This document shows, piece by piece, positions 1 through 64,000 of a stretch of DNA of 64,000 bases (within the stretch, counting starts at the first letter, position 1; each line of letters opens with the position of its first letter). The DNA is taken from contig JAEEHQ010000036.1 of assembly GCA_016280915.1 (NCBI GenBank), positions 29,269-93,268 of the forward strand, written 5' to 3'. The position numbers and the translations under genes are program-made. The stretch is from Bacteroidales bacterium (GTDB lineage Bacteria > Bacteroidota > Bacteroidia > Bacteroidales > P3). The notes under the pieces were generated by a model that did not search any database, was not told the origin of the DNA, and worked only from the letters and a program-made list of their open reading frames with translations.

Positions 1-278
1 AGTTGCAAAACCTTATAGGCCAACCCTATGACGACTATTTCCTGCCCGAGAATGGTCGCCTCTATTGCAGCGAACTGGTATATGAGTGCTTCCGCGACAG
101 CCTAGGCACGCCTCTCTTTCATGCCCAGCCAATGAATTTCTTAGCCCCTGACGGCTCATTACCTGCCTACTGGCAACATCTTTTTGACAGTCTTAGCGTT
201 GCCGTTCCTCAAGGAGTTCCCGGCACCAATCCCACCAACCTATCCCAAGAGCCAATCCTCTGCCATGTCAGTCAGTAA
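1..278 (+). CDS. YiiX-type permuted papain / NlpC-P60-like hydrolase, C-terminal fragment (5' end lies outside the window)
   Basis: The frame-3 ORF is open from the window edge to TAA at 276-278. The segment 'GRLYCSELVYECF...PMNF...YWQ...PQGVPGTNP' resembles the C-terminal half of YiiX-family putative cysteine hydrolases. Confidence 0.55.
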   Translation, partial: LQNLIGQPYDDYFLPENGRLYCSELVYECFRDSLGTPLFHAQPMNFLAPDGSLPAYWQHLFDSLSVAVPQGVPGTNPTNLSQEPILCHVSQ

Positions 279-288
279 GTACCTTGTT

Positions 289-1002
289 ATGCGAAAAACC
301 TTCTATTTCCTATTTTCTCTCACTATCGCTCTCTTTGCAAGCGCCCAGGAGCCGTTGCTCACCCCGCAACAGATGCCCAATCCCATTCATTTCTTGCCAC
401 CTCCGCCCGACACCGCCTCGGCTGCCTTTGCCTACGACCAGGCCCAGTACCATTGGGGCAAACAACAGCGGCAGGACTCCCTTCGCGCCGCCATTGCTTT
501 CTGCGATGCCAACTGGCGGATAGAATATATCTGCCAAATCTTTAGCCAGCCTTTCGGCATCGAGCTCTCCAAAGAGAACACCCCGGCCATCTACGAGATG
601 CTTTACGTCGGCCTAATTACCAACGACGGTGTTGGCCGTTTGCCCAAGGATTATTATCGGCGGACGCGTCCGTTCGTCTACTATGGCGAGTCCTCCCTAG
701 TGCCCGAAGACGAGGAAGAGCTACGAAACAATGGCTCCTATCCCTCGGGACACACCATCGAGGGTTGGAGTGCAGCCCTGCTGCTCAGCGAACTCAATCC
801 TGAGCGTGCCGACACCATTCTGGCACGGGGCTACATGTACGGTCAGAGTCGAGTGATTGCCGGCTACCATTGGCAGAGCGATGTCGATGCCGGTTATATG
901 GCAGCAAGTGCGGGAATAGCACGCCTGCATGCCGACAAATGTTTCCAACGCCTGCTGAAAAAAGCTAAGCGTGAGTATGCTTGCAAGAGCAGGCGCAGGT
1001 AG
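289..1002 (+). CDS. Class A (PAP2-family) acid phosphatase, secreted
   Basis: ATG at 289 gives the signal peptide MRKTFYFLFSLTIALFASAQE. The full PAP2 signature is present: K-x6-RP (KDYYRRTRP), PSGH (YPSGHT) and SR-x5-H-x3-D (SRVIAGYHWQSD). Confidence 0.85.
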   Translation: MRKTFYFLFSLTIALFASAQEPLLTPQQMPNPIHFLPPPPDTASAAFAYDQAQYHWGKQQRQDSLRAAIAFCDANWRIEYICQIFSQPFGIELSKENTPAIYEMLYVGLITNDGVGRLPKDYYRRTRPFVYYGESSLVPEDEEELRNNGSYPSGHTIEGWSAALLLSELNPERADTILARGYMYGQSRVIAGYHWQSDVDAGYMAASAGIARLHADKCFQRLLKKAKREYACKSRRR

Positions 1003-1069
1003 GGTGCGCAATAACCGGAGGCTTGTCGACAAAGGATTACATGAGTGCTATTTACATGCAAGTTCCCTG

Positions 1070-1861
1070 CTACTGAAGTGAATCAAGGCGGGCTTGGTAG
1101 ATTTTGGCCTCTTTGCTTTTGCCAAGACGGGTATAGGCTTGGATTAGATTACTGAGCACGTCGGGATTGTTGGGTTGGATTTTCTCGGCACGTAGCAGGT
1201 GCTTGACAGCGTTGTCGTTGTCGTTCAACAGCATATAGCTTACGGCCAGCATATTCATGGCGGCCACATCGTTGGGGAAGACCTGTATGGTGCGGTGAGC
1301 CACGAGGCGGATGCGTCCCACCATCACGCTGTCCTCAGCCGTAAGGTTCTCCAGGTTGTCAATGGTTTCAAACATGTCGAACAGATAGTCCTGCATGCCC
1401 TCCGACATCAGTTGCCGACCTTGACCTGTGAGTTCGTTGAAAGTCCATTTGTGGGCGATTTGCTGCGAGTAATCCAACGTGCGGAGAATCTCTTCCACAA
1501 AACCATCCCATTGCATTATCTGGCCTAAGAAATAAATCTTGCCAAAGCGCAACTCCAGCCGCTCGGGATAGCGTTCGATGGCCTCGTCGATAACGGCAAA
1601 ACCGCTGTCGACAATCGCCTGGTCGCGAGCGGAGAGGTCGCCGGTTTGGTCTTCGCCCATATAGTCGTTGACATAGTAATTCCAGCGGGCTATATAGAGG
1701 TCGATGTCGGTAGGTGCTGCCAGCTGCCAGTCAGCAAGGATGGCACGCTGGGCCTTGAGGTCGTTGCGGTCGAGCGCCTCGTTGAATTGGTCGGGATAAG
1801 ACTGGGCCTGAACAGCAAATAACGCCGTGATGGCAACTATCAGAGATACTAAACGTTTCAC
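1070..1861 (-). CDS. Secreted TPR-like repeat protein (hypothetical)
   Basis: The minus-strand ORF runs 1070-1936. The track start is a TTG at 1934-1936 that lies inside the MITE-like repeat. The in-frame GTG at 1859-1861 gives a clean signal peptide, (M)KRLVSLIVAITALFAVQAQ, so I prefer it. The C-terminus has a TPR-like segment '...AVKHLLRAEKIQPNNPDVLSNLIQAYTRLGKSKEA'. Confidence 0.6.
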   Translation of the reverse strand: MKRLVSLIVAITALFAVQAQSYPDQFNEALDRNDLKAQRAILADWQLAAPTDIDLYIARWNYYVNDYMGEDQTGDLSARDQAIVDSGFAVIDEAIERYPERLELRFGKIYFLGQIMQWDGFVEEILRTLDYSQQIAHKWTFNELTGQGRQLMSEGMQDYLFDMFETIDNLENLTAEDSVMVGRIRLVAHRTIQVFPNDVAAMNMLAVSYMLLNDNDNAVKHLLRAEKIQPNNPDVLSNLIQAYTRLGKSKEAKIYQARLDSLQ

Positions 1862-1909
1862 ATCTTTTGTATTAAGTAATAACGATAAAACTTGAACTGG
1901 TTGTTCTTT

Positions 1910-2177
1910 AAGGTGGGTTCTATAAAATGCTTTCAATCGATTTTGTTCTTATAACGAGCAGATTTCCGTGCGGAAGGAGGAATCAGCGTTTCGCAAAGCG
2001 AGCGCAAAAGATGCTTGTGTCTTTTGTCGAGCCAGAGAAACGTCAGCGAAGCTAATGTGGCGCGTTGTAACCGATGACAATCGGAAAGATGCCGAAATAA
2101 GGGCAAAGGCGCTGAAAAATTTAAGTACACTCATATTTATTATTGTTTTTATAATTTGGAATTTTAAAACCCACCTT
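1910..2177 (-). repeat. MITE-like repeat, copy 1 (inverted relative to copy 2 at 60622-60880)
   Basis: The element is bounded by AAGGTGGGTTCTATAAA (1910-1926) and the inverse-oriented AAAACCCACCTT (2166-2177). Its reverse complement aligns by eye along its whole length with 60622-60880, with scattered substitutions and one indel of about 12 nt. The internal ORFs differ in frame between copies, so it is non-coding. Confidence 0.8.
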
Positions 2178-2305
2178 TATATAACGCAATTTCACTTTTT
2201 TTATTATTTCCTCCTCGTGCAATTGAATGTGATAGGGGGGATTTCTTTGTTTCAAGAAAGAGAATTTGTAAAATGCACATTTTGTTTTTGAAGACAATAA
2301 TAAAG

Positions 2306-2336
2306 ACCCATCCTATGTTCACTACACAGGATGGGT
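2306..2336 (-). terminator. Hairpin downstream of the ECF-sigma operon
   Basis: ACCCATCCT (2306-2314) pairs with AGGATGGGT (2328-2336). On the minus strand a T/A-rich run follows. The hairpin lies about 60 nt past the stop codon at 2397. Confidence 0.45.
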
Positions 2337-2396
2337 GGGTACATTACGCTTGTTCTGATAGTATTCTGTCTGGTTGTCGAAGGCTTTCGATGACTG

Positions 2397-3191
2397 CTAT
2401 CGGGCTGTTTCAGTTGTGTCAAGTGGGGAAAACATCAACGCTCCACCAATAGGTACGTTGTTGGAACCCATGGGGAGTGTGCTGGTATAATCCAAGGTGA
2501 GCACTCGGCCAGTGGGGTCGTAGGAGAAAGGATACTCTATTCCATAGATGTTGATGCTGCCTGTATGAGAGGTAGTATCGTACTGCCAAAAATGGGACCT
2601 CCCACCACAATAACTTCCCCCACAACAAGATAATTGTCCACCCCAGCCATATTCCCAAAAGTCAAGGCGCCAAGTTACGTACATAACCGAGTCGCCCACC
2701 GCTATTTGTTGGTTGGCACCCCAGATGGTGTTTACGGGGAAGGCGACAGGAGGAGTCTCGCCTGCAGGATACAGTAGGGTGGTACCGCCCAGAACTGTTG
2801 AGGTGTGGCCATTCCCCACTTCTACGATAAGTTCGGCTTGTATTGTCCGTGAATCAATATCATAAACAAATTGAATAGGGTTGTGGCCTTGAGGGAAGAT
2901 GGTGCCGCTGACGCCATTGAAGGTGTAATTGAACAAGGCGGTTTGCGTTGGCTGTGGGTTGGCTGCCACCACACAATCAATCTGAACCTCACCAGTGCTG
3001 TCTGTGAGGAAATGAAAGGTCCAAGTGATGGTAAGAGGGCTGTTTTGAAAATCACCGTCGTAGCCTCCCACCCACGACGTTTGTGCCAAAGAGGTTACAG
3101 TCGGATGATGGGGTTCAGGTTGTGGCTCTGGTTCTTTTGTACATGCAGCAACAATCATTATTGCCGACAAGATAATTGCAAATCTTTTCAT
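2397..3191 (-). CDS. Lipoprotein, hypothetical (last gene of the ECF-sigma operon)
   Basis: ATG at 3189-3191 gives MKRFAIILSAIMIVAAC, a lipobox. The ATG overlaps the upstream gene's TGA (ATGA at 3188-3191). An unusual Gly/Cys/Trp-rich segment, 'FWEYGWGGQLSCCGGSYCGGRSHFWQYD', is present. Confidence 0.65.
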   Translation of the reverse strand: MKRFAIILSAIMIVAACTKEPEPQPEPHHPTVTSLAQTSWVGGYDGDFQNSPLTITWTFHFLTDSTGEVQIDCVVAANPQPTQTALFNYTFNGVSGTIFPQGHNPIQFVYDIDSRTIQAELIVEVGNGHTSTVLGGTTLLYPAGETPPVAFPVNTIWGANQQIAVGDSVMYVTWRLDFWEYGWGGQLSCCGGSYCGGRSHFWQYDTTSHTGSINIYGIEYPFSYDPTGRVLTLDYTSTLPMGSNNVPIGGALMFSPLDTTETAR

Positions 3192-3820
3192 TGTGATATT
3201 GTATTTAGTATTTGATTCTTTTCGTCTTCGGTATTGTAAAAGAAGAGCCAAAGGGTAAGCGACTTACTGTCGTCATGGACAATGTATCCATGATGTCCGT
3301 TCTTGATGGTGCTTTGCATCAATGTCATTTGCTCGTTTGGACACGACGAGCTATAGGAAACCGACGAGTCCACCAGCACGCCATGATCCAAGGTCATCCG
3401 ACGCGTAATGGAAAAGGCCGTGTCGACATTCCAACGAACAAGTGAGTCCATCTGTATATGTTCCAGTATGTTGCTGTCATTTCCCAACAATTCTTTTAGC
3501 GACTGAAGGTCTTTTACCGTACGGCTCTTCACGTTTCCAACTGTTAGGCTCGACACCCTTGTGGAATCCAAGGCTGCAGCATCCACATGCTTGCCCACGC
3601 CAAATTCCTCACATAGTTCAAGCCATCCCTCAGCGTCTGGGGCCTGCAGCATAACGGCGTTGTAGCCTTGATAGTCGCCTATCATGGCCACCGTAAGGTC
3701 CTCTCGCTGGGCATATAGCTGGTAGACATCTTTGGCTGCTGAAGTGGCTGCGGGCAACGCTGGTTCCCGCTGGCAGCAAACCAACATCATTAGTAACATA
3801 GGGAGTAATACTTTTTTCAT
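3188..3820 (-). CDS. Lipoprotein, hypothetical
   Basis: The N-terminus MKKVLLPMLLMMLVCC is a signal peptide plus lipobox. Start and stop are coupled by ATGA overlaps at both ends (3817-3820 and 3188-3191). Confidence 0.65.
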   Translation of the reverse strand: MKKVLLPMLLMMLVCCQREPALPAATSAAKDVYQLYAQREDLTVAMIGDYQGYNAVMLQAPDAEGWLELCEEFGVGKHVDAAALDSTRVSSLTVGNVKSRTVKDLQSLKELLGNDSNILEHIQMDSLVRWNVDTAFSITRRMTLDHGVLVDSSVSYSSSCPNEQMTLMQSTIKNGHHGYIVHDDSKSLTLWLFFYNTEDEKNQILNTISQ

Positions 3821-4155
3821 CTAATCATGGTTTTAAAAGTTTCTAAAGTACTCTCGGGCGTACATCCGTTATTGCAGGCGAAATAGAAATGCTCTCCTTC
3901 TATGTTCACCCGTTCCAAGTCGCTCTGGTGCACATGCAAGAGCAACACCATTGGAACAATTACGGCAGCCAAGCAGGCCGCTGCGGCTATGGCTGACCAA
4001 TGCCTGCTTTTGTGTGCAACCCTTGGGTGGTGCTCTCTGGTGGTGTTCCAAACCACGCTGCGTATCTCTTTGTCCAACTCCTTATCGTTGTAGGGATAAT
4101 GTATGTTCTTTAACTCGCTGCTGTATTGTTCCAGCTTTCTGTCAAATTCTCTCAT
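3817..4155 (-). CDS. Putative anti-sigma factor (single-pass membrane protein)
   Basis: A 112-aa ORF starts 2 nt after the ECF sigma gene's stop codon. It has one hydrophobic helix (WSAIAAAACLAAVIVPMVLLL). The assignment rests on position and topology only. Confidence 0.5.
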   Translation of the reverse strand: MREFDRKLEQYSSELKNIHYPYNDKELDKEIRSVVWNTTREHHPRVAHKSRHWSAIAAAACLAAVIVPMVLLLHVHQSDLERVNIEGEHFYFACNNGCTPESTLETFKTMIR

Positions 4156-4157
4156 GA

Positions 4158-4631
4158 CTATTTGTGATTATACTGTTTGCGTAATTTTCGGAGGGTGCGT
4201 GTTAGGCGCATGCTCACGGCCGCCACGCTCAACCCAGTTATTTGAGCTATCTCCTTATATCCATACCCCTGCACGTGTGCCTTGATGATAGTTTGGTTTG
4301 GCTCGGGAGTGGCCTCAATTAGTTCCACTAAGTCGCGATAGTCGTCATCGCGGTAGCTGGGGTTATAGGAGGCGGGTGCCGGCATGGTGGGTTGATTGCT
4401 TCTCTTCCGTGCCAACGAAATCACCGTATTGGTAGCCACACGATAAACCCAAGTACTTTCATTACTCCGCCCATCAAATTCCCCATAACCCCGCCAAAGG
4501 TCGCACAGTACTTCGTGGAAAACGTCCTCAGTCGTCCATGCGGCACTCAGCCGATAGCTGCTGCATACACGCCAAATCAAGTCGCGTTGACGGTGTATCA
4601 GGTCTCTAAATGTCTTTTCGTCCACTTCCAT
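4158..4631 (-). CDS. ECF-type RNA polymerase sigma-70 family factor
   Basis: Region 2-like sequence 'FHEVLCDLWRGYGEF...ESTWVYRVATNTVISLARKR' and region 4 helix-turn-helix 'GYGYKEIAQITGLSVAAVSMRLTRTLRKLR'. Confidence 0.9.
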   Translation of the reverse strand: MEVDEKTFRDLIHRQRDLIWRVCSSYRLSAAWTTEDVFHEVLCDLWRGYGEFDGRSNESTWVYRVATNTVISLARKRSNQPTMPAPASYNPSYRDDDYRDLVELIEATPEPNQTIIKAHVQGYGYKEIAQITGLSVAAVSMRLTRTLRKLRKQYNHK

Positions 4632-4817
4632 GTCTTGAAAACGGTTCGTGTTTAATTTTATTACGCTCTATTAGACGCTGTGAGGAGGCAAATCACAACA
4701 TGAACGTGCCTCTTTTTGTCACAAAAACTTGCGCACAATAATACTCATCCACATCTGTGCACCAATAGAAATAGGTGAAATAATGCGGCAAAGAGTCGAT
4801 GAAACGTTTTTTTTTCG

Positions 4818-4825
4818 TACTTTTG
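4818..4825 (+). promoter_or_regulatory. Bacteroidota -7 promoter motif TAnnTTTG (TACTTTTG), 4 nt upstream of the ATG
   Basis: Exact TAnnTTTG match. The same 23-nt context, TTCGTACTTTTGCA(A/G)CATGAAA, recurs before cinA at 15353-15375. Confidence 0.5.
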
Positions 4826-4829
4826 CAAC

Positions 4830-6668
4830 ATGAAATATCTCCTCCTCACACCTCCGCTGACGCAGCTCAACACACCCTACCCGGCCACTACCGTGCTCAA
4901 AGGCTACCTTCAGGCGCAAGGCTACGCCGTGGCTCAGGCTGACTTGGGCATTGAGCTGATTGACCGCATATACAGCCAAGAATGGCTCAGCCAGTATGCT
5001 GAAGGTGTTGAGAATGCAGAGGAGAAGGCCTATCTGCTGCGGTGTTGCGACAGGGTGGAGGCTGTGATGAGGTTTCTACGTGGTTTGGACAACACCTTGG
5101 CCCCGCGTATTGCCAACCGTAGCTTCCTGCCCGAAGGCCCTCGCTTCCGCCAACTGGCCGACATGGAATGGGCTTTTGGCACCTCGGGCACAGAGGATAA
5201 GGCGCGCTATTTGGCCACCCTCTTTGTTGAAGACATGGCTGATTATATCCGAGAGCACACCGATGAGAATTTCGACCTCATCCGCTATGCCGAACAGATT
5301 GCCAATTTCGCCCCCACTTTCGACGAGATTGAGGCCTCACTCAATGCCCCCGAAACCATTATAGACAAGTTGATGCTGTCCTTGCTGCAGCAGCATTTGA
5401 TGCAAGAGAAGCCCGACATAGTGGCTTTCACCATTCCTTTTCCGGGTTGTCTCTATGGCGCTCTTCGATGCGGTCGCTACATCAAGGACCACACCCAGGC
5501 ACATGTCAACCTCGGTGGCGGATTTGTCAACACCGAGTGGCGACAAATGAGTGACCGACGCATTTTCAACTATTGCCATTCTATCAGCTTCGACGATGGC
5601 GAACTGCCCCTGCAACGGCTGGCCGAGGTGCTGGAAGGCAAGGTCGATACCAATCAACTGGTGCGCACCATCACCCTTGAGCAACCCACTTTGATCCCTT
5701 CTGACGAAAATGTTCCGTTCGGCAACCTGCCCGCCCCCGACTTCGAGGGGTTGCCGCTTGAAAAATATATTTCCATGGCCGACATGACCAACCCCATGCA
5801 ACGGATATGGAGTCAAGGCCGTTGGAACAAAATGATGATGGCTCACGGCTGCTACTGGCACCGCTGCGCCTTCTGCGACACTCGGCTTGATTATATCGGT
5901 CGTTACGATGCCCCTACTGCCGTCACGGTGGTGGATCGCATGGAGCGGGTGATGGAACAGACAGGCATCAGCGGATTCCATTTTGTCGACGAGGCCCTAC
6001 CGCCCAAACTGCTGAGGGAGGTGTGCGAGGAGATTATCCGCCGCCATTTGTCGCTCAGTTTCTGGGGCAATGTGCGCTTCGAGAAGGCTTATACCGAGGA
6101 ACTCTGCGACCGTCTCTCTGATGCCGGATGCATAGCTGTAAGCGGCGGCTTGGAGGTGGCTTCCAACCGACTGCTGAAACTCATCAACAAAGGGGTCAGC
6201 ATCGAGCAGGCACGCCAGGTATTCAGCCATTTCCGCCAGAGCGGCATCATGGTGCACGCCTATCTCATGTATGGCTTCCCCACAGAGACCTTAGAGGAAA
6301 CCCTTGAGGCACTCGACACCGTTCGGCAGATGTTCGACCAAGGACTCATACAGAGCGCCTTCTGGCATCGCTACGCCATGACCTGTCACAGTCCTTCGGG
6401 CTTTGAACCAGAGCTATATGGAGCTCGACGCACAACCTTGCAGCCCCATCCTTTCTGCAATAATGAGGTGGATTGGGAGGCGCTGAGCAATCCCCATTAC
6501 CCATCCGAGAATAACAACAACCAGTTCGATTACGACATAGCCGAGGTGGGACGTGGACTTAGCTTGGCTACCTACAACTACATGAATGGTTTGGGATTGG
6601 AACAGCCCATTCGGTCGTGGTTTCCCGGCATCCGATTTCCCAAGCAAAAGAAACACCATAAGAAATGA
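4830..6668 (+). CDS. B12-binding-domain radical SAM protein
   Basis: The N-terminal 'LLLTPPLTQLNTPYPATTVLKGYLQAQGY' is like the B12-binding domain of class B radical SAM enzymes. The Cys triad 'CYWHRCAFC' fits the radical SAM cluster motif. Confidence 0.8.
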   Translation: MKYLLLTPPLTQLNTPYPATTVLKGYLQAQGYAVAQADLGIELIDRIYSQEWLSQYAEGVENAEEKAYLLRCCDRVEAVMRFLRGLDNTLAPRIANRSFLPEGPRFRQLADMEWAFGTSGTEDKARYLATLFVEDMADYIREHTDENFDLIRYAEQIANFAPTFDEIEASLNAPETIIDKLMLSLLQQHLMQEKPDIVAFTIPFPGCLYGALRCGRYIKDHTQAHVNLGGGFVNTEWRQMSDRRIFNYCHSISFDDGELPLQRLAEVLEGKVDTNQLVRTITLEQPTLIPSDENVPFGNLPAPDFEGLPLEKYISMADMTNPMQRIWSQGRWNKMMMAHGCYWHRCAFCDTRLDYIGRYDAPTAVTVVDRMERVMEQTGISGFHFVDEALPPKLLREVCEEIIRRHLSLSFWGNVRFEKAYTEELCDRLSDAGCIAVSGGLEVASNRLLKLINKGVSIEQARQVFSHFRQSGIMVHAYLMYGFPTETLEETLEALDTVRQMFDQGLIQSAFWHRYAMTCHSPSGFEPELYGARRTTLQPHPFCNNEVDWEALSNPHYPSENNNNQFDYDIAEVGRGLSLATYNYMNGLGLEQPIRSWFPGIRFPKQKKHHKK

Positions 6669-7192
6669 AATCCGGAGAAAAACCCAAAAGAAGGAACTGG
6701 CTGGCCGAGTTGATAGTGGCTCTGATGGCTTGTTGCTGCCTGCTGGTTTATTTCTACCCTGGCCAAAACAACAGACTTTACTGCATAGAGGGGCATGAGA
6801 GCCCTGATGGCTATTATGAAACGCAGGGTATCTTCCCCGGTTCGCAGATTTTCATGAACAGGTGCTACCGAGTGGTCAAACTGACCCAACAACCCACCCG
6901 ATTCCTGTTAGATATGGAAATGCCTGGGTATTACACACAAGGCCACCCCCTACGTCTCTGGATTCTCCTCAAAGACCACCAACGCATTCAGGACAACCCC
7001 GACCTCACCGTAATGGTTTTTGCCCTCGAAGTCTTCAACTCCGACACTCAACAATGGACACGCTACACCCCCGAACACCCACGCGGCAACGGTCTCTTCC
7101 TTGCCGCAGGCATTGTGCTTGTCATTCTTTTTCTTGTCATGGGGATAAACAAGCTTTGCTTTACAAGTTCCGTTTCCACTGGGCGTACTTGA
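6665..7192 (+). CDS. Small membrane protein, hypothetical (translationally coupled to the radical SAM gene)
   Basis: ATGA start/stop overlap at 6665-6668. There is an N-terminal hydrophobic helix (LAELIVALMACCCLLVYFY) and a C-terminal one (LFLAAGIVLVILFLVMGI). Confidence 0.5.
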   Translation: MKSGEKPKRRNWLAELIVALMACCCLLVYFYPGQNNRLYCIEGHESPDGYYETQGIFPGSQIFMNRCYRVVKLTQQPTRFLLDMEMPGYYTQGHPLRLWILLKDHQRIQDNPDLTVMVFALEVFNSDTQQWTRYTPEHPRGNGLFLAAGIVLVILFLVMGINKLCFTSSVSTGRT

Positions 7193-8060
7193 TGCGGTTC
7201 AGGGCGCTGTGTTTGGTTGCTTTTTTGAATGTTTTTTCGTCGGCTGAGGGGAGCGCCTCCAGTTCTTGTTTGTGCTCTTCGGTCAGCTCATACCGCACCA
7301 TGGCTTGTTGGTTGTAGGGACATACCAACTGGCAGCAGTCGCAGCCGAAGGCGTAACCGGATAGCTGGATGCCGTCGGGCAGTTGCTCGGCTCGGTTTTC
7401 AATGGTGTGGTAGGAGGCACAACGGCGGGCATCTACCTGGGTGCCCACACGGGGCAAAGGGCTGGAGACGATGGCATGGTTGGGACAAGCATGTACACAC
7501 AGTTTGCAATCGCTACAGCCGTTTTTCATTGGGGTGTCGTAGTGGTCGGCTTCGAAGGTCGTGACCAACTCGCCGATATAGCAGTAGGAGCCCAGCTTGG
7601 GATTGACCAGCAAGGTGTTTTTTCCACGCCAGCCAAGACCGGCCTGAACGGCCCAATATTTGTCGCTGATGGGGGCGGTGTCCACAAAAGGGCGCGCCTC
7701 CAATTGGGGATAGTTTTCTTTGAGCTGGGAAAGCAACTGATAGAGCATCCGCTTCATCCTTTCATGATAATCCTCGCCGTAGGCATATTGGGCAATCTGG
7801 TGTGTTCCCTGCATCCGAGCCGAAGGCTTATAACCCAACAGTACCGAGATGACTGACTTGGCTCCAGGAAACAGCAAGGTGGGGTCATAGCGTTTGTCTA
7901 CATGCTCCTCCATATAATGCATATCGGCCTGCCTACCGTCGGCCAGCCATTCCCGCAGGTCCCACTCGTCACTGGGTATAGATGCAGCAGCAGCGATGCC
8001 GCAGGCATCAAAGCCTACCAGCATCGCTGCTTCCTTTATCAGTTGTGCGTCAAGCGTCAT
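7161..8060 (-). CDS. queG: tRNA epoxyqueuosine(34) reductase
   Basis: Ferredoxin-type Cys clusters 'CSDCKLCVHACPNHAI' and 'CDCCQLVCPYN', together with the conserved N-terminal 'GFDACGIA' and 'YAYGEDYH' blocks typical of QueG. Confidence 0.88.
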   Translation of the reverse strand: MTLDAQLIKEAAMLVGFDACGIAAAASIPSDEWDLREWLADGRQADMHYMEEHVDKRYDPTLLFPGAKSVISVLLGYKPSARMQGTHQIAQYAYGEDYHERMKRMLYQLLSQLKENYPQLEARPFVDTAPISDKYWAVQAGLGWRGKNTLLVNPKLGSYCYIGELVTTFEADHYDTPMKNGCSDCKLCVHACPNHAIVSSPLPRVGTQVDARRCASYHTIENRAEQLPDGIQLSGYAFGCDCCQLVCPYNQQAMVRYELTEEHKQELEALPSADEKTFKKATKHSALNRIKYAQWKRNL

Positions 8061-8078
8061 CGGATAGCACGTTTTAGG

Positions 8079-9314
8079 CTATTCGTCTGACTCCTCAGCC
8101 TCCTGTTTCTTGGCTTTCTTGCTGCCCTCGTATAGCTCGAACTTGAGGAAACGGCAGTCAAGCTGGCCGTTGAGCAGCGGAATCTTCTTGCTGGGTTTGA
8201 GACCGATATGCTTCATGGCCTCAAAGTCGCTGGTGATAAGCCACACCTCGCAGTTCTCACCATATTTCTTTTTGAAGGTGTCGCCCAACTGCTCATACAT
8301 GGCGTTGAGGTCTTCAATCTTTATGCGTTCGCCATAGGGAGGGTTGGTGACGATAAGGGTTTTGCCCTCGGGCGGGTCTTGGTCCTCAAAGGAGCCGCAA
8401 AAGAGCATCACATCTTTGTGCAGCTTGGTGTACTCGAGGTTCTTCTCGGCCTGTTGCAGCACCTGCATGTCGATGTCGTTGCCCCAAATCTCGCATTCAA
8501 AATCGCCCGAACCAATCTTGCGGTCTTCTTGTTCCTTCACGCTCTTCCACTCGCCGAGATTGAACTCCTTCCAGCGTTTGAAGGCGAACTTGCCGCCGCG
8601 GTAGTACTGGGCGGGGATGTTGTTGGCCATCATGGCAGCCTCGATGACCAGGGTGCCCGAGCCGCACATGGGGTCGTAGAAATTAGTGTCGCATTTCCAG
8701 CCGGCCAACTTAATCATGCCAGCAGCCAGCACCTCGTTGATGGGGGCGATGCCCACGGCCTGACGGTAGCCGCGTTTGTGAAGGGAGTCGCCGCTGGAGT
8801 TGATGAGCAGGGTGACTTGGTTGTCGCGGATATGCAGATTGAACTTATAGTCGGGAGCCTCGGTGTCGATGGTGGGACGCTGGCCAAAGTTGCGGCGGAA
8901 ACGGTCGACGATGGCGTCCTTGGTCTTGAGGGCAGCATAGTAGGAATGGGTGAAGATGTCGCCGCTGGTGACGCTGTCAATCATAAAGGTGCAGTCAACA
9001 TCGAGGATTTTCTCCCACTTGATCTGGTACACCTGGTCGTAGAGCTGCTGCTCGTTATTGGCCTCAAACTCGGCAAAAGGCTTGAGAATGGCCAATGCCG
9101 TGCGACAGGTGTAGTTGGCGCGATAAAGTACCCGCATGTCGCCCTCGAAGGTGACAGCGCGGTTGATGCACTCGATATTCTCGGCGCCACACTCTTTCAA
9201 CTCCTCGGCCAGCACCTCTTCCAATCCCATCATGGTTTTGGCAACCATCTTGAACTTATCACGGCCGGCGCTTTTCACCGGCACTACTTTTCCATTTTGT
9301 TTCTGTATGATCAT
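8079..9314 (-). CDS. THUMP-domain class I SAM-dependent RNA methyltransferase (RlmL/UPF0020-like)
   Basis: Motif I 'DPMCGSGTLVIEAAM' and motif IV 'NPPYGERI', preceded by a THUMP-like N-terminal domain. Confidence 0.85.
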   Translation of the reverse strand: MIIQKQNGKVVPVKSAGRDKFKMVAKTMMGLEEVLAEELKECGAENIECINRAVTFEGDMRVLYRANYTCRTALAILKPFAEFEANNEQQLYDQVYQIKWEKILDVDCTFMIDSVTSGDIFTHSYYAALKTKDAIVDRFRRNFGQRPTIDTEAPDYKFNLHIRDNQVTLLINSSGDSLHKRGYRQAVGIAPINEVLAAGMIKLAGWKCDTNFYDPMCGSGTLVIEAAMMANNIPAQYYRGGKFAFKRWKEFNLGEWKSVKEQEDRKIGSGDFECEIWGNDIDMQVLQQAEKNLEYTKLHKDVMLFCGSFEDQDPPEGKTLIVTNPPYGERIKIEDLNAMYEQLGDTFKKKYGENCEVWLITSDFEAMKHIGLKPSKKIPLLNGQLDCRFLKFELYEGSKKAKKQEAEESDE

Positions 9315-9335
9315 GTTGTATTATTGATTATCAAA

Positions 9336-10394
9336 TTACTTATTAACTTTACCCGCCATGCCCAACTCCCGAAGGCATTTGTTGCTATAGACACTCAGGT
9401 GGTGGCGTTTGGCGTTCTTGCCGTTGATTACGCCGCTGAGGATGGAGACATTCAGCTCATACCCCATCATCAGCACCATGCAGTTGAGCAGCAGCCACAG
9501 CAGGATGAGTAGCAGCGTGCCTATGGAGCCATAGAGCAGGTTGTAGCGGTTGAAATTGACCAGATAGATGCGGAACGCCCACGACATCACTAGGAACAGG
9601 CCCAAGGCAAAGATGGGCCCGGGGGAGAAGAATCCCACGCGCGATTTTTTCATGGGAATCCAATAGTAGATGGTCATGAGCGTGAAGAGTCCTACGGCTA
9701 TCATGATGACCCATCGGCCAATGGCTATCACGATATGGGTGAAGGAACCCGGCACCAGAATGCCCTGTTTGAATAGCCAAATAAGTACAGTCTTGTATCC
9801 CAAGAGCAGGGCCAGCATCACGATGACGGCAATATAGAGCAGGAAGACGATGCCGATGCAAATCAAGTAGCGCGACACAAAGGGACGCACCTCGTGTGTG
9901 CGGTCGGAGAAATACATCATCATGCCATGCACCGCATTGGCCGCCAAGATGATAGAGAGCGCAAAACCAATGGAAAGCAAGCTGGTGTGCTTGTGGGTCA
10001 TCACATCGTTGATGGTATTGGAGATGGGGGCATAAATCTTCTCTGGTATGAGGTCGTGCAGCTGCAGCAACAGCTCGTCCTGCAAGCCCGCCACGGGCAG
10101 GTAGGCAATCAAGGTAAATATAAAGATGAGCAACGGCGGCATGGCCATCAAGAACGAATAGGCCAATCCCTTGGAGGCACGCCACAGCTTGCCGTCGAAA
10201 ACACCCTTCATTAGGTAGGAAACCACATCGTAGAGTGGCACATCTTTGTTGCCAGGTGGCGAGAAATTATGAACGGCAAAGCGCATCCATTTGACCCATT
10301 TCCACCGCAGCACCTGTTTCCAGAGCTGCAGCAGGCGGTCCCCTAGGCGCAAGGCCCATGCCTTCACGCTCTCAATGGTTTGCTTCACGTTCAT
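9336..10394 (-). CDS. YihY/BrkB-family inner membrane protein
   Basis: A polytopic membrane protein of 352 aa. The first helices, 'LAYSFLMAMPPLLIFIFTLIAYLP', resemble the YihY family signature. Confidence 0.75.
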   Translation of the reverse strand: MNVKQTIESVKAWALRLGDRLLQLWKQVLRWKWVKWMRFAVHNFSPPGNKDVPLYDVVSYLMKGVFDGKLWRASKGLAYSFLMAMPPLLIFIFTLIAYLPVAGLQDELLLQLHDLIPEKIYAPISNTINDVMTHKHTSLLSIGFALSIILAANAVHGMMMYFSDRTHEVRPFVSRYLICIGIVFLLYIAVIVMLALLLGYKTVLIWLFKQGILVPGSFTHIVIAIGRWVIMIAVGLFTLMTIYYWIPMKKSRVGFFSPGPIFALGLFLVMSWAFRIYLVNFNRYNLLYGSIGTLLLILLWLLLNCMVLMMGYELNVSILSGVINGKNAKRHHLSVYSNKCLRELGMAGKVNK

Positions 10395-10425
10395 CCTTTA
10401 GCCTTACTCAATCAGAATTTCTCCC

Positions 10426-11292
10426 TCATCCCTTTATCAACGATATGTCCATGCTCTTGATATGGTGTGTGAGAGCCCCCACAGAGATAAAGTCCACACC
10501 GGTTTCGGCATAGCTGCGCAGGGTGGCCTCGGTAATGCCGCCGCTGGCCTCGGTCTCATATATGCCGCCGATGCGTTCCACCGCCTTGCTTAGGGTGGCG
10601 GGGTCGAAGTTGTCCAGCATGATACGGTCAACGCCGCCATGCTGCATCACGCGCTCCAACTCCTCGAGGTTGCGCACCTCTATCTCAATCTTCAGGTCTT
10701 TGCCTTTTTCTTTCAGGTAGTTGTGGGTGCGGTCGATGGCTGCCTCTATGCCGCCGGCAAAATCTATGTGGTTGTCCTTGAGCATAATCATGTCGTAGAG
10801 GCCGATGCGGTGGTTGGTTCCGCCGCCGCATTTGACGGCATATTTCTCCAACAGACGCATGTTGGGGGTCGTCTTTCGGGTGTCAAGGAGTTGGGTGTGA
10901 AGACCGTCGAGCATCTGCACCATCTTGTGTGTCTGGGTGGCGATGCCGCTCATGCGTTGCATGAAATTGAGCGCGGTACGTTCGGCCGTGAGAATAACCC
11001 CCGAAGCGCCCTCCACCAGCATCAGTATGTCGCCTTTTTTCACGGGCTCACCGTCATGTTTCAGCGGTGTCACCTTCATGGCCAGCTGGCTGTGGTAGAA
11101 GTCGTTGTTGACAAACTCAAAAACGCGTTCGCCCACCTCCATGCCGCACAAGATGCCATCTTCCTTGGCCATCATCTTAGCCTTTGCCGTGGCCGTAGGA
11201 GGAATACAAGCCAAGGTGCTGTGGTCACCGTCGCCCACATCTTCCAGCAGGGCCATGCTAATCAATTCGTCTAAATTGGGGATATTCATCAT
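10426..11292 (-). CDS. nadC: Nicotinate-nucleotide diphosphorylase (carboxylating)
   Basis: 'ERTALNFMQRMSGIAT' and 'LDTRKTTPNMRLLEKYAVKCGGGTNHRIGLYD' are canonical QAPRTase blocks. Confidence 0.92.
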   Translation of the reverse strand: MMNIPNLDELISMALLEDVGDGDHSTLACIPPTATAKAKMMAKEDGILCGMEVGERVFEFVNNDFYHSQLAMKVTPLKHDGEPVKKGDILMLVEGASGVILTAERTALNFMQRMSGIATQTHKMVQMLDGLHTQLLDTRKTTPNMRLLEKYAVKCGGGTNHRIGLYDMIMLKDNHIDFAGGIEAAIDRTHNYLKEKGKDLKIEIEVRNLEELERVMQHGGVDRIMLDNFDPATLSKAVERIGGIYETEASGGITEATLRSYAETGVDFISVGALTHHIKSMDISLIKG

Positions 11293-11317
11293 GTCAAATG
11301 CCTATTGTTTGAAAATG

Positions 11318-11325
11318 CAAAAATA
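11318..11325 (-). promoter_or_regulatory. TAnnTTTG -7 motif (TATTTTTG on the minus strand) upstream of nadC
   Basis: CAAAAATA on the plus strand, about 26 nt upstream of the nadC ATG. Confidence 0.4.
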
Positions 11326-11547
11326 CGAATTTCCGCCCAATTGTGCAAACAAAAACATCCAGCAAAAGCACAAACAACTATATATCAACTACTAATAAAA
11401 GTTGCCACGCCATCATCAATCACTATAATTGCTATTCTCCACCCACCTTGATTAATCTTTTTTAGGTGGGTTCTGTAAACTCTAATGACCAATTTGGGTT
11501 AACACAATAATAACAGCATTCTTACGTTATTATAAAATAAAAATAAT

Positions 11548-11859
11548 ATGCCCCCACTTAAACAAATTATTACTGTGGACAAACAAATCGAAGAAGAAGG
11601 CCGTATGCTGCTATTTAAGAACAAGGAAAAGAATTTCAAGAACTATTTCTTAGATTCTTTTATTCTTCTGATCATCTTTTCTGTGCTTGATTGTGGCGTC
11701 AGCATTTTCTTCACCAAGTCGTTCGTGTGGTGGGAGATACCGCTTCACATCGTATTGAGTGCCCTCATCGCCCTCGTCTGCGCCCGTCTGCAATTGCGCT
11801 GGAACCGCCACCGCGAGAAAGAGAACGCCTATTTCAAAGAAAAATACGGAAAAAAATAA
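11548..11859 (+). CDS. Small membrane protein, hypothetical
   Basis: A 103-aa ORF with two hydrophobic helices. There is no recognisable family. A strong hairpin follows. Confidence 0.4.
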   Translation: MPPLKQIITVDKQIEEEGRMLLFKNKEKNFKNYFLDSFILLIIFSVLDCGVSIFFTKSFVWWEIPLHIVLSALIALVCARLQLRWNRHREKENAYFKEKYGKK

Positions 11860-11927
11860 CCCTGAAAAACGGCCTTTCAATCACCATTTTCTCTAATTTA
11901 TTAATCTATAAATAAACATTTTAGAAC

Positions 11928-11996
11928 ACCATCACAACCAAAGTTCACAACTTTGTGGTCCACAACTTTGTGAACTGTCGTTTGTGATGGTTTTTA
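11928..11996. terminator. Long imperfect palindrome / terminator
   Basis: ACCATCACAA (11928-11937) pairs with TTGTGATGGT (11982-11991). The inner GTTCACAA/TTGTGAAC arms pair, and CACAACTTTGTG is duplicated in the interior. A TTTTT run follows. Confidence 0.5.
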
Positions 11997-12175
11997 TTAA
12001 TACAATCCTAATGGATGATTCTCTGATATTGATGCTCTTGACTACACAAAAAAAAATCTTCCCGACCTTGAGAAAACTCGAGCTCAGGAAGATTAAAGCG
12101 AGAATTATTAGTAACCCAATTGGGCTTCTCTGCCCCACCCATTAGGGCTTTCCCGCAATATCAGGATAAGCAAAC

Positions 12176-12469
12176 TCACCTTCTAACCACAATCCTATAG
12201 GCGGGTGCGTCACCTATTTTTACAAGATAGGCTCCCGAGGCAGGCACGTCGAGCAGCACCTCCTGCATCGTCTCACGACGCGTGGCAAGCAACCGCCCCA
12301 CCACATCGTAGAAATACACAGGGTTGCCTTTTGCCACCTCCATCACTATCATGCCGTTGCGCTGGTAAATCATAGCGTTGAGCAGGGCGATGTTGTCAAT
12401 GCCTTCGCCCTCCTGTATGTAGATGGTGTAGTGGATGAATATGGTGTCATGGACATAGATTGTGTCATT
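12176..12469 (-). pseudogene. 5'-truncated T9SS cargo gene: only the C-terminal sorting domain remains
   Basis: The frame is open only from 12469, immediately after an in-frame TAA. It encodes '...GIDNIALLNAMIYQRNGMIVMEV...VYFYDVVGRLLATRRE...LDVPASGAYLVKIGDAPAYRIVVRR', a typical T9SS CTD. There is no signal peptide or cargo domain upstream. Confidence 0.6.
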
Positions 12470-12668
12470 TTACGCCTTTGCCCTAGATTACTGCACGATA
12501 CTCGTAAATTGCTAATTATCAACAAATAATACTTTAAATTGCATTTGTAATCTTCGGGATTCTTTCCTGTTTGTTATTAATTCATATGCCTCTCTCTGCG
12601 CAACCTTATAGCAGTTTTGTTCTAGATGGCACAATAAAAAATGAAAGCTGACGTTAATAATAACACTT

Positions 12669-13505
12669 ATGTTAGAAGAATATCTTAATAGAATAATTCA
12701 CGGCGATTGTCTTGATGTACTGCATAAACTGCCTGATGCATGCATTGATTTGGTTGTTACTTCGCCGCCGTACAACTTAAAGAACTCTACCGGCAACGGC
12801 ATGAAAGACGGACGCGGTGGGAAATGGGCGAATGCTGCCCTTATCAAAGGTTATGAGAACTACGACGACTGCATGCCCGTCGAAGAATATGCTCTCTGGC
12901 AACATGAAGTGTTGCTCGAACTTGTCCGAGTTATCAAAGACGACGGCGCAATTTTTTACAACCACAAATGGCGTGTGCAGGACGGACTGATACAAGACCG
13001 TCGCGATATCGTTTATGACGTTCCTCTCCGCCAAATCATCATATGGAAACGCAAGGGTGGTATTAATTTCAACGCCGGATACTTTCTCCCCACCTACGAG
13101 GTGATTTACCTTATCGCCAAAAAGGACTTCAAACTTGCACCGCATTGTAATAGATATGGCGATGTATGGGAAATAATGCAGGAGCAACGGAATGACCACC
13201 CCGCCCCATTCCCTGTCGAATTAATTGACCGCATTATTTCCTCTACCACCGCGCAGATTGTTCTCGACCCGTTTATGGGAAGCGGTACGACTGCTGTGGT
13301 TGCCGCAGGTCTCGGACGTGATTTCATCGGTATAGAAAAATCAGCCAAATATTGCGAGTCTGCAATGGCACGATTGGAGAAGAATAAAATCTACCCTGAG
13401 GTTGCAAAATTTCACCAACTTGATTTATTCCAACTCACTCCACCACCCATCAAACAAAAAAAAACTAAACAAATAAATGACCACGATACTCAAAGCCTTT
13501 TCTAA
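12669..13505 (+). CDS. Type II DNA methyltransferase, beta-class (motif IV SPPY before motif I); probably N4-cytosine or N6-adenine
   Basis: 'DLVVTSPPYNLKN' (motif IV) lies near the N-terminus and 'LDPFMGSGTTAVVA' (motif I) near the C-terminus. This region is visibly more AT-rich than the flanking sequence. Confidence 0.88.
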   Translation: MLEEYLNRIIHGDCLDVLHKLPDACIDLVVTSPPYNLKNSTGNGMKDGRGGKWANAALIKGYENYDDCMPVEEYALWQHEVLLELVRVIKDDGAIFYNHKWRVQDGLIQDRRDIVYDVPLRQIIIWKRKGGINFNAGYFLPTYEVIYLIAKKDFKLAPHCNRYGDVWEIMQEQRNDHPAPFPVELIDRIISSTTAQIVLDPFMGSGTTAVVAAGLGRDFIGIEKSAKYCESAMARLEKNKIYPEVAKFHQLDLFQLTPPPIKQKKTKQINDHDTQSLF

Positions 13506-14304
13506 GGCTGAACTGATTACTAAATTCAAGGCAATCTACGCCAAAGGTTGGATTGAAAACTACCGCAAGGGCAATGACGGAGCCGTTGGCAATATTCTCG
13601 AGGACTTGCTTGAAATCCCCGAAAACAACTTGCCAATTCCAAACGCTGCGGAATGGGAATTGAAAGCACAACGGGAAAACACTTCGTCGCTACTGACGAT
13701 GTTCCACACCGAGCCGTCGCCAACTGCGCTCACCATTATTCCTTCGCAGATGCTTCCTCTTTACGGTTGGCCGCACGAAAAGGCCGGTATGAATTACCCC
13801 GCCGACGAAAAATCTTTCCGTGCCACTCTGAACGCCAAGCAATATAGCGACCGTGGCTTCAAGGTACAAGTGAATGACAAGGAACGCAAAGTGGAAGTTA
13901 TTTTCGACAACAAGTACACAGACCCTCGCCATTCGGAGTGGCTTAAGAGCGTTAAGAAGCGTGTTGGGCACCTCGGAAACTTCGACATTGTTCCTTATTG
14001 GGGATTCGATGACCTTTTTCACAAGGCTGGCACCAAGTTGAAGAATTGCTTTTACGTCCGTGCCGATGTCAAGACCGAAAAGGTTGGGGGCAAACGCAAA
14101 GAATATTTCCTCTATAACTATGTACTCAAACTCTCTAACTTTGACCAGGATAAATTTATACAAGCAATACGCGACGGGAAGATATACATTGATTTCGATG
14201 CTCGCACCGGCCATAATCATGGAACAAAATTCCGAATCAAGTATAACGATATTCCGTCTTTGTACAAGAACGCGGAGGTAGTAATTGACAAACGGGCCAA
14301 ATGA
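13477..14304 (+). CDS. Type II restriction endonuclease, MutH / MvaI-BcnI-like
   Basis: It overlaps the methyltransferase 3' end by 29 nt. 'GNILEDLLEI...AAEWELKAQ' fits a D...E-x-K nuclease core like MutH. The C-terminal 'DARTGHNHGTKFRI' block resembles MvaI/BcnI-family enzymes as I recall them. Confidence 0.6.
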   Translation: MTTILKAFSKAELITKFKAIYAKGWIENYRKGNDGAVGNILEDLLEIPENNLPIPNAAEWELKAQRENTSSLLTMFHTEPSPTALTIIPSQMLPLYGWPHEKAGMNYPADEKSFRATLNAKQYSDRGFKVQVNDKERKVEVIFDNKYTDPRHSEWLKSVKKRVGHLGNFDIVPYWGFDDLFHKAGTKLKNCFYVRADVKTEKVGGKRKEYFLYNYVLKLSNFDQDKFIQAIRDGKIYIDFDARTGHNHGTKFRIKYNDIPSLYKNAEVVIDKRAK

Positions 14305-14384
14305 TTTATTGTCCTTAGGCTTCGCTGTATGTCATCTGATATTTGCCTTGGCGAATTACATTCTGTAATAAAAAAGACGCAAAC

Positions 14385-14417
14385 TGAAAGCCGATGCCAC
14401 CAAATGGTCCCGGCTTT
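14385..14417 (+). terminator. Hairpin downstream of the R-M pair
   Basis: GAAAGCCG (14385-14392) pairs with CGGCTTTC (14410-14417), followed by GTCGTTTT. Confidence 0.4.
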
Positions 14418-14781
14418 CGTCGTTTTAGTGTGCCGATGACGGATTACATTCCCCTCAGTTTCTTTCTTGTTCTCCGATTCGCTATCGGAACGGCCATTGG
14501 CAGTTCAATAGAGGTACCATATTACTAAGCCGTTTAGCTAAAAAAGAAAAATCCCCGCCAGCAAAAACCGGCAGGGAAATATGGGCAATAGAAGAATAAT
14601 ACGAGTATGGACACTCGCATTTTCATTCTCCATGCCAAGGCAAAGTAACGTAATGGGACATAATAAATATTGATTTGGCATATATCCTAATGATCGATGT
14701 GGGATAATTCCACTTTACCGATACCGTAACTTCGCTGTAGGTTGTATGTGGCTGAACCATTTATATTACATTTCGTTTAGG

Positions 14782-14861
14782 TTTATATTATATTTATATT
14801 AGTAATAATAAACAAAATATAAATAAAATATAATACAAATCTAATATAAATATAATCTAAA
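14782..14861. repeat. Palindromic block composed almost entirely of A/T
   Basis: TTTATATTATATTTATATTA (14782-14801) is the inverse of TAATATAAATATAATCTAAA (14842-14861), with 15 nt perfect. A third degenerate copy lies in the spacer. The core AATATAAATATAAT recurs at about 54977. Confidence 0.6.
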
Positions 14862-14943
14862 TAGAGAACTATCAGATACACATCATTGAGGTTACCATCA
14901 GTCGCCCATTGGGTTGACTTTTATAGTATTTCTCTCATTTTTT

Positions 14944-15078
14944 AGGTAGGTCCTTAATAATTGTTTTAAGAACGTTGACTTCTCCGCTTTCGCGATGCAT
15001 AGCTGTCGAAAGTCCACAAGACTTTCTTCACTCTGGCACGCTCAGATATATTAGCTTGGTAAGCCCCACACAATAAAA
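14944..15078 (+). repeat. Intergenic repeat family B, copy 1
   Basis: It aligns by eye with 53162-53296 in the same orientation: TCTCCGCTTTCGCGATGCATAGCTGTCGAAAGTCCACAAGACTTTCTTCAC... versus TCTCCTCTTTCGCGATGCTCAGCTATCGAAAATCAACAGGACTTTCTTCAC... Confidence 0.65.
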
Positions 15079-15356
15079 GAGGTTGCTCCTATCCGGTCGC
15101 GACGTTAAAAACATGAGTAATAATAATCGGGATTTTTTTTTTCTTTCTCCGATAAACTTGGTTTTTTCTTTGACCCCAAATATAGGGTGTAAAAGAGCAT
15201 AGGGAGTACAAATACCTTCTCAGGCTTTGCGGTTAGGTGTTCTTAGGAGTGTCCACTATGCCTGTTCGGCTTGCCGAATTATTTGTACTCATGATACAGG
15301 CTTTCTGGCAAATTGGCTAAAATACAACTTTTTTACGCTATGAGAAGAAAAATTCG

Positions 15357-15364
15357 TACTTTTG
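15357..15364 (+). promoter_or_regulatory. TAnnTTTG -7 motif (TACTTTTG), 4 nt upstream of the cinA ATG
   Basis: Exact motif, in the same context as 4818-4825. Confidence 0.5.
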
Positions 15365-15368
15365 CAGC

Positions 15369-16625
15369 ATGAAAGCGACGATACTGAATATAGGCGACGA
15401 GCTGCTTATTGGGCAGGTTGTCAATACGAACGCCAGCCGCATGGCGCAGATGCTGATAGCGGCAGGCATTGATGTTTGTGGCACTTTCGTCGTGGGCGAC
15501 AATGCCGAGGACATCAGCAGCTATCTCCGCCATTGTCTTGACCGCAGCAACGTGGTGCTGATGACCGGCGGATTAGGACCCACCAAGGACGACATCACGA
15601 AGAAGGTGCTTTGCGACTTTTTCGACAGTCAATTATATGAGAATGAAGAGGCTCTGAACAACGTGAAGCGCATCTTCGCCGCCCGCGGCTACGAACTCAC
15701 TCCCATCAACCGGCAGCAGGCGTGGGTGCCTCGCTGCTGCACGATGATTAACAATGTGATGGGCACGGCTCCTTGCATGTGGTTTGAGCATGAGGGCAAG
15801 GTTTTGGTGTCGATGCCGGGTGTGCCGTTTGAAATGGTCAACCTCATGGAGACAGAGGTTGTCCCCCGCCTACAGAAGTATTTCCGCACCGACCAAATCA
15901 TCAACAAAAACATACTGGTGCAAGGCATTGGCGAGAGTTTCCTCAGCGACCTCATCGAGCCTTGGGAAACCACGCTTCCGGCCACCATCCGACTGGCTTA
16001 TCTGCCCCAGGCGGGCATGGTCAAGCTGCGCCTTACCGCCCGCGGCAGTCACGACCAGAGGCCTTTGCTTGAACAACAGATTGCCGATGCCGTAGAGCGG
16101 CTCTATCCCCTTGCCGGACAATATATTGTGGGCGAAGACCTAGAGTCGTTGCCCGAGCTGGTGGCATACACCTTCACCAAACACCACATCACTTTGGCCA
16201 CGGCCGAGAGCTGCACGGGAGGAGCATTGGCGGCTCAGCTGACCGCCATGGCAGGGGCCTCTGAGTACTACCGAGGCGGCGTGGTGGCTTACTGTAACGA
16301 GGTGAAAGAATGTGCCCTGGGGGTGCAACACCAAACCCTGCAAGCCTATAGTGCCGTCAGCGAACAGACAGTTGGCGAGATGGCCATGGGTGTGCGTAGC
16401 CGATTGGGGGCCGACTATGGCGTTGCCACCACCGGTGTGGCAGGTCCTTCGGGCGGTACGAAAGATTGTCCCGTGGGCACCGTATGGATTGGCATAGCAG
16501 GACCTGACGGACAGCTGGTCACCAAGCTGCTTCATTTTGGCGACCGCCGTGCCCAAACCATCGAGCGCACTACCCATGCAGTTTGGGCCGAGCTCATCAA
16601 GTTAGTTAAATCCACCCACCAATAA
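15369..16625 (+). CDS. cinA: CinA-family competence/damage-inducible protein (MoCF-like domain plus nicotinamide-nucleotide amidohydrolase PncC domain)
   Basis: N-terminal 'ILNIGDELLIGQVVNTNA' and C-terminal 'LATAESCTGGALAAQLT' are hallmark CinA/PncC blocks. Confidence 0.9.
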   Translation: MKATILNIGDELLIGQVVNTNASRMAQMLIAAGIDVCGTFVVGDNAEDISSYLRHCLDRSNVVLMTGGLGPTKDDITKKVLCDFFDSQLYENEEALNNVKRIFAARGYELTPINRQQAWVPRCCTMINNVMGTAPCMWFEHEGKVLVSMPGVPFEMVNLMETEVVPRLQKYFRTDQIINKNILVQGIGESFLSDLIEPWETTLPATIRLAYLPQAGMVKLRLTARGSHDQRPLLEQQIADAVERLYPLAGQYIVGEDLESLPELVAYTFTKHHITLATAESCTGGALAAQLTAMAGASEYYRGGVVAYCNEVKECALGVQHQTLQAYSAVSEQTVGEMAMGVRSRLGADYGVATTGVAGPSGGTKDCPVGTVWIGIAGPDGQLVTKLLHFGDRRAQTIERTTHAVWAELIKLVKSTHQ

Positions 16626-16634
16626 TACAACAGC

Positions 16635-17012
16635 ATGTCTCGCGGATTACTCACCGTCCTACTTCTCATCTGTTCCAATGTCTTCATGACCTTTGCCTGG
16701 TATGGCAACCTGAAGCTGCAGCAGATGAAACTCATCACCGACTGGCCTTTGCTGGCCATTATAGCCATCTCTTGGGGCATGGCTTTCTTTGAATACTGTT
16801 TTATGATACCGGCCAATCGCATCGGCTCGCAAATCACCGGCGGCCCCTTCTCGCTCATGCAGCTGAAGGTCATCCAGGAGTGCGTGTCGCTTCTAATCTT
16901 TACCGTCATCGTTTCCACAGTATTCAAGGGCGAGCCCATCCGCTGGAACCACTTGGTGGCTTTCGGCCTTATCGTCTTAGCCGTTTTCTTTGCTTTTCTT
17001 AAAACAGAATAA
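16635..17012 (+). CDS. DMT-superfamily small membrane protein (DUF486-like)
   Basis: A 125-aa, four-helix protein. 'NVFMTFAWYGNLK' resembles the DUF486 family. Confidence 0.7.
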   Translation: MSRGLLTVLLLICSNVFMTFAWYGNLKLQQMKLITDWPLLAIIAISWGMAFFEYCFMIPANRIGSQITGGPFSLMQLKVIQECVSLLIFTVIVSTVFKGEPIRWNHLVAFGLIVLAVFFAFLKTE

Positions 17013-17014
17013 TT

Positions 17015-19120
17015 ATGTCCAAAAGAATCCTACTTATCCTTGTTGTTGCTCTGACTTTTGTTGGCTGCAAAAACGATTCCATCGACATTAAACCCCTCAC
17101 CCAATGGCAGTTTGAGTACGAGGAACAATGGTATGATGGCACCATGCCCGGATGCATCCATACCGACCTGATGGCCAACGGCATTATTCCCGACCCTTTC
17201 TATGGCACCAACGAAGACTCGGTGCAATGGGTGGGAAAGCGTGACTGGAAGTACCGCACAACCATCACCCGCGACATGTGGGCGGGATTTGAACATTGTG
17301 AACTGGTGTTGGAGGGAGTTACTTATTGCGACGTGACTATGTCTGGTTCGGTGGACGGGGTTCCTTTCCAGCGTTTGGCCATCACCTGCGATAACATGTT
17401 CCGCGAATACCGCGTTTGTCTGTTCGACGTGCTGATGGATGGCAAGATATTGCCCGACTTGGATGACAGTACGATCATAGAGATACATTTCTATCCCATA
17501 GAGTTGAATAACGAGAGACACTTTGACAAAGAAGTTTGCAAAGAGGACGGTTGTCCTTGGCCAGACATGGAGTACGACCTGCCCGACCATCGCGCCATGA
17601 GCCGCATGGCACCCTATATGCTGGGATGGGATTGGGGTCCGAAACTGAGCACGGTGGGCATCCTGGGTTCGGCAAGATTGGAATGCTACAATGGGGAAAG
17701 ACCCGAAATGATAGAGACGAAACCCAAGTCATGGAATGTGGAGCTGCGACAGGAAGAGGACTCTATCGGGCAGTCCTTCACATTCTACAAGGACGGCAAG
17801 CCCATCTTTGCCAAAGGAGCTAACTGGATTCCCTGCCACTCGTTTCCCATCCTCACGCCTGCGCTGAAAGAACGTTACCGCTACCTGCTTACCTCTGCCA
17901 AAGAGGCGAATTTCAATATGCTGCGTGTGTGGGGAGGCGGCATCTACGAACCCGACTACTTCTACGACCTGTGCGACTCGCTGGGAATTATGGTGTGGCA
18001 GGACTTTAACTTCAGCTGCGCCCTTTATCCTTCTGACACAGCATTTCTGAACAACGTGAAGGCTGAGGCAGAATACCAAGTGCGACGCATCTCGCGGCAC
18101 CCCTGTGTAGTGGTGTGGTGTGGCAACAACGAGGTGAAGAATGGATGGGAAGACTGGGGTTGGCAAAGCCAGTACCAATGGACTCCCGAACAGATTGCCA
18201 CCTTGCAGCACGGCATCGACACCCTCTTTGGCGAGAAGGGTATCCTGGCACATGCGTTGAAAGATAACGACCCGCTGCAGCGTTCTTATATCACCACCTC
18301 GCCCCTCTACGGGTGGGGTCATCCGGAATGCGTTACCCATGGCGACAGCCATTATTGGGGTGTTTGGTGGGGCGAGCTGCCCTTTGAGGTCTACAAAGAG
18401 AAGACTGGTCGCTTCATGTCGGAATACGGTTTCCAAAGCTATCCCGACTGGAGTACCGTCTGCCGATTCTGTCCCGAAGAACAGCGTGTTATCGATTCTC
18501 CCACCATGCAGGGCCACCAGAAGCACGCCCGCGGCCGCCTAATTATTGATAAGGCCATGCAACAATACTACGGCCTTGACAGCAAGATCCTCACCCTTGA
18601 GGATTACTGCTATGTGTCACAGCTGATGCAAGCCTGGGGAATGGGGTACGGTATCCTCCAGCACCTGCTGGCTCAACCCCGTTGCATGGGTACGCTCTAC
18701 TGGCAGTTGGACGACTGCTGGCCAGTGGCCTCGTGGAGCAGCATAGACTACTATGGCAACTGGAAGGCATTGCACTACCGTGCCCGCGACCTCTTCAATC
18801 CTGATGCCGACTTGGCTTATTGGCAGAATTATTACAAGACCTATCCCAAAAGCCTGCATTTGAAGAAGGCTCGGTACTCCCAGCAACAGCGCTTCGACCC
18901 CAAAGGCCGCTTAGCCGTTAGCATCAAGGCCGAGAACATGTTGCGAGACGTAATGTTACAGATCTCTCCCCATGTTGACGGACATTTCGACTTGAATTAC
19001 TTTGACTTGGAGGGTGGTAAAGAACTGACCGCACATTTCATTCCCCGTGACCCCAAAGCCGACTTGTCGCAGGTGACGGTCACCGTCAAAACACTCAATG
19101 ATATATACGAGAAATATTGA
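17015..19120 (+). CDS. Glycoside hydrolase family 2 lipoprotein, beta-mannosidase-like
   Basis: Lipobox 'LTFVGC'. 'CIHTDLMANGIIPDPFYGTNE', 'NMLRVWGGGIYE', 'VVWCGNNE' and 'SEYGFQSYP' are GH2 / beta-mannosidase-type blocks. At 701 aa it is shorter than the roughly 850-aa enzymes I recall. Confidence 0.78.
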   Translation: MSKRILLILVVALTFVGCKNDSIDIKPLTQWQFEYEEQWYDGTMPGCIHTDLMANGIIPDPFYGTNEDSVQWVGKRDWKYRTTITRDMWAGFEHCELVLEGVTYCDVTMSGSVDGVPFQRLAITCDNMFREYRVCLFDVLMDGKILPDLDDSTIIEIHFYPIELNNERHFDKEVCKEDGCPWPDMEYDLPDHRAMSRMAPYMLGWDWGPKLSTVGILGSARLECYNGERPEMIETKPKSWNVELRQEEDSIGQSFTFYKDGKPIFAKGANWIPCHSFPILTPALKERYRYLLTSAKEANFNMLRVWGGGIYEPDYFYDLCDSLGIMVWQDFNFSCALYPSDTAFLNNVKAEAEYQVRRISRHPCVVVWCGNNEVKNGWEDWGWQSQYQWTPEQIATLQHGIDTLFGEKGILAHALKDNDPLQRSYITTSPLYGWGHPECVTHGDSHYWGVWWGELPFEVYKEKTGRFMSEYGFQSYPDWSTVCRFCPEEQRVIDSPTMQGHQKHARGRLIIDKAMQQYYGLDSKILTLEDYCYVSQLMQAWGMGYGILQHLLAQPRCMGTLYWQLDDCWPVASWSSIDYYGNWKALHYRARDLFNPDADLAYWQNYYKTYPKSLHLKKARYSQQQRFDPKGRLAVSIKAENMLRDVMLQISPHVDGHFDLNYFDLEGGKELTAHFIPRDPKADLSQVTVTVKTLNDIYEKY

Positions 19121-19130
19121 AAATAGAAAA

Positions 19131-19928
19131 ATGAAGAAACGGATACTGCTTTGCTTGGTGGTGATGGTGGTCGTTGCGATGACTGCATGCACAAACAAAG
19201 ACCTGGAAAATGAAACGACTATGGTAAATGACGAATGCCTAATTTGCGGAGCTCCGCTTGAATACCTTGAAAACGACACGCTGATGGAATGCGTGATTTG
19301 TCACAAACAAGAACCCAGCAAGACACGTTGTACGAAGGGGCATTATGTCTGCAACGATTGTCACACGGCGGGCATGGATTCCATCATCGTGATGTGTCTC
19401 CAAGAGACCTCCAAGGACCCCATTGCCATCCTCGAGAAGATGATGTCGCAGCCGTTCTGTCACATGCACGGACCTGAACACCATGTGCTTGTGGGCGCGG
19501 CCCTGCTGACGGCATACAACAATGCTGTGCCATCTGACACGATGAAGCTGGACCTGCCCAATTCCCTTACCGAGGTGATGAGTCGCGGAAAACAGGTGCC
19601 CGGCGGTTCATGCGGCTATATGGGGGCTTGTGGTGCCGCTGTCAGCACAGGCATCTTCATGTCTATCGTCACGCGCAATACTCCACTCTCTACCGATACC
19701 TGGCGCTTGTGCAACCTCTGCACGGCCCGCGCCCTCGAGCAGGTGGCCCTCAATGGTGGTCCTCGTTGCTGCAAGCGCGACTCCTACCTTTCCATCCTCA
19801 CGGCAATTGACTTTGTGGATGAAAACCTCGGCGTGAAGATGGAGAAGTCGCAAATTACCTGCTCCCGCAGCCAAATCAACAATCAATGTATTGGAAAGAA
19901 ATGTCCCTTTTCGCCCTTGAATAAGTAA
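19131..19928 (+). CDS. Cys-rich lipoprotein, hypothetical (DUF5714-like as I recall it)
   Basis: ATG at 19131 gives MKKRILLCLVVMVVVAMTAC. CxxC pairs ('CLICG', 'CVICH', 'CNDCH'), 'HGPEHH' and 'GGSCGYMGACGAAVSTG' suggest a metal- or cluster-binding protein. Confidence 0.55.
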   Translation: MKKRILLCLVVMVVVAMTACTNKDLENETTMVNDECLICGAPLEYLENDTLMECVICHKQEPSKTRCTKGHYVCNDCHTAGMDSIIVMCLQETSKDPIAILEKMMSQPFCHMHGPEHHVLVGAALLTAYNNAVPSDTMKLDLPNSLTEVMSRGKQVPGGSCGYMGACGAAVSTGIFMSIVTRNTPLSTDTWRLCNLCTARALEQVALNGGPRCCKRDSYLSILTAIDFVDENLGVKMEKSQITCSRSQINNQCIGKKCPFSPLNK

Positions 19929-19952
19929 AAGGAACTGCAATGATTATTAAGG

Positions 19953-19994
19953 GGGCTTCTATATAGTGCCTCAAGAGGCAATTTATAGAAGCCC
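19953..19994. terminator. Bidirectional hairpin between convergent genes (a miniature member of the GGTGGGTTCTATAAA motif family)
   Basis: GGGCTTCTATA (19953-19963) pairs with TATAGAAGCCC (19984-19994). There is also an inner TGCCTC/GAGGCA pair. Confidence 0.6.
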
Positions 19995-20008
19995 ACCTAA
20001 TAATTGGA

Positions 20009-20473
20009 TTACATCATTTCGATAAGGAAATTCTCATAGCCGAGTTTCTCGATGTAGTTGAGATACTGAGCCTCCCAAGCCATGTGGTCCTTCTCGCCAT
20101 CGATCCATTTGTAGATTAGTTTCTGGGTGGGATAGTCATCGGCAAAGGCAGCGGCCATCTCGCTCATCTGCTTTACGGCATCGGGCTGATAATCCGACTC
20201 AATCTGCTGTTTCGGGTCATCGTAGAAGGGGAATTCCATCGTCTTCATAGCCTCCTGCAGGTCGGCCGGTTTGCAACCCAGCTCCACCAAGCGGTTCAGC
20301 ACCTCTTCGGCCTCGTCCCACTCTTCTTCGGCTTCCTCTTTCCATTTGTCGGCTAGTTTGTTCCAACCATTCAGACGGCAGTAAGCCGAGAAGGCATAGT
20401 GTTGTTTACTGTTGCCAAACCAAGCAGCGCCATACATGGCAAACATTTTTAAAGCTTCTTCTTTTGTCATCAT
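20009..20473 (-). CDS. Ferritin-like four-helix-bundle protein, divergent
   Basis: The layout resembles ferritin ('...AYCRLNGWNKLADKWKEEAEEEWDEAEEVLNRLVELG...' and '...YPTQKLIYKWIDGEKDHMAWEAQYLNYIEKLG'). The position of the usual EExxH His appears to be Asp. Confidence 0.5.
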   Translation of the reverse strand: MMTKEEALKMFAMYGAAWFGNSKQHYAFSAYCRLNGWNKLADKWKEEAEEEWDEAEEVLNRLVELGCKPADLQEAMKTMEFPFYDDPKQQIESDYQPDAVKQMSEMAAAFADDYPTQKLIYKWIDGEKDHMAWEAQYLNYIEKLGYENFLIEMM

Positions 20474-20500
20474 GATAATTAGTATTTTTAGGTGAATGAA

Positions 20501-20938
20501 TTATTTTAATTTGTTTATTATAGTGTCTATTTTGCTTCTGAGTTGGGCATAATCTTCAAGACTCAATTGGCAGGGGTCCATCCGTTGCCCCATACCTGAA
20601 GGAATGCAGTTGAATGCCTGTTCTTCCAATTCTTTGCCTTTTTTCGTCAGCGACACCAAGGTCTGCCTACCGTCCTCTTTGCCCTTGCTGCGTTTCACAA
20701 GTCCCTGTTTCTCCATTCGTTGGAGCAATGGTGTCACCGTATTTGTCTCCAGCACCAGTCGGTGGGCGATGTCGTTCACCGGTTGGGAGTCCTGCTCCCA
20801 AAGCACCATCAACACCAGATATTGCGGATAGGTAATGCCCAATTGACATAAAAATGGTGTGTAGGCTTGGGTAATCAGCCTGCTGACGGTGTAAAGGCGG
20901 AAACAGAGTTGGTTGTCAAGCCTTAGTTCTTCGTGCAT
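20501..20938 (-). CDS. MarR-family regulator, OhrR-like
   Basis: 'LDNQLCFRLY' carries the N-terminal sensing Cys, and the winged-helix region is 'ITYPQYLVLMVLWE...VNDIAHRLVLETNTVTPLLQRMEKQGLVKR'. Confidence 0.85.
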   Translation of the reverse strand: MHEELRLDNQLCFRLYTVSRLITQAYTPFLCQLGITYPQYLVLMVLWEQDSQPVNDIAHRLVLETNTVTPLLQRMEKQGLVKRSKGKEDGRQTLVSLTKKGKELEEQAFNCIPSGMGQRMDPCQLSLEDYAQLRSKIDTIINKLK

Positions 20939-20970
20939 ACTTTTTTACGCTCAACTAACGGGTTAAATAT

Positions 20971-21513
20971 TTAGAGCATTGACTCCACGTCCTTTTCGAA
21001 ATCCTTGGGATCGGTTGTGGGAGCAAAGCGTTTGATAGTCTTGCCATCCTTGGAGATGAGGAATTTGGTGAAATTCCACAGGATATCACTATCTTTCTCT
21101 ACGCTGCTGCTCAGTTTCTTGAGCATGGCATGGGTGGCTTTGGCCTTCAAGCCATTATATTCCTCGGTGGGTGCCTGCGATTTCAGGTACTCGAAGATGG
21201 GTTCTGCTGCAGGACCATTCACATCTGTTTTTTTCATAATTTGAAAGGTCACACCATAATTAATCTGGCAGAACTCCTCAATCTGGCTGTCGGAACCAGG
21301 GTCCTGTTCTTTGAATTGGTTGCAGGGGAAGCCGATGATAACAAGTCCCTTGTCTTTGTACTTTTGGTTTAGAGCCTCCAGACCTTCAAACTGGGGAGTA
21401 AAACCACACTTGCTTGCGGTATTGACAATCAGCAATACCTTGCCTTGAAATTGTGAAAAATCCAACTCTTGGCCTCTGCTTGTAAGAGCTTTAAAATCAT
21501 AAATCGTTTGCAT
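20971..21513 (-). CDS. Glutathione peroxidase family protein (Cys-type)
   Basis: 'NTASKCGFTPQ', 'GFPCNQF' and 'WNFTKFLI' are the three GPx signature blocks. Confidence 0.9.
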   Translation of the reverse strand: MQTIYDFKALTSRGQELDFSQFQGKVLLIVNTASKCGFTPQFEGLEALNQKYKDKGLVIIGFPCNQFKEQDPGSDSQIEEFCQINYGVTFQIMKKTDVNGPAAEPIFEYLKSQAPTEEYNGLKAKATHAMLKKLSSSVEKDSDILWNFTKFLISKDGKTIKRFAPTTDPKDFEKDVESML

Positions 21514-21554
21514 ATTGTTTATTGTTTGTTACGTTTATTATGTCGTTTGCGATG

Positions 21555-21562
21555 CAAAAATA
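21555..21562 (-). promoter_or_regulatory. TAnnTTTG -7 motif (TATTTTTG on the minus strand) upstream of the gpx operon
   Basis: CAAAAATA on the plus strand, about 42 nt upstream of the ATG at 21513. Confidence 0.45.
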
Positions 21563-21813
21563 AGAAATATTATTTATATCGCGAACGATTTAATGCGTGT
21601 TTAGGAAACTTTAACAATATTAAACCTTTTGTTGGTTGATGTAAGGGTCTGATTGTTAAAAAGTAAAAAGAATGTGCTTTGCAAAAGTTAAATATGGTCA
21701 ACTCTCAAAGTCATGGGAAGTGTGACGTATAATGATGTTAATTTCGATGATAAATGAACTAATTGACATCATTTGAAAATTACAATCATTGGCCAAAAGG
21801 TTGTATCTTTGCA

Positions 21814-21821
21814 TGTTGATA
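21814..21821 (+). promoter_or_regulatory. TAnnTTTG -7 motif (TATCTTTG)
   Basis: It lies within GTATCTTTGCA, the same 11-mer seen before guaB and before the OstA-like gene. Confidence 0.5.
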
Positions 21822-21872
21822 CTGAATTATTTTTTTAAACAACGAACAACATATCAATAATTTATATACTAT

Positions 21873-22493
21873 ATGAAAGCACTACTACTTAACGGGAGTC
21901 CCAATGCTAAGGGTTGTACCTACACAGCGCTCAGTATTGTGGCTGAGGAACTTGAGAAAAATGGCATAGAAGCCGAGATTGTGCATGTTGGACACAAAGA
22001 TATACACGGATGCATCGGTTGTGGACGTTGTGCCGAACTGGGGCATTGTGTGTTTAATGACATTGTGAATGAGGTGGCACCTAAATTCGAGGCTGCTGAT
22101 GCCCTTATTGTGGGTTCTCCTGTCTACTATGCCAGCCCTAATGGCACTTTGCTGGCTTGTCTTGACAGGCTTTTCTTCAGCACCCATTTTGATAAACGCA
22201 TGAAGGTGGGTGCCAGCGTGGTGAGCGCAAGGCGTGCTGGCACGACGGCTGCATTTGACGTGCTTAACAAGTATTTTACCATTAGCGAGATGCCCGTGGC
22301 CAGCAGTCGCTACTGGAATATGGTGCATGGTTTCTCGGCAGAGGATGTTTTGAAAGATGAAGAGGGCTGCCAAGTCATGCGTATACTTGGTCGGAATGTC
22401 GCTTTTCTGGTTCGTGCTATCCGGGCAGAGCGTGACCGCGCAGGATTGCCCTTGCAAGACGATGAAATACACTTTACAAATTTCATTCGCTAA
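21873..22493 (+). CDS. NAD(P)H-dependent FMN reductase / iron-sulfur flavoprotein-like protein
   Basis: Flavodoxin-like N-terminus 'MKALLLNGSPN', a compact Cys cluster 'HGCIGCGRCAELGHC', and 'LIVGSPVYYASP'. Confidence 0.78.
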   Translation: MKALLLNGSPNAKGCTYTALSIVAEELEKNGIEAEIVHVGHKDIHGCIGCGRCAELGHCVFNDIVNEVAPKFEAADALIVGSPVYYASPNGTLLACLDRLFFSTHFDKRMKVGASVVSARRAGTTAAFDVLNKYFTISEMPVASSRYWNMVHGFSAEDVLKDEEGCQVMRILGRNVAFLVRAIRAERDRAGLPLQDDEIHFTNFIR

Positions 22494-22894
22494 GATTTTT
22501 TGATAAATGAGGACTTAGAAAAGTCATGGCACCGTCCACGCTGATAACTTGACGTGGTGCGGTGTCAATTGTTTTGTACAGTTCTAAGAAACCTACACTT
22601 ATTCTCCCACCGGATATATCGCGAATTGGAAGAAACCCTCGGCAAAGAGGAGGTGCAAATAACTATTTCTGCCACCTAAACTCCTGCTGCCAAGAGATCA
22701 TTTGTCTACCCAGAGAGGTTTTAAGGCCGTGATTGCACGGACGAATGATGCCTTCGCTATTTTGCAACCCCAAGGTCTCTCTTTTTCGCTTCGCAATAGC
22801 AAACGCCTAATGGCTGTTTACTCCATTCCAGCTGAAAAATAGTTAAAATAAGGCTCATTGGCGAAAAATTGGGCATTATGTTGGAAAAAAAGCG

Positions 22895-22902
22895 TATCTT
22901 TG
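22895..22902 (+). promoter_or_regulatory. TAnnTTTG -7 motif (TATCTTTG) upstream of guaB
   Basis: Exact motif, about 65 nt upstream of the ATG. Confidence 0.5.
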
Positions 22903-22966
22903 CACAATTTTTTAAATGAGAGGATTTTTTACTATTTATAATTAAGAAAAAATACAAATCATAGTT

Positions 22967-24439
22967 ATGTATACAGATACCACTAAATTCATTGGCGAAG
23001 GCCTTACTTATGACGACGTACTGTTGGTGCCGTCCTATTCAGAGATTCTTCCCCGCGAAGTAACTGTTGCCACCCGCTTTTCACGCAACATCAAGCTGAA
23101 CATGCCGCTTGTCTCGGCCGCCATGGATACGGTGACTGAGGCCGCCATGGCTATCGGTATGGCCCAGGAGGGCGGTATCGGTGTGTTGCATAAGAATATG
23201 TCGATTGAGCGTCAGGCCAACGAGGTACGCAAAGTGAAGCGCGCCGAGAACGGTATGATTATTGACCCCGTGACGCTGACCAAGGATGCCTTGGTGAAGG
23301 ATGCCCAACGACTAATGCATGAATATGGCATCGGCGGTATTCCTATCGTGGATGAGGACCGTATGCTCATTGGCATGGTGACCAATCGCGACTTGCGTTT
23401 TGAACGCAATATGGACCGTCCCCTTTCGGAGATTATGATTACCAAGCTTATCACCACCCATGAAGGTACTACCTTTGCCGAGGCTACCGATATTTTGCAG
23501 CAGCATAAGATTGAAAAGTTGCCGGTGGTGAACGACAAGGGGCAGTTTATGGGGTTGATTACCTATCGCGATATTATGAAGACTAAGGAGCGTCCATTGG
23601 CTTGTAAAGACAAGGACGGTCGCTTGTGTGTGGCTGCCGGTGTAGGCATTACGGACGATATGATGGACCGTGTGGATGCCTTGGTGAAGGCTGGTGCCGA
23701 CGCTATCGTTATCGACACGGCTCACGGTCACAGCATCCGCGTGGTGGAGGCTTTGAAGAAAGTGAAAGGACAATATCCTGACTTGGATGTGGTGGTGGGT
23801 AATATCGCCACCGGCGAGGCTGCCCTCATGTTGGCAGAGGCTGGTGCCGATGCCATCAAGGTGGGCATTGGCCCTGGAAGCATCTGTTCCACACGTATTG
23901 TGGCAGGTATTGGTGTGCCCCAGCTGACGGCTATTTGCGAGTGTGTGGGTGCCCTGAAACAGAATGGCTATGACGTGCCTGTTATTGCCGATGGTGGTAT
24001 TAGATATAGTGGCGATATCGTGAAGGCCCTGGCTGCAGGTGCTTGCTCGGTGATGATTGGATCGCTCATTGCTGGTGTGGACGAGGCTCCCGGTGAGACT
24101 ATCATCTTTGAAGGCCGTAAGTTTAAATCCTACCGTGGCATGGGTTCGCTGGAGGCCATGCAGAGCGGCTCGAAGGATCGTTATTTCCAAGACAAGGAGA
24201 CTGACGCAAAGAAGTTGGTTCCCGAAGGCGTGGTGGGACGAGTTCCTTACAAGGGTACGCTCAGCGAGGTTCTGTATCAGATGGTTGGTGGCTTGAAGGC
24301 TGGCATGGGCTACACAGGTTCGAGAGATATCCAGTCGCTGCAAAAGGCTAAGTTTATCCGTATCACAGCTGCGGGCGTTACCGAGAGTCACCCCCACGAT
24401 ATCGCTATCACCCGTGAGGCTCCTAACTACTCTAGATAA
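22967..24439 (+). CDS. guaB: IMP dehydrogenase
   Basis: '[14 protein letters not shown]', tandem CBS region, and the catalytic loop '[20 protein letters not shown]'. Confidence 0.95.
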
Positions 24440-24466
24440 TAAACATATAATAGAAATCGTTTCTTG

Positions 24467-26554
24467 ATGAAAAAACTATTTGCAACAATCCTTTTCACGG
24501 CGATGTTGGCAGGTGCTATGGCCCAAAGTGCCGATCCCGTGGTTTTTGAGATTAACGGAAAAAAATACCATAAGTCGCAGTTTCTGAAGGAGTATCTCCG
24601 CTCGATTGGCAAAGAGTCTGCCACAAGTACTGCCACGGCTGCTGAGAAGGCAAAGGCCATAAAGGACTATTCCCAGCTGTATGTGAATTTCCAAACCAAG
24701 TTAGCCGATGCTTACGCTATGGGGTTTGACACCATGGCTGACCTTAACAAGGAGCTTGCCACTTATCGCAAGGAATTGGCCGCACCCTATCTGATTGACT
24801 CCGCCACCCTCAAGTCGTTGCTGAAGGAGGCTTACGAGCGCAACCATTACGTGCTGCATGCTGCCCATATTCTGGTGCCTTGTCCGGAAAATTCCTCTCC
24901 CGAAGATACCCTAAAGGCTTATAATCACGCCATGGAGGTCTATAATCAGGCCTTACTTGCAACCGATTTTTATACCGTGGCCCAGCAGGAGATGAAGCGG
25001 CAGCGTTTGAACGACCGCGACCCCTTGGTACGCCAGAAGGCAGAAGAGGTGAACCCCATGGAGGGCGACCTTGGCTGTTTTACGGTATTCGATATGATCT
25101 ATGCCTTTGAGTCGACGGTCTATGGCATGACTCCCGGAGAGATTCACAAGCCGGTGAGAACGCGTTACGGCTATCATATCCCTAAGCTATTTGGCCGCTA
25201 TGAATACTATGGTAAAGCCCAGCTTGCACATATCTGGATTTCGGAAAAGGATCCCAGTGCCAAAGGTAAGATTAATTCGGCCTATCGTCAGTTACAGTCG
25301 GGTACCGATTTTGGCGTTGTGGCTAAGAATTATAGTGATGACCGCTCTACCTCCAACAATGGGGGCGTCATGCCGGAGCTGTCTCCCAACCAGTTGCCCT
25401 ACGACTATGTGGAACAGGTGTCAAAAGGGCTGAAGGTTGGCGAGTATTCAGAGCCCTTCCACAGCCGCTTTGGTTGGCACATCATCAAACTGCTCAAACA
25501 GGAGACGATGCCCGATTTTGAGAGTATGATTCCATACTATCGCTCTCGTATGACCCGCGGCGAGCGTGCCACCAAGCCTCAGCATATCTTTGTAGAACAA
25601 TGCAAGGCGAAGTACAACTTTGTTGATTACACTACAACCAAGACCTCGAACAAAAAGAAGGCGCCTTATGCAGCCAGCTTGGATGCCGTGAGGTCCTTGG
25701 TGTCGGATTCCATTTTCTCCGCTATCTTCCATTATGACAGCAATCAGATTACCGACATGCGCCCCTTGTTCAGAATTGGTGACAAGGAGTATAATTCCCG
25801 GGACTTTGCACGTTTCATATCTAAGAACAAAAAGGTTCGTCCCATTTGTATCTTAGACTCTTTTGTGGTTGACTCCTATCATGACTTTATCGATGCCAAA
25901 GTATTGGAATATGCCGACAGTCGTTTGGAGTTGGATATCCCCGAATTTGGCGAATTGATTGACGAATACCGCCATGGACTGATGATTTTTGCCTACAACG
26001 ACCAGATGGTTTGGTCGAGAGCTTTGAAGGACACACTTGGATTTGAACGTTTCTATGCCCAAGCAAGTAAGCAGCACCATTGGGGTGACTCCGCTGATGC
26101 TGTCTATTTTTGGAATGAACGCGCCCGAGTGAACTGTTATACGATTGCCGACAGCACGCTGCTGTCTAAGAACAAGGCGCTGAAAGTGATTGAAAAAGGT
26201 CAGAAAAAGGGTTGGGGGACAGAAAAGGTGATTGAAGAATTGGTTGCTAAGGTGTCCAAGAAGGATGCCAGTAAGGTCTCCAACGAACTGATACTTGTTG
26301 AGAAAGGCAACCAACAGTTGCTCAGCAACAAGGAATGGGGTATGGGTACCTATGTCCACAATTTGGACAGTGGTAGCTACCAGATTCTGGTTGTCGAACA
26401 GATGCTTCAACCCGAGCTAAAAAGTCGGGACGAAGCTCGCGGTTTTTATCTCAACGATTTCCAAAACTACTTGGAAGATCAAAATAACACCGCTTTGCGT
26501 AAAAAATATAATGTGAAAATCCATCAGGATGTCCTTGACAAAATAGTTTACTAG
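24467..26554 (+). CDS. Parvulin-type peptidyl-prolyl isomerase, PpiD/SurA-like, periplasmic
   Basis: The ATG is at 24467; the track start at 24464 is a TTG. A signal peptide is present. Two parvulin cores, '...RYGYHIPKL' and '...RFGWHIIKLL', are present. Confidence 0.8.
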   Translation: MKKLFATILFTAMLAGAMAQSADPVVFEINGKKYHKSQFLKEYLRSIGKESATSTATAAEKAKAIKDYSQLYVNFQTKLADAYAMGFDTMADLNKELATYRKELAAPYLIDSATLKSLLKEAYERNHYVLHAAHILVPCPENSSPEDTLKAYNHAMEVYNQALLATDFYTVAQQEMKRQRLNDRDPLVRQKAEEVNPMEGDLGCFTVFDMIYAFESTVYGMTPGEIHKPVRTRYGYHIPKLFGRYEYYGKAQLAHIWISEKDPSAKGKINSAYRQLQSGTDFGVVAKNYSDDRSTSNNGGVMPELSPNQLPYDYVEQVSKGLKVGEYSEPFHSRFGWHIIKLLKQETMPDFESMIPYYRSRMTRGERATKPQHIFVEQCKAKYNFVDYTTTKTSNKKKAPYAASLDAVRSLVSDSIFSAIFHYDSNQITDMRPLFRIGDKEYNSRDFARFISKNKKVRPICILDSFVVDSYHDFIDAKVLEYADSRLELDIPEFGELIDEYRHGLMIFAYNDQMVWSRALKDTLGFERFYAQASKQHHWGDSADAVYFWNERARVNCYTIADSTLLSKNKALKVIEKGQKKGWGTEKVIEELVAKVSKKDASKVSNELILVEKGNQQLLSNKEWGMGTYVHNLDSGSYQILVVEQMLQPELKSRDEARGFYLNDFQNYLEDQNNTALRKKYNVKIHQDVLDKIVY

Positions 26555-26619
26555 ACGTATGTTATAGGTTGATGCTGGATTCTGACATTAAAAGCAAGTA
26601 TAGCAAGTGATAATAGATA

Positions 26620-27972
26620 ATGAATATGAAGAAGAACATATTGATACTGCTGGCGTTGCTGCCATCCATGCTGTTGGCACAATCCCAACCTCGACAGGTT
26701 GTTGATGGCATAGTGGCAGTTGTAGGGCAGACTATCGTTAAGAATTCCGATGTCGAGCAGGCTTATGTGCAGGTACGTCTTCGTCAGGGATTGGAGAACG
26801 AATATGTCGAGCGTTGCCAATTGCTTGAGAGTATGCTTATCAGTAAATTGTTGGTGCACAAAGGTATCGTGGATAGTGTGGAGGTTACGGACGATCAAGT
26901 GGAAGAGCAGGTACAGTATTACTTGAAGGCCGCCATACGTCAGGCTGGTGGTAAAGACAAGCTCCGCGAGACTTTCCAGTATAGCTATGACGAATTGCAC
27001 GACCAGTATTTCGATCTGTTGCATGATCGCATCCTGAGTCAGAAGGTTGAGTATCAGCTGACAGAGAATGTTAAAGTTACGCCTGCCGAGGTGAGCGAAT
27101 ACTACGCCAAGATCAGTCAGGACAGCTTGCCGCTGATACCCACCCAATATGAGGTATCGGAAATAGTGATAGAACCCACGATAAGTGAAGAGGAGCGTGA
27201 CCGAGTGAGGGGTGAATTGGCAGAGTTACGCGAGCGTATTATTAAAGGCGAGAAATTCAGTATGCTGGCCAAACTCTATTCCCAAGACCCAGGTTCGGCA
27301 TCTAAGGGCGGAGAACTGGGTTTCTTTAGCCGGGGCGACATGGTTAAAGAGTTTGAAACTGCTGCTTTTGCTCTCAAGCCGGGAGAGATTTCTCCCATTG
27401 TGGAAACGGAGTATGGTTTCCATATCCTCCAGCTGATTGAACGCCGTGGTAACACTATCAATGTGCGCCACATTCTTCTTCAGCCCAAGACCTCTTCGGA
27501 TGATTTGCTAAAGGCCCGCATTACTTTGGACAGTTTGGCAGATGAGATTCGTAAAGGAAGTATCACCTTTGAGGCAGCTGCTCAGAAATATAGTAATGGT
27601 CCCAGCAGGGCGCAAGGGGGAACTGTTACCAACCCCTCAACGGGAGGCAATCTGTTTGATAAAGAGGTTTTCAGCCAGCTCTATCCCGGTGTGGGTATCG
27701 TTGGAATGGATGAGAACGAAATCTCTAATGCTACCTCTTTCACTACAACGGAGAACAAGAGTGCCTATTGTCTTATTAAACTCAACAAGAAGATTCCTGA
27801 GCATAAGGCGAACTTGACAGATGACTACGACAGGATTTACAACGCCTGTTTGCAAAATGCCAAGACCGAGAAGGTTGTTGAATGGGCTAATCGTATGACC
27901 AAGACAACCTATATCCGTATTTCGGATGAGTATAAAGGTTGTCCCAATTTTAGGGTCAACTGGCCTAGATAA
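26620..27972 (+). CDS. SurA-like periplasmic chaperone / parvulin PPIase
   Basis: Signal peptide, SurA-N-like helical region, and parvulin core 'GGELGFFSRGDMVKEFE...EYGFHILQLIE'. Confidence 0.8.
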   Translation: MNMKKNILILLALLPSMLLAQSQPRQVVDGIVAVVGQTIVKNSDVEQAYVQVRLRQGLENEYVERCQLLESMLISKLLVHKGIVDSVEVTDDQVEEQVQYYLKAAIRQAGGKDKLRETFQYSYDELHDQYFDLLHDRILSQKVEYQLTENVKVTPAEVSEYYAKISQDSLPLIPTQYEVSEIVIEPTISEEERDRVRGELAELRERIIKGEKFSMLAKLYSQDPGSASKGGELGFFSRGDMVKEFETAAFALKPGEISPIVETEYGFHILQLIERRGNTINVRHILLQPKTSSDDLLKARITLDSLADEIRKGSITFEAAAQKYSNGPSRAQGGTVTNPSTGGNLFDKEVFSQLYPGVGIVGMDENEISNATSFTTTENKSAYCLIKLNKKIPEHKANLTDDYDRIYNACLQNAKTEKVVEWANRMTKTTYIRISDEYKGCPNFRVNWPR

Positions 27973-28018
27973 AACGTTTTCTTGGACTGCTACAAATAAT
28001 AATTGAAAACAAAGAGAA

Positions 28019-28981
28019 ATGTCTGATTCTGCATTATTAGACTCTTTTGTACAGCAATACAGTTCCCTGAAGACTGAGATTGGCAAGGTGATTGTAGGCC
28101 AAGACAAGGCCGTCGACAGTTTGCTGCTCTCCATTTTCACAGGAGGACATTGCCTGTTGGTAGGAGTGCCTGGTTTGGCTAAAACACTAATGGTGAACAC
28201 CCTCTCGCGTGCTTTAGGTCTTACGTTCAGTCGCATTCAGTTTACGCCTGACTTGATGCCTAGCGACATCACCGGTTCGGAAATATTGGACGAAAACCGA
28301 CATTTCCAATTTATCAAAGGACCTGTTTTTGCCAATATCGTATTGGCAGATGAAATAAACCGTACACCCCCAAAAACTCAGGCAGCCCTATTAGAGGCAA
28401 TGCAGGAGAAGTCTGTGACCGTTTCTGGCAAAAGTTATGCCCTGTCAGCTCCTTTTTTTGTTTTGGCCACCCAGAATCCTATCGAGCAGGAGGGTACCTA
28501 TCCATTGCCCGAGGCTCAGTTGGACCGTTTTATGCTGAATATTCGGATGGATTACCCCACTTTTGAGGAGGAGGTGGACATTGTAAAAGGTACTACCGTG
28601 GATAACAATCTGGAGATTAATATGGTCTTGACTGCCGAACAGATACTTGATTATCAAGCTGTCATCCGTCGTATGCCTGTACCAGATAATGTTTGTCAGT
28701 ATGCCGTGAGGCTCTCTTCTTCCACTCGACCAGGGACAGCGGGTTCTCAGTTGGCAAGCAAGTACTTGTCGTGGGGAGCAGGTCCCCGTGCCTCGCAATA
28801 CTTGGTGATGGGTGCCAAGACGCATGCTGCTATGCAGGGCAAGTACTCTCCTGATATAGAAGATGTTCAGGCTGTGGCCGAGGAGGTTTTGCGCCATCGT
28901 ATTGTTCGTAACTATTTTGCCGAAGCTGAGGGGATTACTACAGAGGAGATTGTGGCGCAACTGATTAGTACAAACAAATAG
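28019..28981 (+). CDS. MoxR-family AAA+ ATPase
   Basis: Walker A 'GVPGLAKT', Walker B 'VLADEINR', and 'FFVLATQNPIEQEGTYPLPEAQLDRF'. Confidence 0.9.
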   Translation: MSDSALLDSFVQQYSSLKTEIGKVIVGQDKAVDSLLLSIFTGGHCLLVGVPGLAKTLMVNTLSRALGLTFSRIQFTPDLMPSDITGSEILDENRHFQFIKGPVFANIVLADEINRTPPKTQAALLEAMQEKSVTVSGKSYALSAPFFVLATQNPIEQEGTYPLPEAQLDRFMLNIRMDYPTFEEEVDIVKGTTVDNNLEINMVLTAEQILDYQAVIRRMPVPDNVCQYAVRLSSSTRPGTAGSQLASKYLSWGAGPRASQYLVMGAKTHAAMQGKYSPDIEDVQAVAEEVLRHRIVRNYFAEAEGITTEEIVAQLISTNK

Positions 28982-29018
28982 GTTTCGCTATTACCTATCC
29001 CAATAATCTGTCAGTCTT

Positions 29019-30293
29019 ATGAAAAAGTCTATCGTTATCATTGCGGCACTCTTGTTTGCTTTGTTCTCCATGGCTCAGACCTCTGGGTTGCATATACCTT
29101 CGGACAAGCCGATACGTCCGAAAGATTTGCCAAAGGCTTGGGTCCATCCAGAGGTTTTCTGCCTGCAGCTTTTTTTTGACGATGGTGACAGCGCCTACCG
29201 AGAGGCAGACTTGGATTTGTTGGATTCGGCCTATATGTGCGCGTTTGATCGTGAGAATCCAAGACTTTACACGATGACTATCGAGGCCTATGGCAATGCA
29301 TATAATAATGATATTATGCGTGCGCGCGTAGAGTCGGTTTACCGCTATTTTACTATGCGAGGACATGAGGTGATGCCTGTGCGCTATGCTTATAACCCAA
29401 TCCATTGTAGCTGTCATGGCGACACGGTGGAGTTGGTTCGCTTTGAGGTACCCACTGACAGGTTGGTATACGATTGTTCAGAGCTTCCTGATAGCCGAAA
29501 AATCCTTTCTCCCAATATTCCGTTGACGAATTCGGTCTTGGTCACCTTCCGCGACAATCCTCTCGAGTGCCTTGGCGGGAATAGCGGATGTTATCTGCCC
29601 GCGCAGGACAGTAATATTCGTGCTTATTACACCCAGGTGATACTGAAAAAGGGCTCTATCTATTCTGTGCATAATACGAAAGATTCTTGTCCTCCTCCAG
29701 TGCAACTTTCCATAGAGGAACATTTGGATTATCAGCAGTTGGTTGACCGCTATTTTTTGGTTCCCCATCGACGCCAGATTATCCTGCCAGTAGGTTATGT
29801 GGTGCTTCATTCTAGTTTCAATAGAAAACCTAATGAGTGCCAGTATATGACTGATTCTATTTTTGTCCGTTTTCCTGTCACGGAGGAACAGGTGGAGTCG
29901 GGACTTCGTGTCTTTGGTAAGAGATATACAGATAAAGGTGCGGAGTTCAAGTCATTGCCTACTAAGAAAATCAAGGGTGGCCCTGTTCTTATGATTCAAG
30001 GCTCCATTAATCCTACTATGTTCGACACTATCTTTTTGGCTAAACGAATCAAGGTGGATGAGGTGTCGAAATATCTGTACACAGCAGATTCTCCTACAGA
30101 GCAGGGAGCTGTGACGATTCTTGTGGATGGTGAGGAAAAATATTTTAAACCATTCCGTATCAATAATAAAGGAGAATATGACTTCAAGAAGCCCTTCCGT
30201 GCCATGCTGAGAATAGTGCAAACCGAGGAGGAAGAGTTGAATGAGAATGCCATCAATACTTTTCGTAATGACGGCGATGAAGAACTAGATTGA
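29019..30293 (+). CDS. Secreted hypothetical protein
   Basis: Signal peptide [20 protein letters not shown]. The only resemblance I noted is a degenerate OmpA-C-like stretch, '[28 protein letters not shown]'. Confidence 0.55.
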
Positions 30294-30321
30294 GATCCAA
30301 ATATATATTAAAAGGCTTATT

Positions 30322-31140
30322 ATGGCTTATTTACAAACTGATGTGACGAAGGTCACAACGCATGTGTTGCAGCGCATGAAACAAAACGGCGAGAAAATCG
30401 CCATGCTTACCGCTTACGATTATTCGATGGCAAAACTATTGGATGCCACCAAGATAGATGTGATTCTCGTGGGAGATTCTGCCGCTAATGTGATGGAGGG
30501 TCACGACACAACACTTCCTATCACCCTCGACGAGATGATTGTCTATGCCGCTTCTGTTAAACGTGCTGTGAAGAGGGCCCTATTGGTGGTGGACATGCCT
30601 TTTGGTACCTATCAGGGCAATTCTAAGATGGCTCTGGCTTCTGCCATACGTATTATGAAAGAAACAGGTGCCGATGCGATTAAACTGGAGGGAGGCGAAG
30701 AGGTGTTGGAGTCCATTACCCGTATTTTAACTGCAGGAATACCTGTGATGGGACATCTGGGTCTTACGCCCCAAAGTATCAATAAGTTCGGAACCTATGC
30801 TGTCCGAGCCACGCAGGATGATGAGGCACAACAGCTCATTCATAATGCTCATGTGCTCGAGGAAGCGGGATGCTTCAGTTTGGTATTGGAGAAAATCCCC
30901 GCCAAGCTGGCTACTCAGGTGACCGATGAGTTAAAGATTCCCACCATCGGTATCGGTGCTGGTTCAGGAACTGACGGACAAGTTCTTGTCCTGCAGGATA
31001 TGTTGGGAATTACCCAGCAGTTCAAACCTCGTTACCTGCGTACTTATGGTAGTTTTGGGGCCGACATCAGCAATGCTGTCCGCCAATATATCAACGACGT
31101 TAAAAGTCAGGAATTTCCCAACGAAAAAGAACAATATTAA
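30322..31140 (+). CDS. panB: 3-methyl-2-oxobutanoate hydroxymethyltransferase
   Basis: '[14 protein letters not shown]...[25 protein letters not shown]' and 'IKLEGG' are canonical PanB blocks. Confidence 0.93.
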
Positions 31141-31160
31141 AGTTGGGTTGATATTAGAAG

Positions 31161-31196
31161 AAAAAGTGTGCAATGATGGCTATTGCACACTTTTTT
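31161..31196. terminator. Bidirectional rho-independent terminator
   Basis: An A-run, then GTGTGCAAT (31166-31174) paired with ATTGCACAC (31182-31190), then a T-run. It lies between the convergent panB and DUF1846 genes. Confidence 0.7.
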
Positions 31197-31197
31197 C

Positions 31198-32661
31198 TTA
31201 TTTCTTAGGCATTGGGTCAGAAGTGCAGCCGATGCCGAGTTTTTTAAAGATTTTCTGGTCGACTTCGCTGAGCATAACAGTTGAATGTACTTGGCAACCT
31301 TGAAGAAGAGGCAGGGTGTTTAGAGCCTTGCGGCAGGTTTCGTCGTGGAGGCTCAGCATTGAAAGCGCTACTAAGACTTCATCGGTGTGAAGTCTTGGGT
31401 TATTGCCATGCAGAAGGGTTGTTTTGGTATGCTGGATTGGCTCGATGTATTCTTGCGCAATCAATTTGACACTATGGTCTATGTTTGCCAGATGTTTGGT
31501 GGCATTAAGCAGTAGGGCAGCGCAGGCACCAAGAAGAGGGGAGGAGTGTCCGGTGATGATGGTGCCGTCGGCCAGTTCGATGGCTGCGGCAGGCGCATTT
31601 TCTTTCAAGGCACGCTCCTTGGCTGCTATGGTGGTGCGGCGGTCATCGGTGGTAATCTTCATTTGCTTCATCAGCAGGGCGTTCTTATCAACTTCCGACT
31701 CGGGAATTTTGCCCTCAGCATATTTGCATAAGGCGGCATAGTAGCGGCGGATGATTTCGTCTTTTGAGGCTTTGCAGCAGGCTTCGTCGTCGCTGATGCA
31801 GAATCCTGCCATGTTCACACCCATATCGGTGGGTGATTTATAAGGGTTTTCTCCATAGATGCCCTCGAAGATGGCGTTCAGGACGGGAAAAATCTCAATA
31901 TCTCGGTTGTAATTGACGGCAGTCTCACCATACGCTTCGAGGTGGAAGGGGTCAATCATATTCACGTCGTTGAGGTCGGCGGTGGCAGCTTCGTATGCGA
32001 CATTGACGGGATGTTTCAACGGAATACTCCAGATAGGGAAGGTCTCAAATTTGGCATAACCTGCTTTGATGCCGCGTTTGTTTTCTTGGTAAAGTTGGCT
32101 CAAGCAGACAGCCATCTTGCCGCTACCAGGACCTGGAGCTGTGACGACAACCAGAGGTCGAGTGGTTTTGATGTACTCGTTTTTGCCAAATCCATTGTCG
32201 GAACAGATAAGGTCTACATTGGTGGGATAGCCTTCAATCAAATAGTGATAGTAGCAGCTGATGCCGAGGCGTTCAAGGCGTTCGCGAAAGGCATGTGCGC
32301 TGGGTTGTCCGTTGTACTGGGTGATGCATACGGCACTCACCATCAGTCCGCGTTTGCGGAATTCTTCGCGAAGACGGAGAACGTCGTCGTCGTAAGTGAT
32401 GCCAAGGTCAGCACGTACTTTGTTTACCTCAATGTCCTTTGCGCTGATAGCGAAAACTATTTCCGCATCGTCACGCAACTGCATGAGCATTTTTAGTTTG
32501 CTGTCGGGTTCGAAACCTGGCAAAACGCGACTTGCATGAAAGTCGTCAAAGAGTTTTCCGCCAAATTCAAGATAAAGCTTATTGCCGAACTTAGAGATAC
32601 GTTCTTTAATGTGTTCGGACTGAATGGTGAGATACTTCTCGTTGTCAAAACCGTTTTTCAT
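31198..32661 (-). CDS. DUF1846-family protein
   Basis: I prefer the ATG at 32659-32661 (MKNGFDNEKYL...). The 44-codon upstream extension in the track is AT-rich and contains two TATTTTTG promoter motifs. The protein resembles the DUF1846 family at its usual length of about 490 aa. Confidence 0.75.
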   Translation of the reverse strand: MKNGFDNEKYLTIQSEHIKERISKFGNKLYLEFGGKLFDDFHASRVLPGFEPDSKLKMLMQLRDDAEIVFAISAKDIEVNKVRADLGITYDDDVLRLREEFRKRGLMVSAVCITQYNGQPSAHAFRERLERLGISCYYHYLIEGYPTNVDLICSDNGFGKNEYIKTTRPLVVVTAPGPGSGKMAVCLSQLYQENKRGIKAGYAKFETFPIWSIPLKHPVNVAYEAATADLNDVNMIDPFHLEAYGETAVNYNRDIEIFPVLNAIFEGIYGENPYKSPTDMGVNMAGFCISDDEACCKASKDEIIRRYYAALCKYAEGKIPESEVDKNALLMKQMKITTDDRRTTIAAKERALKENAPAAAIELADGTIITGHSSPLLGACAALLLNATKHLANIDHSVKLIAQEYIEPIQHTKTTLLHGNNPRLHTDEVLVALSMLSLHDETCRKALNTLPLLQGCQVHSTVMLSEVDQKIFKKLGIGCTSDPMPKK

Positions 32662-32691
32662 AATACCGTCTTTTTGATTAACAAAAATACG

Positions 32692-32699
32692 GGATGCAA
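32692..32699 (-). promoter_or_regulatory. TAnnTTTG -7 motif (TATTTTTG on the minus strand) for the DUF1846 gene
   Basis: CAAAAATA on the plus strand, with a second copy at 32707-32714. Confidence 0.45.
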
Positions 32700-32817
32700 A
32701 AATAGGATTTTTTTTTGAAATATCGATTTTTTTGTTCCAAATTGTTTTCAACAAAATAATAACAATTGTTGAAATTGTTTGATTTATAAACAAATACGTG
32801 CTTCTAAAATAGAAAAA

Positions 32818-32834
32818 GCCTCCTGTAAGGAGGC
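32818..32834 (-). terminator. Hairpin after floA
   Basis: GCCTCC pairs with GGAGGC, and a T-run follows on the minus strand (plus-strand AGAAAAA at 32811-32817). Confidence 0.5.
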
Positions 32835-32858
32835 CTTTCCTATTTTTGTTGATAATAC

Positions 32859-33851
32859 TTATTTTTGGCCGTCAAGGGGTTTGTTGGCGGTCTTGCCTCC
32901 GGGTTTTGAGAGGCTTTCGCGCATTTCGGTATCGGCCTGAATGTTCTTCATGCGATAATAGTCCATGATGCCCAGATTGCCGTTGCGGAAAGCTTCTGCC
33001 ATGGCCTTTGGCACCTCGGCTTCGGCTTCGATTACTCTTGCACGGGCCTCTTGAGCCTTGGCTTTCATCTCTTGTTCCGATGCAACGGCCATTGCTCTGC
33101 GCTCTTCAGCCTTAGCCTGTGCAATGTTTTTGTCGGCATTGGCTTGATCCATCTGCAACTGGGCACCGATATTCTTACCCACGTCAATGTCGGCAATATC
33201 GATGGAGAGAATTTCAAAAGCAGTACCGCTGTCCAAGCCTTTGGAAAGCACCAGTTTAGAAATAGTATCAGGGTTCTCAAGCACTTGTTTGTGGGTCTCG
33301 GCAGAGCCAATGGCGGTGACAATACCTTCACCAACGCGGGCAAGAATAGTCTCCTCGCCAGCACCACCAACAAGTTGTTTGATGTTGGTACGAACCGTAA
33401 CACGTGCCTTGGCTATGAGCTGAATACCATTCATGGCAACAGCAGCCACAGGGGGAGTGTCGATGACTTTGGGGTTGACTGAGGTCTGCACGGCCTTGAG
33501 CACGTCACGGCCCGCCAAGTCAATTGCGGTGGCCGTGTGAAAATCCAGATTCATGTTGGCCTTATTGGCAGAAATAAGAGCCTGCACTACATTGCCAACG
33601 TTGCCGCCTGCAAGATAGTGGGCTTCCAACTCATTCTGAGAGAGCTTCAGACCCGCCTTGGCACCATTAATCATATTATTGACGATAACACTGGGCGGAA
33701 CCTTACGGAAACGCATGAACATAAGCTGGATAAGCGAAGTGTGTACACCTGATACCAATGCCTGGAACCAGAGACCTACGGGAACCAAATAAAGGAAAAG
33801 GCAGAATAGGATGAAAATCACTACTACCAAAATAATAGTTGTTGGTGTCAT
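32859..33851 (-). CDS. floA: Flotillin-like protein FloA (UPF0365 / YqfA family)
   Basis: '[14 protein letters not shown]', '[16 protein letters not shown]', '[22 protein letters not shown]' and '[22 protein letters not shown]' match the FloA family throughout. Confidence 0.88.
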
Positions 33852-33885
33852 AAACTGAATATTAATTGTTAAACGTTAGTATATA

Positions 33886-34389
33886 CTATTCTAAACCATT
33901 ATGTACGTCCTCGAAGCGGTCGTCATTTGGAACTTCGATGACATCGATGCGATACCCTTCTATTCCAACCACCTTGATAGGACGGTCGGGGTCGATAAAT
34001 TTGTTGATGGCATGCACTTCCACTAATTGGTCGTCTATCAGAGCCTTGCCTGTGGGAGCTAAGCGGGCGATGGTGCGGCCAAGCGACCCGATGGCAACGT
34101 TCTGTCCATCGACTTTGTTCACGGTACTGTCGGATTCTTCATTCAGGCTGAATCGTTTCCATGTCTTGGCCTTGAGGAAGATGAAAAGCAAGATGATGGT
34201 AATGGCGGTGCAGATAAGGAGGATAGTGTTTCCCATGGTCTCACCCCACAATGAATAACTCTGCCAGACGCCCAAAATAAGGAGTCCTAGTCCAAAAATA
34301 CCTGCCACACCTCCGGGCAAAGCAACAATCTCGAGGGCCAACAAAACCAGCCCCAAAATCAGGATGATGATTAATAGTGTCGTATTCAT
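33886..34389 (-). CDS. NfeD-family membrane protein (FloA partner)
   Basis: N-terminal helices plus a C-terminal OB-like domain, 'GRTIARLAPTGKALIDDQLVEVHA'. It sits directly upstream of floA, as in other bacteria. Confidence 0.72.
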   Translation of the reverse strand: MNTTLLIIILILGLVLLALEIVALPGGVAGIFGLGLLILGVWQSYSLWGETMGNTILLICTAITIILLFIFLKAKTWKRFSLNEESDSTVNKVDGQNVAIGSLGRTIARLAPTGKALIDDQLVEVHAINKFIDPDRPIKVVGIEGYRIDVIEVPNDDRFEDVHNGLE

Positions 34390-34417
34390 GGTATTTAATT
34401 ATTAATCTAACAAGAAT

Positions 34418-34699
34418 CTATTTAACTATCTCAGTTGTTAACTGTTTGTCCAATAAAGCCGTGTGCATGGGCAATAGGGTCTCGTAGCTTCCATGCTTGA
34501 TGGTGCATTTGCCGTGACAATGAACCAAGATAGCACATTGCTCGGCCTGAGAGTTGGAGATGCGGCAGATGTCAACAAGGGCTTTGATGACATAGTCAAA
34601 GGTGTGTACGTCGTCGTTGTGTAGGACTAAGCTGCAACCGGAGTCCTCGAGCACGTCTGCATCGCTTTCTGATTGTGGTGAAATGAGTGGCTTTTCCAT
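34418..34699 (-). CDS. clpS: ATP-dependent Clp protease adaptor ClpS
   Basis: 'LVLHNDDVHTFDYVIKALVDIC...QAEQCAILVHCHGKC'. Confidence 0.85.
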   Translation of the reverse strand: MEKPLISPQSESDADVLEDSGCSLVLHNDDVHTFDYVIKALVDICRISNSQAEQCAILVHCHGKCTIKHGSYETLLPMHTALLDKQLTTEIVK

Positions 34700-34720
34700 A
34701 GTGGTTAAGTATTGGAAGTG

Positions 34721-35212
34721 TTATTTGGTAGCTTGTAATTGCTGATTATCAATGAGTACTACAGCCTGAGAACTGATGCCCTCTTCACGCCCTTCAAATC
34801 CAAGCCGTTCCGTTGTGGTAGCCTTTACAGAAATCTGGTCAATATCGATGTTCAAGATGTCCGCCATCACCTGCCTCATTTGAGGAATAAAAGGGCCCAC
34901 CTTAGGTTGTTGTGCCACGACGATACTGTCGATGTTGATAATATAATACCCCTTTTTCTCCAGCAGTTCTCCACATTTGCGGAGCAGAATCTTACTGTCA
35001 ATGTCTTTGTACTGAGGGTCTTTATCAGGGAAATGTTTCCCAATATCGCCCAAGGCCGCAGCACCCAGCAATGCATCGCAGATAGCATGGATAAGCACAT
35101 CGGCATCGCTGTGTCCAAGCAACCCTTTGCTGTGAGGCACTTCAACACCCCCCAGCCAAAGCTTTCGGCCGGCAATTAGTTGATGAACGTCATATCCAAT
35201 TCCTACGCGCAT
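34721..35212 (-). CDS. ispF: 2-C-methyl-D-erythritol 2,4-cyclodiphosphate synthase
   Basis: '[11 protein letters not shown]...[19 protein letters not shown]...DIGKHFPD'. Confidence 0.93.
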
Positions 35213-35214
35213 GA

Positions 35215-36411
35215 TTAGGATTTCTTTGCCTTGATAAGATTGAAGGTGAGCGAGATACGGATGGTGTTGGAAAGAGGGTTACTGCTGAATGCAGTAGTGG
35301 GAATGAGGTAGGCAAAATCAAATTGCATCACATTGTATTTCAGAGCAAATCCAACTGTGGCATACTGGCGGCCACCCTTGGTATCGTTCTCATAGAAATA
35401 TCCAGCACGGGCTGCCAAGGTGTTCTTATACCAATATTCAGCACCCACAGAGTATTGCAGCTCGCGAAGTTCTTCCGAGAAGCCTCCTGGGGCATCGTAG
35501 AACGATTGGATAATGCCCCGCATGACACCGGTATTGTAATACTCGGTCATGTTTTGGTAATAGTCGCTGTAGGTAACATCGCCAACAGTAACAGGTGGCG
35601 TTGGAACCAACAACTTGTTGACATCCGCCACCACATTAATGCGGTTGGACTCGTCAAGCTCGTATGAATAGCGGGCACCCACGCGAAGGTTGGCGGGAAG
35701 GAATTCCTGTCGGGTATCATCGTCAGAGTAGGAGAGCTTGGCGCCCATATTGCTGATGAAGGCACCCACAGCCACCGTTTGTGCCTCGTCGATGGGATGT
35801 TGCCAGTAAAGACCCAAGTCGGCGGCCAAGCTGCGGCCGGGTTTGGTAGTGACATAGCCGCTACCGTCAGATACGTTCTGTCCGTTAGTGAGGTCCGACT
35901 GGATGAAACGGCCGCTGGCACCCAGCGACAGCTCGTCGTTGAGTTTCATGGTATAGGTTACATCGGCAGCAAACTCGTTGGGATTCATGGTGCCGTTGGA
36001 GTTGCCTTCGGGGTCGGTGCTCTGGATTTCACCTAAAGAGAAATAGGTCAGCGAGGCGGCAACGGTGCTACGTGAGTTGATTTTCTTGTAGCCACCTAGA
36101 TAGAGGAGGTTCATGTCACCCACACCCAGGTTGCGGAGCCAAGGAGTATAGGTGGTGCTCAGGCCAAAGTCGCCTTCTATGAAAGCAAACTTGGCGTTGT
36201 TCCAGTGTGCGGAATAAATGTCGGGAGTTGAGGCTACGCCGGCATCGCCCATGGCTCCGGCTGTGGCGTCGGGGGCTATCAGGAGAATGGGCATACCTGT
36301 TGAGATGTAGTTGCGGGTTTGTCCAGTGAGGGCGGCAGGGGTTTGTGCGTTTGTGTTGCAGGCAAAGCCTATCAAGAGTGTGCTGACAAGTAAGGTTGCG
36401 AATCTTTTCAT
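35215..36411 (-). CDS. porV: T9SS outer-membrane shuttle/channel protein PorV (LptO)
   Basis: Signal peptide, '[18 protein letters not shown]', and a C-terminal beta-barrel. It lies immediately downstream of porU, as in Porphyromonas gingivalis. Confidence 0.85.
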
Positions 36412-36483
36412 TAATCTAATTTACTTCGTTATTATTCCAAAAACGGAAGTGGCCTTTTTTTATTGTTTTGAGGAGATATTTTT

Positions 36484-39400
36484 TTAGTTTCTTATCACTT
36501 TGGTTGTCTGGGTGAGCACTTCGCCCGATTTGGTGGTGAGCATCACGCGGGCTACGTATATGCCATTTGCCACTTGGTCACCATTGTCTGAACGGAAATC
36601 CCACGGTATAGTAATCACACAGCTGTTGTCCAAAAGGGTAGGGGTGAACTGTCGCACGTGGCTGCCTCGTATATCGTAGATATCCACGATAGCCGACTGC
36701 ACCGCGTTGGTCAAGTTGTGCTCGATGCGTAGAGTGGTGCGGTCGTGGGCGGGGTTGGGTGCCGAAGTGAATTGACCAATGCGTTTCGTTCGGTCGTTGA
36801 CCACCACAAAGTCAATGGTGGCGCTACCCGAATAGTTGAAAATGTTCCAGCATTTCACCGTCAAGGTGTGTGGACCCTCTTCCAGTTTGCCCAGGGTGTA
36901 GTACACCTCGCCGTTGCGGCTGTCCTCAATGTCGGGCTCATAAAAATCGTTGAGGGTGACGGTGCTATAGGGGTTGCCGTCGATGACGGCGGTGATATCG
37001 TGTCCGATGCCGCTACCTGCCGCATTGATGCCGACAGAGTCGGATAGGTGGGCATAAAGTGTGGGTGTTTCGTTGGTGATTCCGCCATTGCGGAAATGGG
37101 TGTCGTTGATGTAAAGCTCCACGGTGGGGTGCAATTCCGTCAGCTCGGTTTCTTCGTTGAAACCGCCAAACATAATGTTGCCATACTGACCGGTGGCATC
37201 ATTGTTGTCGCTTCGGGCGTAATGCGACAGCTTGGCGTAGTCGTAGTGGTATGCCACGTCCCTCGGTATGATAAAGGAATAGGTGAATCGGCCGTTGCTC
37301 ACCATTTCTCGACCTTTGTAGAGTATGTTCTTCTGTTGGTAGAATTCCACCTCGGTGCTGTCGTTGTCGTTGGACAAGGTGTTACTTTTCACCTCGCGGT
37401 CAAAAACGATGGGGTAGATAGTACCGTTGAAATCCGATGCCAGTTCTCCGTCGCTGTTGCGTATCTCTCCTTCTACTGTCACGCGCGACAGCACCTCCAC
37501 CGAGTCTGTCACCCCGTCTTCCACATTGCGGCCGTTGATGCTGGTCACCACCACCTCTTTCTTGGGAATTGAAAGGTGCAAGGCGGGGTCGCCCAGCAAG
37601 GCGATACAATGCGACACCTGTACTTCGTTCTTGGCGATGCGCAGCGCATCGCCGATAGTGTTGTTGGGGTCGAGTGCGTAGATGCAAGCCCTACTGTTGA
37701 AAGGGTGTGAGTGGTGGATAGGGCGGGCGGCCGTGAGAATGCCGATGCCGGCCGCATCGGCCAACAAGAATGCCTCGGCACCACAGATGTCGTCCACCAG
37801 GTCGAAATGGCCGAATGAACAGGTGCTGGTGACAAAAAAAGTCAACCTGTCTCTATTGGTGTATTTGTCAATATCGGTAAACTCCATGTAGCGTTCTGTA
37901 CCGATATATTTGTCCGAGCCATGGCCAATGTAATTGAGTAGTAGAGTACCGTAGTTGAGGCGCTGTCGCAGCGCGTTGTTGACCTCGGGGTAATAGCTGC
38001 CGTCGGCTCCCGACTGCTGTAGGTAGGCGTCGGCAAAGATCTTGTCGATGTTTAGTTGGGGGTATTTCGCTTGAATGCTCCGAGCCATCTTTTCGGCATC
38101 GCTGGCAAAGACCGAGTCGCTGGGCACCGAGGGGTCAGCATCGTCAGCCAGCAGGGTCACGTAGTTGCGCCAGTCGCCTCGCACATTGCTTTGCTCGAAA
38201 TCTCGCTTGGTCATGTACCCCTCAATCTTGTCGACTAAATGCTCGGCTTCCGCAACTGTCTTAGCGGGAAGTCTGCCGATTCCCACCGAGAGCCTCCCCT
38301 CGTAAACACCTGCTGTGCCTTCCTCCAGATAGCCGTATATGTCGTCGCTGGGATAGGCCGCAATGTCGGTCAGCACCACGCTGGGATATTGGTAGGTGAC
38401 AACGGTACGTTGGCTCGAACCCATTATGTTGCGATTGTCGTATGTGCCTTTGCCAAAGAGCAGTAGGTAACGCGGACTCATCCCTGCGGGATCTTTTTTG
38501 CGCATGTTCAACATCATTTGGCGGATAGCCACAGGGTCGGGGCGGCCGGAAGAGTATTCGTTGAACACCTCTTCTTGGTTGACTACCAGAACATTCATGC
38601 CTTCCTCGGCTCTATGCAGATTGGCCAATTTCTCGGCCTGAGTCCTGAAGTCTTTGTGGGTAACAATGACGTAGTCAGCTACCTCTGTACCATGAATGTC
38701 TTGATTAACAATATTTTCTATGCCTGCTGGATGTAATGCATCTTCTTTTGTAAAGGCAATGAATGTCTTGGGCGCATCGGTGGGAGCAGCAAAGCTAAAC
38801 CCATTGTTGCCAGATGTTTGAATGGCAATCTCGCAGGGTTGGCTGGGTTCGGTCACATCCCAAAGACGCATCCCACTGGTGTAGCCTGTGCCAACAAACT
38901 GGCTCACAGAACCTTCCTGTATCTGTTGTTTGTTGCGTATGAATTGCTGTCCACTCAAGTATGATAGTGGCACGATGGCGTTCAGCTCAATAAAGTCGAG
39001 GTAACCGGTTGCGCTGTTCTCTCTGGGGGTGTAGGCGATGTTCAGGCTCACCTCATTGCTGTTGGTTGAAGAAAGGTTTCGCTTGAAAATGCTGTAGGTG
39101 GTGTTGGCGTCAAAGTTGTTGGTCCATGTTTCACTACCCGATTGAAAACCAAATTGTCCCGAATAATCCGATAGATGTGCCAGGCCGTATCGGGCTTCGA
39201 TGGTGCCTGCGCTGGGGGCCGATGGCAGGAGTAGCGTGTAGGAGCGGGAGGAGAAGCTGCTGGTGAATTTGTCCGCCATCCATAGTTCGCCACCCTCTAC
39301 AGGGTTAATTTTGTCTTCGTGAAGGAGTGCAACGGCAGTATAAATGCTGATGGAATTGGATGTGTTGGGGGTGAAAGTAGGGTGCTGAAGTCGCAAAGAG

Positions 39401-39861
39401 GAGTCAATCTGCGTGTAGGTAGTTGTGAGGTAATAATAATTATAGTTCGCATACGCATGCGAACTATATTCAAATAGTTGGTCGCTATTCATGTAGCGCC
39501 ACACGCTGGGTCCCTCGCCATAGAAGAGGATAAAGTCGTCCATCTCAAAAGTACCGTTTCCGTTCATGTCCACCACCTCTATGGCAGCAGCCACCATATC
39601 GTCGGGATGGGCGGCTTTATTGCTCACCGCGAGCATGCCTCCTGGGGAACCGAAAAGAGCAATGTTGCTGCACGGTGTTCCGTAGAGGCTTGCCACATCG
39701 GCAGTAGTGATGATGTAAACCCCTGTCGAAGCAACAGGTATCTTATACCATTCTCCCGATGCCAATTTAGAGTGTTCGGCATATTGGCTCTGGGCAACAG
39801 CCTCTGTGCCACACAGAAGCCCAGCAACGAGGATGCAGGTGAGTAGTTCTCTTATGCGCAT
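36484..39861 (-). CDS. porU: T9SS C-terminal signal peptidase / sortase PorU
   Basis: 1125 aa. The N-terminus 'SKLASGEWYKIPVASTGVYIIT', a gingipain-like peptidase C25 core, and its own CTD-like C-terminus ('...IYDIRGSHVRQF...NGIYVARV...') are present. Confidence 0.85.
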   Translation of the reverse strand: MRIRELLTCILVAGLLCGTEAVAQSQYAEHSKLASGEWYKIPVASTGVYIITTADVASLYGTPCSNIALFGSPGGMLAVSNKAAHPDDMVAAAIEVVDMNGNGTFEMDDFILFYGEGPSVWRYMNSDQLFEYSSHAYANYNYYYLTTTYTQIDSSLRLQHPTFTPNTSNSISIYTAVALLHEDKINPVEGGELWMADKFTSSFSSRSYTLLLPSAPSAGTIEARYGLAHLSDYSGQFGFQSGSETWTNNFDANTTYSIFKRNLSSTNSNEVSLNIAYTPRENSATGYLDFIELNAIVPLSYLSGQQFIRNKQQIQEGSVSQFVGTGYTSGMRLWDVTEPSQPCEIAIQTSGNNGFSFAAPTDAPKTFIAFTKEDALHPAGIENIVNQDIHGTEVADYVIVTHKDFRTQAEKLANLHRAEEGMNVLVVNQEEVFNEYSSGRPDPVAIRQMMLNMRKKDPAGMSPRYLLLFGKGTYDNRNIMGSSQRTVVTYQYPSVVLTDIAAYPSDDIYGYLEEGTAGVYEGRLSVGIGRLPAKTVAEAEHLVDKIEGYMTKRDFEQSNVRGDWRNYVTLLADDADPSVPSDSVFASDAEKMARSIQAKYPQLNIDKIFADAYLQQSGADGSYYPEVNNALRQRLNYGTLLLNYIGHGSDKYIGTERYMEFTDIDKYTNRDRLTFFVTSTCSFGHFDLVDDICGAEAFLLADAAGIGILTAARPIHHSHPFNSRACIYALDPNNTIGDALRIAKNEVQVSHCIALLGDPALHLSIPKKEVVVTSINGRNVEDGVTDSVEVLSRVTVEGEIRNSDGELASDFNGTIYPIVFDREVKSNTLSNDNDSTEVEFYQQKNILYKGREMVSNGRFTYSFIIPRDVAYHYDYAKLSHYARSDNNDATGQYGNIMFGGFNEETELTELHPTVELYINDTHFRNGGITNETPTLYAHLSDSVGINAAGSGIGHDITAVIDGNPYSTVTLNDFYEPDIEDSRNGEVYYTLGKLEEGPHTLTVKCWNIFNYSGSATIDFVVVNDRTKRIGQFTSAPNPAHDRTTLRIEHNLTNAVQSAIVDIYDIRGSHVRQFTPTLLDNSCVITIPWDFRSDNGDQVANGIYVARVMLTTKSGEVLTQTTKVIRN

Positions 39862-39960
39862 ATTCTATATAACTCTCTTTCTTGTTTTTTATTGCATTAG
39901 TTTTTTTGTGCCACCGAATTGTTTGTCTTGCTTCGTGTTAATGCTTGAGGTGCTAGTGCT

Positions 39961-40827
39961 TTATATTATTAGGTTCCCTTTGGCAATAATTCTGGAGCAG
40001 CCACCCACAAAGATGCGTCCCTTGTCGTCCAGTTGGGTCGTTACCACGCTGGGGCGTAGCATCGCTTCGCCTTGAATAAAGTTGCTTTCACCTGGTTGGG
40101 AGACAATGCCGTTTACGTGCAAATAGTGCCTCAGTGCCGCATTGGCTGTGCCTGTGGCCGACTCTTCGTTGACGCCATACAGGGGTGCAAAGTTCCGCAC
40201 ATGGGCCACGCTACTGTCGTTTGTCCCTCGGGTGAGGGCAAAGGCATGCACACCTACCACGTTTTTCTCGCGACTGTAGTCGCTCAGGGCATCCATGTCA
40301 GGGTGTAGCGCATTCAGCTCTTCAAGGCTTTCAACAGGTAGTATGATGTCAGGAAGTCCGGTAGAAACGATGGCTATCGGCAGCCGAGGAAGCATTGCCG
40401 TCATTATGCGGCATAGGCGCTCTACCTCTTCTGGGTTGTCTATGGTGGCTATTAGCTTTGGCTCTGCCATCTGCATCATCACCCTTTCTCCTATCTGTAC
40501 AGACAAATCGCCTGCAAGCGTGTGGTTTATGCATGTTTCGCCGTTGGGGGCCAAACCTTCTTGCCGCAGCACCCCAAACGTGGCAATCGTTGCGTGACCG
40601 CAGAGGTCCACTTCCCTCCGTGGGGTGAAATAGCGGGTGGTGTACTCGGTGGGACTTTTACATTGCACGAAGGCTGTCTCTGAGTAGCGCAACTCTGCCG
40701 CAACTTGCTGCATCAGCTCTTCTGAAGGGAAAGGTGCATCTTCTTGGCCCAGCAGCACAACACCTGCCGGATTGCCGCCGAAAGGTTGGTCGGTAAAAGC
40801 GTCTACAATAAAATAGCGGTATTCCAT
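39961..40827 (-). CDS. PhzF-family isomerase
   Basis: The ATG is at 40825-40827; the track start is the GTG one codon upstream. 'FIVDAFTDQPFGGNPAGVV...ELRYSETAFV...DLCGHATIA'. Confidence 0.85.
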   Translation of the reverse strand: MEYRYFIVDAFTDQPFGGNPAGVVLLGQEDAPFPSEELMQQVAAELRYSETAFVQCKSPTEYTTRYFTPRREVDLCGHATIATFGVLRQEGLAPNGETCINHTLAGDLSVQIGERVMMQMAEPKLIATIDNPEEVERLCRIMTAMLPRLPIAIVSTGLPDIILPVESLEELNALHPDMDALSDYSREKNVVGVHAFALTRGTNDSSVAHVRNFAPLYGVNEESATGTANAALRHYLHVNGIVSQPGESNFIQGEAMLRPSVVTTQLDDKGRIFVGGCSRIIAKGNLII

Positions 40828-41106
40828 CACTTATATTTTTTTATTCCATAACGCTATTTTCTGTTTTTTATTGTCCTCATGGTCTCCGTGTCCAAGGCTT
40901 TCCTTTCATAAACAATTGTGGTTTCGTAACTCTTGCACGATTGTGAAGGGATGGTGCGTGCTGTACGAAACTCATTGATTCTTACGTTGCGTGATTTGCT
41001 AATCCTGGTTGTTGCTTTAGCGTCTTGCCACAGAATTGGGTTCAGGGTGAAGAGCTGTTGGCTATTTGGGGTTGTGTCAAGGCATGGCCGCTTAGGCAAA
41101 AGAAAA

Positions 41107-41131
41107 GAGGGCGACCGTTGTGGCCGCCCTC
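41107..41131 (-). terminator. Rho-independent terminator of the giant cargo gene
   Basis: GAGGGCG pairs with CGCCCTC. On the minus strand it is followed by TTTTCTTTTG. Confidence 0.6.
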
Positions 41132-41163
41132 ACAAATAGGGTTAGTGTTCGTTGAAGTAAAGG

Positions 41164-44100
41164 TTACTTCACGATAAGTTTGCGAACGGCAGTTCCCTGC
41201 TTGCCAGTGACACGGACGAAATAGGTGCCTTGTGCATAGCCCTGCAGGTCTATGGTCACATTGTCGTTGTTGGCAGTAGTGTGGAACGTTTGGCGGCCGT
41301 TGATGTCTAGGATGGTAACCGTGGCTCCGTTTTCAATACCATTGAGGCTGACAACGTTGCTGGCGGGATTGGGGAAGAGTGTGAAATCGGCTGTGACAAC
41401 ATCGTCAATGCCTACAGGCTGCTGTTTGAAGAGGACCTCGATTTCGGTGTTCTCGTTGATCGTGAAGGTGTAGGGGTTGGTGAAGATGGTGTCGGTAGAG
41501 CCGGAGAACAGCCAGCCGTTGAAGAGGTATTCGGCTTCAGGAGTGGCGGTGATGGTCACTTCGCTGCCGGCATCGTATATGCCGTTGCCCGTGGCCTGAC
41601 CTTGGAAGGGATTGTAGTCTAACTGAAGAGTGTAGCGCTGGACAAAATTGGCAACAATGGCCATGTCGCTGTTGACCTGGAAGGTGTAGGGGTTGTCGGT
41701 GCTGAGGCGTTCTTCGCCGATATACCATCCGTCGAAGCGTGCAATGCCGTGGGTGGAGGCACTGACAGTGATACTCTGGCCTTCGGCCACTAGGGTGTCT
41801 CCTGAGGGTGATGGGTGTCCGAGGTTGTTGTCAGAGGAAGAAATGTTGACGGTATAGTAGACTATGTCTTGCTCGAAGACGGCAGTCAGGGTGATGTCGT
41901 TGTTGACAATGAAGGTGTAGGGGTTGTCTGTGCTCACCTGGGAGCTTCCGTCGCTCCAGCCCACAAAGTGGTAGCCGTCGTTGGCAGTGGCCGTTGCGGT
42001 GAAGGAACTGTTCTCGACAATCGAGGTCACTCCGGCAGGGCTGACAGAACCCATGGTGCTGTCGGAAGACAGCAGGGTGACGTCATAGTAGGTTGGTGGC
42101 AACCCGGTGGAGATGAGTCTGAGGTCGTCGATGTGGAAGTCGTTGTCGGTGTTGACGAGGACAGACTCACCATAGAAGGCGATGCGAATGGTCTGGCCCA
42201 TGAAGGAGGTCAGGTCGATGGCTACGGAGTCGGGGGTGTTGGACACAGAGTCAATCTGCACATCGGCATCTGCGCCGTGGCCAAAGGTGTAGAGAGGTGT
42301 CCATGTGGTGCCACCGTTGGCAGTGACCAATACCATGAAACGGTCGTCAGAACCAATGGAATCAATGGGTTCGGCGTTGTTGTATTTGGTCAGCGCATAG
42401 CGGAAGGAGAACTCGGCAGGAGTACTGAGTGTAAATGAGGGTGTTGCCAACCAACGGTAGTTGTTGTTGCCGTAGATGTTGCAGCGCAAGTGTGTCGACC
42501 CCATGGCATAGCTGTTGAGGGCGAAGATGTCGGAAGTGGCAGGTTCGCTGGTGACAGTGTTGGTGGAGTCGATGTAGCGGCCGCGGAACATATCCCAGCA
42601 GGGCAGATAGCCATTAGTGTATATGTTGCTGGTGCCAGCGGGAATGCTGCTAAAGTCCTCGGTCCAGGGGAGGGTGGTAATGGAAGCACAGAGTGTCTGG
42701 AAGGCAACGTTGATGGGAGCCGTGACGTTTCCGTCGGGACAGAGGGAACTGACGCTGACGGTGTAGTTAGTGGCAGGTGTCAGACCTGTAAGAGACAGGG
42801 TTTGGGAAGTGATGTCGGTGGTGTCGGTTCCGTTAACGACGATGCGGTAGTTGTTGTTGTTAGTGGTGTCGGTGATGGTGATGTCGACACTATAAGCAGT
42901 GATGTTGCTGACTGTAACAGCACCAGGACGATGGCAGTTGGGTGCGATGAGCACGCTGAAATCGTCAAGATAGAGACTTGTGTAGCTTCCGTTATAGCGG
43001 AGGGCGATAAGGCCGGTGGCGTTGTTGGGGAAGCGAGTCTCAAAGGTCTGGTAGGTGCTGCTGGAGGTATTGGTGCAGCTTTGCAGCGACACGAAGGAGC
43101 TGGCGTTGGTGGGGTCGGTCAAATAGCCGACTTCGACACCTGCGGTGCTGGAGCTAGTCTTCATCATGCTGAAAGTGAAGAGGAGGTTGGCAAGGCTGTC
43201 GGCAAAGGGCGGCAGGGCAAGAATAGTAGCTGCGCTAGAAGAGCTGTAGAAGGTGAGGCACTGGCTGCCGCTGTTGGGATAGCTAGCATTGGTGTTGATG
43301 TAGGGGTAGTTGTCCGAGTAGCGGTTCAGTATGGTCCAGCAGGGGTCGTTGAAGGCACTGGTGGACGAGGAGTAGGTGGCCCCGGTGTAACCCTCGAAGC
43401 CTTCGCTCCATGGCAGCATGGCAGTGGTGATGAGGCTGCAGGCGGTGGTGAAGGTGGCTGAGGAACTGTTGCTGACTTCGTTGCCAGAGCAGATGGTAAC
43501 AGCCGTGAGAGCATAGGCGGTGTTGTAGGTGAGACCGGTGAGTGTAATGGTGTTTCCAGTAACCTCTATGCTGTCGGTAGGTGAGGTGAAGAGGCGGTAG
43601 TGGTTGGTGTTGTTGGCATCGGTAAGGGTAACCGTGGCACTGGTGTCGGTGATGTTGCTTACAGTAATGACAGGTGAGCTGCATACGGGTGCATAGTCAA
43701 CTTCAATATCGTCGACCCACCACCAGTAGTTGGCGTTGTTCAACTGTGAGATGGCAATGCGTGACCCCGCGGGAGCACCGGCAAAGTATACTTCCACTTG
43801 TTGATAGGTGGTGTAGTCTGCGCAGTTAAACGAAGCGGTCTGGACAAACGAGCTGCTGTCGGTGGGGTTGGTCAGATAGCCCACGCGGAGAAGTCCGGGG
43901 TTGGTGCCGTTCTCAGCCACAATCCACATGGAGAGTCTGAGGCGCTGGATGCTGTCTTCGAAATAGGGAAGGACGGAGAAGTTGGGGGTCTGGCAGTTGC
44001 CGTTGAAACGAAGGGCTTTGCTGCCGCTGTGGACGCGGGAAGAGGTGCTGACGACGATTACCTTGCTGTTGCTGTTGCTGTTGGCTATGTAGCTCCAGCA

Positions 44101-47100
44101 GGGCAGGTTGTTGGTCAGGTCGGTGGCCATATTCTCGAAACCTTCGTTCCAAGGCAATGAATCGATGGCATCGCAGGGGGTGCTGAACTGAGCAATGAGG
44201 GGGAAGTGGCTGTAGCCGTCGGCGCAGTTGGCCACGACAGCAACTGTATAGTTGGTGTTGGCCGATAAGCCGGTGAGATTAACCAAAGTGTCGGTAGCAA
44301 TGAGGGTGTCGACTATGGTGCCGTAAGCGAGCGCAATGGTATAGTTGCCAGTGGTCTGAGCTCCGTTGATGTGCAACTGGGCCGAGGTGGTGGTTAGGTT
44401 GCTTAAGGAGATGCTGGCAGGTCTTGCACAAGAGGGTGTCACGCGCAACTCGACATCATCGAGGTAGAAACCGCGGTACTGGTCGGCATAGAAACGGATA
44501 GCCACAAAACGTCCAGTGTCGCTGTATTGGCTAAGGTCGGTAGTGTAGTAGTTCCAGGAGTTGTTGAAAGAAACGGTTTCGAGGACGGAGAAGGTAGCGG
44601 TGTCGGTCGGGTCGGTCATGACGCCGATTTTGACATCTGCAGTGTAGCTGCCAGCCGTTTTGGCAAAGTAGGAGAACTGCAGGTTGCTAAGGCTTTCCAC
44701 TTCGGGCAGAACGAGGTATTCGATGGTCTGGCTGGTGTTGAAGTAAACCACCTTGGAAGAGGTGCCCCCAAAGCCTGTGGTGCTATAGATCTGGGGGTAG
44801 GAGGTGTATGAGGTTCCATAGTTGTGGCGTGTCCAGCAGGGAATGTCGTTCAGTGAGGTGGCGAAGCTTTCGAAATCTTCGGTGTAAGGCAGGTCGTTGA
44901 CGGTCAGGACGGCACAGGCGGTACGCGTCTGGGTAGTGAGGGCGGAGGTGTAGCCGCCGTCGTAGCATTCGGTGCGTACTTCGATGGTGTAAGGACGGTT
45001 GGGCATCAAGTAGTTGAATGTCCAAGAGGTGTCTGTGGAAGAGGCGGAGTCGACGATGGTGTCGTTGTGGAAGATTCGATAGTCGTAGGAGTTGCCTTCG
45101 TTGCCGGAGACGCTGACGGTGATGGATGTGGTGGTCACATCAGACACGGCAATGCTGGTGGGCATTTCGCAGGAAGGCAGTGCATGAACGTCCACTTCGT
45201 CCACAAACCAGTACCAGTTGGTGGAGGCTGAGTTGTGACGCATGGCCATGCGGGAACCCGTGGGAGCATTGACAAAGGATACCAGTTTCTGTTGGTATTC
45301 ATTGTTGAAATCGCTGTAGTCATAGTGCTGCACGCTGACGAAGGTGGTGGTGTCGGTTGCTGAGGTCAGGTAACCTACGTCGAAGGAACCGCTATTACTG
45401 GATGTGCCTTCGGGGCGTGTTTGGAACTGGAGTTCGAGGCCGCTGATATCGTCGGAGAACTCAGGCAGTACGACATAGGTGCTGCGGTTGGCAACACCAG
45501 GATAGAACACCAAGCTGTAGCCGGAATCGCCATAACGGTAGCTGGAACCGCTCAGCGACATGTGGGCTCCGGGGTTACTCTTGATGAGACCCCAGCAGGG
45601 TATCATCTCGCCAACCATTTCGTTGGGATATGAGGTGAAGAGGCTGGCGTAGCTGTTGAAGTCTTCGTGCCAAGGCAGGGTGCTGATAATGTCGCAGCCG
45701 GTGCGGAAGCTGACGGAGGTGGGGTCGGTCATGGTGTAGTCGTTGCAGATGGTGCGGACGCTTACGGTGTAGGCGGTGCTGGGGGTAAGGTCGGTCATTT
45801 GGTAGATGGTATCATACCATTCCACGCTGTCGGTGGCCGAAAGGTAAATCATGTAGTGATTGATGCCGTTTGCATCGTTGATGATGATATCGGCACTGGT
45901 GGTGCTGATGTTGCTGGCTACCACAGAAGAAGGACTGGTGCAGCTAGGTAGGGCACTGACGGTGATGTCATCGATGTAGCTGTAGCTTGTAGAGCCACCG
46001 GCATAGCGGATGGCGATAAGGCCGGAATATTGGTTGGCAAAGGTGGTCTGGCAATGTTCCCAAGCCGAAGAGCTGGCAGGGGTGATTGTCTGCAATGCAA
46101 CAAACGAGTTGGCGTCCATCGGGTTGCTGATGATGCCAACCTGTACGGGCTGTCCGTAAAGCCAGAAATCGAGCATAAGGTTGTTCGGGGTCTCCTCAAA
46201 GTGAGGCAGCGAAACGATGGTGGCAGGGCTGCTGTAACTGTATATGGCCAGACTGTTAGAGTCTGTGTGTGCCTGGCTGGTGCTGAAGTACGGGTAGCTA
46301 CTGCTGTAGCGGTCGAGGACGCCCCAGCAGGGGATGTTCATGGCGCTGCTGCTCGAAGAGTAGGAACTGCCGGCGTAGCCTTCAAAGCCTTCGAAGAAGG
46401 GCAGGCTGTCGGTAGGAAATGCCGTGCAGGCGGTCTGGAACTGCAGGCTGAGCGTGCTGGTGCTGCCACCGTCGCTGCAGTTGGCCGTCATGCTGACAGT
46501 GTAGAGCGTGTTGGGCGTCAGCGAGTAGAAGGGAACCACGGTGCTGAAGGCCTCGATGCTGTCCACCATGGCAGAGTCGTTGTAGACTTTCACGGTGTAG
46601 CTGATGGCATCGCCTATGGTGTCTATGATGTGCAACTCGGCTTCTTGGTCGGTGATGTTCTGCATGACAATGTCCGTAGGACGGGCACAAGAGGGAGTGG
46701 TGAGCACGGTGATGTCGTCGATGTAGGCAGTGCCGTAGCTCGAACCGTTGTAACGGAAAGCGATATAGCCGGAGGTGATACCGTCGAATGTCACATCGTA
46801 CATGTTCCAACTGTTGGTTGTGGCGGGGGCGCAGTTCTGCACAGCCACAAAGGTGTTGGGGTCGTTAGGATTGCTCATGACACCCACCTGCATGGACTGT
46901 CCGTAGAGCCAGAAATTGAGCATGAGGCTGCTGGGACTGTCCTCGAAAAGGGGCAGGGCCACAACGGTGGGGGTAGTGTTGGAGGTATAGATGGCCATAC
47001 TGTTGTTGCCGCTGTGGTGCTGAGAGGTGGAGAAGTAGGGGTAGTTTTGGCTGTAGCGGTTGGTAACAGCCCAGCAGGAGAGGTTCATGGCCGTGCTCGA

Positions 47101-48789
47101 AGATGCGGAGGATCCGGCATTGTAGGATTCAAACCCCTCAACGAAAGGCAGGCTGCTGTTGGCAATGGCCACGCAGGCTGTGCGGAACTGCACTGTCAGG
47201 GGATTGTAGGCGCTGCCGTCGCTGCAGTTGGCCGCCATGCTGACGGTGTAGTCCGTGTTGGGTGTGAGGGAGGTGAACGTCACCACAGTGTCCTGTACTT
47301 CCATGCTGTCAACCAGCAGGGTGTCGTTGTACAGTTTTACGGTGTAGTTGGCAGCAGTACCAACGGTGTCGAAGATAAACAGCTCGGCCTGGTCGGAACC
47401 GATGTTGCGCATGGTGATGTACGAAGGTCTGTCGCAGGAGGGAGACTCAAACACGCTGATGTCGTCAACGCGTATGTTGCCATAGTTGCCGTAGTAGCGG
47501 ATGACCATACGGCCCGAGGCATTGGGGCTCATCGGGGTTTCAAAAAGCTCCCAGTTGCCGGTGGCTCTGGGCACGAGCGTGGACACCTCGGTGTAGGTGC
47601 TGGTGTCGGTGGCATCGGTCATGTAGCCTACACCCAGATAGGTGTTGCTGTTGTCCGTCGTCATCCACAGTCCTAAAGAGAGGCTGGATAGGGTCTCGGT
47701 AAAAGTGGGCAGGATGATGAAGGTGGGATAGGAGGTGGTGTGGCCATAGATGCGCAGGGCATTGCCAGAGGCATCGCTGTCGTGGTTCCAAGAGTTCTGG
47801 AGGAAGGTATAGTCGTTGTAGTTGCCTATCACATCCCAGCAGGGCAGGTTGGTGATAGAGGAAGTGTTGCTGGAAGCAGAGGTACCCGTGTAGGAGTTGA
47901 AGTTCTCGTTCCAAGGCAGTGCACTAATGGAACCACAGGCGGTACGGAACGAAACTGTGCTGAAGTTGGAGGTGTCGTCAATGCCGCAGATGGCACGCAC
48001 ACGGACGGTATAGGCCGTGTTGGCGTTCAGATTGGTGAAAACATAGGTGGAGTCGTATACCTCGTTGACAAAAGAACCATTGAGATACAGAGCCCAGCTG
48101 CTCTCTCCGTTGCGGGAGTTCCAGCTGATAGTGGCATCGCTAGGGGTGATGTTGGAGGCCGTAAGGTTGGAGGGCGTGAGGCAGATGTCGCTGCCAGAAG
48201 TATAGGTGAAAGTCACCTTGGGAAGGAAGGCCTGAGTATAGTTGGGACCTGTGGCGGAGCTAGTAGAGGTGCCGTATATATTGCCAGCGGCAGCATGGCT
48301 TTGGATAGCACCGTAGAAATGGCTATAGGGACAGCCCGAACCGGCTGCCGTATTCATGACGCTGATAAGGAGGTTGCCTCCACTGTAGGTGTAGGGGTCG
48401 GTCAATGAGATTTCCCAGCGTCCGTTCACCACGGAACAGGTGCCAGTCCAAGCAGCCCGGGTGGAGGCCGGCATCTTCCATGGCATGGAAGAATCAAAAG
48501 TGGTGTCGCTTACTTCGGCAATCCTCAGTTCCAGATTAGAAGTCCAGCTTTCGTCATCGTCGGCGTAGAAGGTCAGACCGGTAATGGTGCTACCAGCCAT
48601 CGCATTCAGTAACCGTGCCGGATAAATAAACTCGTTCCGGAACCGAGAATCGTTGTAGAAGCCGTGTATAGGTATGTATGAGTTGGTCGAAGTGCCATTA
48701 CATACCTGTAACGAGTCTTGGGCGCTCAAGGTCATTGGTAGCAACAATGACAAGAGCAGGGTTGCAAAAATTACTTTTCTTTTAATCAT
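41164..48789 (-). CDS. Giant (2541-aa) T9SS-secreted modular surface protein
   Basis: Signal peptide MIKRKVIFATLLLSLLLPMTLSAQ. Eight tandem modules of about 250 aa follow, each an Fn3-like segment plus a MAM / cleaved-adhesin / choice-of-anchor-J-like beta-sandwich. Three InlB-B-repeat-like units come next. The protein ends in a T9SS CTD, 'FTLFPNPASNVVSL...VTILDINGRQ...GTYFVRVTGKQGTAVRKLIVK'. Confidence 0.9.
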   Translation of the reverse strand: MIKRKVIFATLLLSLLLPMTLSAQDSLQVCNGTSTNSYIPIHGFYNDSRFRNEFIYPARLLNAMAGSTITGLTFYADDDESWTSNLELRIAEVSDTTFDSSMPWKMPASTRAAWTGTCSVVNGRWEISLTDPYTYSGGNLLISVMNTAAGSGCPYSHFYGAIQSHAAAGNIYGTSTSSATGPNYTQAFLPKVTFTYTSGSDICLTPSNLTASNITPSDATISWNSRNGESSWALYLNGSFVNEVYDSTYVFTNLNANTAYTVRVRAICGIDDTSNFSTVSFRTACGSISALPWNENFNSYTGTSASSNTSSITNLPCWDVIGNYNDYTFLQNSWNHDSDASGNALRIYGHTTSYPTFIILPTFTETLSSLSLGLWMTTDNSNTYLGVGYMTDATDTSTYTEVSTLVPRATGNWELFETPMSPNASGRMVIRYYGNYGNIRVDDISVFESPSCDRPSYITMRNIGSDQAELFIFDTVGTAANYTVKLYNDTLLVDSMEVQDTVVTFTSLTPNTDYTVSMAANCSDGSAYNPLTVQFRTACVAIANSSLPFVEGFESYNAGSSASSSTAMNLSCWAVTNRYSQNYPYFSTSQHHSGNNSMAIYTSNTTPTVVALPLFEDSPSSLMLNFWLYGQSMQVGVMSNPNDPNTFVAVQNCAPATTNSWNMYDVTFDGITSGYIAFRYNGSSYGTAYIDDITVLTTPSCARPTDIVMQNITDQEAELHIIDTIGDAISYTVKVYNDSAMVDSIEAFSTVVPFYSLTPNTLYTVSMTANCSDGGSTSTLSLQFQTACTAFPTDSLPFFEGFEGYAGSSYSSSSSAMNIPCWGVLDRYSSSYPYFSTSQAHTDSNSLAIYSYSSPATIVSLPHFEETPNNLMLDFWLYGQPVQVGIISNPMDANSFVALQTITPASSSAWEHCQTTFANQYSGLIAIRYAGGSTSYSYIDDITVSALPSCTSPSSVVASNISTTSADIIINDANGINHYMIYLSATDSVEWYDTIYQMTDLTPSTAYTVSVRTICNDYTMTDPTSVSFRTGCDIISTLPWHEDFNSYASLFTSYPNEMVGEMIPCWGLIKSNPGAHMSLSGSSYRYGDSGYSLVFYPGVANRSTYVVLPEFSDDISGLELQFQTRPEGTSSNSGSFDVGYLTSATDTTTFVSVQHYDYSDFNNEYQQKLVSFVNAPTGSRMAMRHNSASTNWYWFVDEVDVHALPSCEMPTSIAVSDVTTTSITVSVSGNEGNSYDYRIFHNDTIVDSASSTDTSWTFNYLMPNRPYTIEVRTECYDGGYTSALTTQTRTACAVLTVNDLPYTEDFESFATSLNDIPCWTRHNYGTSYTSYPQIYSTTGFGGTSSKVVYFNTSQTIEYLVLPEVESLSNLQFSYFAKTAGSYTADVKIGVMTDPTDTATFSVLETVSFNNSWNYYTTDLSQYSDTGRFVAIRFYADQYRGFYLDDVELRVTPSCARPASISLSNLTTTSAQLHINGAQTTGNYTIALAYGTIVDTLIATDTLVNLTGLSANTNYTVAVVANCADGYSHFPLIAQFSTPCDAIDSLPWNEGFENMATDLTNNLPCWSYIANSNSNSKVIVVSTSSRVHSGSKALRFNGNCQTPNFSVLPYFEDSIQRLRLSMWIVAENGTNPGLLRVGYLTNPTDSSSFVQTASFNCADYTTYQQVEVYFAGAPAGSRIAISQLNNANYWWWVDDIEVDYAPVCSSPVITVSNITDTSATVTLTDANNTNHYRLFTSPTDSIEVTGNTITLTGLTYNTAYALTAVTICSGNEVSNSSSATFTTACSLITTAMLPWSEGFEGYTGATYSSSTSAFNDPCWTILNRYSDNYPYINTNASYPNSGSQCLTFYSSSSAATILALPPFADSLANLLFTFSMMKTSSSTAGVEVGYLTDPTNASSFVSLQSCTNTSSSTYQTFETRFPNNATGLIALRYNGSYTSLYLDDFSVLIAPNCHRPGAVTVSNITAYSVDITITDTTNNNNYRIVVNGTDTTDITSQTLSLTGLTPATNYTVSVSSLCPDGNVTAPINVAFQTLCASITTLPWTEDFSSIPAGTSNIYTNGYLPCWDMFRGRYIDSTNTVTSEPATSDIFALNSYAMGSTHLRCNIYGNNNYRWLATPSFTLSTPAEFSFRYALTKYNNAEPIDSIGSDDRFMVLVTANGGTTWTPLYTFGHGADADVQIDSVSNTPDSVAIDLTSFMGQTIRIAFYGESVLVNTDNDFHIDDLRLISTGLPPTYYDVTLLSSDSTMGSVSPAGVTSIVENSSFTATATANDGYHFVGWSDGSSQVSTDNPYTFIVNNDITLTAVFEQDIVYYTVNISSSDNNLGHPSPSGDTLVAEGQSITVSASTHGIARFDGWYIGEERLSTDNPYTFQVNSDMAIVANFVQRYTLQLDYNPFQGQATGNGIYDAGSEVTITATPEAEYLFNGWLFSGSTDTIFTNPYTFTINENTEIEVLFKQQPVGIDDVVTADFTLFPNPASNVVSLNGIENGATVTILDINGRQTFHTTANNDNVTIDLQGYAQGTYFVRVTGKQGTAVRKLIVK
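42106..48189 (-). repeat. Intragenic tandem array of eight modules of about 750 nt
   Basis: Module boundaries are marked by 'ICLTP', 'PSCDRP', 'PSCARP', 'PSCTSP', 'PSCEMP', 'PSCARP', 'PVCSSP' and 'PNCHRP' at aa 201, 449, 698, 947, 1204, 1451, 1700 and 1949. Confidence 0.8.
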
Positions 48790-50200
48790 TTAGTTTTGTT
48801 ATTAGTTAGTAAATTTATCTTCTTCGTTAGTTAGTTTCTTAATAATCACATACTTTTTTTGTCCCAGCCATCACCACTAGGGTCATTCCATCGGAGTTTT
48901 TGTCTGAAGATGGAGTCCGTTTAACCGCAGAAGTGGGTGGCGGATGATAATCTTATTTGCGAATCCAGCCTTCATATTATTCGCAAAAGTGATTAAACGT
49001 ATCCTTTGAAAAAATATTGTATCCTTTGAAAAAAAAATACACTTGTGGATCCAACATCGAATGGAAGCAATGTTGTCTAGCCATGACATAATATCTTTTT
49101 CCTTTTTTTTTGAAGTCGATTTGCATCGGTTGTTGTGTCATTTTTCAAATGCAATATATTTTTATTGTTACATTATTTTTGCTTTGTTTGTGTTAGCTGT
49201 TGCTCTCATATTATTGTAACGTTTCAAAAGCAAGAATAACTACAACGGAGTTCTTTTTTTTTACCATAGTCCTTACTCGTAAAACAGACTAAACGGAGTT
49301 CCTTTCCCCATAGACCCAACCCGTAGAAATTTTTCTCTCGTTGAGCTGCCCGATGTCCAACACCAAACCACCCTTTCCCATCTCCCGCCATCCAATCTCT
49401 CGCCTAAGCTGTCAGTGCTTCCTAGCGATAGCCAATTTGGGCGGGCGCGCCGCTCCGCCAGCATCTTTTTTGCCCCTTTAAAAAAAATCAACCTATCGGT
49501 AATAAGGTTGGTGTAAGTTGGCTATTTATATTACATTTGACCTATTTTTAGACTAGGTTTTATTTGTCATGTAAAAAATAAATATAAGTAAATTGTTGTT
49601 AGATAATTATTTAAATAAGGCCTCGTTTTATTGACTTGAATCTCGGCTGGAGGAGTGATGGAGATGATTTGTGTCTTTTTCGGAGGACATGCTTGCTAAG
49701 GGACAAGAGAAATAGTAGGATTTCATTGCGGGGGGTGGCTGATGGAAAACGGTTTGAACCGTTGTGCCACAGATGAGGAGTGGTGGCGGCATGCTGGGTG
49801 CGGCTCTTCAATGTATGGTTATTTTAGTCCCTTACCTCTTTAGGTTCGGTGAAGGCAGTCGAAGGCCCTTCGTTTGTTGGGGTCATTTCGGGGTTTGCAG
49901 ACTTGTTTGCCACCTAAAGAGGAGCCTGCCCATCCGGCGTTTCCCACGTTGCTTTGCGGTGGCGAAATGTGCTCTTAAAAGGGTCTTTCCCAGAGGCAAA
50001 TTTTGAAGCAAAAAGACCTTATTTTTTGTTTTTTGATAGCAAAAATGATGAAAAAAAACGATTCTTTGTATGCGTTGTTAAAAACTAAATTATTTGAAAA
50101 TCAAGCGTATGTATTTTTTTTTTAGAAGAATCGTGTTTATTTGATAAAAAAAGCGTAATATTGCCAATCAATTTTAGGCTCATTATATACTAAAATTTGC

Positions 50201-51208
50201 ATGATGAAAAAGTACAATAAAATAACTCTGCTTCTGTTGCTTCTGGTGCTGGGCATGCAGGGAGTAAAAGCACAAGACGTTGGATTCTCGCAGTTCTATG
50301 CCAATCCGCTGTACCTCAACCCTGCCTTTGCTGGTTCTAAGGTAGCACCGCGAATCTCTTTAACCTATCGCGCCCAGTGGCCTGGGCTCGTCAGTGCTTT
50401 TACTACTGTTAGTGGCTCTTACGACCAGTATATACCTGATTTGCATGGTGGTATTGGTGCCATCATTATATCTGACCGCCAGGGCGACCATGGCATTTTG
50501 GGAACCACCTCCTTGGGCGCTATGTATTCATTCCGTTTCAAGATCCATGAGGACATATTCGTCAACTTGGCCCTGCAGGCCTCTATCGTCAATACCAACC
50601 TTTCGTGGGATTTGAACAACCTGCGCTTTGGCGACCAAATTGACGCCAACAACGGTTTCGTCAACCAGACCTCTGCTACGGCTCCCGACCAGACCAGTAT
50701 CTTCTATCCTGACTTTGCTGCCGGTGGTATGGTCTATGGCCCTGCATGGTATGTCGGCGTGGCCGCCCACCACCTCAACCAGCCTAGCCAGGGCTTTTAT
50801 AGTGAGGACCCCGTTCCCATCAAGTTTTCTGCCAATGCAGGTGGTCTGATTAATATTTCGGAGGAGCGTCGTCGTCAGTCTTCCCTCGGTCTCGGCCAGC
50901 CGGTCATCTCCCCCAACTTCATCTATCAGTATCAGGGTGGTTTCCATTATTTCAACTATGGTCTCTATCTCGACTGGATGCCCTTCCTTGTGGGTGTGTG
51001 GTATCGCAATGGCATTGAGAACTCCGATGCTTTCATCTTTATGGTGGGTGTGCAGCAAGACCATTTCAAGATTGGCTATAGCTATGATGCAACCGTTTCA
51101 CAGCTGGCCAACAGCACGGCTGGTTCGCACGAAATCACCATCGGCATCCTGCTTCCTGCTCCCGAACAGAAGCATAAGATTAAGGCCATCCGCTGCCCGT
51201 CCTTCTAA
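50201..51208 (+). CDS. PorP/SprF-family T9SS membrane protein
   Basis: Signal peptide, then 'DVGFSQFYANPLYLNPAFAG', the family-defining N-terminal block. The rest has beta-barrel-like alternation. Confidence 0.85.
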   Translation: MMKKYNKITLLLLLLVLGMQGVKAQDVGFSQFYANPLYLNPAFAGSKVAPRISLTYRAQWPGLVSAFTTVSGSYDQYIPDLHGGIGAIIISDRQGDHGILGTTSLGAMYSFRFKIHEDIFVNLALQASIVNTNLSWDLNNLRFGDQIDANNGFVNQTSATAPDQTSIFYPDFAAGGMVYGPAWYVGVAAHHLNQPSQGFYSEDPVPIKFSANAGGLINISEERRRQSSLGLGQPVISPNFIYQYQGGFHYFNYGLYLDWMPFLVGVWYRNGIENSDAFIFMVGVQQDHFKIGYSYDATVSQLANSTAGSHEITIGILLPAPEQKHKIKAIRCPSF

Positions 51209-51286
51209 TCGTGGATGATAAAAATTCTTAAAAACGAAACAAATTATTGATAATAACGTATAAGATAGATAAAAAATTAATCTACT

Positions 51287-52849
51287 ATGAAGATTTTAAA
51301 ATTCTCATTCCTTATGCTGGCATCTGCGCTGCTGCTCACGGCTTGTGGCGGTAGCAAGGATAAGTCTGAAACCACGGGTTGGAATCTGAATGATACCGAG
51401 TGGGGCGGCTTCGACCGTTCTTCCTATTCAGAACAGATTACTGGTCCCGGTCTCGTGTTCATCGAAGGCGGTTCCTTCCAAATGGGACGTGTAGCCGATG
51501 AGTCGCGCTTCTCATGGAACAACCTTGTCCACACAGTCACCGTCTCCTCTTTCTACATGGATGAGACCGAGGTCTCCAACATTTCTTATCGTGAGTTTGT
51601 CTATTGGATGAACCGCGCTTATGGTGAGGAGTATCCCGAGTTGGTCAAGAATATCTATCCCGATACTACCGTTTGGCGTTCCCGCCTCTCCTGGGTGGAG
51701 AACTTTGTTGAGAACTATTTCCAGTGCGCTATGTTCAACGACTATCCCGTTGTGGGCGTTACTTGGGAGCAGGCTTCTCAATATTGCAAATGGCGTACCG
51801 ACCGCGTCAACGAGAAAATCCTCGTGGATGCCGGTATCATCGAGCTGGCTCAGAGCGAGCTGACGGGTGCTGACGCTTTCCAAACCGATGTCTATTTGGC
51901 TGGTTTGTATAAGGGCGAGGGTGCCGGTGTGCCCGACCTCAATCCTGCCAGCGGTGGCGAGAGCCGTAATGTGCGCCGTTCCGACGGTATCCTCCTCCCC
52001 AACTACCGTCTGCCTACCGAGGCTGAGTGGGAGTTTGCAGCTCTGGGTATGATTGGCAACACCTACGACGAGCGTATCGTTGAGCATAAGACCTATCCTT
52101 GGGCTGGTCAGAGCGTCCGTTCTGCCAACAAGAAATACTATGGTCAGTTCCTGGCTAACTTCAAGCGTTCGCGTGGCGATGCCATGGGTGTGGCAGGCAA
52201 CCTCAACGATGGTTGGGAGTACACCGCTCCTGTTAGATGGTATTTCCCCAACGACTACGGTCTGTATCACATGGCTGGCAACGTGGCTGAGTGGTGTGGC
52301 GATGTGTATCGTAAGGATGCTAACCCCATCGGTGCCGATGACCAGAACCCCTTCCGTGGCAATGTCTATCAGTATGTTGCTATGAGCGAGGATGGTGAGG
52401 AAGCCGCTATCGACGAAGCTACCGGCAACCTGATTTATCAGAACGTTCCCGACGACATGAACCGTCGCAACTATCGTCAGGCCGACAATATCAACTACCT
52501 CGATGGTGACTGGAATTCCAGCATCTACGACTTCGAGAGCAAGGAGCCCACTTCTGCTTCCGGCTGGCTGCGCGAGTACGACGACGAAGAGGAGGCTGAT
52601 GAAGAGGTTACCCGCACCAATGATGAGCAGACCAACCAGATGTATCACCGTTCCGACAGTCTTGATCGTAAGAACATTACTTCTATGATCAACAACCGCG
52701 TTCGCGTGGTGAAGGGTGGTAGTTGGCGCGACCGTGCTTACTGGATGCAGAGCGGCACCCGTCGTTACTACGACCAAGATCGCAGCACCGCTTGGATTGG
52801 TTTCCGTTGTGCTATGGACCGCATGGGTTCCCGTACCGGTGCTAAGTAA
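51287..52849 (+). CDS. PorK/GldK/GldJ-family T9SS lipoprotein (FGE-sulfatase / SUMF1-like fold); the N-terminus looks GldJ-like
   Basis: Lipobox 'LLLTAC'. 'TGWNLNDTEWGGF', 'GLVFIEGGSFQMG', 'FYMDETEVSN', 'YPVVGVTWEQASQYCKWRT' and 'HMAGNVAEWC'. Confidence 0.78.
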   Translation: MKILKFSFLMLASALLLTACGGSKDKSETTGWNLNDTEWGGFDRSSYSEQITGPGLVFIEGGSFQMGRVADESRFSWNNLVHTVTVSSFYMDETEVSNISYREFVYWMNRAYGEEYPELVKNIYPDTTVWRSRLSWVENFVENYFQCAMFNDYPVVGVTWEQASQYCKWRTDRVNEKILVDAGIIELAQSELTGADAFQTDVYLAGLYKGEGAGVPDLNPASGGESRNVRRSDGILLPNYRLPTEAEWEFAALGMIGNTYDERIVEHKTYPWAGQSVRSANKKYYGQFLANFKRSRGDAMGVAGNLNDGWEYTAPVRWYFPNDYGLYHMAGNVAEWCGDVYRKDANPIGADDQNPFRGNVYQYVAMSEDGEEAAIDEATGNLIYQNVPDDMNRRNYRQADNINYLDGDWNSSIYDFESKEPTSASGWLREYDDEEEADEEVTRTNDEQTNQMYHRSDSLDRKNITSMINNRVRVVKGGSWRDRAYWMQSGTRRYYDQDRSTAWIGFRCAMDRMGSRTGAK

Positions 52850-52874
52850 ACAAATAAATACATAAATAATAAGA

Positions 52875-52911
52875 GAATGTGGCCTGTCTGATATAGGCCA
52901 CATTCTTTTTT
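52875..52911 (+). terminator. Rho-independent terminator
   Basis: GAATGTGGCCT (52875-52885) pairs with AGGCCACATTC (52895-52905), followed by TTTTTT. Confidence 0.72.
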
Positions 52912-52946
52912 ATATGATGGGTTCTTTGAAGTGATGGCTTATCAAT

Positions 52947-53092
52947 AAAGGTGGGTTCTATTAATTCAAAATTAGGAAGTAAAAATGGTAGTTAAAATGG
53001 ACAATACTGTTGAAGACCATACATTTGTCCTATTTAACTTCCTATTTAGCTTCCCATTTAACTCCATATCATTCAATTTATAGAAGACCCCT
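52947..53092. repeat. Short derivative of the GGTGGGTTCTATAAA-terminated repeat family
   Basis: AAGGTGGGTTCTATTAA (52947-52963) and the inverse-oriented TTTATAGAAGACCCCT (53077-53092) bound about 146 bp of AT-rich non-coding DNA. The termini match imperfectly. Confidence 0.4.
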
Positions 53093-53161
53093 AAATACAA
53101 TATACAATGGCCCCGAAAACCTTACATTATAATCCCAAAACACTTATGTCGGGTTCTATTA

Positions 53162-53296
53162 AAGTGGGTCCTAATTATTCATCTTTGAGAGCGTCGATTT
53201 CTCCTCTTTCGCGATGCTCAGCTATCGAAAATCAACAGGACTTTCTTCACTTCGACACGCTGAGTGTATTTGCCTGATATACCCCACACACAAAGT
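53162..53296 (+). repeat. Intergenic repeat family B, copy 2
   Basis: See 14944-15078. Confidence 0.65.
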
Positions 53297-53355
53297 AAGT
53301 GCATTCAAGCTTAATGCAGAACCGCAAAAGGCCCGGTGGGTGGAGCAATATGGCA

Positions 53356-54876
53356 TCAGGGCTGCACCAAGAGTTTCTTTGTAGAGGTACCAGCGGCAGT
53401 CTGCACCAGCACAACGTAGGAGCCCTGCGGCCATTCCCGGACCGAGAAGGTACAGGTCAAACCCTGAGCATCGGTTTTGTAAAGCAAGCGGCCGTCCATG
53501 GCGTATACCTCCACGCCAGTTAGGCGGTAGGCGGAGGTGACGGTTACCTGGTCGGATGTGGGATTGGGGGTGAGGCGTACAAGGCCATCGAGACGGATGT
53601 TGCTATTGGGTCGTTCGGTCCAGAGTTCGCTAGGTTCACTACACCAACTGACAGGGTGGCTCCACTCGCTGTAGCGCAGGAAGCCCTCGTCGCGACAGAC
53701 AGTGCGCACCCATGCCGACATACTATCTCTAGTATGTAGAGAGTCAATGTAGCGCCACACGCATCTGTCAAGGTCGACCATGGTTCCGTCGTTTGGGTCA
53801 ATGCCGACAGGTCCATAAGAGAGCTGCCACTCACTGTGATCCATATCGGCACTCTGCCAGCGTATGATAGTGGTGTCGCCAGCGTATCCAGTCACGTTGA
53901 ACCACTCCACCTGGGGGCATTGAGGCAACTCGTAGTCCCAGAGAGTATCGTAAGTTTCTATAATGGGCAATATCAAGAAAAAGTCCAAAGCATAGCGGTT
54001 TATCCACTGGTCGCGGATGTAACCACGAGGGGTTAATGGTATGCCTGTAGCACTTGTGATTATGTTTTCAAGCCATTCTGGGAAAGTCCAGCGCTGCTTG
54101 ATTTTCATAGGTGGCGGCCAGCAAGAAGGATCGTAATGCTGTCCGTGGAATGCCATTGTCATCCATCCAAACCCAAAAAGTGTTGGATTATAACTTCCTC
54201 CTTCCTGAGTCCAATTATCTCGTGCACTATATTCTTGCCAAGTCTGTGAGGCACCTACGTAGAACGAGTCTTCCACACGGACTGGTTTGTCAAAAAACTG
54301 GTATTGAGGACGCCACCACAAAGTATCGTCACCCCCATCGAAAAGGGGTATATGGCAGTCATGGCTGGTATGTCCCCTACCGAGAGGTAGCCGAGGACCA
54401 ATCTGCAACGGAGGGCCAAACCACAACGCGGGCACTCGCTCCAAAAGCATGAGTGTGTCGGGCGTGGCTTCATACAATAAGAGGTCGTTGATAGGATGTG
54501 GCTCAACGGTAAAAGTGTCTGAAATCCACCAGTACCAGTATGCTATACCATGAACCGTGGCACCGCCTTCGATGTAGTTGTATTGGATTTGTTCTCCACT
54601 AAGCATACAGCGGTACAAATAGGGAGAAGTTACAGGGAAATTCTCGCGTATTGAGTCATCAAGATGTTCAAATGGAATTTGGGGCATACCTCCGTAGCAG
54701 TACATTATTCCACCGGGGCCTATTTCGAGTGGATGTTGCGGGTCTGAGTCCAGCCAACCCTGATAGTCAAACTCTATATATGGCTTAAGCACCGTGTCTA
54801 TCCGCACGATATTTTGGCCCATAGCCCCGCTCAGGACAAACCATGTGGCTATAATTGTAAAAAAGTATTTCTTCAT
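53356..54876 (-). CDS. T9SS cargo protein, hypothetical (N-terminal domain paralogous to 57425-58864)
   Basis: Signal peptide MKKYFFTIIATWFVLSGAMGQ. An Fn3-like segment, 'CPQVEWFNVTGYAGDTTIIRWQS...AWVRTVC', is present. The CTD is 'LTPNPTSDQVTV...VEVYAMDGRLLY...GSYVVLVQTAAGTSTKKLLVQP'. Confidence 0.8.
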   Translation of the reverse strand: MKKYFFTIIATWFVLSGAMGQNIVRIDTVLKPYIEFDYQGWLDSDPQHPLEIGPGGIMYCYGGMPQIPFEHLDDSIRENFPVTSPYLYRCMLSGEQIQYNYIEGGATVHGIAYWYWWISDTFTVEPHPINDLLLYEATPDTLMLLERVPALWFGPPLQIGPRLPLGRGHTSHDCHIPLFDGGDDTLWWRPQYQFFDKPVRVEDSFYVGASQTWQEYSARDNWTQEGGSYNPTLFGFGWMTMAFHGQHYDPSCWPPPMKIKQRWTFPEWLENIITSATGIPLTPRGYIRDQWINRYALDFFLILPIIETYDTLWDYELPQCPQVEWFNVTGYAGDTTIIRWQSADMDHSEWQLSYGPVGIDPNDGTMVDLDRCVWRYIDSLHTRDSMSAWVRTVCRDEGFLRYSEWSHPVSWCSEPSELWTERPNSNIRLDGLVRLTPNPTSDQVTVTSAYRLTGVEVYAMDGRLLYKTDAQGLTCTFSVREWPQGSYVVLVQTAAGTSTKKLLVQP

Positions 54877-55015
54877 TTTCCTTTCCTTTCTGTCGGTTAT
54901 ATCGGTCGTATTTAATAAAAAATCTTATTTCGATAAAGTAAAAAAAAATGCACAATCAACTATCTTTGATTATGTTATAATATAAATATAATTTTCGTTT
55001 TTTTTTTCCATGTTG

Positions 55016-55023
55016 CAAATATA
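55016..55023 (-). promoter_or_regulatory. TAnnTTTG -7 motif (TATATTTG on the minus strand) upstream of 53356-54876
   Basis: CAAATATA on the plus strand, about 140 nt upstream of the ATG. Confidence 0.4.
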
Positions 55024-55246
55024 CATTTTTTATTTCAAATAAAAAAAAACTTTTCGGCGTATAGGTCAAATTGCAGAATGGACGAATGAAAAAAGTTTTG
55101 CATCTTTGCCGCGCAGTTTGAAGCATAGCAGGGCTCTGCTGGGGAGCGATCCCGTAAAGGATAAGACTGCAGCGAATGACGACAAGACATGTGTGAAACG
55201 GCTGCTAGCTAAGAGGAGGCTGTTTCTTTTCCATGGCATGTTAGAT

Positions 55247-55507
55247 TTAACCCACTGCCAAGAAAAACCCACTGATGAACCGCTTGCGGTTCTCCTTTGA
55301 CATCACGCTGTGTTTGATGAGGTTCTTTTCGAAGTCGGTGAAAGTCCCTTCAATCTTGTTGTTGGTCAACCCGACACATTCCGGCATCTGGTATGTGAAG
55401 AGGTACGGCAGGTAGAAGTCGACGCTGTGCATGGCGGAGCGCAGTCGCCTGTGTGTGAACTGCGGCATCCTTGACTTCAAGGAGGAACGCCTGTTCAACA
55501 TGTCCAC
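55247..55507 (-). pseudogene. Transposase C-terminal fragment (IS remnant, family undetermined)
   Basis: '...LTNNKIEGTFTDFEKNLIKHSVMSKENRKRFISGFF' looks like the conserved C-terminal tail of DDE transposases. The upstream frames are broken by stops, and no N-terminal or catalytic region is present. Confidence 0.4.
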
Positions 55508-55816
55508 CCATTCGGACTTCCACTCACTTTCTTCACATCAACAATCTCAAAGCTGTCACCTAAGTTGTCAGTCAGGTAACAGCATTTTCAACAATTCCTT
55601 TGCAGCTTCCATGTCATTTTGTTTTTCCAGCAAAGATATTGTTTTTTTCTAATTTGTAAACACAGGGCTATGCAGGTGAACCTCATTGTACCCCACGCTG
55701 CAATTGTCGTATCATGTGGGGCTATTGTTATTTAATGATTTAGACACTATTCCTTTAAAAAAGCAAAATGATGGATTGTATTTTTTTATAAAACTTGTTA
55801 TTTTAAAAAAAATTAG

Positions 55817-55824
55817 TATATTTG
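55817..55824 (+). promoter_or_regulatory. TAnnTTTG -7 motif (TATATTTG)
   Basis: About 18 nt upstream of the ATG at 55842. Confidence 0.5.
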
Positions 55825-55841
55825 CAAAAAAAAATACAACC

Positions 55842-57392
55842 ATGAATCAATTTATTATTTATTCTGTTAAGCATTGTGGGTTAGAGGGATACTCTGTTGC
55901 AAGAAAGTTTCTCCCCTTGATAGTGAGTGTGTTGTTTTTAATTCCGGGCCTGTCGGCTCAGTCCACTTGGGTCAGCCAGGTGGAACGTTACGCCAATCAA
56001 ACTGGTCAGAATCTGATAGTGCGCACGGCGACTCCCAATAGTGCCGTTATGTGCAGCAAGGCTATGCTATGGACAGGAGAACATACTTTTAGAATTAGGA
56101 ATCTTTCAGGGGGAACAAAGGGCTTCAATTGCAATCTTTCTGCCCTTCTCACAGACAGCACCAGCACCTTTGTTGTCAAAGATATGTACATCTTTAATAA
56201 GGGTTGCTATTTCTGCGGATACATTACGGTCCAGGCAGGTGAACCATTGTATAACAATCAAGGTGAGGTCATTTCTACGGGTTGGTATTCTCAGGGTGTG
56301 GTGGGTTTCTTTGACCTCAGAGATTTGAATTTGCCGAATGCAACACTACATTTGCTGCGAGTAGCGGAGGTGGATAGCCTAATGCATCTGGTGGTTCATC
56401 AGGATGACCCATTTCGGGGTCCGTTGATTATGGCTGTGGGCAGGATTTCAATTAATCTGCCTTCGTCATGTGTTGTTGAGCTACAATGTCCTTTACCCCT
56501 TAGCTACCCAAATACCTGGACAAAACGTGTCGTCCATCCACAATGTTTTGATGTAGATGAGTATCTGACAGACATCATTCTGACGGATAGTTTTCTGGAG
56601 GTGGTATCCAAACTGCCGTATTGGGGGGAAGACGAGGACCCCAATCACTATATCTTCCGTCTGCACCAGACCAAGCGAGAGGGCTTTTATGCTACGTCTG
56701 CCAATATGAGCATTCCGGTCACCGTGGCACAATATTCAGTTCAAGGGGCGGGAGGATTCATTAGGCCACACCAGGAAGACGAGCCAATAAGCCTCTGCTC
56801 AATGAATGAAGACCGGTTCTGTGTGACGTATGGGACTGAGACAGGGTATAGCGGTGTTGGCAATCTGGTAGTCTTCCGAATGAACAGTTCTCAAACGATG
56901 GAGAAGGCACTTTGGTCAAATCGAGCCCATGTGCATTGCCATGTGAGGGATGTGGCCTATTTGAAAGACTTAAATTCGGTTGCCATATTGTCATCTGAGG
57001 ATAATGATTTTCCCGGCGGCATTGTTTGGATTCCCGACTGGGATGCTACAGATGATTATGACCCGATGTACTGGCAGGGGAAGCACCTATGGTCGATAGA
57101 CTGCATGTTGGGTGAGAAGGTAATTGCAGGTGGCACTTATGTGAGCAATTCGATGTTTCAGACCTTATATGACCCGGTTTACAGCATTTATCATTATTAC
57201 GAATCATTGTGTGTCAACACTTACGGTGGCTTTTTTGAACAGTTTCCTGTTAGTGAGCCTACTATTTTTGATTGCGTATGGAAAACGTTTAGAGAGAGTT
57301 TTATGCAAAGCCAGATATTTGAAATACCTGTAGAGTACTTTCCCTCTTTTTCGGATTGCCTGATAGATGAAGACCAATGGCAGAGAAGATGA
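55842..57392 (+). CDS. Secreted hypothetical protein (no T9SS CTD)
   Basis: I prefer the ATG at 55842 because the promoter motif lies inside the longer track ORF. Signal peptide '...LPLIVSVLFLIPGLSAQS'. No family recognised. Confidence 0.6.
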   Translation: MNQFIIYSVKHCGLEGYSVARKFLPLIVSVLFLIPGLSAQSTWVSQVERYANQTGQNLIVRTATPNSAVMCSKAMLWTGEHTFRIRNLSGGTKGFNCNLSALLTDSTSTFVVKDMYIFNKGCYFCGYITVQAGEPLYNNQGEVISTGWYSQGVVGFFDLRDLNLPNATLHLLRVAEVDSLMHLVVHQDDPFRGPLIMAVGRISINLPSSCVVELQCPLPLSYPNTWTKRVVHPQCFDVDEYLTDIILTDSFLEVVSKLPYWGEDEDPNHYIFRLHQTKREGFYATSANMSIPVTVAQYSVQGAGGFIRPHQEDEPISLCSMNEDRFCVTYGTETGYSGVGNLVVFRMNSSQTMEKALWSNRAHVHCHVRDVAYLKDLNSVAILSSEDNDFPGGIVWIPDWDATDDYDPMYWQGKHLWSIDCMLGEKVIAGGTYVSNSMFQTLYDPVYSIYHYYESLCVNTYGGFFEQFPVSEPTIFDCVWKTFRESFMQSQIFEIPVEYFPSFSDCLIDEDQWQRR

Positions 57393-57424
57393 GGTCAGCA
57401 TAAATGTTCAAAATAGTTTATATT

Positions 57425-58864
57425 ATGAAGAAGAAATTGTTATTAATAGTATTTTCAATCATGGCTGTGCAGGGTTGGGGACAAACGTATGACACAGTCT
57501 ATGGCCGTTCCAGTGAACTGTACTATTCGGAATGGTATGACACATGTGCATATTTCTTTGAAACTCCGGCCTACTCACGGAATTATTATTGCCTATTTAC
57601 TAGGACAAATTGGGAAGAATCAGATACATTCCAATATTACAATTATTTGGTAGTGCCAGATTATGTTTCACGACCATTGAAGGTGAGAGGTCTGGCTGTG
57701 ATGCACACAATGAACTATCATATGTGTTGGACGATTAGGACTTTATGCCATGATACCTCCCGACTGCCAGAGTACCTTTATCTGTATCAGAAAGTGGGAG
57801 ACCAGTTGGAAAAGCTAAAGGAGGTGCGTTGGGACACGGCCAGGCCGCAAATAATGAAACTGCCTCGCAACCACGACACGGCCACTTGGGGGTTTGAGTA
57901 CTGCTATCTGTACCGGGTCAATTTCGACACTGCTATCACGGTCGACTCGGTGTTCTATATTGGTGGTACGTTTTTCAACAACTTGATGCCTGATTATTAT
58001 GCTTTTGAGCATCTGCCCACCTTCTATGTGGGAATGACGTCAGCCTATAGTCAGAGGCCTCGTTATCACAATAAAATCTTGTATGGCTTAAATACAAGCG
58101 GAAAAGATGAATGGACTTTTACTGTCAACAATGACTTGTGGGGTCCTTTTTTTGCCATCGCACCGGACACGAGTGTGATGTTGGATGTGCGGACGAGCGA
58201 CATACTGATGGGACAGGTGGAGGGAGGCGGCTGGTGTCTGGACTCGTCGCTGATGACAATCTGGGCCGTCCCGAGGGAACACCACCACTTTACCCATTGG
58301 GATGACGGGGACACCAGCAATCCACGTTTGGTGCTGGTGACGAAGGACACGATGTTCACCGCCTATTTCCAGGAGGACGAGAAATACAGAATCGATGCGT
58401 ATGCTTCCCCAATGGAGGCAGGACTGGTTGAAGGAGCTGGTTATTATTATGGAGGGGACACGGTGGAGTTGCGTGCCGTTGCGAATGCAGGGTATATCTT
58501 CAGAAGGTGGAACAATAGAATCTTCCAAAACCCGCTCACCTTTGTGGCCACAGAAAACGACACTTACAGGGCGTCCTTCATCCGAGTTCCGTCATTAGAA
58601 GGAATAGAAGAGTGTGACAGTGGGGGAGTCACCTTTGCAATAATGCCCAATCCAGCACGAGGGCATGTGACGCTGTTGCTGCCTGAAGGCTCACAGGGTA
58701 AGGGCGAGTTGCTGTTGCGCGACGAGTCGGGCAAGGAGTTGCGCCGCCTTCAAACAGAAGGGGGGCAGATGACACTATCCATCCGCGACCTCACGGCAGG
58801 GGCTTATTTTGTGACCTTGGAGACTGCCCAAGGATCCGCCACGCGGAAGCTTATAGTAGAGTGA
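57425..58864 (+). CDS. T9SS cargo protein, hypothetical (paralogue of 53356-54876)
   Basis: MKKKLLLIVFSIMAVQGWGQ (an alternative ATG is at 57404). Two InlB-B-repeat-like units are present ('HHFTHWDDGDTSNPRLVLVTKDTMFTAYF', 'GYIFRRWNNRIFQNPLTFVATENDTYRASF'). The CTD is 'FAIMPNPARGHVTLLL...GAYFVTLETAQGSATRKLIVE'. Confidence 0.8.
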   Translation: MKKKLLLIVFSIMAVQGWGQTYDTVYGRSSELYYSEWYDTCAYFFETPAYSRNYYCLFTRTNWEESDTFQYYNYLVVPDYVSRPLKVRGLAVMHTMNYHMCWTIRTLCHDTSRLPEYLYLYQKVGDQLEKLKEVRWDTARPQIMKLPRNHDTATWGFEYCYLYRVNFDTAITVDSVFYIGGTFFNNLMPDYYAFEHLPTFYVGMTSAYSQRPRYHNKILYGLNTSGKDEWTFTVNNDLWGPFFAIAPDTSVMLDVRTSDILMGQVEGGGWCLDSSLMTIWAVPREHHHFTHWDDGDTSNPRLVLVTKDTMFTAYFQEDEKYRIDAYASPMEAGLVEGAGYYYGGDTVELRAVANAGYIFRRWNNRIFQNPLTFVATENDTYRASFIRVPSLEGIEECDSGGVTFAIMPNPARGHVTLLLPEGSQGKGELLLRDESGKELRRLQTEGGQMTLSIRDLTAGAYFVTLETAQGSATRKLIVE

Positions 58865-58974
58865 AGGAAAAAGTCTGCCGCAGCAGGAGGCGTGGATGAT
58901 GCGATGGCTTGAGGATAGGTAAGATGCATGCTTTCTGAACAATTGGAGCAGTTTCTGTCTCCATCTTCTGAATA

Positions 58975-59016
58975 AAACACGAATTGCCCATGATTGTTTC
59001 GGGGCAATTCGTGTTT
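58975..59016 (+). terminator. Rho-independent terminator
   Basis: A 15-bp perfect stem, AAACACGAATTGCCC (58975-58989) with GGGCAATTCGTGTTT (59002-59016). Confidence 0.75.
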
Positions 59017-59061
59017 CGATATTCTTTTTCATGTGTTTATGAATAAATCGGATTTTTTGTG

Positions 59062-59069
59062 TATCTTTG
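59062..59069 (+). promoter_or_regulatory. TAnnTTTG -7 motif (TATCTTTG)
   Basis: It lies within GTATCTTTGCA, about 23 nt upstream of the ATG at 59092. Confidence 0.5.
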
Positions 59070-59091
59070 CATTTTAATCACGTTCACAAGA

Positions 59092-60660
59092 ATGCGGATA
59101 AATGTTTTAAAATGTGTGCTGTGGCTTTTGGCGGTGCTGGCATTTGTGCCAGTGCAGGGGCAGAAACTCATCACCTATGAGGCCGGTATGGGTACCCGTG
59201 ACCCCTTTGACCCTGATGTTTGGATTCTCTACCAACGCGTCAGGGCGGTTCATGAGGGCATGGTGCTTCATGCCGACTCGGCGTTGCTTAATACTGTACG
59301 CAACGATTTTGTTGCTTTTGGAAATATTAAAGTGGAGGTGACAGATACCACCACCATCTTCGGCGACCAGCTTTATTATGATGGCACGACCCGTGTCGTT
59401 GAGATTTGGGACGACACCGTACGCATGATTGACGGCAAGACCATCCTCAAGTCCGACCACCTCATTTACGACCGTTACTCTTCTATAGCGTCCTACGACT
59501 CCTGGGGCATCACCACCAATCAGCAACGCCGCCTAGTCAGCAAGGTGGGCTATTATAATTCCGACCTGAAGATCTTCGACATCTACGATTCGGTAGTCCT
59601 CACCGACACCAATATGCGGCTGGAGACCGACACGCTTACTTATGAAATGAATGCCCACACCGCCTACTTTTGGAGTCCAACCCACGTCTACACCGATTCC
59701 ACTACTATCTATAGTGAAAGGGGAACCTATAACACCGAACAACGTGTGGCCCATTCGGTCAAAGCATCGCAGGTACACCGTGCTGAGCATCATCTTTTTA
59801 GCGATACGCTCGACTACTATGAGGAGACTGAGTTTGGCAAGGCGCAAGGTAATGTGCTCATCTACGACACCGTCAACGATGTCATCAGCACCAGCCGCTA
59901 TGCCGAGACCAACCAGCAGACCCGTACCTCTTTTATTACCGATAGTGCCTTAGTGCGTTTCATCAACCGCAATGAGGATGACACCCTTGCTGCTCCCGAC
60001 ACGCTCTACCTGCATGCCGACAGCATTTTTGTCACCAACGACTCTTCCAAAGCATTAGAGTCTGTCACCGCTTACCATCATGTCAAGGTTTTTCGTGGCG
60101 ACGCCCAAGCCATGAGCGACTCTATCTTTTATTCTGCTGCTGACTCTACGGTGCGTCTCTTCTACAATCCCGTGGTGTGGTATCATGACTATCAGGCAAC
60201 GGCCGACACCATCGTCGTCAAGCATGACTCTTCTGGTGCCAAGCAGGCCTTTTTTAATAGTAGTAGTTTTTTTATCGAGTGTCTTGACCGTGAGAAATAC
60301 AATCAGGTGAAGGGACGTAACACGGTGGTTTATTTTGTTGAAGGTGAGCCCCATCATGCCGACATTCGGGGCAATGCCGAGATGACTTACCATATCATCG
60401 ACGAAGATGTGCATGGCAATAAGACGCTGGTGGGAGTCAATGCCGGCATAGGCTCTGACATGCGTGTCTATTTTGTCGACCGCGCTCCCGACCGTGTGGT
60501 CACTTTCGGCAATCCCGATATGCAGACCTACCCGTTGGAACAACTGCCCCAAGACAAGAAATTCCTCAACAATTTCCATTGGTTCGATGCCGAGCGTCCC
60601 AAGAAACCAATGGATGTGTTTAAGGTGGGTTCTATAAATTCCACATTAAAAAAACAATAA
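59092..60660 (+). CDS. OstA/LptA-like beta-jellyroll repeat protein
   Basis: ATG at 59092 gives MRINVLKCVLWLLAVLAFVPVQGQ. OstA-N-like segments repeat ('HADSALLNTVRNDFVAFGNIKV', 'LKSDHLIYDRYSSIA', 'LETDTLTYEMNAHTAYF'). The last 12 codons and the stop codon lie inside the MITE-like repeat. Confidence 0.65.
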   Translation: MRINVLKCVLWLLAVLAFVPVQGQKLITYEAGMGTRDPFDPDVWILYQRVRAVHEGMVLHADSALLNTVRNDFVAFGNIKVEVTDTTTIFGDQLYYDGTTRVVEIWDDTVRMIDGKTILKSDHLIYDRYSSIASYDSWGITTNQQRRLVSKVGYYNSDLKIFDIYDSVVLTDTNMRLETDTLTYEMNAHTAYFWSPTHVYTDSTTIYSERGTYNTEQRVAHSVKASQVHRAEHHLFSDTLDYYEETEFGKAQGNVLIYDTVNDVISTSRYAETNQQTRTSFITDSALVRFINRNEDDTLAAPDTLYLHADSIFVTNDSSKALESVTAYHHVKVFRGDAQAMSDSIFYSAADSTVRLFYNPVVWYHDYQATADTIVVKHDSSGAKQAFFNSSSFFIECLDREKYNQVKGRNTVVYFVEGEPHHADIRGNAEMTYHIIDEDVHGNKTLVGVNAGIGSDMRVYFVDRAPDRVVTFGNPDMQTYPLEQLPQDKKFLNNFHWFDAERPKKPMDVFKVGSINSTLKKQ

Positions 60661-60880
60661 TAAATATGAGTGTACTTAAATTTTTCAGCGCTTTTGCCCT
60701 TATTTCGGCATCTTTCCGATTGTCAGTCGGTTACAATGCACCGCGTTAGCTTCGCTGACGTTTCTTTGGCTCGACAAAAGACACAAGCATCTTTTGCGAA
60801 ACGCTGCTCCCACCTTCCGCACGGAAATCTGCTCGAAATAAGAACAAAATCGATTGAAAGCAATTTATAGAACCTACCTT
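60622..60880 (+). repeat. MITE-like repeat, copy 2
   Basis: AAGGTGGGTTCTATAAA (60622-60638) and TTTATAGAACCTACCTT (60864-60880) form 17-nt terminal inverted repeats with one mismatch. The interior matches the reverse complement of 1910-2177. Confidence 0.8.
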
Positions 60881-60964
60881 AAGTGGTGACAAATTGGCAT
60901 ATTCCTGTCAGTTGGCACAGAAAGTGAATGGCCACGCAACAATATTAATTGAAAATTATTTATC

Positions 60965-61579
60965 ATGTCAGAAGAAAATAAAGAGCAACAGAAAGAAGAA
61001 ATCAAAGATACTCAGGCCACAGCGGCCAATCAGGAACCATCAGCACAAAAGGCTGACTCTTCCGAGAAACCCGAAACCGAACAGCGTCAGAGTCGTCGCG
61101 AACGTCGTAAACATCGTGAGCATCATGACGACAATGAGCAGAAAGTGCAGGAGTTGGGGCAGAAACTCATTGAGGCCAACGATAAGTATGTCCGCATCTA
61201 TTCGGAGTATGAGAACTACCGTAAGCGTACCACGATGGAGAAGGCCGACCTCATCCTGAATGGTGCCAAAGACACCATCAAGGCTATCCTCCCCGTTGTC
61301 GACGACTTTGAGCGTGCTTTGGCGCACATTGCTGATGACGATGCTTCCAAAGAAGGTGTACAACTGATTTATAATAAGATGATGAAGGTTCTCGAACAGA
61401 GGGGCCTCAAGCCAATGGAGGCCAAGGGTCAGAAGTTCGACGAGAATCTCCATGAGGCAGTCACCCAATTCCCAGCTGCTGACGAGAGCCAGAAAGGCAT
61501 GGTTGTGGACGTGGTAGAGAAGGGCTACTACCTCAACGACAAGGTGCTCCGCTACGCCAAGGTGGTGGTGGCTATTTAA
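60965..61579 (+). CDS. grpE: Nucleotide exchange factor GrpE
   Basis: 'YVRIYSEYENYRKRT' and 'VLPVVDDFERAL', with a C-terminal beta-domain. It lies immediately upstream of dnaJ. Confidence 0.93.
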   Translation: MSEENKEQQKEEIKDTQATAANQEPSAQKADSSEKPETEQRQSRRERRKHREHHDDNEQKVQELGQKLIEANDKYVRIYSEYENYRKRTTMEKADLILNGAKDTIKAILPVVDDFERALAHIADDDASKEGVQLIYNKMMKVLEQRGLKPMEAKGQKFDENLHEAVTQFPAADESQKGMVVDVVEKGYYLNDKVLRYAKVVVAI

Positions 61580-61607
61580 AATTGTTTTATGAAAGAGAGA
61601 GTGTTAT

Positions 61608-62777
61608 ATGGCAAAGAGAGATTATTATGAAGTATTAGGTGTCGGGCGCAACGCAACCCCCGATGAGTTAAAAAAGGCATACCGCAAGCTTGCCCTGAAG
61701 TACCACCCCGACCGCAATCCGGGAGACAAAGAGGCCGAGGAAAAATTCAAGGAGGCTGCCGAGGCTTATGATGTGCTGAGCAACCCAGAGAAGAAGACCA
61801 AGTATGATCAGTTTGGTCATGCTGCTTTTGAGGGTGGTGCCGGTGGCTATAGCGGAGGCATGGATATGAATGATATCTTCTCCCATTTCGGCGATATCTT
61901 TGGTGATATCTTTGGCAATGGTGGCGGTGGATTCAGCGGTTTTGGCGGTTTTGGCGGAAGTGCTTCCGGCCGTCGTGCCCGCACGGCTTCGCGCGGCAGC
62001 AACCTCCGCATCAAGGTCAAGCTGACTCTCGAGGAGATTGATAAGGGCTGCGAGAAGAAAATCAAGGTGGCCAAGTATGTGCCCTGTAAGACCTGTGGCG
62101 GTTCGGGCGCACGAAATAATAGTTTCGAGACCTGTCCTCATTGTCATGGACAAGGCGTGGTGACTGAGGTTCGTCGCACCATCTTGGGCCAGATGCAGAC
62201 TCAGAGCGTTTGCCCCCATTGCGGTGGTCAGGGTCAGATAATCAAGGATAAGTGCCGCGACTGTAATGGCGAAGGCATCGTCCGTTCCGAGGAAATTATC
62301 AGCATCAACATACCTGCAGGTGTGGCCGACGGCATGCAGCTTTCCATGTCGGGCAAGGGCAATGCCGCTCCCCACGGTGGCATACCGGGCGACCTCATCG
62401 TACTCATCGAAGAGGTGCCCCATGATACTTTCGAGCGCCAGGAGTCGAACCTTTATTACAACGCCTTCATCACCTTTGCCCAGGCAGCCATGGGTGCCAG
62501 CATAGAAATACCCACACTCTCAGGCAAAGTGAAGGTGAAAATTGATGCCGGTACGCCTTCTGGCAAGGTGCTCCGTCTGCGTGGCAAAGGACTTCCCGAG
62601 GTCAACGGCTATGGCCGTGGCGATTTGTTGGTAAGTATCAATGTCTGGATTCCCAAAAGCCTCTCCCGCGAGGAGAAGGAATTACTCACTAAACTTGACA
62701 AATCCCCCAATTTCCAACCAAGTCCTTCCAAGCAGGAACGCGGCTTCTTTGACAGAATGAAGGATTTGTTCAACTAA
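61608..62777 (+). CDS. dnaJ: Molecular chaperone DnaJ
   Basis: J-domain 'DYYEVLGV...YHPDRN', a G/F-rich linker, and four CxxCxGxG zinc motifs. Confidence 0.95.
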
Positions 62778-62896
62778 GGTTGAATCAATTGGGGTGCTTG
62801 GCAATTGCTACCATTCCTCGAAAAGGATAAGGTCCACGTCAAGCCTTGACTTCAGTCAACAGTTAGCACTAAGTTAATATTTAGATAACAAAAAAA

Positions 62897-64000
62897 ATGA
62901 TTCGTCCTCCAGAGCCTTTTCTCCAATATATCTGGCAGCATCAACTACTGGAGGGCGAATTGCGTACTGTCGACGGGCTTCCTGTTGTTGTTGAACGGGC
63001 TGGTCTACTCAACCGCGATGCGGGGCCTGATTTTTTTGATGCGCGCGTGCGAATAGGAGAGACTCTCTGGGTGGGTAATGTCGAGGTACACGTCAAAGCA
63101 TCTGACTGGAACCTCCACCACCATAGTACCGACCCTGCCTACGAAAATGTGGTGCTGCATGTGGTGTATGACTGCGACACCGCCATTACCCTGCAAGACT
63201 GTCATCAGCTTCCCACACTCTCCCTTGCCAACCACATACCCCAAGCCGTTTGGGACAACTATGACTCGCTCATGGCTCCACCCAAGTCGCTCGATATTCC
63301 CTGTAGCGACCACCTTCCTCAACTCTCATCATTCTTTATGCAGTCGGCCCTTGAGCGTCTCACTCTTGAGCGTTTGGAGTCGAAGTGCGACAATGTGCGC
63401 CGGATTCTTTCCGACACACATGGCAACTGGGAGCAGAGCTGCTATTGGATGCTGGCTCATTATTTTGGAGGCATGATCAACGGTTTCCCCTTTGAGCTGA
63501 TGGCTCGGTCGACCGACCTGACACTTCTTGCCCGTTGGCGCGACAAGCCACAGCGTGTCGAGGCTCTCCTGATGGGGCAGGCAGGGCTATTGGAAGGCTA
63601 TTTCGACGACGAGTATCCCCGACAGTTGCAGGCCGACTATGATGCCATCTGTCATGCTGCCCAACTCAAACCAATTGCGGGTTATCTGTGGAAGTTTTTC
63701 CGCATCCGTCCCAATGGGTTCCCCACTATCCGCATCAGTCAGTTTGCCCAGCTCATTTGTCGTTCGCGCAATCTCTTCAGCCGCTTGTTAGAAACGCCTT
63801 CGGCTGCCGAGCTGCAGCAACTTTTTAATGTGACTGCCTCCGACTATTGGACCCACCACTATCAGTTTGACCGTCCCTCGCCCGGCAAACCCAAACACCT
63901 GTCGCCCACTTTTGTCAATTTGCTCATTATCAATGCTTGGGTGCCCCTCCTTTTTGAGTATGGCAACCAACATGGCATGCAACTATACAAGGACCAGGCC
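62897..64000 (+). CDS. DUF2851-family protein, 3' end outside the window
   Basis: ATG at 62897. I read the frame codon by codon from 63002 to about 63796 and inspected the 62897-63001 segment without finding a stop; the final ~200 nt (63797-64000) were not checked codon by codon. The ORF is absent from the ORF track and I assume it runs past the window end at 64000. 'PEPFLQYIWQHQLL...VEVHVKASDWNLHHH' and 'RPNGFPTIRISQFAQLI' resemble DUF2851. Confidence 0.72.
   Translation, partial: MIRPPEPFLQYIWQHQLLEGELRTVDGLPVVVERAGLLNRDAGPDFFDARVRIGETLWVGNVEVHVKASDWNLHHHSTDPAYENVVLHVVYDCDTAITLQDCHQLPTLSLANHIPQAVWDNYDSLMAPPKSLDIPCSDHLPQLSSFFMQSALERLTLERLESKCDNVRRILSDTHGNWEQSCYWMLAHYFGGMINGFPFELMARSTDLTLLARWRDKPQRVEALLMGQAGLLEGYFDDEYPRQLQADYDAICHAAQLKPIAGYLWKFFRIRPNGFPTIRISQFAQLICRSRNLFSRLLETPSAAELQQLFNVTASDYWTHHYQFDRPSPGKPKHLSPTFVNLLIINAWVPLLFEYGNQHGMQLYKDQA

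Follow-up and report, generated by a model that had tools for sequence, protein, structure and literature searches.

A giant Fn3 and choice-of-anchor-J repeat protein of an uncultured Bacteroidales bacterium, predicted to be a T9SS-delivered surface adhesin

The stretch of DNA analysed here (64,000 nucleotides from a Bacteroidales bacterium, hereafter "the window") contains on its minus strand a single ATG-initiated ORF of 2541 codons and a stop codon, located close to genes of the T9SS. This raises the question of what so large a protein does, how it would reach the cell surface, and whether its gene belongs together with its neighbors. Our analysis suggests that the product is likely to be a non-enzymatic, fibrillar binding protein of the cell surface (an adhesin), delivered by the T9SS.

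Domain architecture, sorting signals and family

Analysis of the domain order (Table 1) reveals a putative signal peptide, a 177-aa N-terminal "tip" beta-sandwich, eight modules each comprising an Fn3 domain and a choice-of-anchor-J (CAJ) sandwich, three InlB-B-type repeats, and a type-A T9SS C-terminal sorting domain (CTD), which together fill the entire length and include no catalytic family. The original prediction had read the Fn3 segments, three InlB B-repeats and a "canonical" T9SS CTD from the sequence, and profile searches bear it out: Pfam fn3 (PF00041) matches eight stretches, one per module (133.6 bits vs a cut-off of 25), Flg_new_2 (PF18998, the divergent InlB B-repeat) matches three (71.5 bits vs 23.6), and the CTD, which runs to the last residue of the protein, exceeds the cut-offs of both curated models, TIGR04183 (52.9 bits vs 23, aa 2471-2541 of 2541) and Por_Secre_tail (PF18962, 47.4 bits vs 27, aa 2471-2540). 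The NCBIfam model choice_anch_J (NF038128) matches seven stretches when the whole protein is scanned (145 bits vs 30). Among the NCBIfam matches at E<=0.1 there was no type-B CTD, the sole CTD models being type A and, below its cut-off of 40, type C (19.3 bits). A sequence search of the protein against PDB chains returned nothing at E<=0.01, and no RNA families were found in the whole window at the Rfam gathering thresholds. The eight Fn3 domains and three B-repeats provide a stalk and the CTD a surface anchor, two of the elements that, together with an adhesive domain, characterize fibrillar adhesins.

Table 1. Features of the giant gene and its surroundings (positions in the window)
Feature	Position	Strand	Basis
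Whole gene, 2541 aa + stop codon	41164..48789	-	ORF list, translation
Predicted signal peptide, aa 1-23 (MIKRK / hydrophobic core / LSA↓QD)	48721..48789	-	inspection
N-terminal tip beta-sandwich, aa 24-200	48190..48720	-	AF2 pLDDT 93.4; no Pfam/NCBIfam model
Module 1 Fn3, aa 201-285	47935..48189	-	Pfam fn3, module alignment
Module 1 CAJ sandwich, aa 286-449	47443..47934	-	homology to other modules; singly below NF038128 cut-off
Module 2 Fn3, aa 450-541	47167..47442	-	Pfam fn3, module alignment
Module 2 CAJ sandwich, aa 542-698	46696..47166	-	NF038128 31.3 bits singly; MAM E=0.003
Module 3 Fn3, aa 699-790	46420..46695	-	Pfam fn3, module alignment
Module 3 CAJ sandwich, aa 791-947	45949..46419	-	module alignment
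Module 4 Fn3, aa 948-1032	45694..45948	-	Pfam fn3, module alignment
Module 4 CAJ sandwich, aa 1033-1204	45178..45693	-	module alignment
Module 5 Fn3, aa 1205-1294	44908..45177	-	Pfam fn3, module alignment, AF2 model
Module 5 CAJ sandwich, aa 1295-1451	44437..44907	-	NF038128 49.7 bits singly; Foldseek
Module 6 Fn3, aa 1452-1539	44173..44436	-	Pfam fn3, module alignment
Module 6 CAJ sandwich, aa 1540-1700	43690..44172	-	module alignment
Module 7 Fn3, aa 1701-1786	43432..43689	-	Pfam fn3, module alignment
Module 7 CAJ sandwich, aa 1787-1949	42943..43431	-	module alignment
Module 8 Fn3, aa 1950-2034	42688..42942	-	Pfam fn3, module alignment
Module 8 CAJ sandwich, aa 2035-2225	42115..42687	-	NF038128 30.8 bits singly; module alignment
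Three InlB-B-type (Flg_new_2) repeats, aa 2234-2307, 2311-2384, 2386-2456	41422..42090	-	PF18998
T9SS type-A C-terminal sorting domain, aa 2461-2541	41167..41409	-	TIGR04183, PF18962
Intrinsic-terminator-like hairpin, 10-bp stem with 8 GC pairs, then T tract	41097..41131	-	32 nt past stop codon
porV 35215-36411 + porU 36484-39861	35215..39861	-	NCBIfam equivalogs
PorP/SprF-family gene 50201-51208 + GldJ/PorK-like lipoprotein gene 51287-52849	50201..52849	+	divergently transcribed
Recombined block, about 10.8 kb	39700..50500	.	identity profile vs lineage-B contigs

By inspection, the signal peptide (MIKRK, a hydrophobic core and LSA↓Q) fits both an SPase I signal and the Bacteroidetes "Q-rule" of an N-terminal Gln (PMC5837995), Gln24 being the residue exposed by the predicted cleavage. 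In the CTD we recognized by eye the motifs QPVG↓IDDV, LFPNPASNVVSL, GTYFVRV and KLIVK, which were compared with the type-A consensus, i.e. the cleavage site P-T/G-I, motif B, motif D (GxY) and motif E with its basic residue (PMC11969387); the putative PorU cleavage site, P-V-G↓I, is G2460↓I2461. The protein is rich in Ser, Thr and Asn (12.6%, 12.5% and 7.5%, respectively), and the Bacteroidota O-glycosylation motif D-(S/T)-(A/I/L/V/M/T) (PMC8550257) occurs in it 32 times, mostly in the Fn3 domains, vs 14.8 +/- 3.6 times in shuffled sequences.

The eight-fold architecture had been considered unfamiliar, which holds only in the sense that no characterized member was found: our literature search for a characterized Fn3+MAM/CAJ T9SS adhesin returned annotation-level mentions only. 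The architecture itself is common in uncultured Bacteroidales and has already been auto-annotated by NCBI; with at least 329 homologs (4-12 modules in those checked), the giant protein is an ordinary member of a large uncharacterized family. An identical 2541-aa protein is found also on JGI/NCBI contigs, and the cluster at >=90% identity, which includes MBR3986311.1, contains at least 10 independently assembled members that share the 2541-aa length. Every domain is under purifying selection (dN/dS 0.09-0.25 vs a 74% ortholog, dS ~1). According to the titles of their records, relatives come from rumen MAGs, and judging from these titles the host, an uncultured Bacteroidales bacterium, probably inhabits the rumen.

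The Fn3-CAJ modules and the tip domain

The module alignment agrees with the proposed array of eight ~250-aa modules in a 2541-aa minus-strand ORF: the modules start at aa 201, 450, 699, 948, 1205, 1452, 1701 and 1950, with a period of about 249 aa, and the array ends at aa 2225. Of the motifs proposed to define them, LP[WFY]xExF and C-W are present in all eight (PCW in seven, SCW in module 2), whereas P-x-C-x-x-P at the opening and the terminal [VLI]DD[IVFL] are each present in seven, with D-I-C-L-T-P in module 1 and VDEV in module 4 in their place. Four Cys residues are invariant in 48 modules of the giant protein and its relatives. Pairwise identity between the eight modules is 23-56%, the most similar pair being modules 2 and 3 (56%), while the CAJ sandwich of module 8 exceeds the others in length and divergence (23-28% identity to the other modules); a single long DNA repeat occurs in the array, 300 nt at 69% identity. 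Orthologous modules at equivalent positions are 57-94% identical, i.e. more similar than the paralogous modules within the array. Because the CAJ domains have diverged from one another, yet each is conserved among orthologs, several distinct specificities are suggested.

The sandwiches had been described as MAM-, cleaved-adhesin- or CAJ-like, of which only the CAJ assignment stands at the level of sequence profiles. When the sandwiches were scanned singly against NF038128, three of the eight passed (see Table 1), and the other five are assigned to CAJ because they are homologous to these three. MAM (PF00629) matched sandwiches 2 and 5 at 17.8 and 19.2 bits, below its gathering score of 26.4 (E about 1e-3), and none of the other sandwiches scanned singly; Cleaved_Adhesin (PF07675) matched neither the whole protein at E<=0.1 nor any single sandwich at E<=1, and the CAJ sandwiches had no match among CBM families. 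The structure prediction that had been proposed for one module was carried out for module 5 and yielded a confident, all-beta AF2 model (pLDDT 94.1, pTM 0.83), in which Fn3 forms a seven-strand sandwich (module residues 8-85); such a pTM for a two-domain module suggests a defined arrangement of Fn3 relative to CAJ. In Foldseek searches the best single-domain matches of the module 5 CAJ sandwich were Kgp K1, K2 and K3 (TMt 0.59-0.68, rmsd 3.0-5.2 A, identity 15-18%), CBM22 (TMt 0.58-0.60) and a MAM domain were also among the matches, and the top multi-domain match of the module was the B. thetaiotaomicron surface glycan-binding protein SGBP-B (PDB 7kwb). Judged by profile and model together, the sandwich is a CAJ domain with a predicted fold near the cleaved-adhesin, MAM and CBM jelly rolls. 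The residues conserved across the CAJ modules (LPW-E-FE, PCW, DD) look structural rather than ligand-contacting, and the "E-x-F-E ... DD" end motifs recall what we take to be a structural calcium site of the jelly-roll fold class. The module, fully parsed here, with four invariant Cys and a confident model, could seed structural and biochemical work on the CAJ class.

The tip domain is the least-known part of the giant protein. In isolation it matched no family at E<=1 in the copies of Pfam and NCBIfam that we searched. Its AF2 model (pLDDT 93.4) is a plain 13-strand beta-sandwich, from which a helical or alpha/beta catalytic core is absent, and a comparison with PDB folds gave generic jelly-roll matches alone (TM<0.5), among them weak ones to the lectin-like domain of the Cwp84 cysteine protease and to domains of carbohydrate esterases. 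A match to a phage protein was found at TM 0.81. The predicted structure resembles lectin/CBM-type sandwiches and parts of phage tail proteins that lie distally. When the tip alignment was used in a word-indexed profile search, only 19 proteins were detected, mostly fragmentary; the size of the family was seen by an exhaustive representative search, which found 4295 representatives (50% clustering) at E<=1e-10. A dockerin-bearing protein likewise carries a domain of the family. Invariant positions are occupied by Pro, Tyr, Asn and Leu. With more than 4000 representatives, no model in the Pfam and NCBIfam copies searched and no close solved structure, the tip family is a candidate new family of binding modules, and it may represent a new carbohydrate-binding module family common to T9SS cargo, cellulosomal (dockerin) proteins and phage tail fibers. 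The precomputed annotations of many relatives carry Pfam PF28033, an entry absent from the Pfam copy that we searched.

Genomic neighborhood and a recombined block

NCBIfam gene assignments agree with the original prediction that phzF is the sole gene between the giant ORF and porU/porV. The equivalog models score PorU at 953 bits and PorV at 443 bits, so the T9SS attachment machinery is encoded in the window, and the PorV shuttle and the PorU sortase are expected to process the giant cargo. The genes examined around the giant gene are T9SS and housekeeping genes and do not constitute a PUL. A reading of this adjacency as a conserved operon, however, has to be corrected. In more distant relatives the phzF-giant cassette is absent from the porP-porU position, and we report here that phzF and the giant gene are a lineage-specific insertion between porP and porU. 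We rejected co-transcription of the giant gene with porU/porV as unlikely, because a strong terminator-like hairpin follows the stop codon of the giant gene and because more distant relatives lack the cassette at this position. Neither the 1.4 kb upstream of the giant gene nor the gap between it and phzF contains a strict match to the Bacteroidetes promoter motif TAnnTTTG, whether or not an upstream TTTG was required.

The identity profile of the locus against contigs of another lineage (lineage B) is mosaic; lineage A is represented by e.g. GCA_017521905.1 and lineage B by CAMVMF01. A block that contains phzF and the giant gene, and extends on one side into the 5' end of porU and on the other through the upstream intergenic region into the first ~300 nt of porP, is 96-100% (~98%) identical to the lineage-B contigs, whereas its flanks are 68-92% identical. 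This difference indicates a recent recombination between two diverged lineages, likewise described here for the first time, that would have moved the phzF-giant-gene cassette between them, with breakpoints inside porU and porP. We rejected chimeric assembly as the source of the mosaic, because three independent lineage-B contigs (L001, L007 and L012) share the pattern, because the breakpoints coincide where they are resolved (L001 and L007), and because L001 and L007 carry distinct alleles, which differ by about 1.7% from those of lineage A. A recent transfer of an adhesin cassette suggests that, in gut/rumen Bacteroidales, the specificity of surface binding experiences strong, mobile selection. 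A more far-reaching reading, which we consider speculative and on the whole unlikely, and beside which the tip would separately be a new CBM family, treats the porP-porU intergenic site as an exchangeable "cargo cassette" site. A complete giant multi-specific lectin array (the tip and eight CAJ domains, each conserved yet divergent from the others) would have been inserted there, and species would now swap this array through homologous recombination, for which the conserved T9SS genes would provide the arms. If so, members of the rumen community would acquire adhesive specificity from one another by horizontal exchange.

Proposed function, alternatives and comparison with known systems

In the proposed mechanism the protein would be exported by Sec and cut by signal peptidase I after Ala23, and the exposed Gln24 would be converted to pyroglutamate. 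In the periplasm some 21 beta-sandwich domains would fold; each module's four invariant Cys probably pair as two disulfides, and the D-(S/T)-(A/I/L/V/M/T) sites are probably O-glycosylated. By analogy with Porphyromonas and Prevotella, the type-A CTD would direct passage through the T9SS translocon to PorV, whereupon the PorU sortase would cut off the CTD near G2460↓I2461 and attach the resulting C-terminus to a glycan of lipopolysaccharide type on the surface. Anchored at the C-terminus, the three B-repeats and eight Fn3-CAJ modules would form a stalk tens of nm long that carries the N-terminal jelly roll at its distal tip, and both this tip and each of the eight CAJ jelly rolls would contribute to multivalent binding. 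Fold searches with the predicted models place the CAJ and tip sandwiches near adhesins, CBMs and lectins. From these features we infer, as was originally proposed, that a giant adhesin or binding fiber is the best-supported interpretation. For the class of ligand, our first guess would be glycans, either of the plant cell wall, of mucin or of other microbial surfaces in the ruminant gut.

A protein of the same architecture and delivery could instead bind proteins or whole cells, e.g. as a haemagglutinin similar to HagA and the gingipains or as a co-aggregation adhesin, a possibility that we regard as tangible but rather doubtful. Among single domains, the fold of the CAJ sandwich is matched best by the cleaved-adhesin domains K1, K2 and K3 of Kgp, MAM domains, whose role is in protein interactions, yield both fold matches and weak sequence matches (E about 1e-3), and some relatives possess a genuine Cleaved_Adhesin domain (P0057, 96.9 bits). 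The adhesin domains of gingipains, the closest solved relatives, are known for binding proteins, e.g. haemoglobin and matrix proteins, rather than glycans. The giant protein itself, however, has no Pfam Cleaved_Adhesin match, it is only 15-18% identical to the Kgp domains, CBM22 and SGBP-B match equally well, a dockerin protein also carries the tip-family domain, and the apparent habitat is rich in plant fiber. It is improbable that the fiber serves only as a passive coat or spacer, i.e. a heavily glycosylated S-layer-like or glycocalyx structure that shields the cell from phage, protozoa and enzymes and has no specific ligand. S-layer proteins of Tannerella forsythia, which are T9SS-delivered and O-glycosylated, provide a precedent for such a role, and the Ser/Thr/Asn-rich composition with about twice the shuffled frequency of the O-glycosylation motif would fit it, but the Fn3 consensus itself may account for part of this excess, and a spacer would require neither eight divergent sandwiches, each conserved by position, nor a conserved distal tip that recurs in more than 4000 proteins.

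We consider it very improbable that the protein is a cryptic enzyme or enzyme scaffold, e.g. with a glycoside hydrolase or protease in the N-terminal domain. Such an activity might hide in a domain that has no family match in the libraries searched and shows weak fold matches to the Cwp84 lectin-like domain and carbohydrate esterase domains; yet these matches are themselves non-catalytic sandwich domains at TM below 0.5, the model lacks a catalytic core, and the invariant residues are not a catalytic set. Finally, short-read metagenomes often mis-assemble repetitive genes, which could make the eight-module array an artefact, or the gene could be a decaying pseudogene; we regard the probability of either as negligible. 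The array is not an artefact, an outcome that the original prediction had named as a possible refutation, because the modules are only 23-56% identical (best DNA repeat 300 nt at 69%) and the 2541-aa length recurs independently, in different assemblers and samples; the 7.6-kb frame is intact, with dN/dS about 0.17-0.23.

As a putative T9SS-delivered adhesin, the giant protein can be compared with several known systems. In a 2025 paper on Prevotella intermedia (Ye et al., PMC11969387), "putative adhesins" with Fn3 and CAJ domains appear as a common kind of T9SS cargo; they share Fn3, CAJ, the type-A CTD and the secretion route with the giant protein, but are described as an architecture class only and likened to it here by domain types alone. 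HagA, Kgp and RgpA of Porphyromonas gingivalis (PDB 4itc, 3km5, 3m1h) likewise possess tandem jelly-roll adhesin domains and a type-A CTD, and are anchored to the surface via PorU/PorV, as is predicted for the giant protein. The latter differs from them in having a putatively Cys-stapled Fn3 domain before each sandwich, a distinct tip and B-repeats, and in lacking a protease domain and signs of inter-domain proteolytic processing. MAM (meprin/A5/mu) and CBM22-type modules have the beta-jelly-roll fold in common with CAJ, although the giant protein remains below the MAM cut-off (17.8-19.2 vs 26.4 bits) and matches no CBM family. SprB and RemA of Flavobacterium johnsoniae are likewise very large, repetitive adhesins delivered by the T9SS, and a PorP/SprF-family gene lies near the giant gene; SprB and RemA, however, end in type-B CTDs and are carried over the cell surface in gliding motility, whereas the giant protein has a type-A CTD and unrelated repeat types. 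SGBPs are PUL-encoded lipoproteins with a length of about 400-500 aa. The Bacteroides representative SGBP-B (PDB 7kwb) resembles the giant protein in that Ig/Fn3-like stalk domains precede a terminal beta-sandwich, which in SGBP-B is a glycan binder, whereas the giant protein is five times longer, is predicted to be T9SS-anchored, and is encoded, as far as the genes examined are concerned, outside a PUL.

Domain architecture and predicted structure

The minus-strand ORF of the original prediction is real and intact, encoding 2541 aa. The exact protein is present on four contigs, and its >=90% cluster has at least 10 members of this same length that come from different samples and pipelines. 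A few cluster members, the output of some gene callers, are 2523 aa long, consistent with a call from Met19 that would truncate or remove most of the signal peptide. An assembly artefact can be excluded for practical purposes, because the eight modules (M1-M8) share 23-56% pairwise identity (M2/M3 being the closest pair, at 56%), the sole sizeable DNA-level repeat, between M2 and M3, covers 300 nt at 69% identity, and the length recurs across independent assemblies. Over window positions 42,000-48,000 the GC content rises to 55-56%, from ~45-52% nearby, with a GC skew of +0.24 to +0.32 on the plus strand; both anomalies probably reflect the extreme composition of the protein, rich in Ser (12.6%), Thr (12.5%) and Asn (7.5%) and poor in Lys (0.7%).

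Recognised domains cover almost the entire length of the protein. Regular expressions and alignment delimit eight tandem modules spanning aa 201-2225, so the predicted count stands, although not every motif proposed to mark them is universal: P-x-C-x-x-P opens 7/8 modules and the terminal DD occurs in 7/8, while LP[WFY]xExF and C-W recur in every module. Pfam matches comprise fn3 (eight copies, 133.6 bits), Flg_new_2 (three copies, 71.5 bits) and Por_Secre_tail (47.4 bits), in agreement with the Fn3-like segments, three InlB-B-type repeats and T9SS C-terminal sorting domain (CTD) proposed initially. In NCBIfam, choice-of-anchor J (CAJ) matches over seven stretches (145 bits) and the CTD matches the type-A model TIGR04183 (52.9 bits); no type-B CTD model is among the hits. 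The beta-sandwich had been described as MAM, cleaved-adhesin or CAJ-like, and at the level of profiles only the last of these holds: scanned singly, sandwiches 2, 5 and 8 alone exceed the CAJ cut-off, and on their clear homology to these the remaining five are assigned to the CAJ type as well; MAM remains sub-threshold (17.8-19.2 bits vs the 26.4 cut-off) and Pfam Cleaved_Adhesin gives no match. The N-terminal sequence reads by eye as a typical signal for SPase I; its cleavage would expose Gln24, in keeping with the Q-rule of Bacteroidetes (PMC5837995). In the CTD, the P-x-G|I consensus for cleavage can be recognised together with motifs B, D and E, as reported for cargo of Prevotella intermedia (PMC11969387).

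For module 5, AlphaFold2 gives a confident model from an alignment of 48 modules (pLDDT 94.1, pTM 0.83), in which a seven-strand Fn3 domain precedes a jelly-roll sandwich. Among single domains, Foldseek matches it best to the cleaved-adhesin domains K1, K2 and K3 of Lys-gingipain (TMt 0.59-0.68, rmsd 3.0-5.2 A, 15-18% identity), with CBM22 and MAM domains next; the top multi-domain match is surface glycan-binding protein B (SGBP-B) of B. thetaiotaomicron. Four Cys residues, at the start of Fn3, the end of its F-strand, its C-terminus and the PCW of the sandwich, are invariant in 48/48 aligned modules, and from the Fn3 topology we infer the disulfide pairings C1-C2 and C3-C4.

The 177-aa N-terminal ("tip") domain spans aa 24-200 (window positions 48,190-48,720) and has no family match in Pfam or NCBIfam. 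Its AlphaFold2 model is a 13-strand sandwich (pLDDT 93.4), for which the PDB yields weak fold matches, all with TM below 0.5 (phage baseplate proteins, the Cwp84 lectin-like domain, CBM32 and legume lectins). In the viral structure library one uncultured-phage protein is close to it (BFVD A0A6J5NL19; TMq 0.81, rmsd 2.9 A), and many tail-fibre-like proteins match more weakly. In a 50%-clustered library the family has 7410 representatives at E<=1e-3 and 4295 at E<=1e-10; this family of more than 4000 representatives is without a model in the Pfam and NCBIfam copies searched, but Pfam PF28033, listed for many relatives, might cover it. The domain is often multi-copy within one protein, and occurs in a minimal 327-aa protein with Fn3 and CTD hits (P0158) and in a dockerin-bearing protein (P0268).

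Evolution of the module array

A full-length search, in which only 8000 candidates were scored, retrieved at least 329 homologues at E<=1e-10; those with names come nearly all from Bacteroidales MAGs and measure 1.7-4.4 kaa, and a module-derived HMM finds 4-12 full modules in every one of 45 listed homologues. Eight modules are retained in orthologues at 73-74% identity, and seven are present in those at 55-56% (P0004-P0006). The unit missing from the latter maps exactly to the M2/M3 position, i.e. to the most similar pair, and the module number therefore shifts by in-register duplication or deletion. Domain by domain, positional orthologues are 57-94% identical vs 23-56% for paralogous modules, and dN/dS is 0.09-0.25 in every domain (dS ~1). 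By these sequence comparisons every module is maintained individually, which argues for distinct roles of the modules rather than interchangeable spacers.

Insertion and recent exchange of the cassette

The predicted proximity to porU and porV, with phzF intervening, was confirmed, but this arrangement is lineage-specific. Where PorU is more distant (59-62% identical), porP directly adjoins porU in divergent orientation in at least 16 loci, across a gap of ~0.3-1 kb that contains no phzF and no giant gene (distant loci compared over window 39,961-50,200: L017, L019-L022, L024, L026-L028, L030-L032, L035, L036, L038). Since the cassette is restricted to closer lineages (PorU 73-100% identical), phzF and the giant gene are a lineage-specific insertion into a core T9SS locus. 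The GC-rich hairpin and T tract after its stop codon suggest that the giant gene is transcribed alone.

Features of the giant gene and its surroundings in the window
Feature	Position	Strand	Remarks
Giant gene	41164-48789	-
5' end of giant gene	48,735-48,789	-	signal peptide complete from ATG at 48,789
Module starts, M1-M8	aa 201, 450, 699, 948, 1205, 1452, 1701, 1950	-	regular expressions and alignment
M2/M3 position	45,949-47,442
Terminator-like hairpin	41,097-41,131	-	10-bp stem, 8 GC pairs, T tract; 32 nt past giant-gene stop, before phzF
phzF, porU, porV, ispF	downstream of giant gene	-	same strand
PorP-family gene, GldJ/PorK-like gene	upstream of giant gene		divergent
~10.8-kb block	~39,700-50,500		5' end of porU, phzF, giant gene, intergenic region, first ~300 nt of porP
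~510-bp stretch	~49,430-49,940		within 1.4-kb non-coding region upstream of giant gene
506-aa cargo gene	53,356-54,876	-
568-aa ORF	55,686-57,392	+
486-aa cargo gene	57,404-58,864	+

The giant gene and phzF are ~98% identical between the window and three independently assembled contigs of a second, diverged lineage (lineage B: L001, L007 and L012). L001 and L007 show 98.3-98.4% nucleotide identity for the giant gene and 97.6-98.4% for phzF; for L012 the protein identities are 98% and 97% (over the part present on the contig). Compared with L001, the window gives a dS of 0.04 for the giant gene and 0.034 for phzF, vs 1.34 for PorU, 1.41 for PorV, 2.6 for IspF and 1.64 for FloA, whose genes are 77-84% identical; porP and the gldJ-like gene give 0.43-0.64. 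The ~10.8-kb block is 96-100% identical to the lineage-B contigs and its flanks 68-92%, with sharp drops, common to L001 and L007, inside the 5' end of porU and ~300 nt into porP. A chimeric assembly could produce such a mosaic, but is unlikely, because L001 and L007 carry alleles of their own, different from those of the window and its close relatives (lineage A): they are ~98.2-98.4% identical to lineage A and 98.8% to each other, vs 99.3-100% within lineage A. Low divergence within the block, diverged flanks and shared breakpoints rather indicate that the cassette recently moved, in either direction, by homologous recombination between diverged lineages.

Lineage A has the ~510-bp stretch, which L001 and L007 lack; no ORF of >=100 aa lies in it, and Rfam gives no hit there. 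Further T9SS cargo genes lie nearby: one encodes a 506-aa CTD protein without a match in L001, and another a 486-aa protein that combines a Flg_new_2 repeat with a CTD and is similar to the giant protein in the C-terminal half (28-31%); the 568-aa ORF between them has no family match.

Proposed mechanism and relation to known systems

We commit to the view that the giant protein is a T9SS-delivered, C-terminally anchored fibrillar protein with a putative binding function. What the analysis shows is which domains it is composed of, their folds, the type of its CTD, that PorU and PorV are present, and that each domain is under purifying selection. Signal cleavage would be followed by pyroglutamate formation, disulfides would form within modules, and the protein would probably be O-glycosylated; PorU would cleave the CTD between G2460 and I2461, and the product would be joined to a surface glycolipid. 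The three B-repeats and eight Fn3-CAJ modules would then form a stalk, with the jelly-roll domain as its distal tip. Sites of the Bacteroidota O-glycosylation motif, D-(S/T)-(A/I/L/V/M/T), number 32 vs 14.8 +/- 3.6 in shuffles, and 17/32 lie within Fn3 domains. Of 48 aligned Fn3 domains from the protein and its relatives, 45 have one or more. The Fn3 consensus may account for some of the excess.

The initial reading of an uncharacterised giant surface fibre is supported overall. Ye et al. name putative adhesins with Fn3 and CAJ domains as a common type of T9SS cargo in P. intermedia (PMC11969387). We found no functional characterisation of a CAJ domain in the literature, and the protein is a new member of a kind that is known but uncharacterised; it is of modest interest, to which the unmodelled family of its tip domain and the insertion and transfer of the cassette add a little. 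As to its ligands, we favour glycans: by fold its domains have relatives among CBMs, SGBPs and lectins, a paralogue of the tip domain is linked to a dockerin, and relatives of the protein originate from the rumen. Protein ligands, as for HagA, are a serious alternative.
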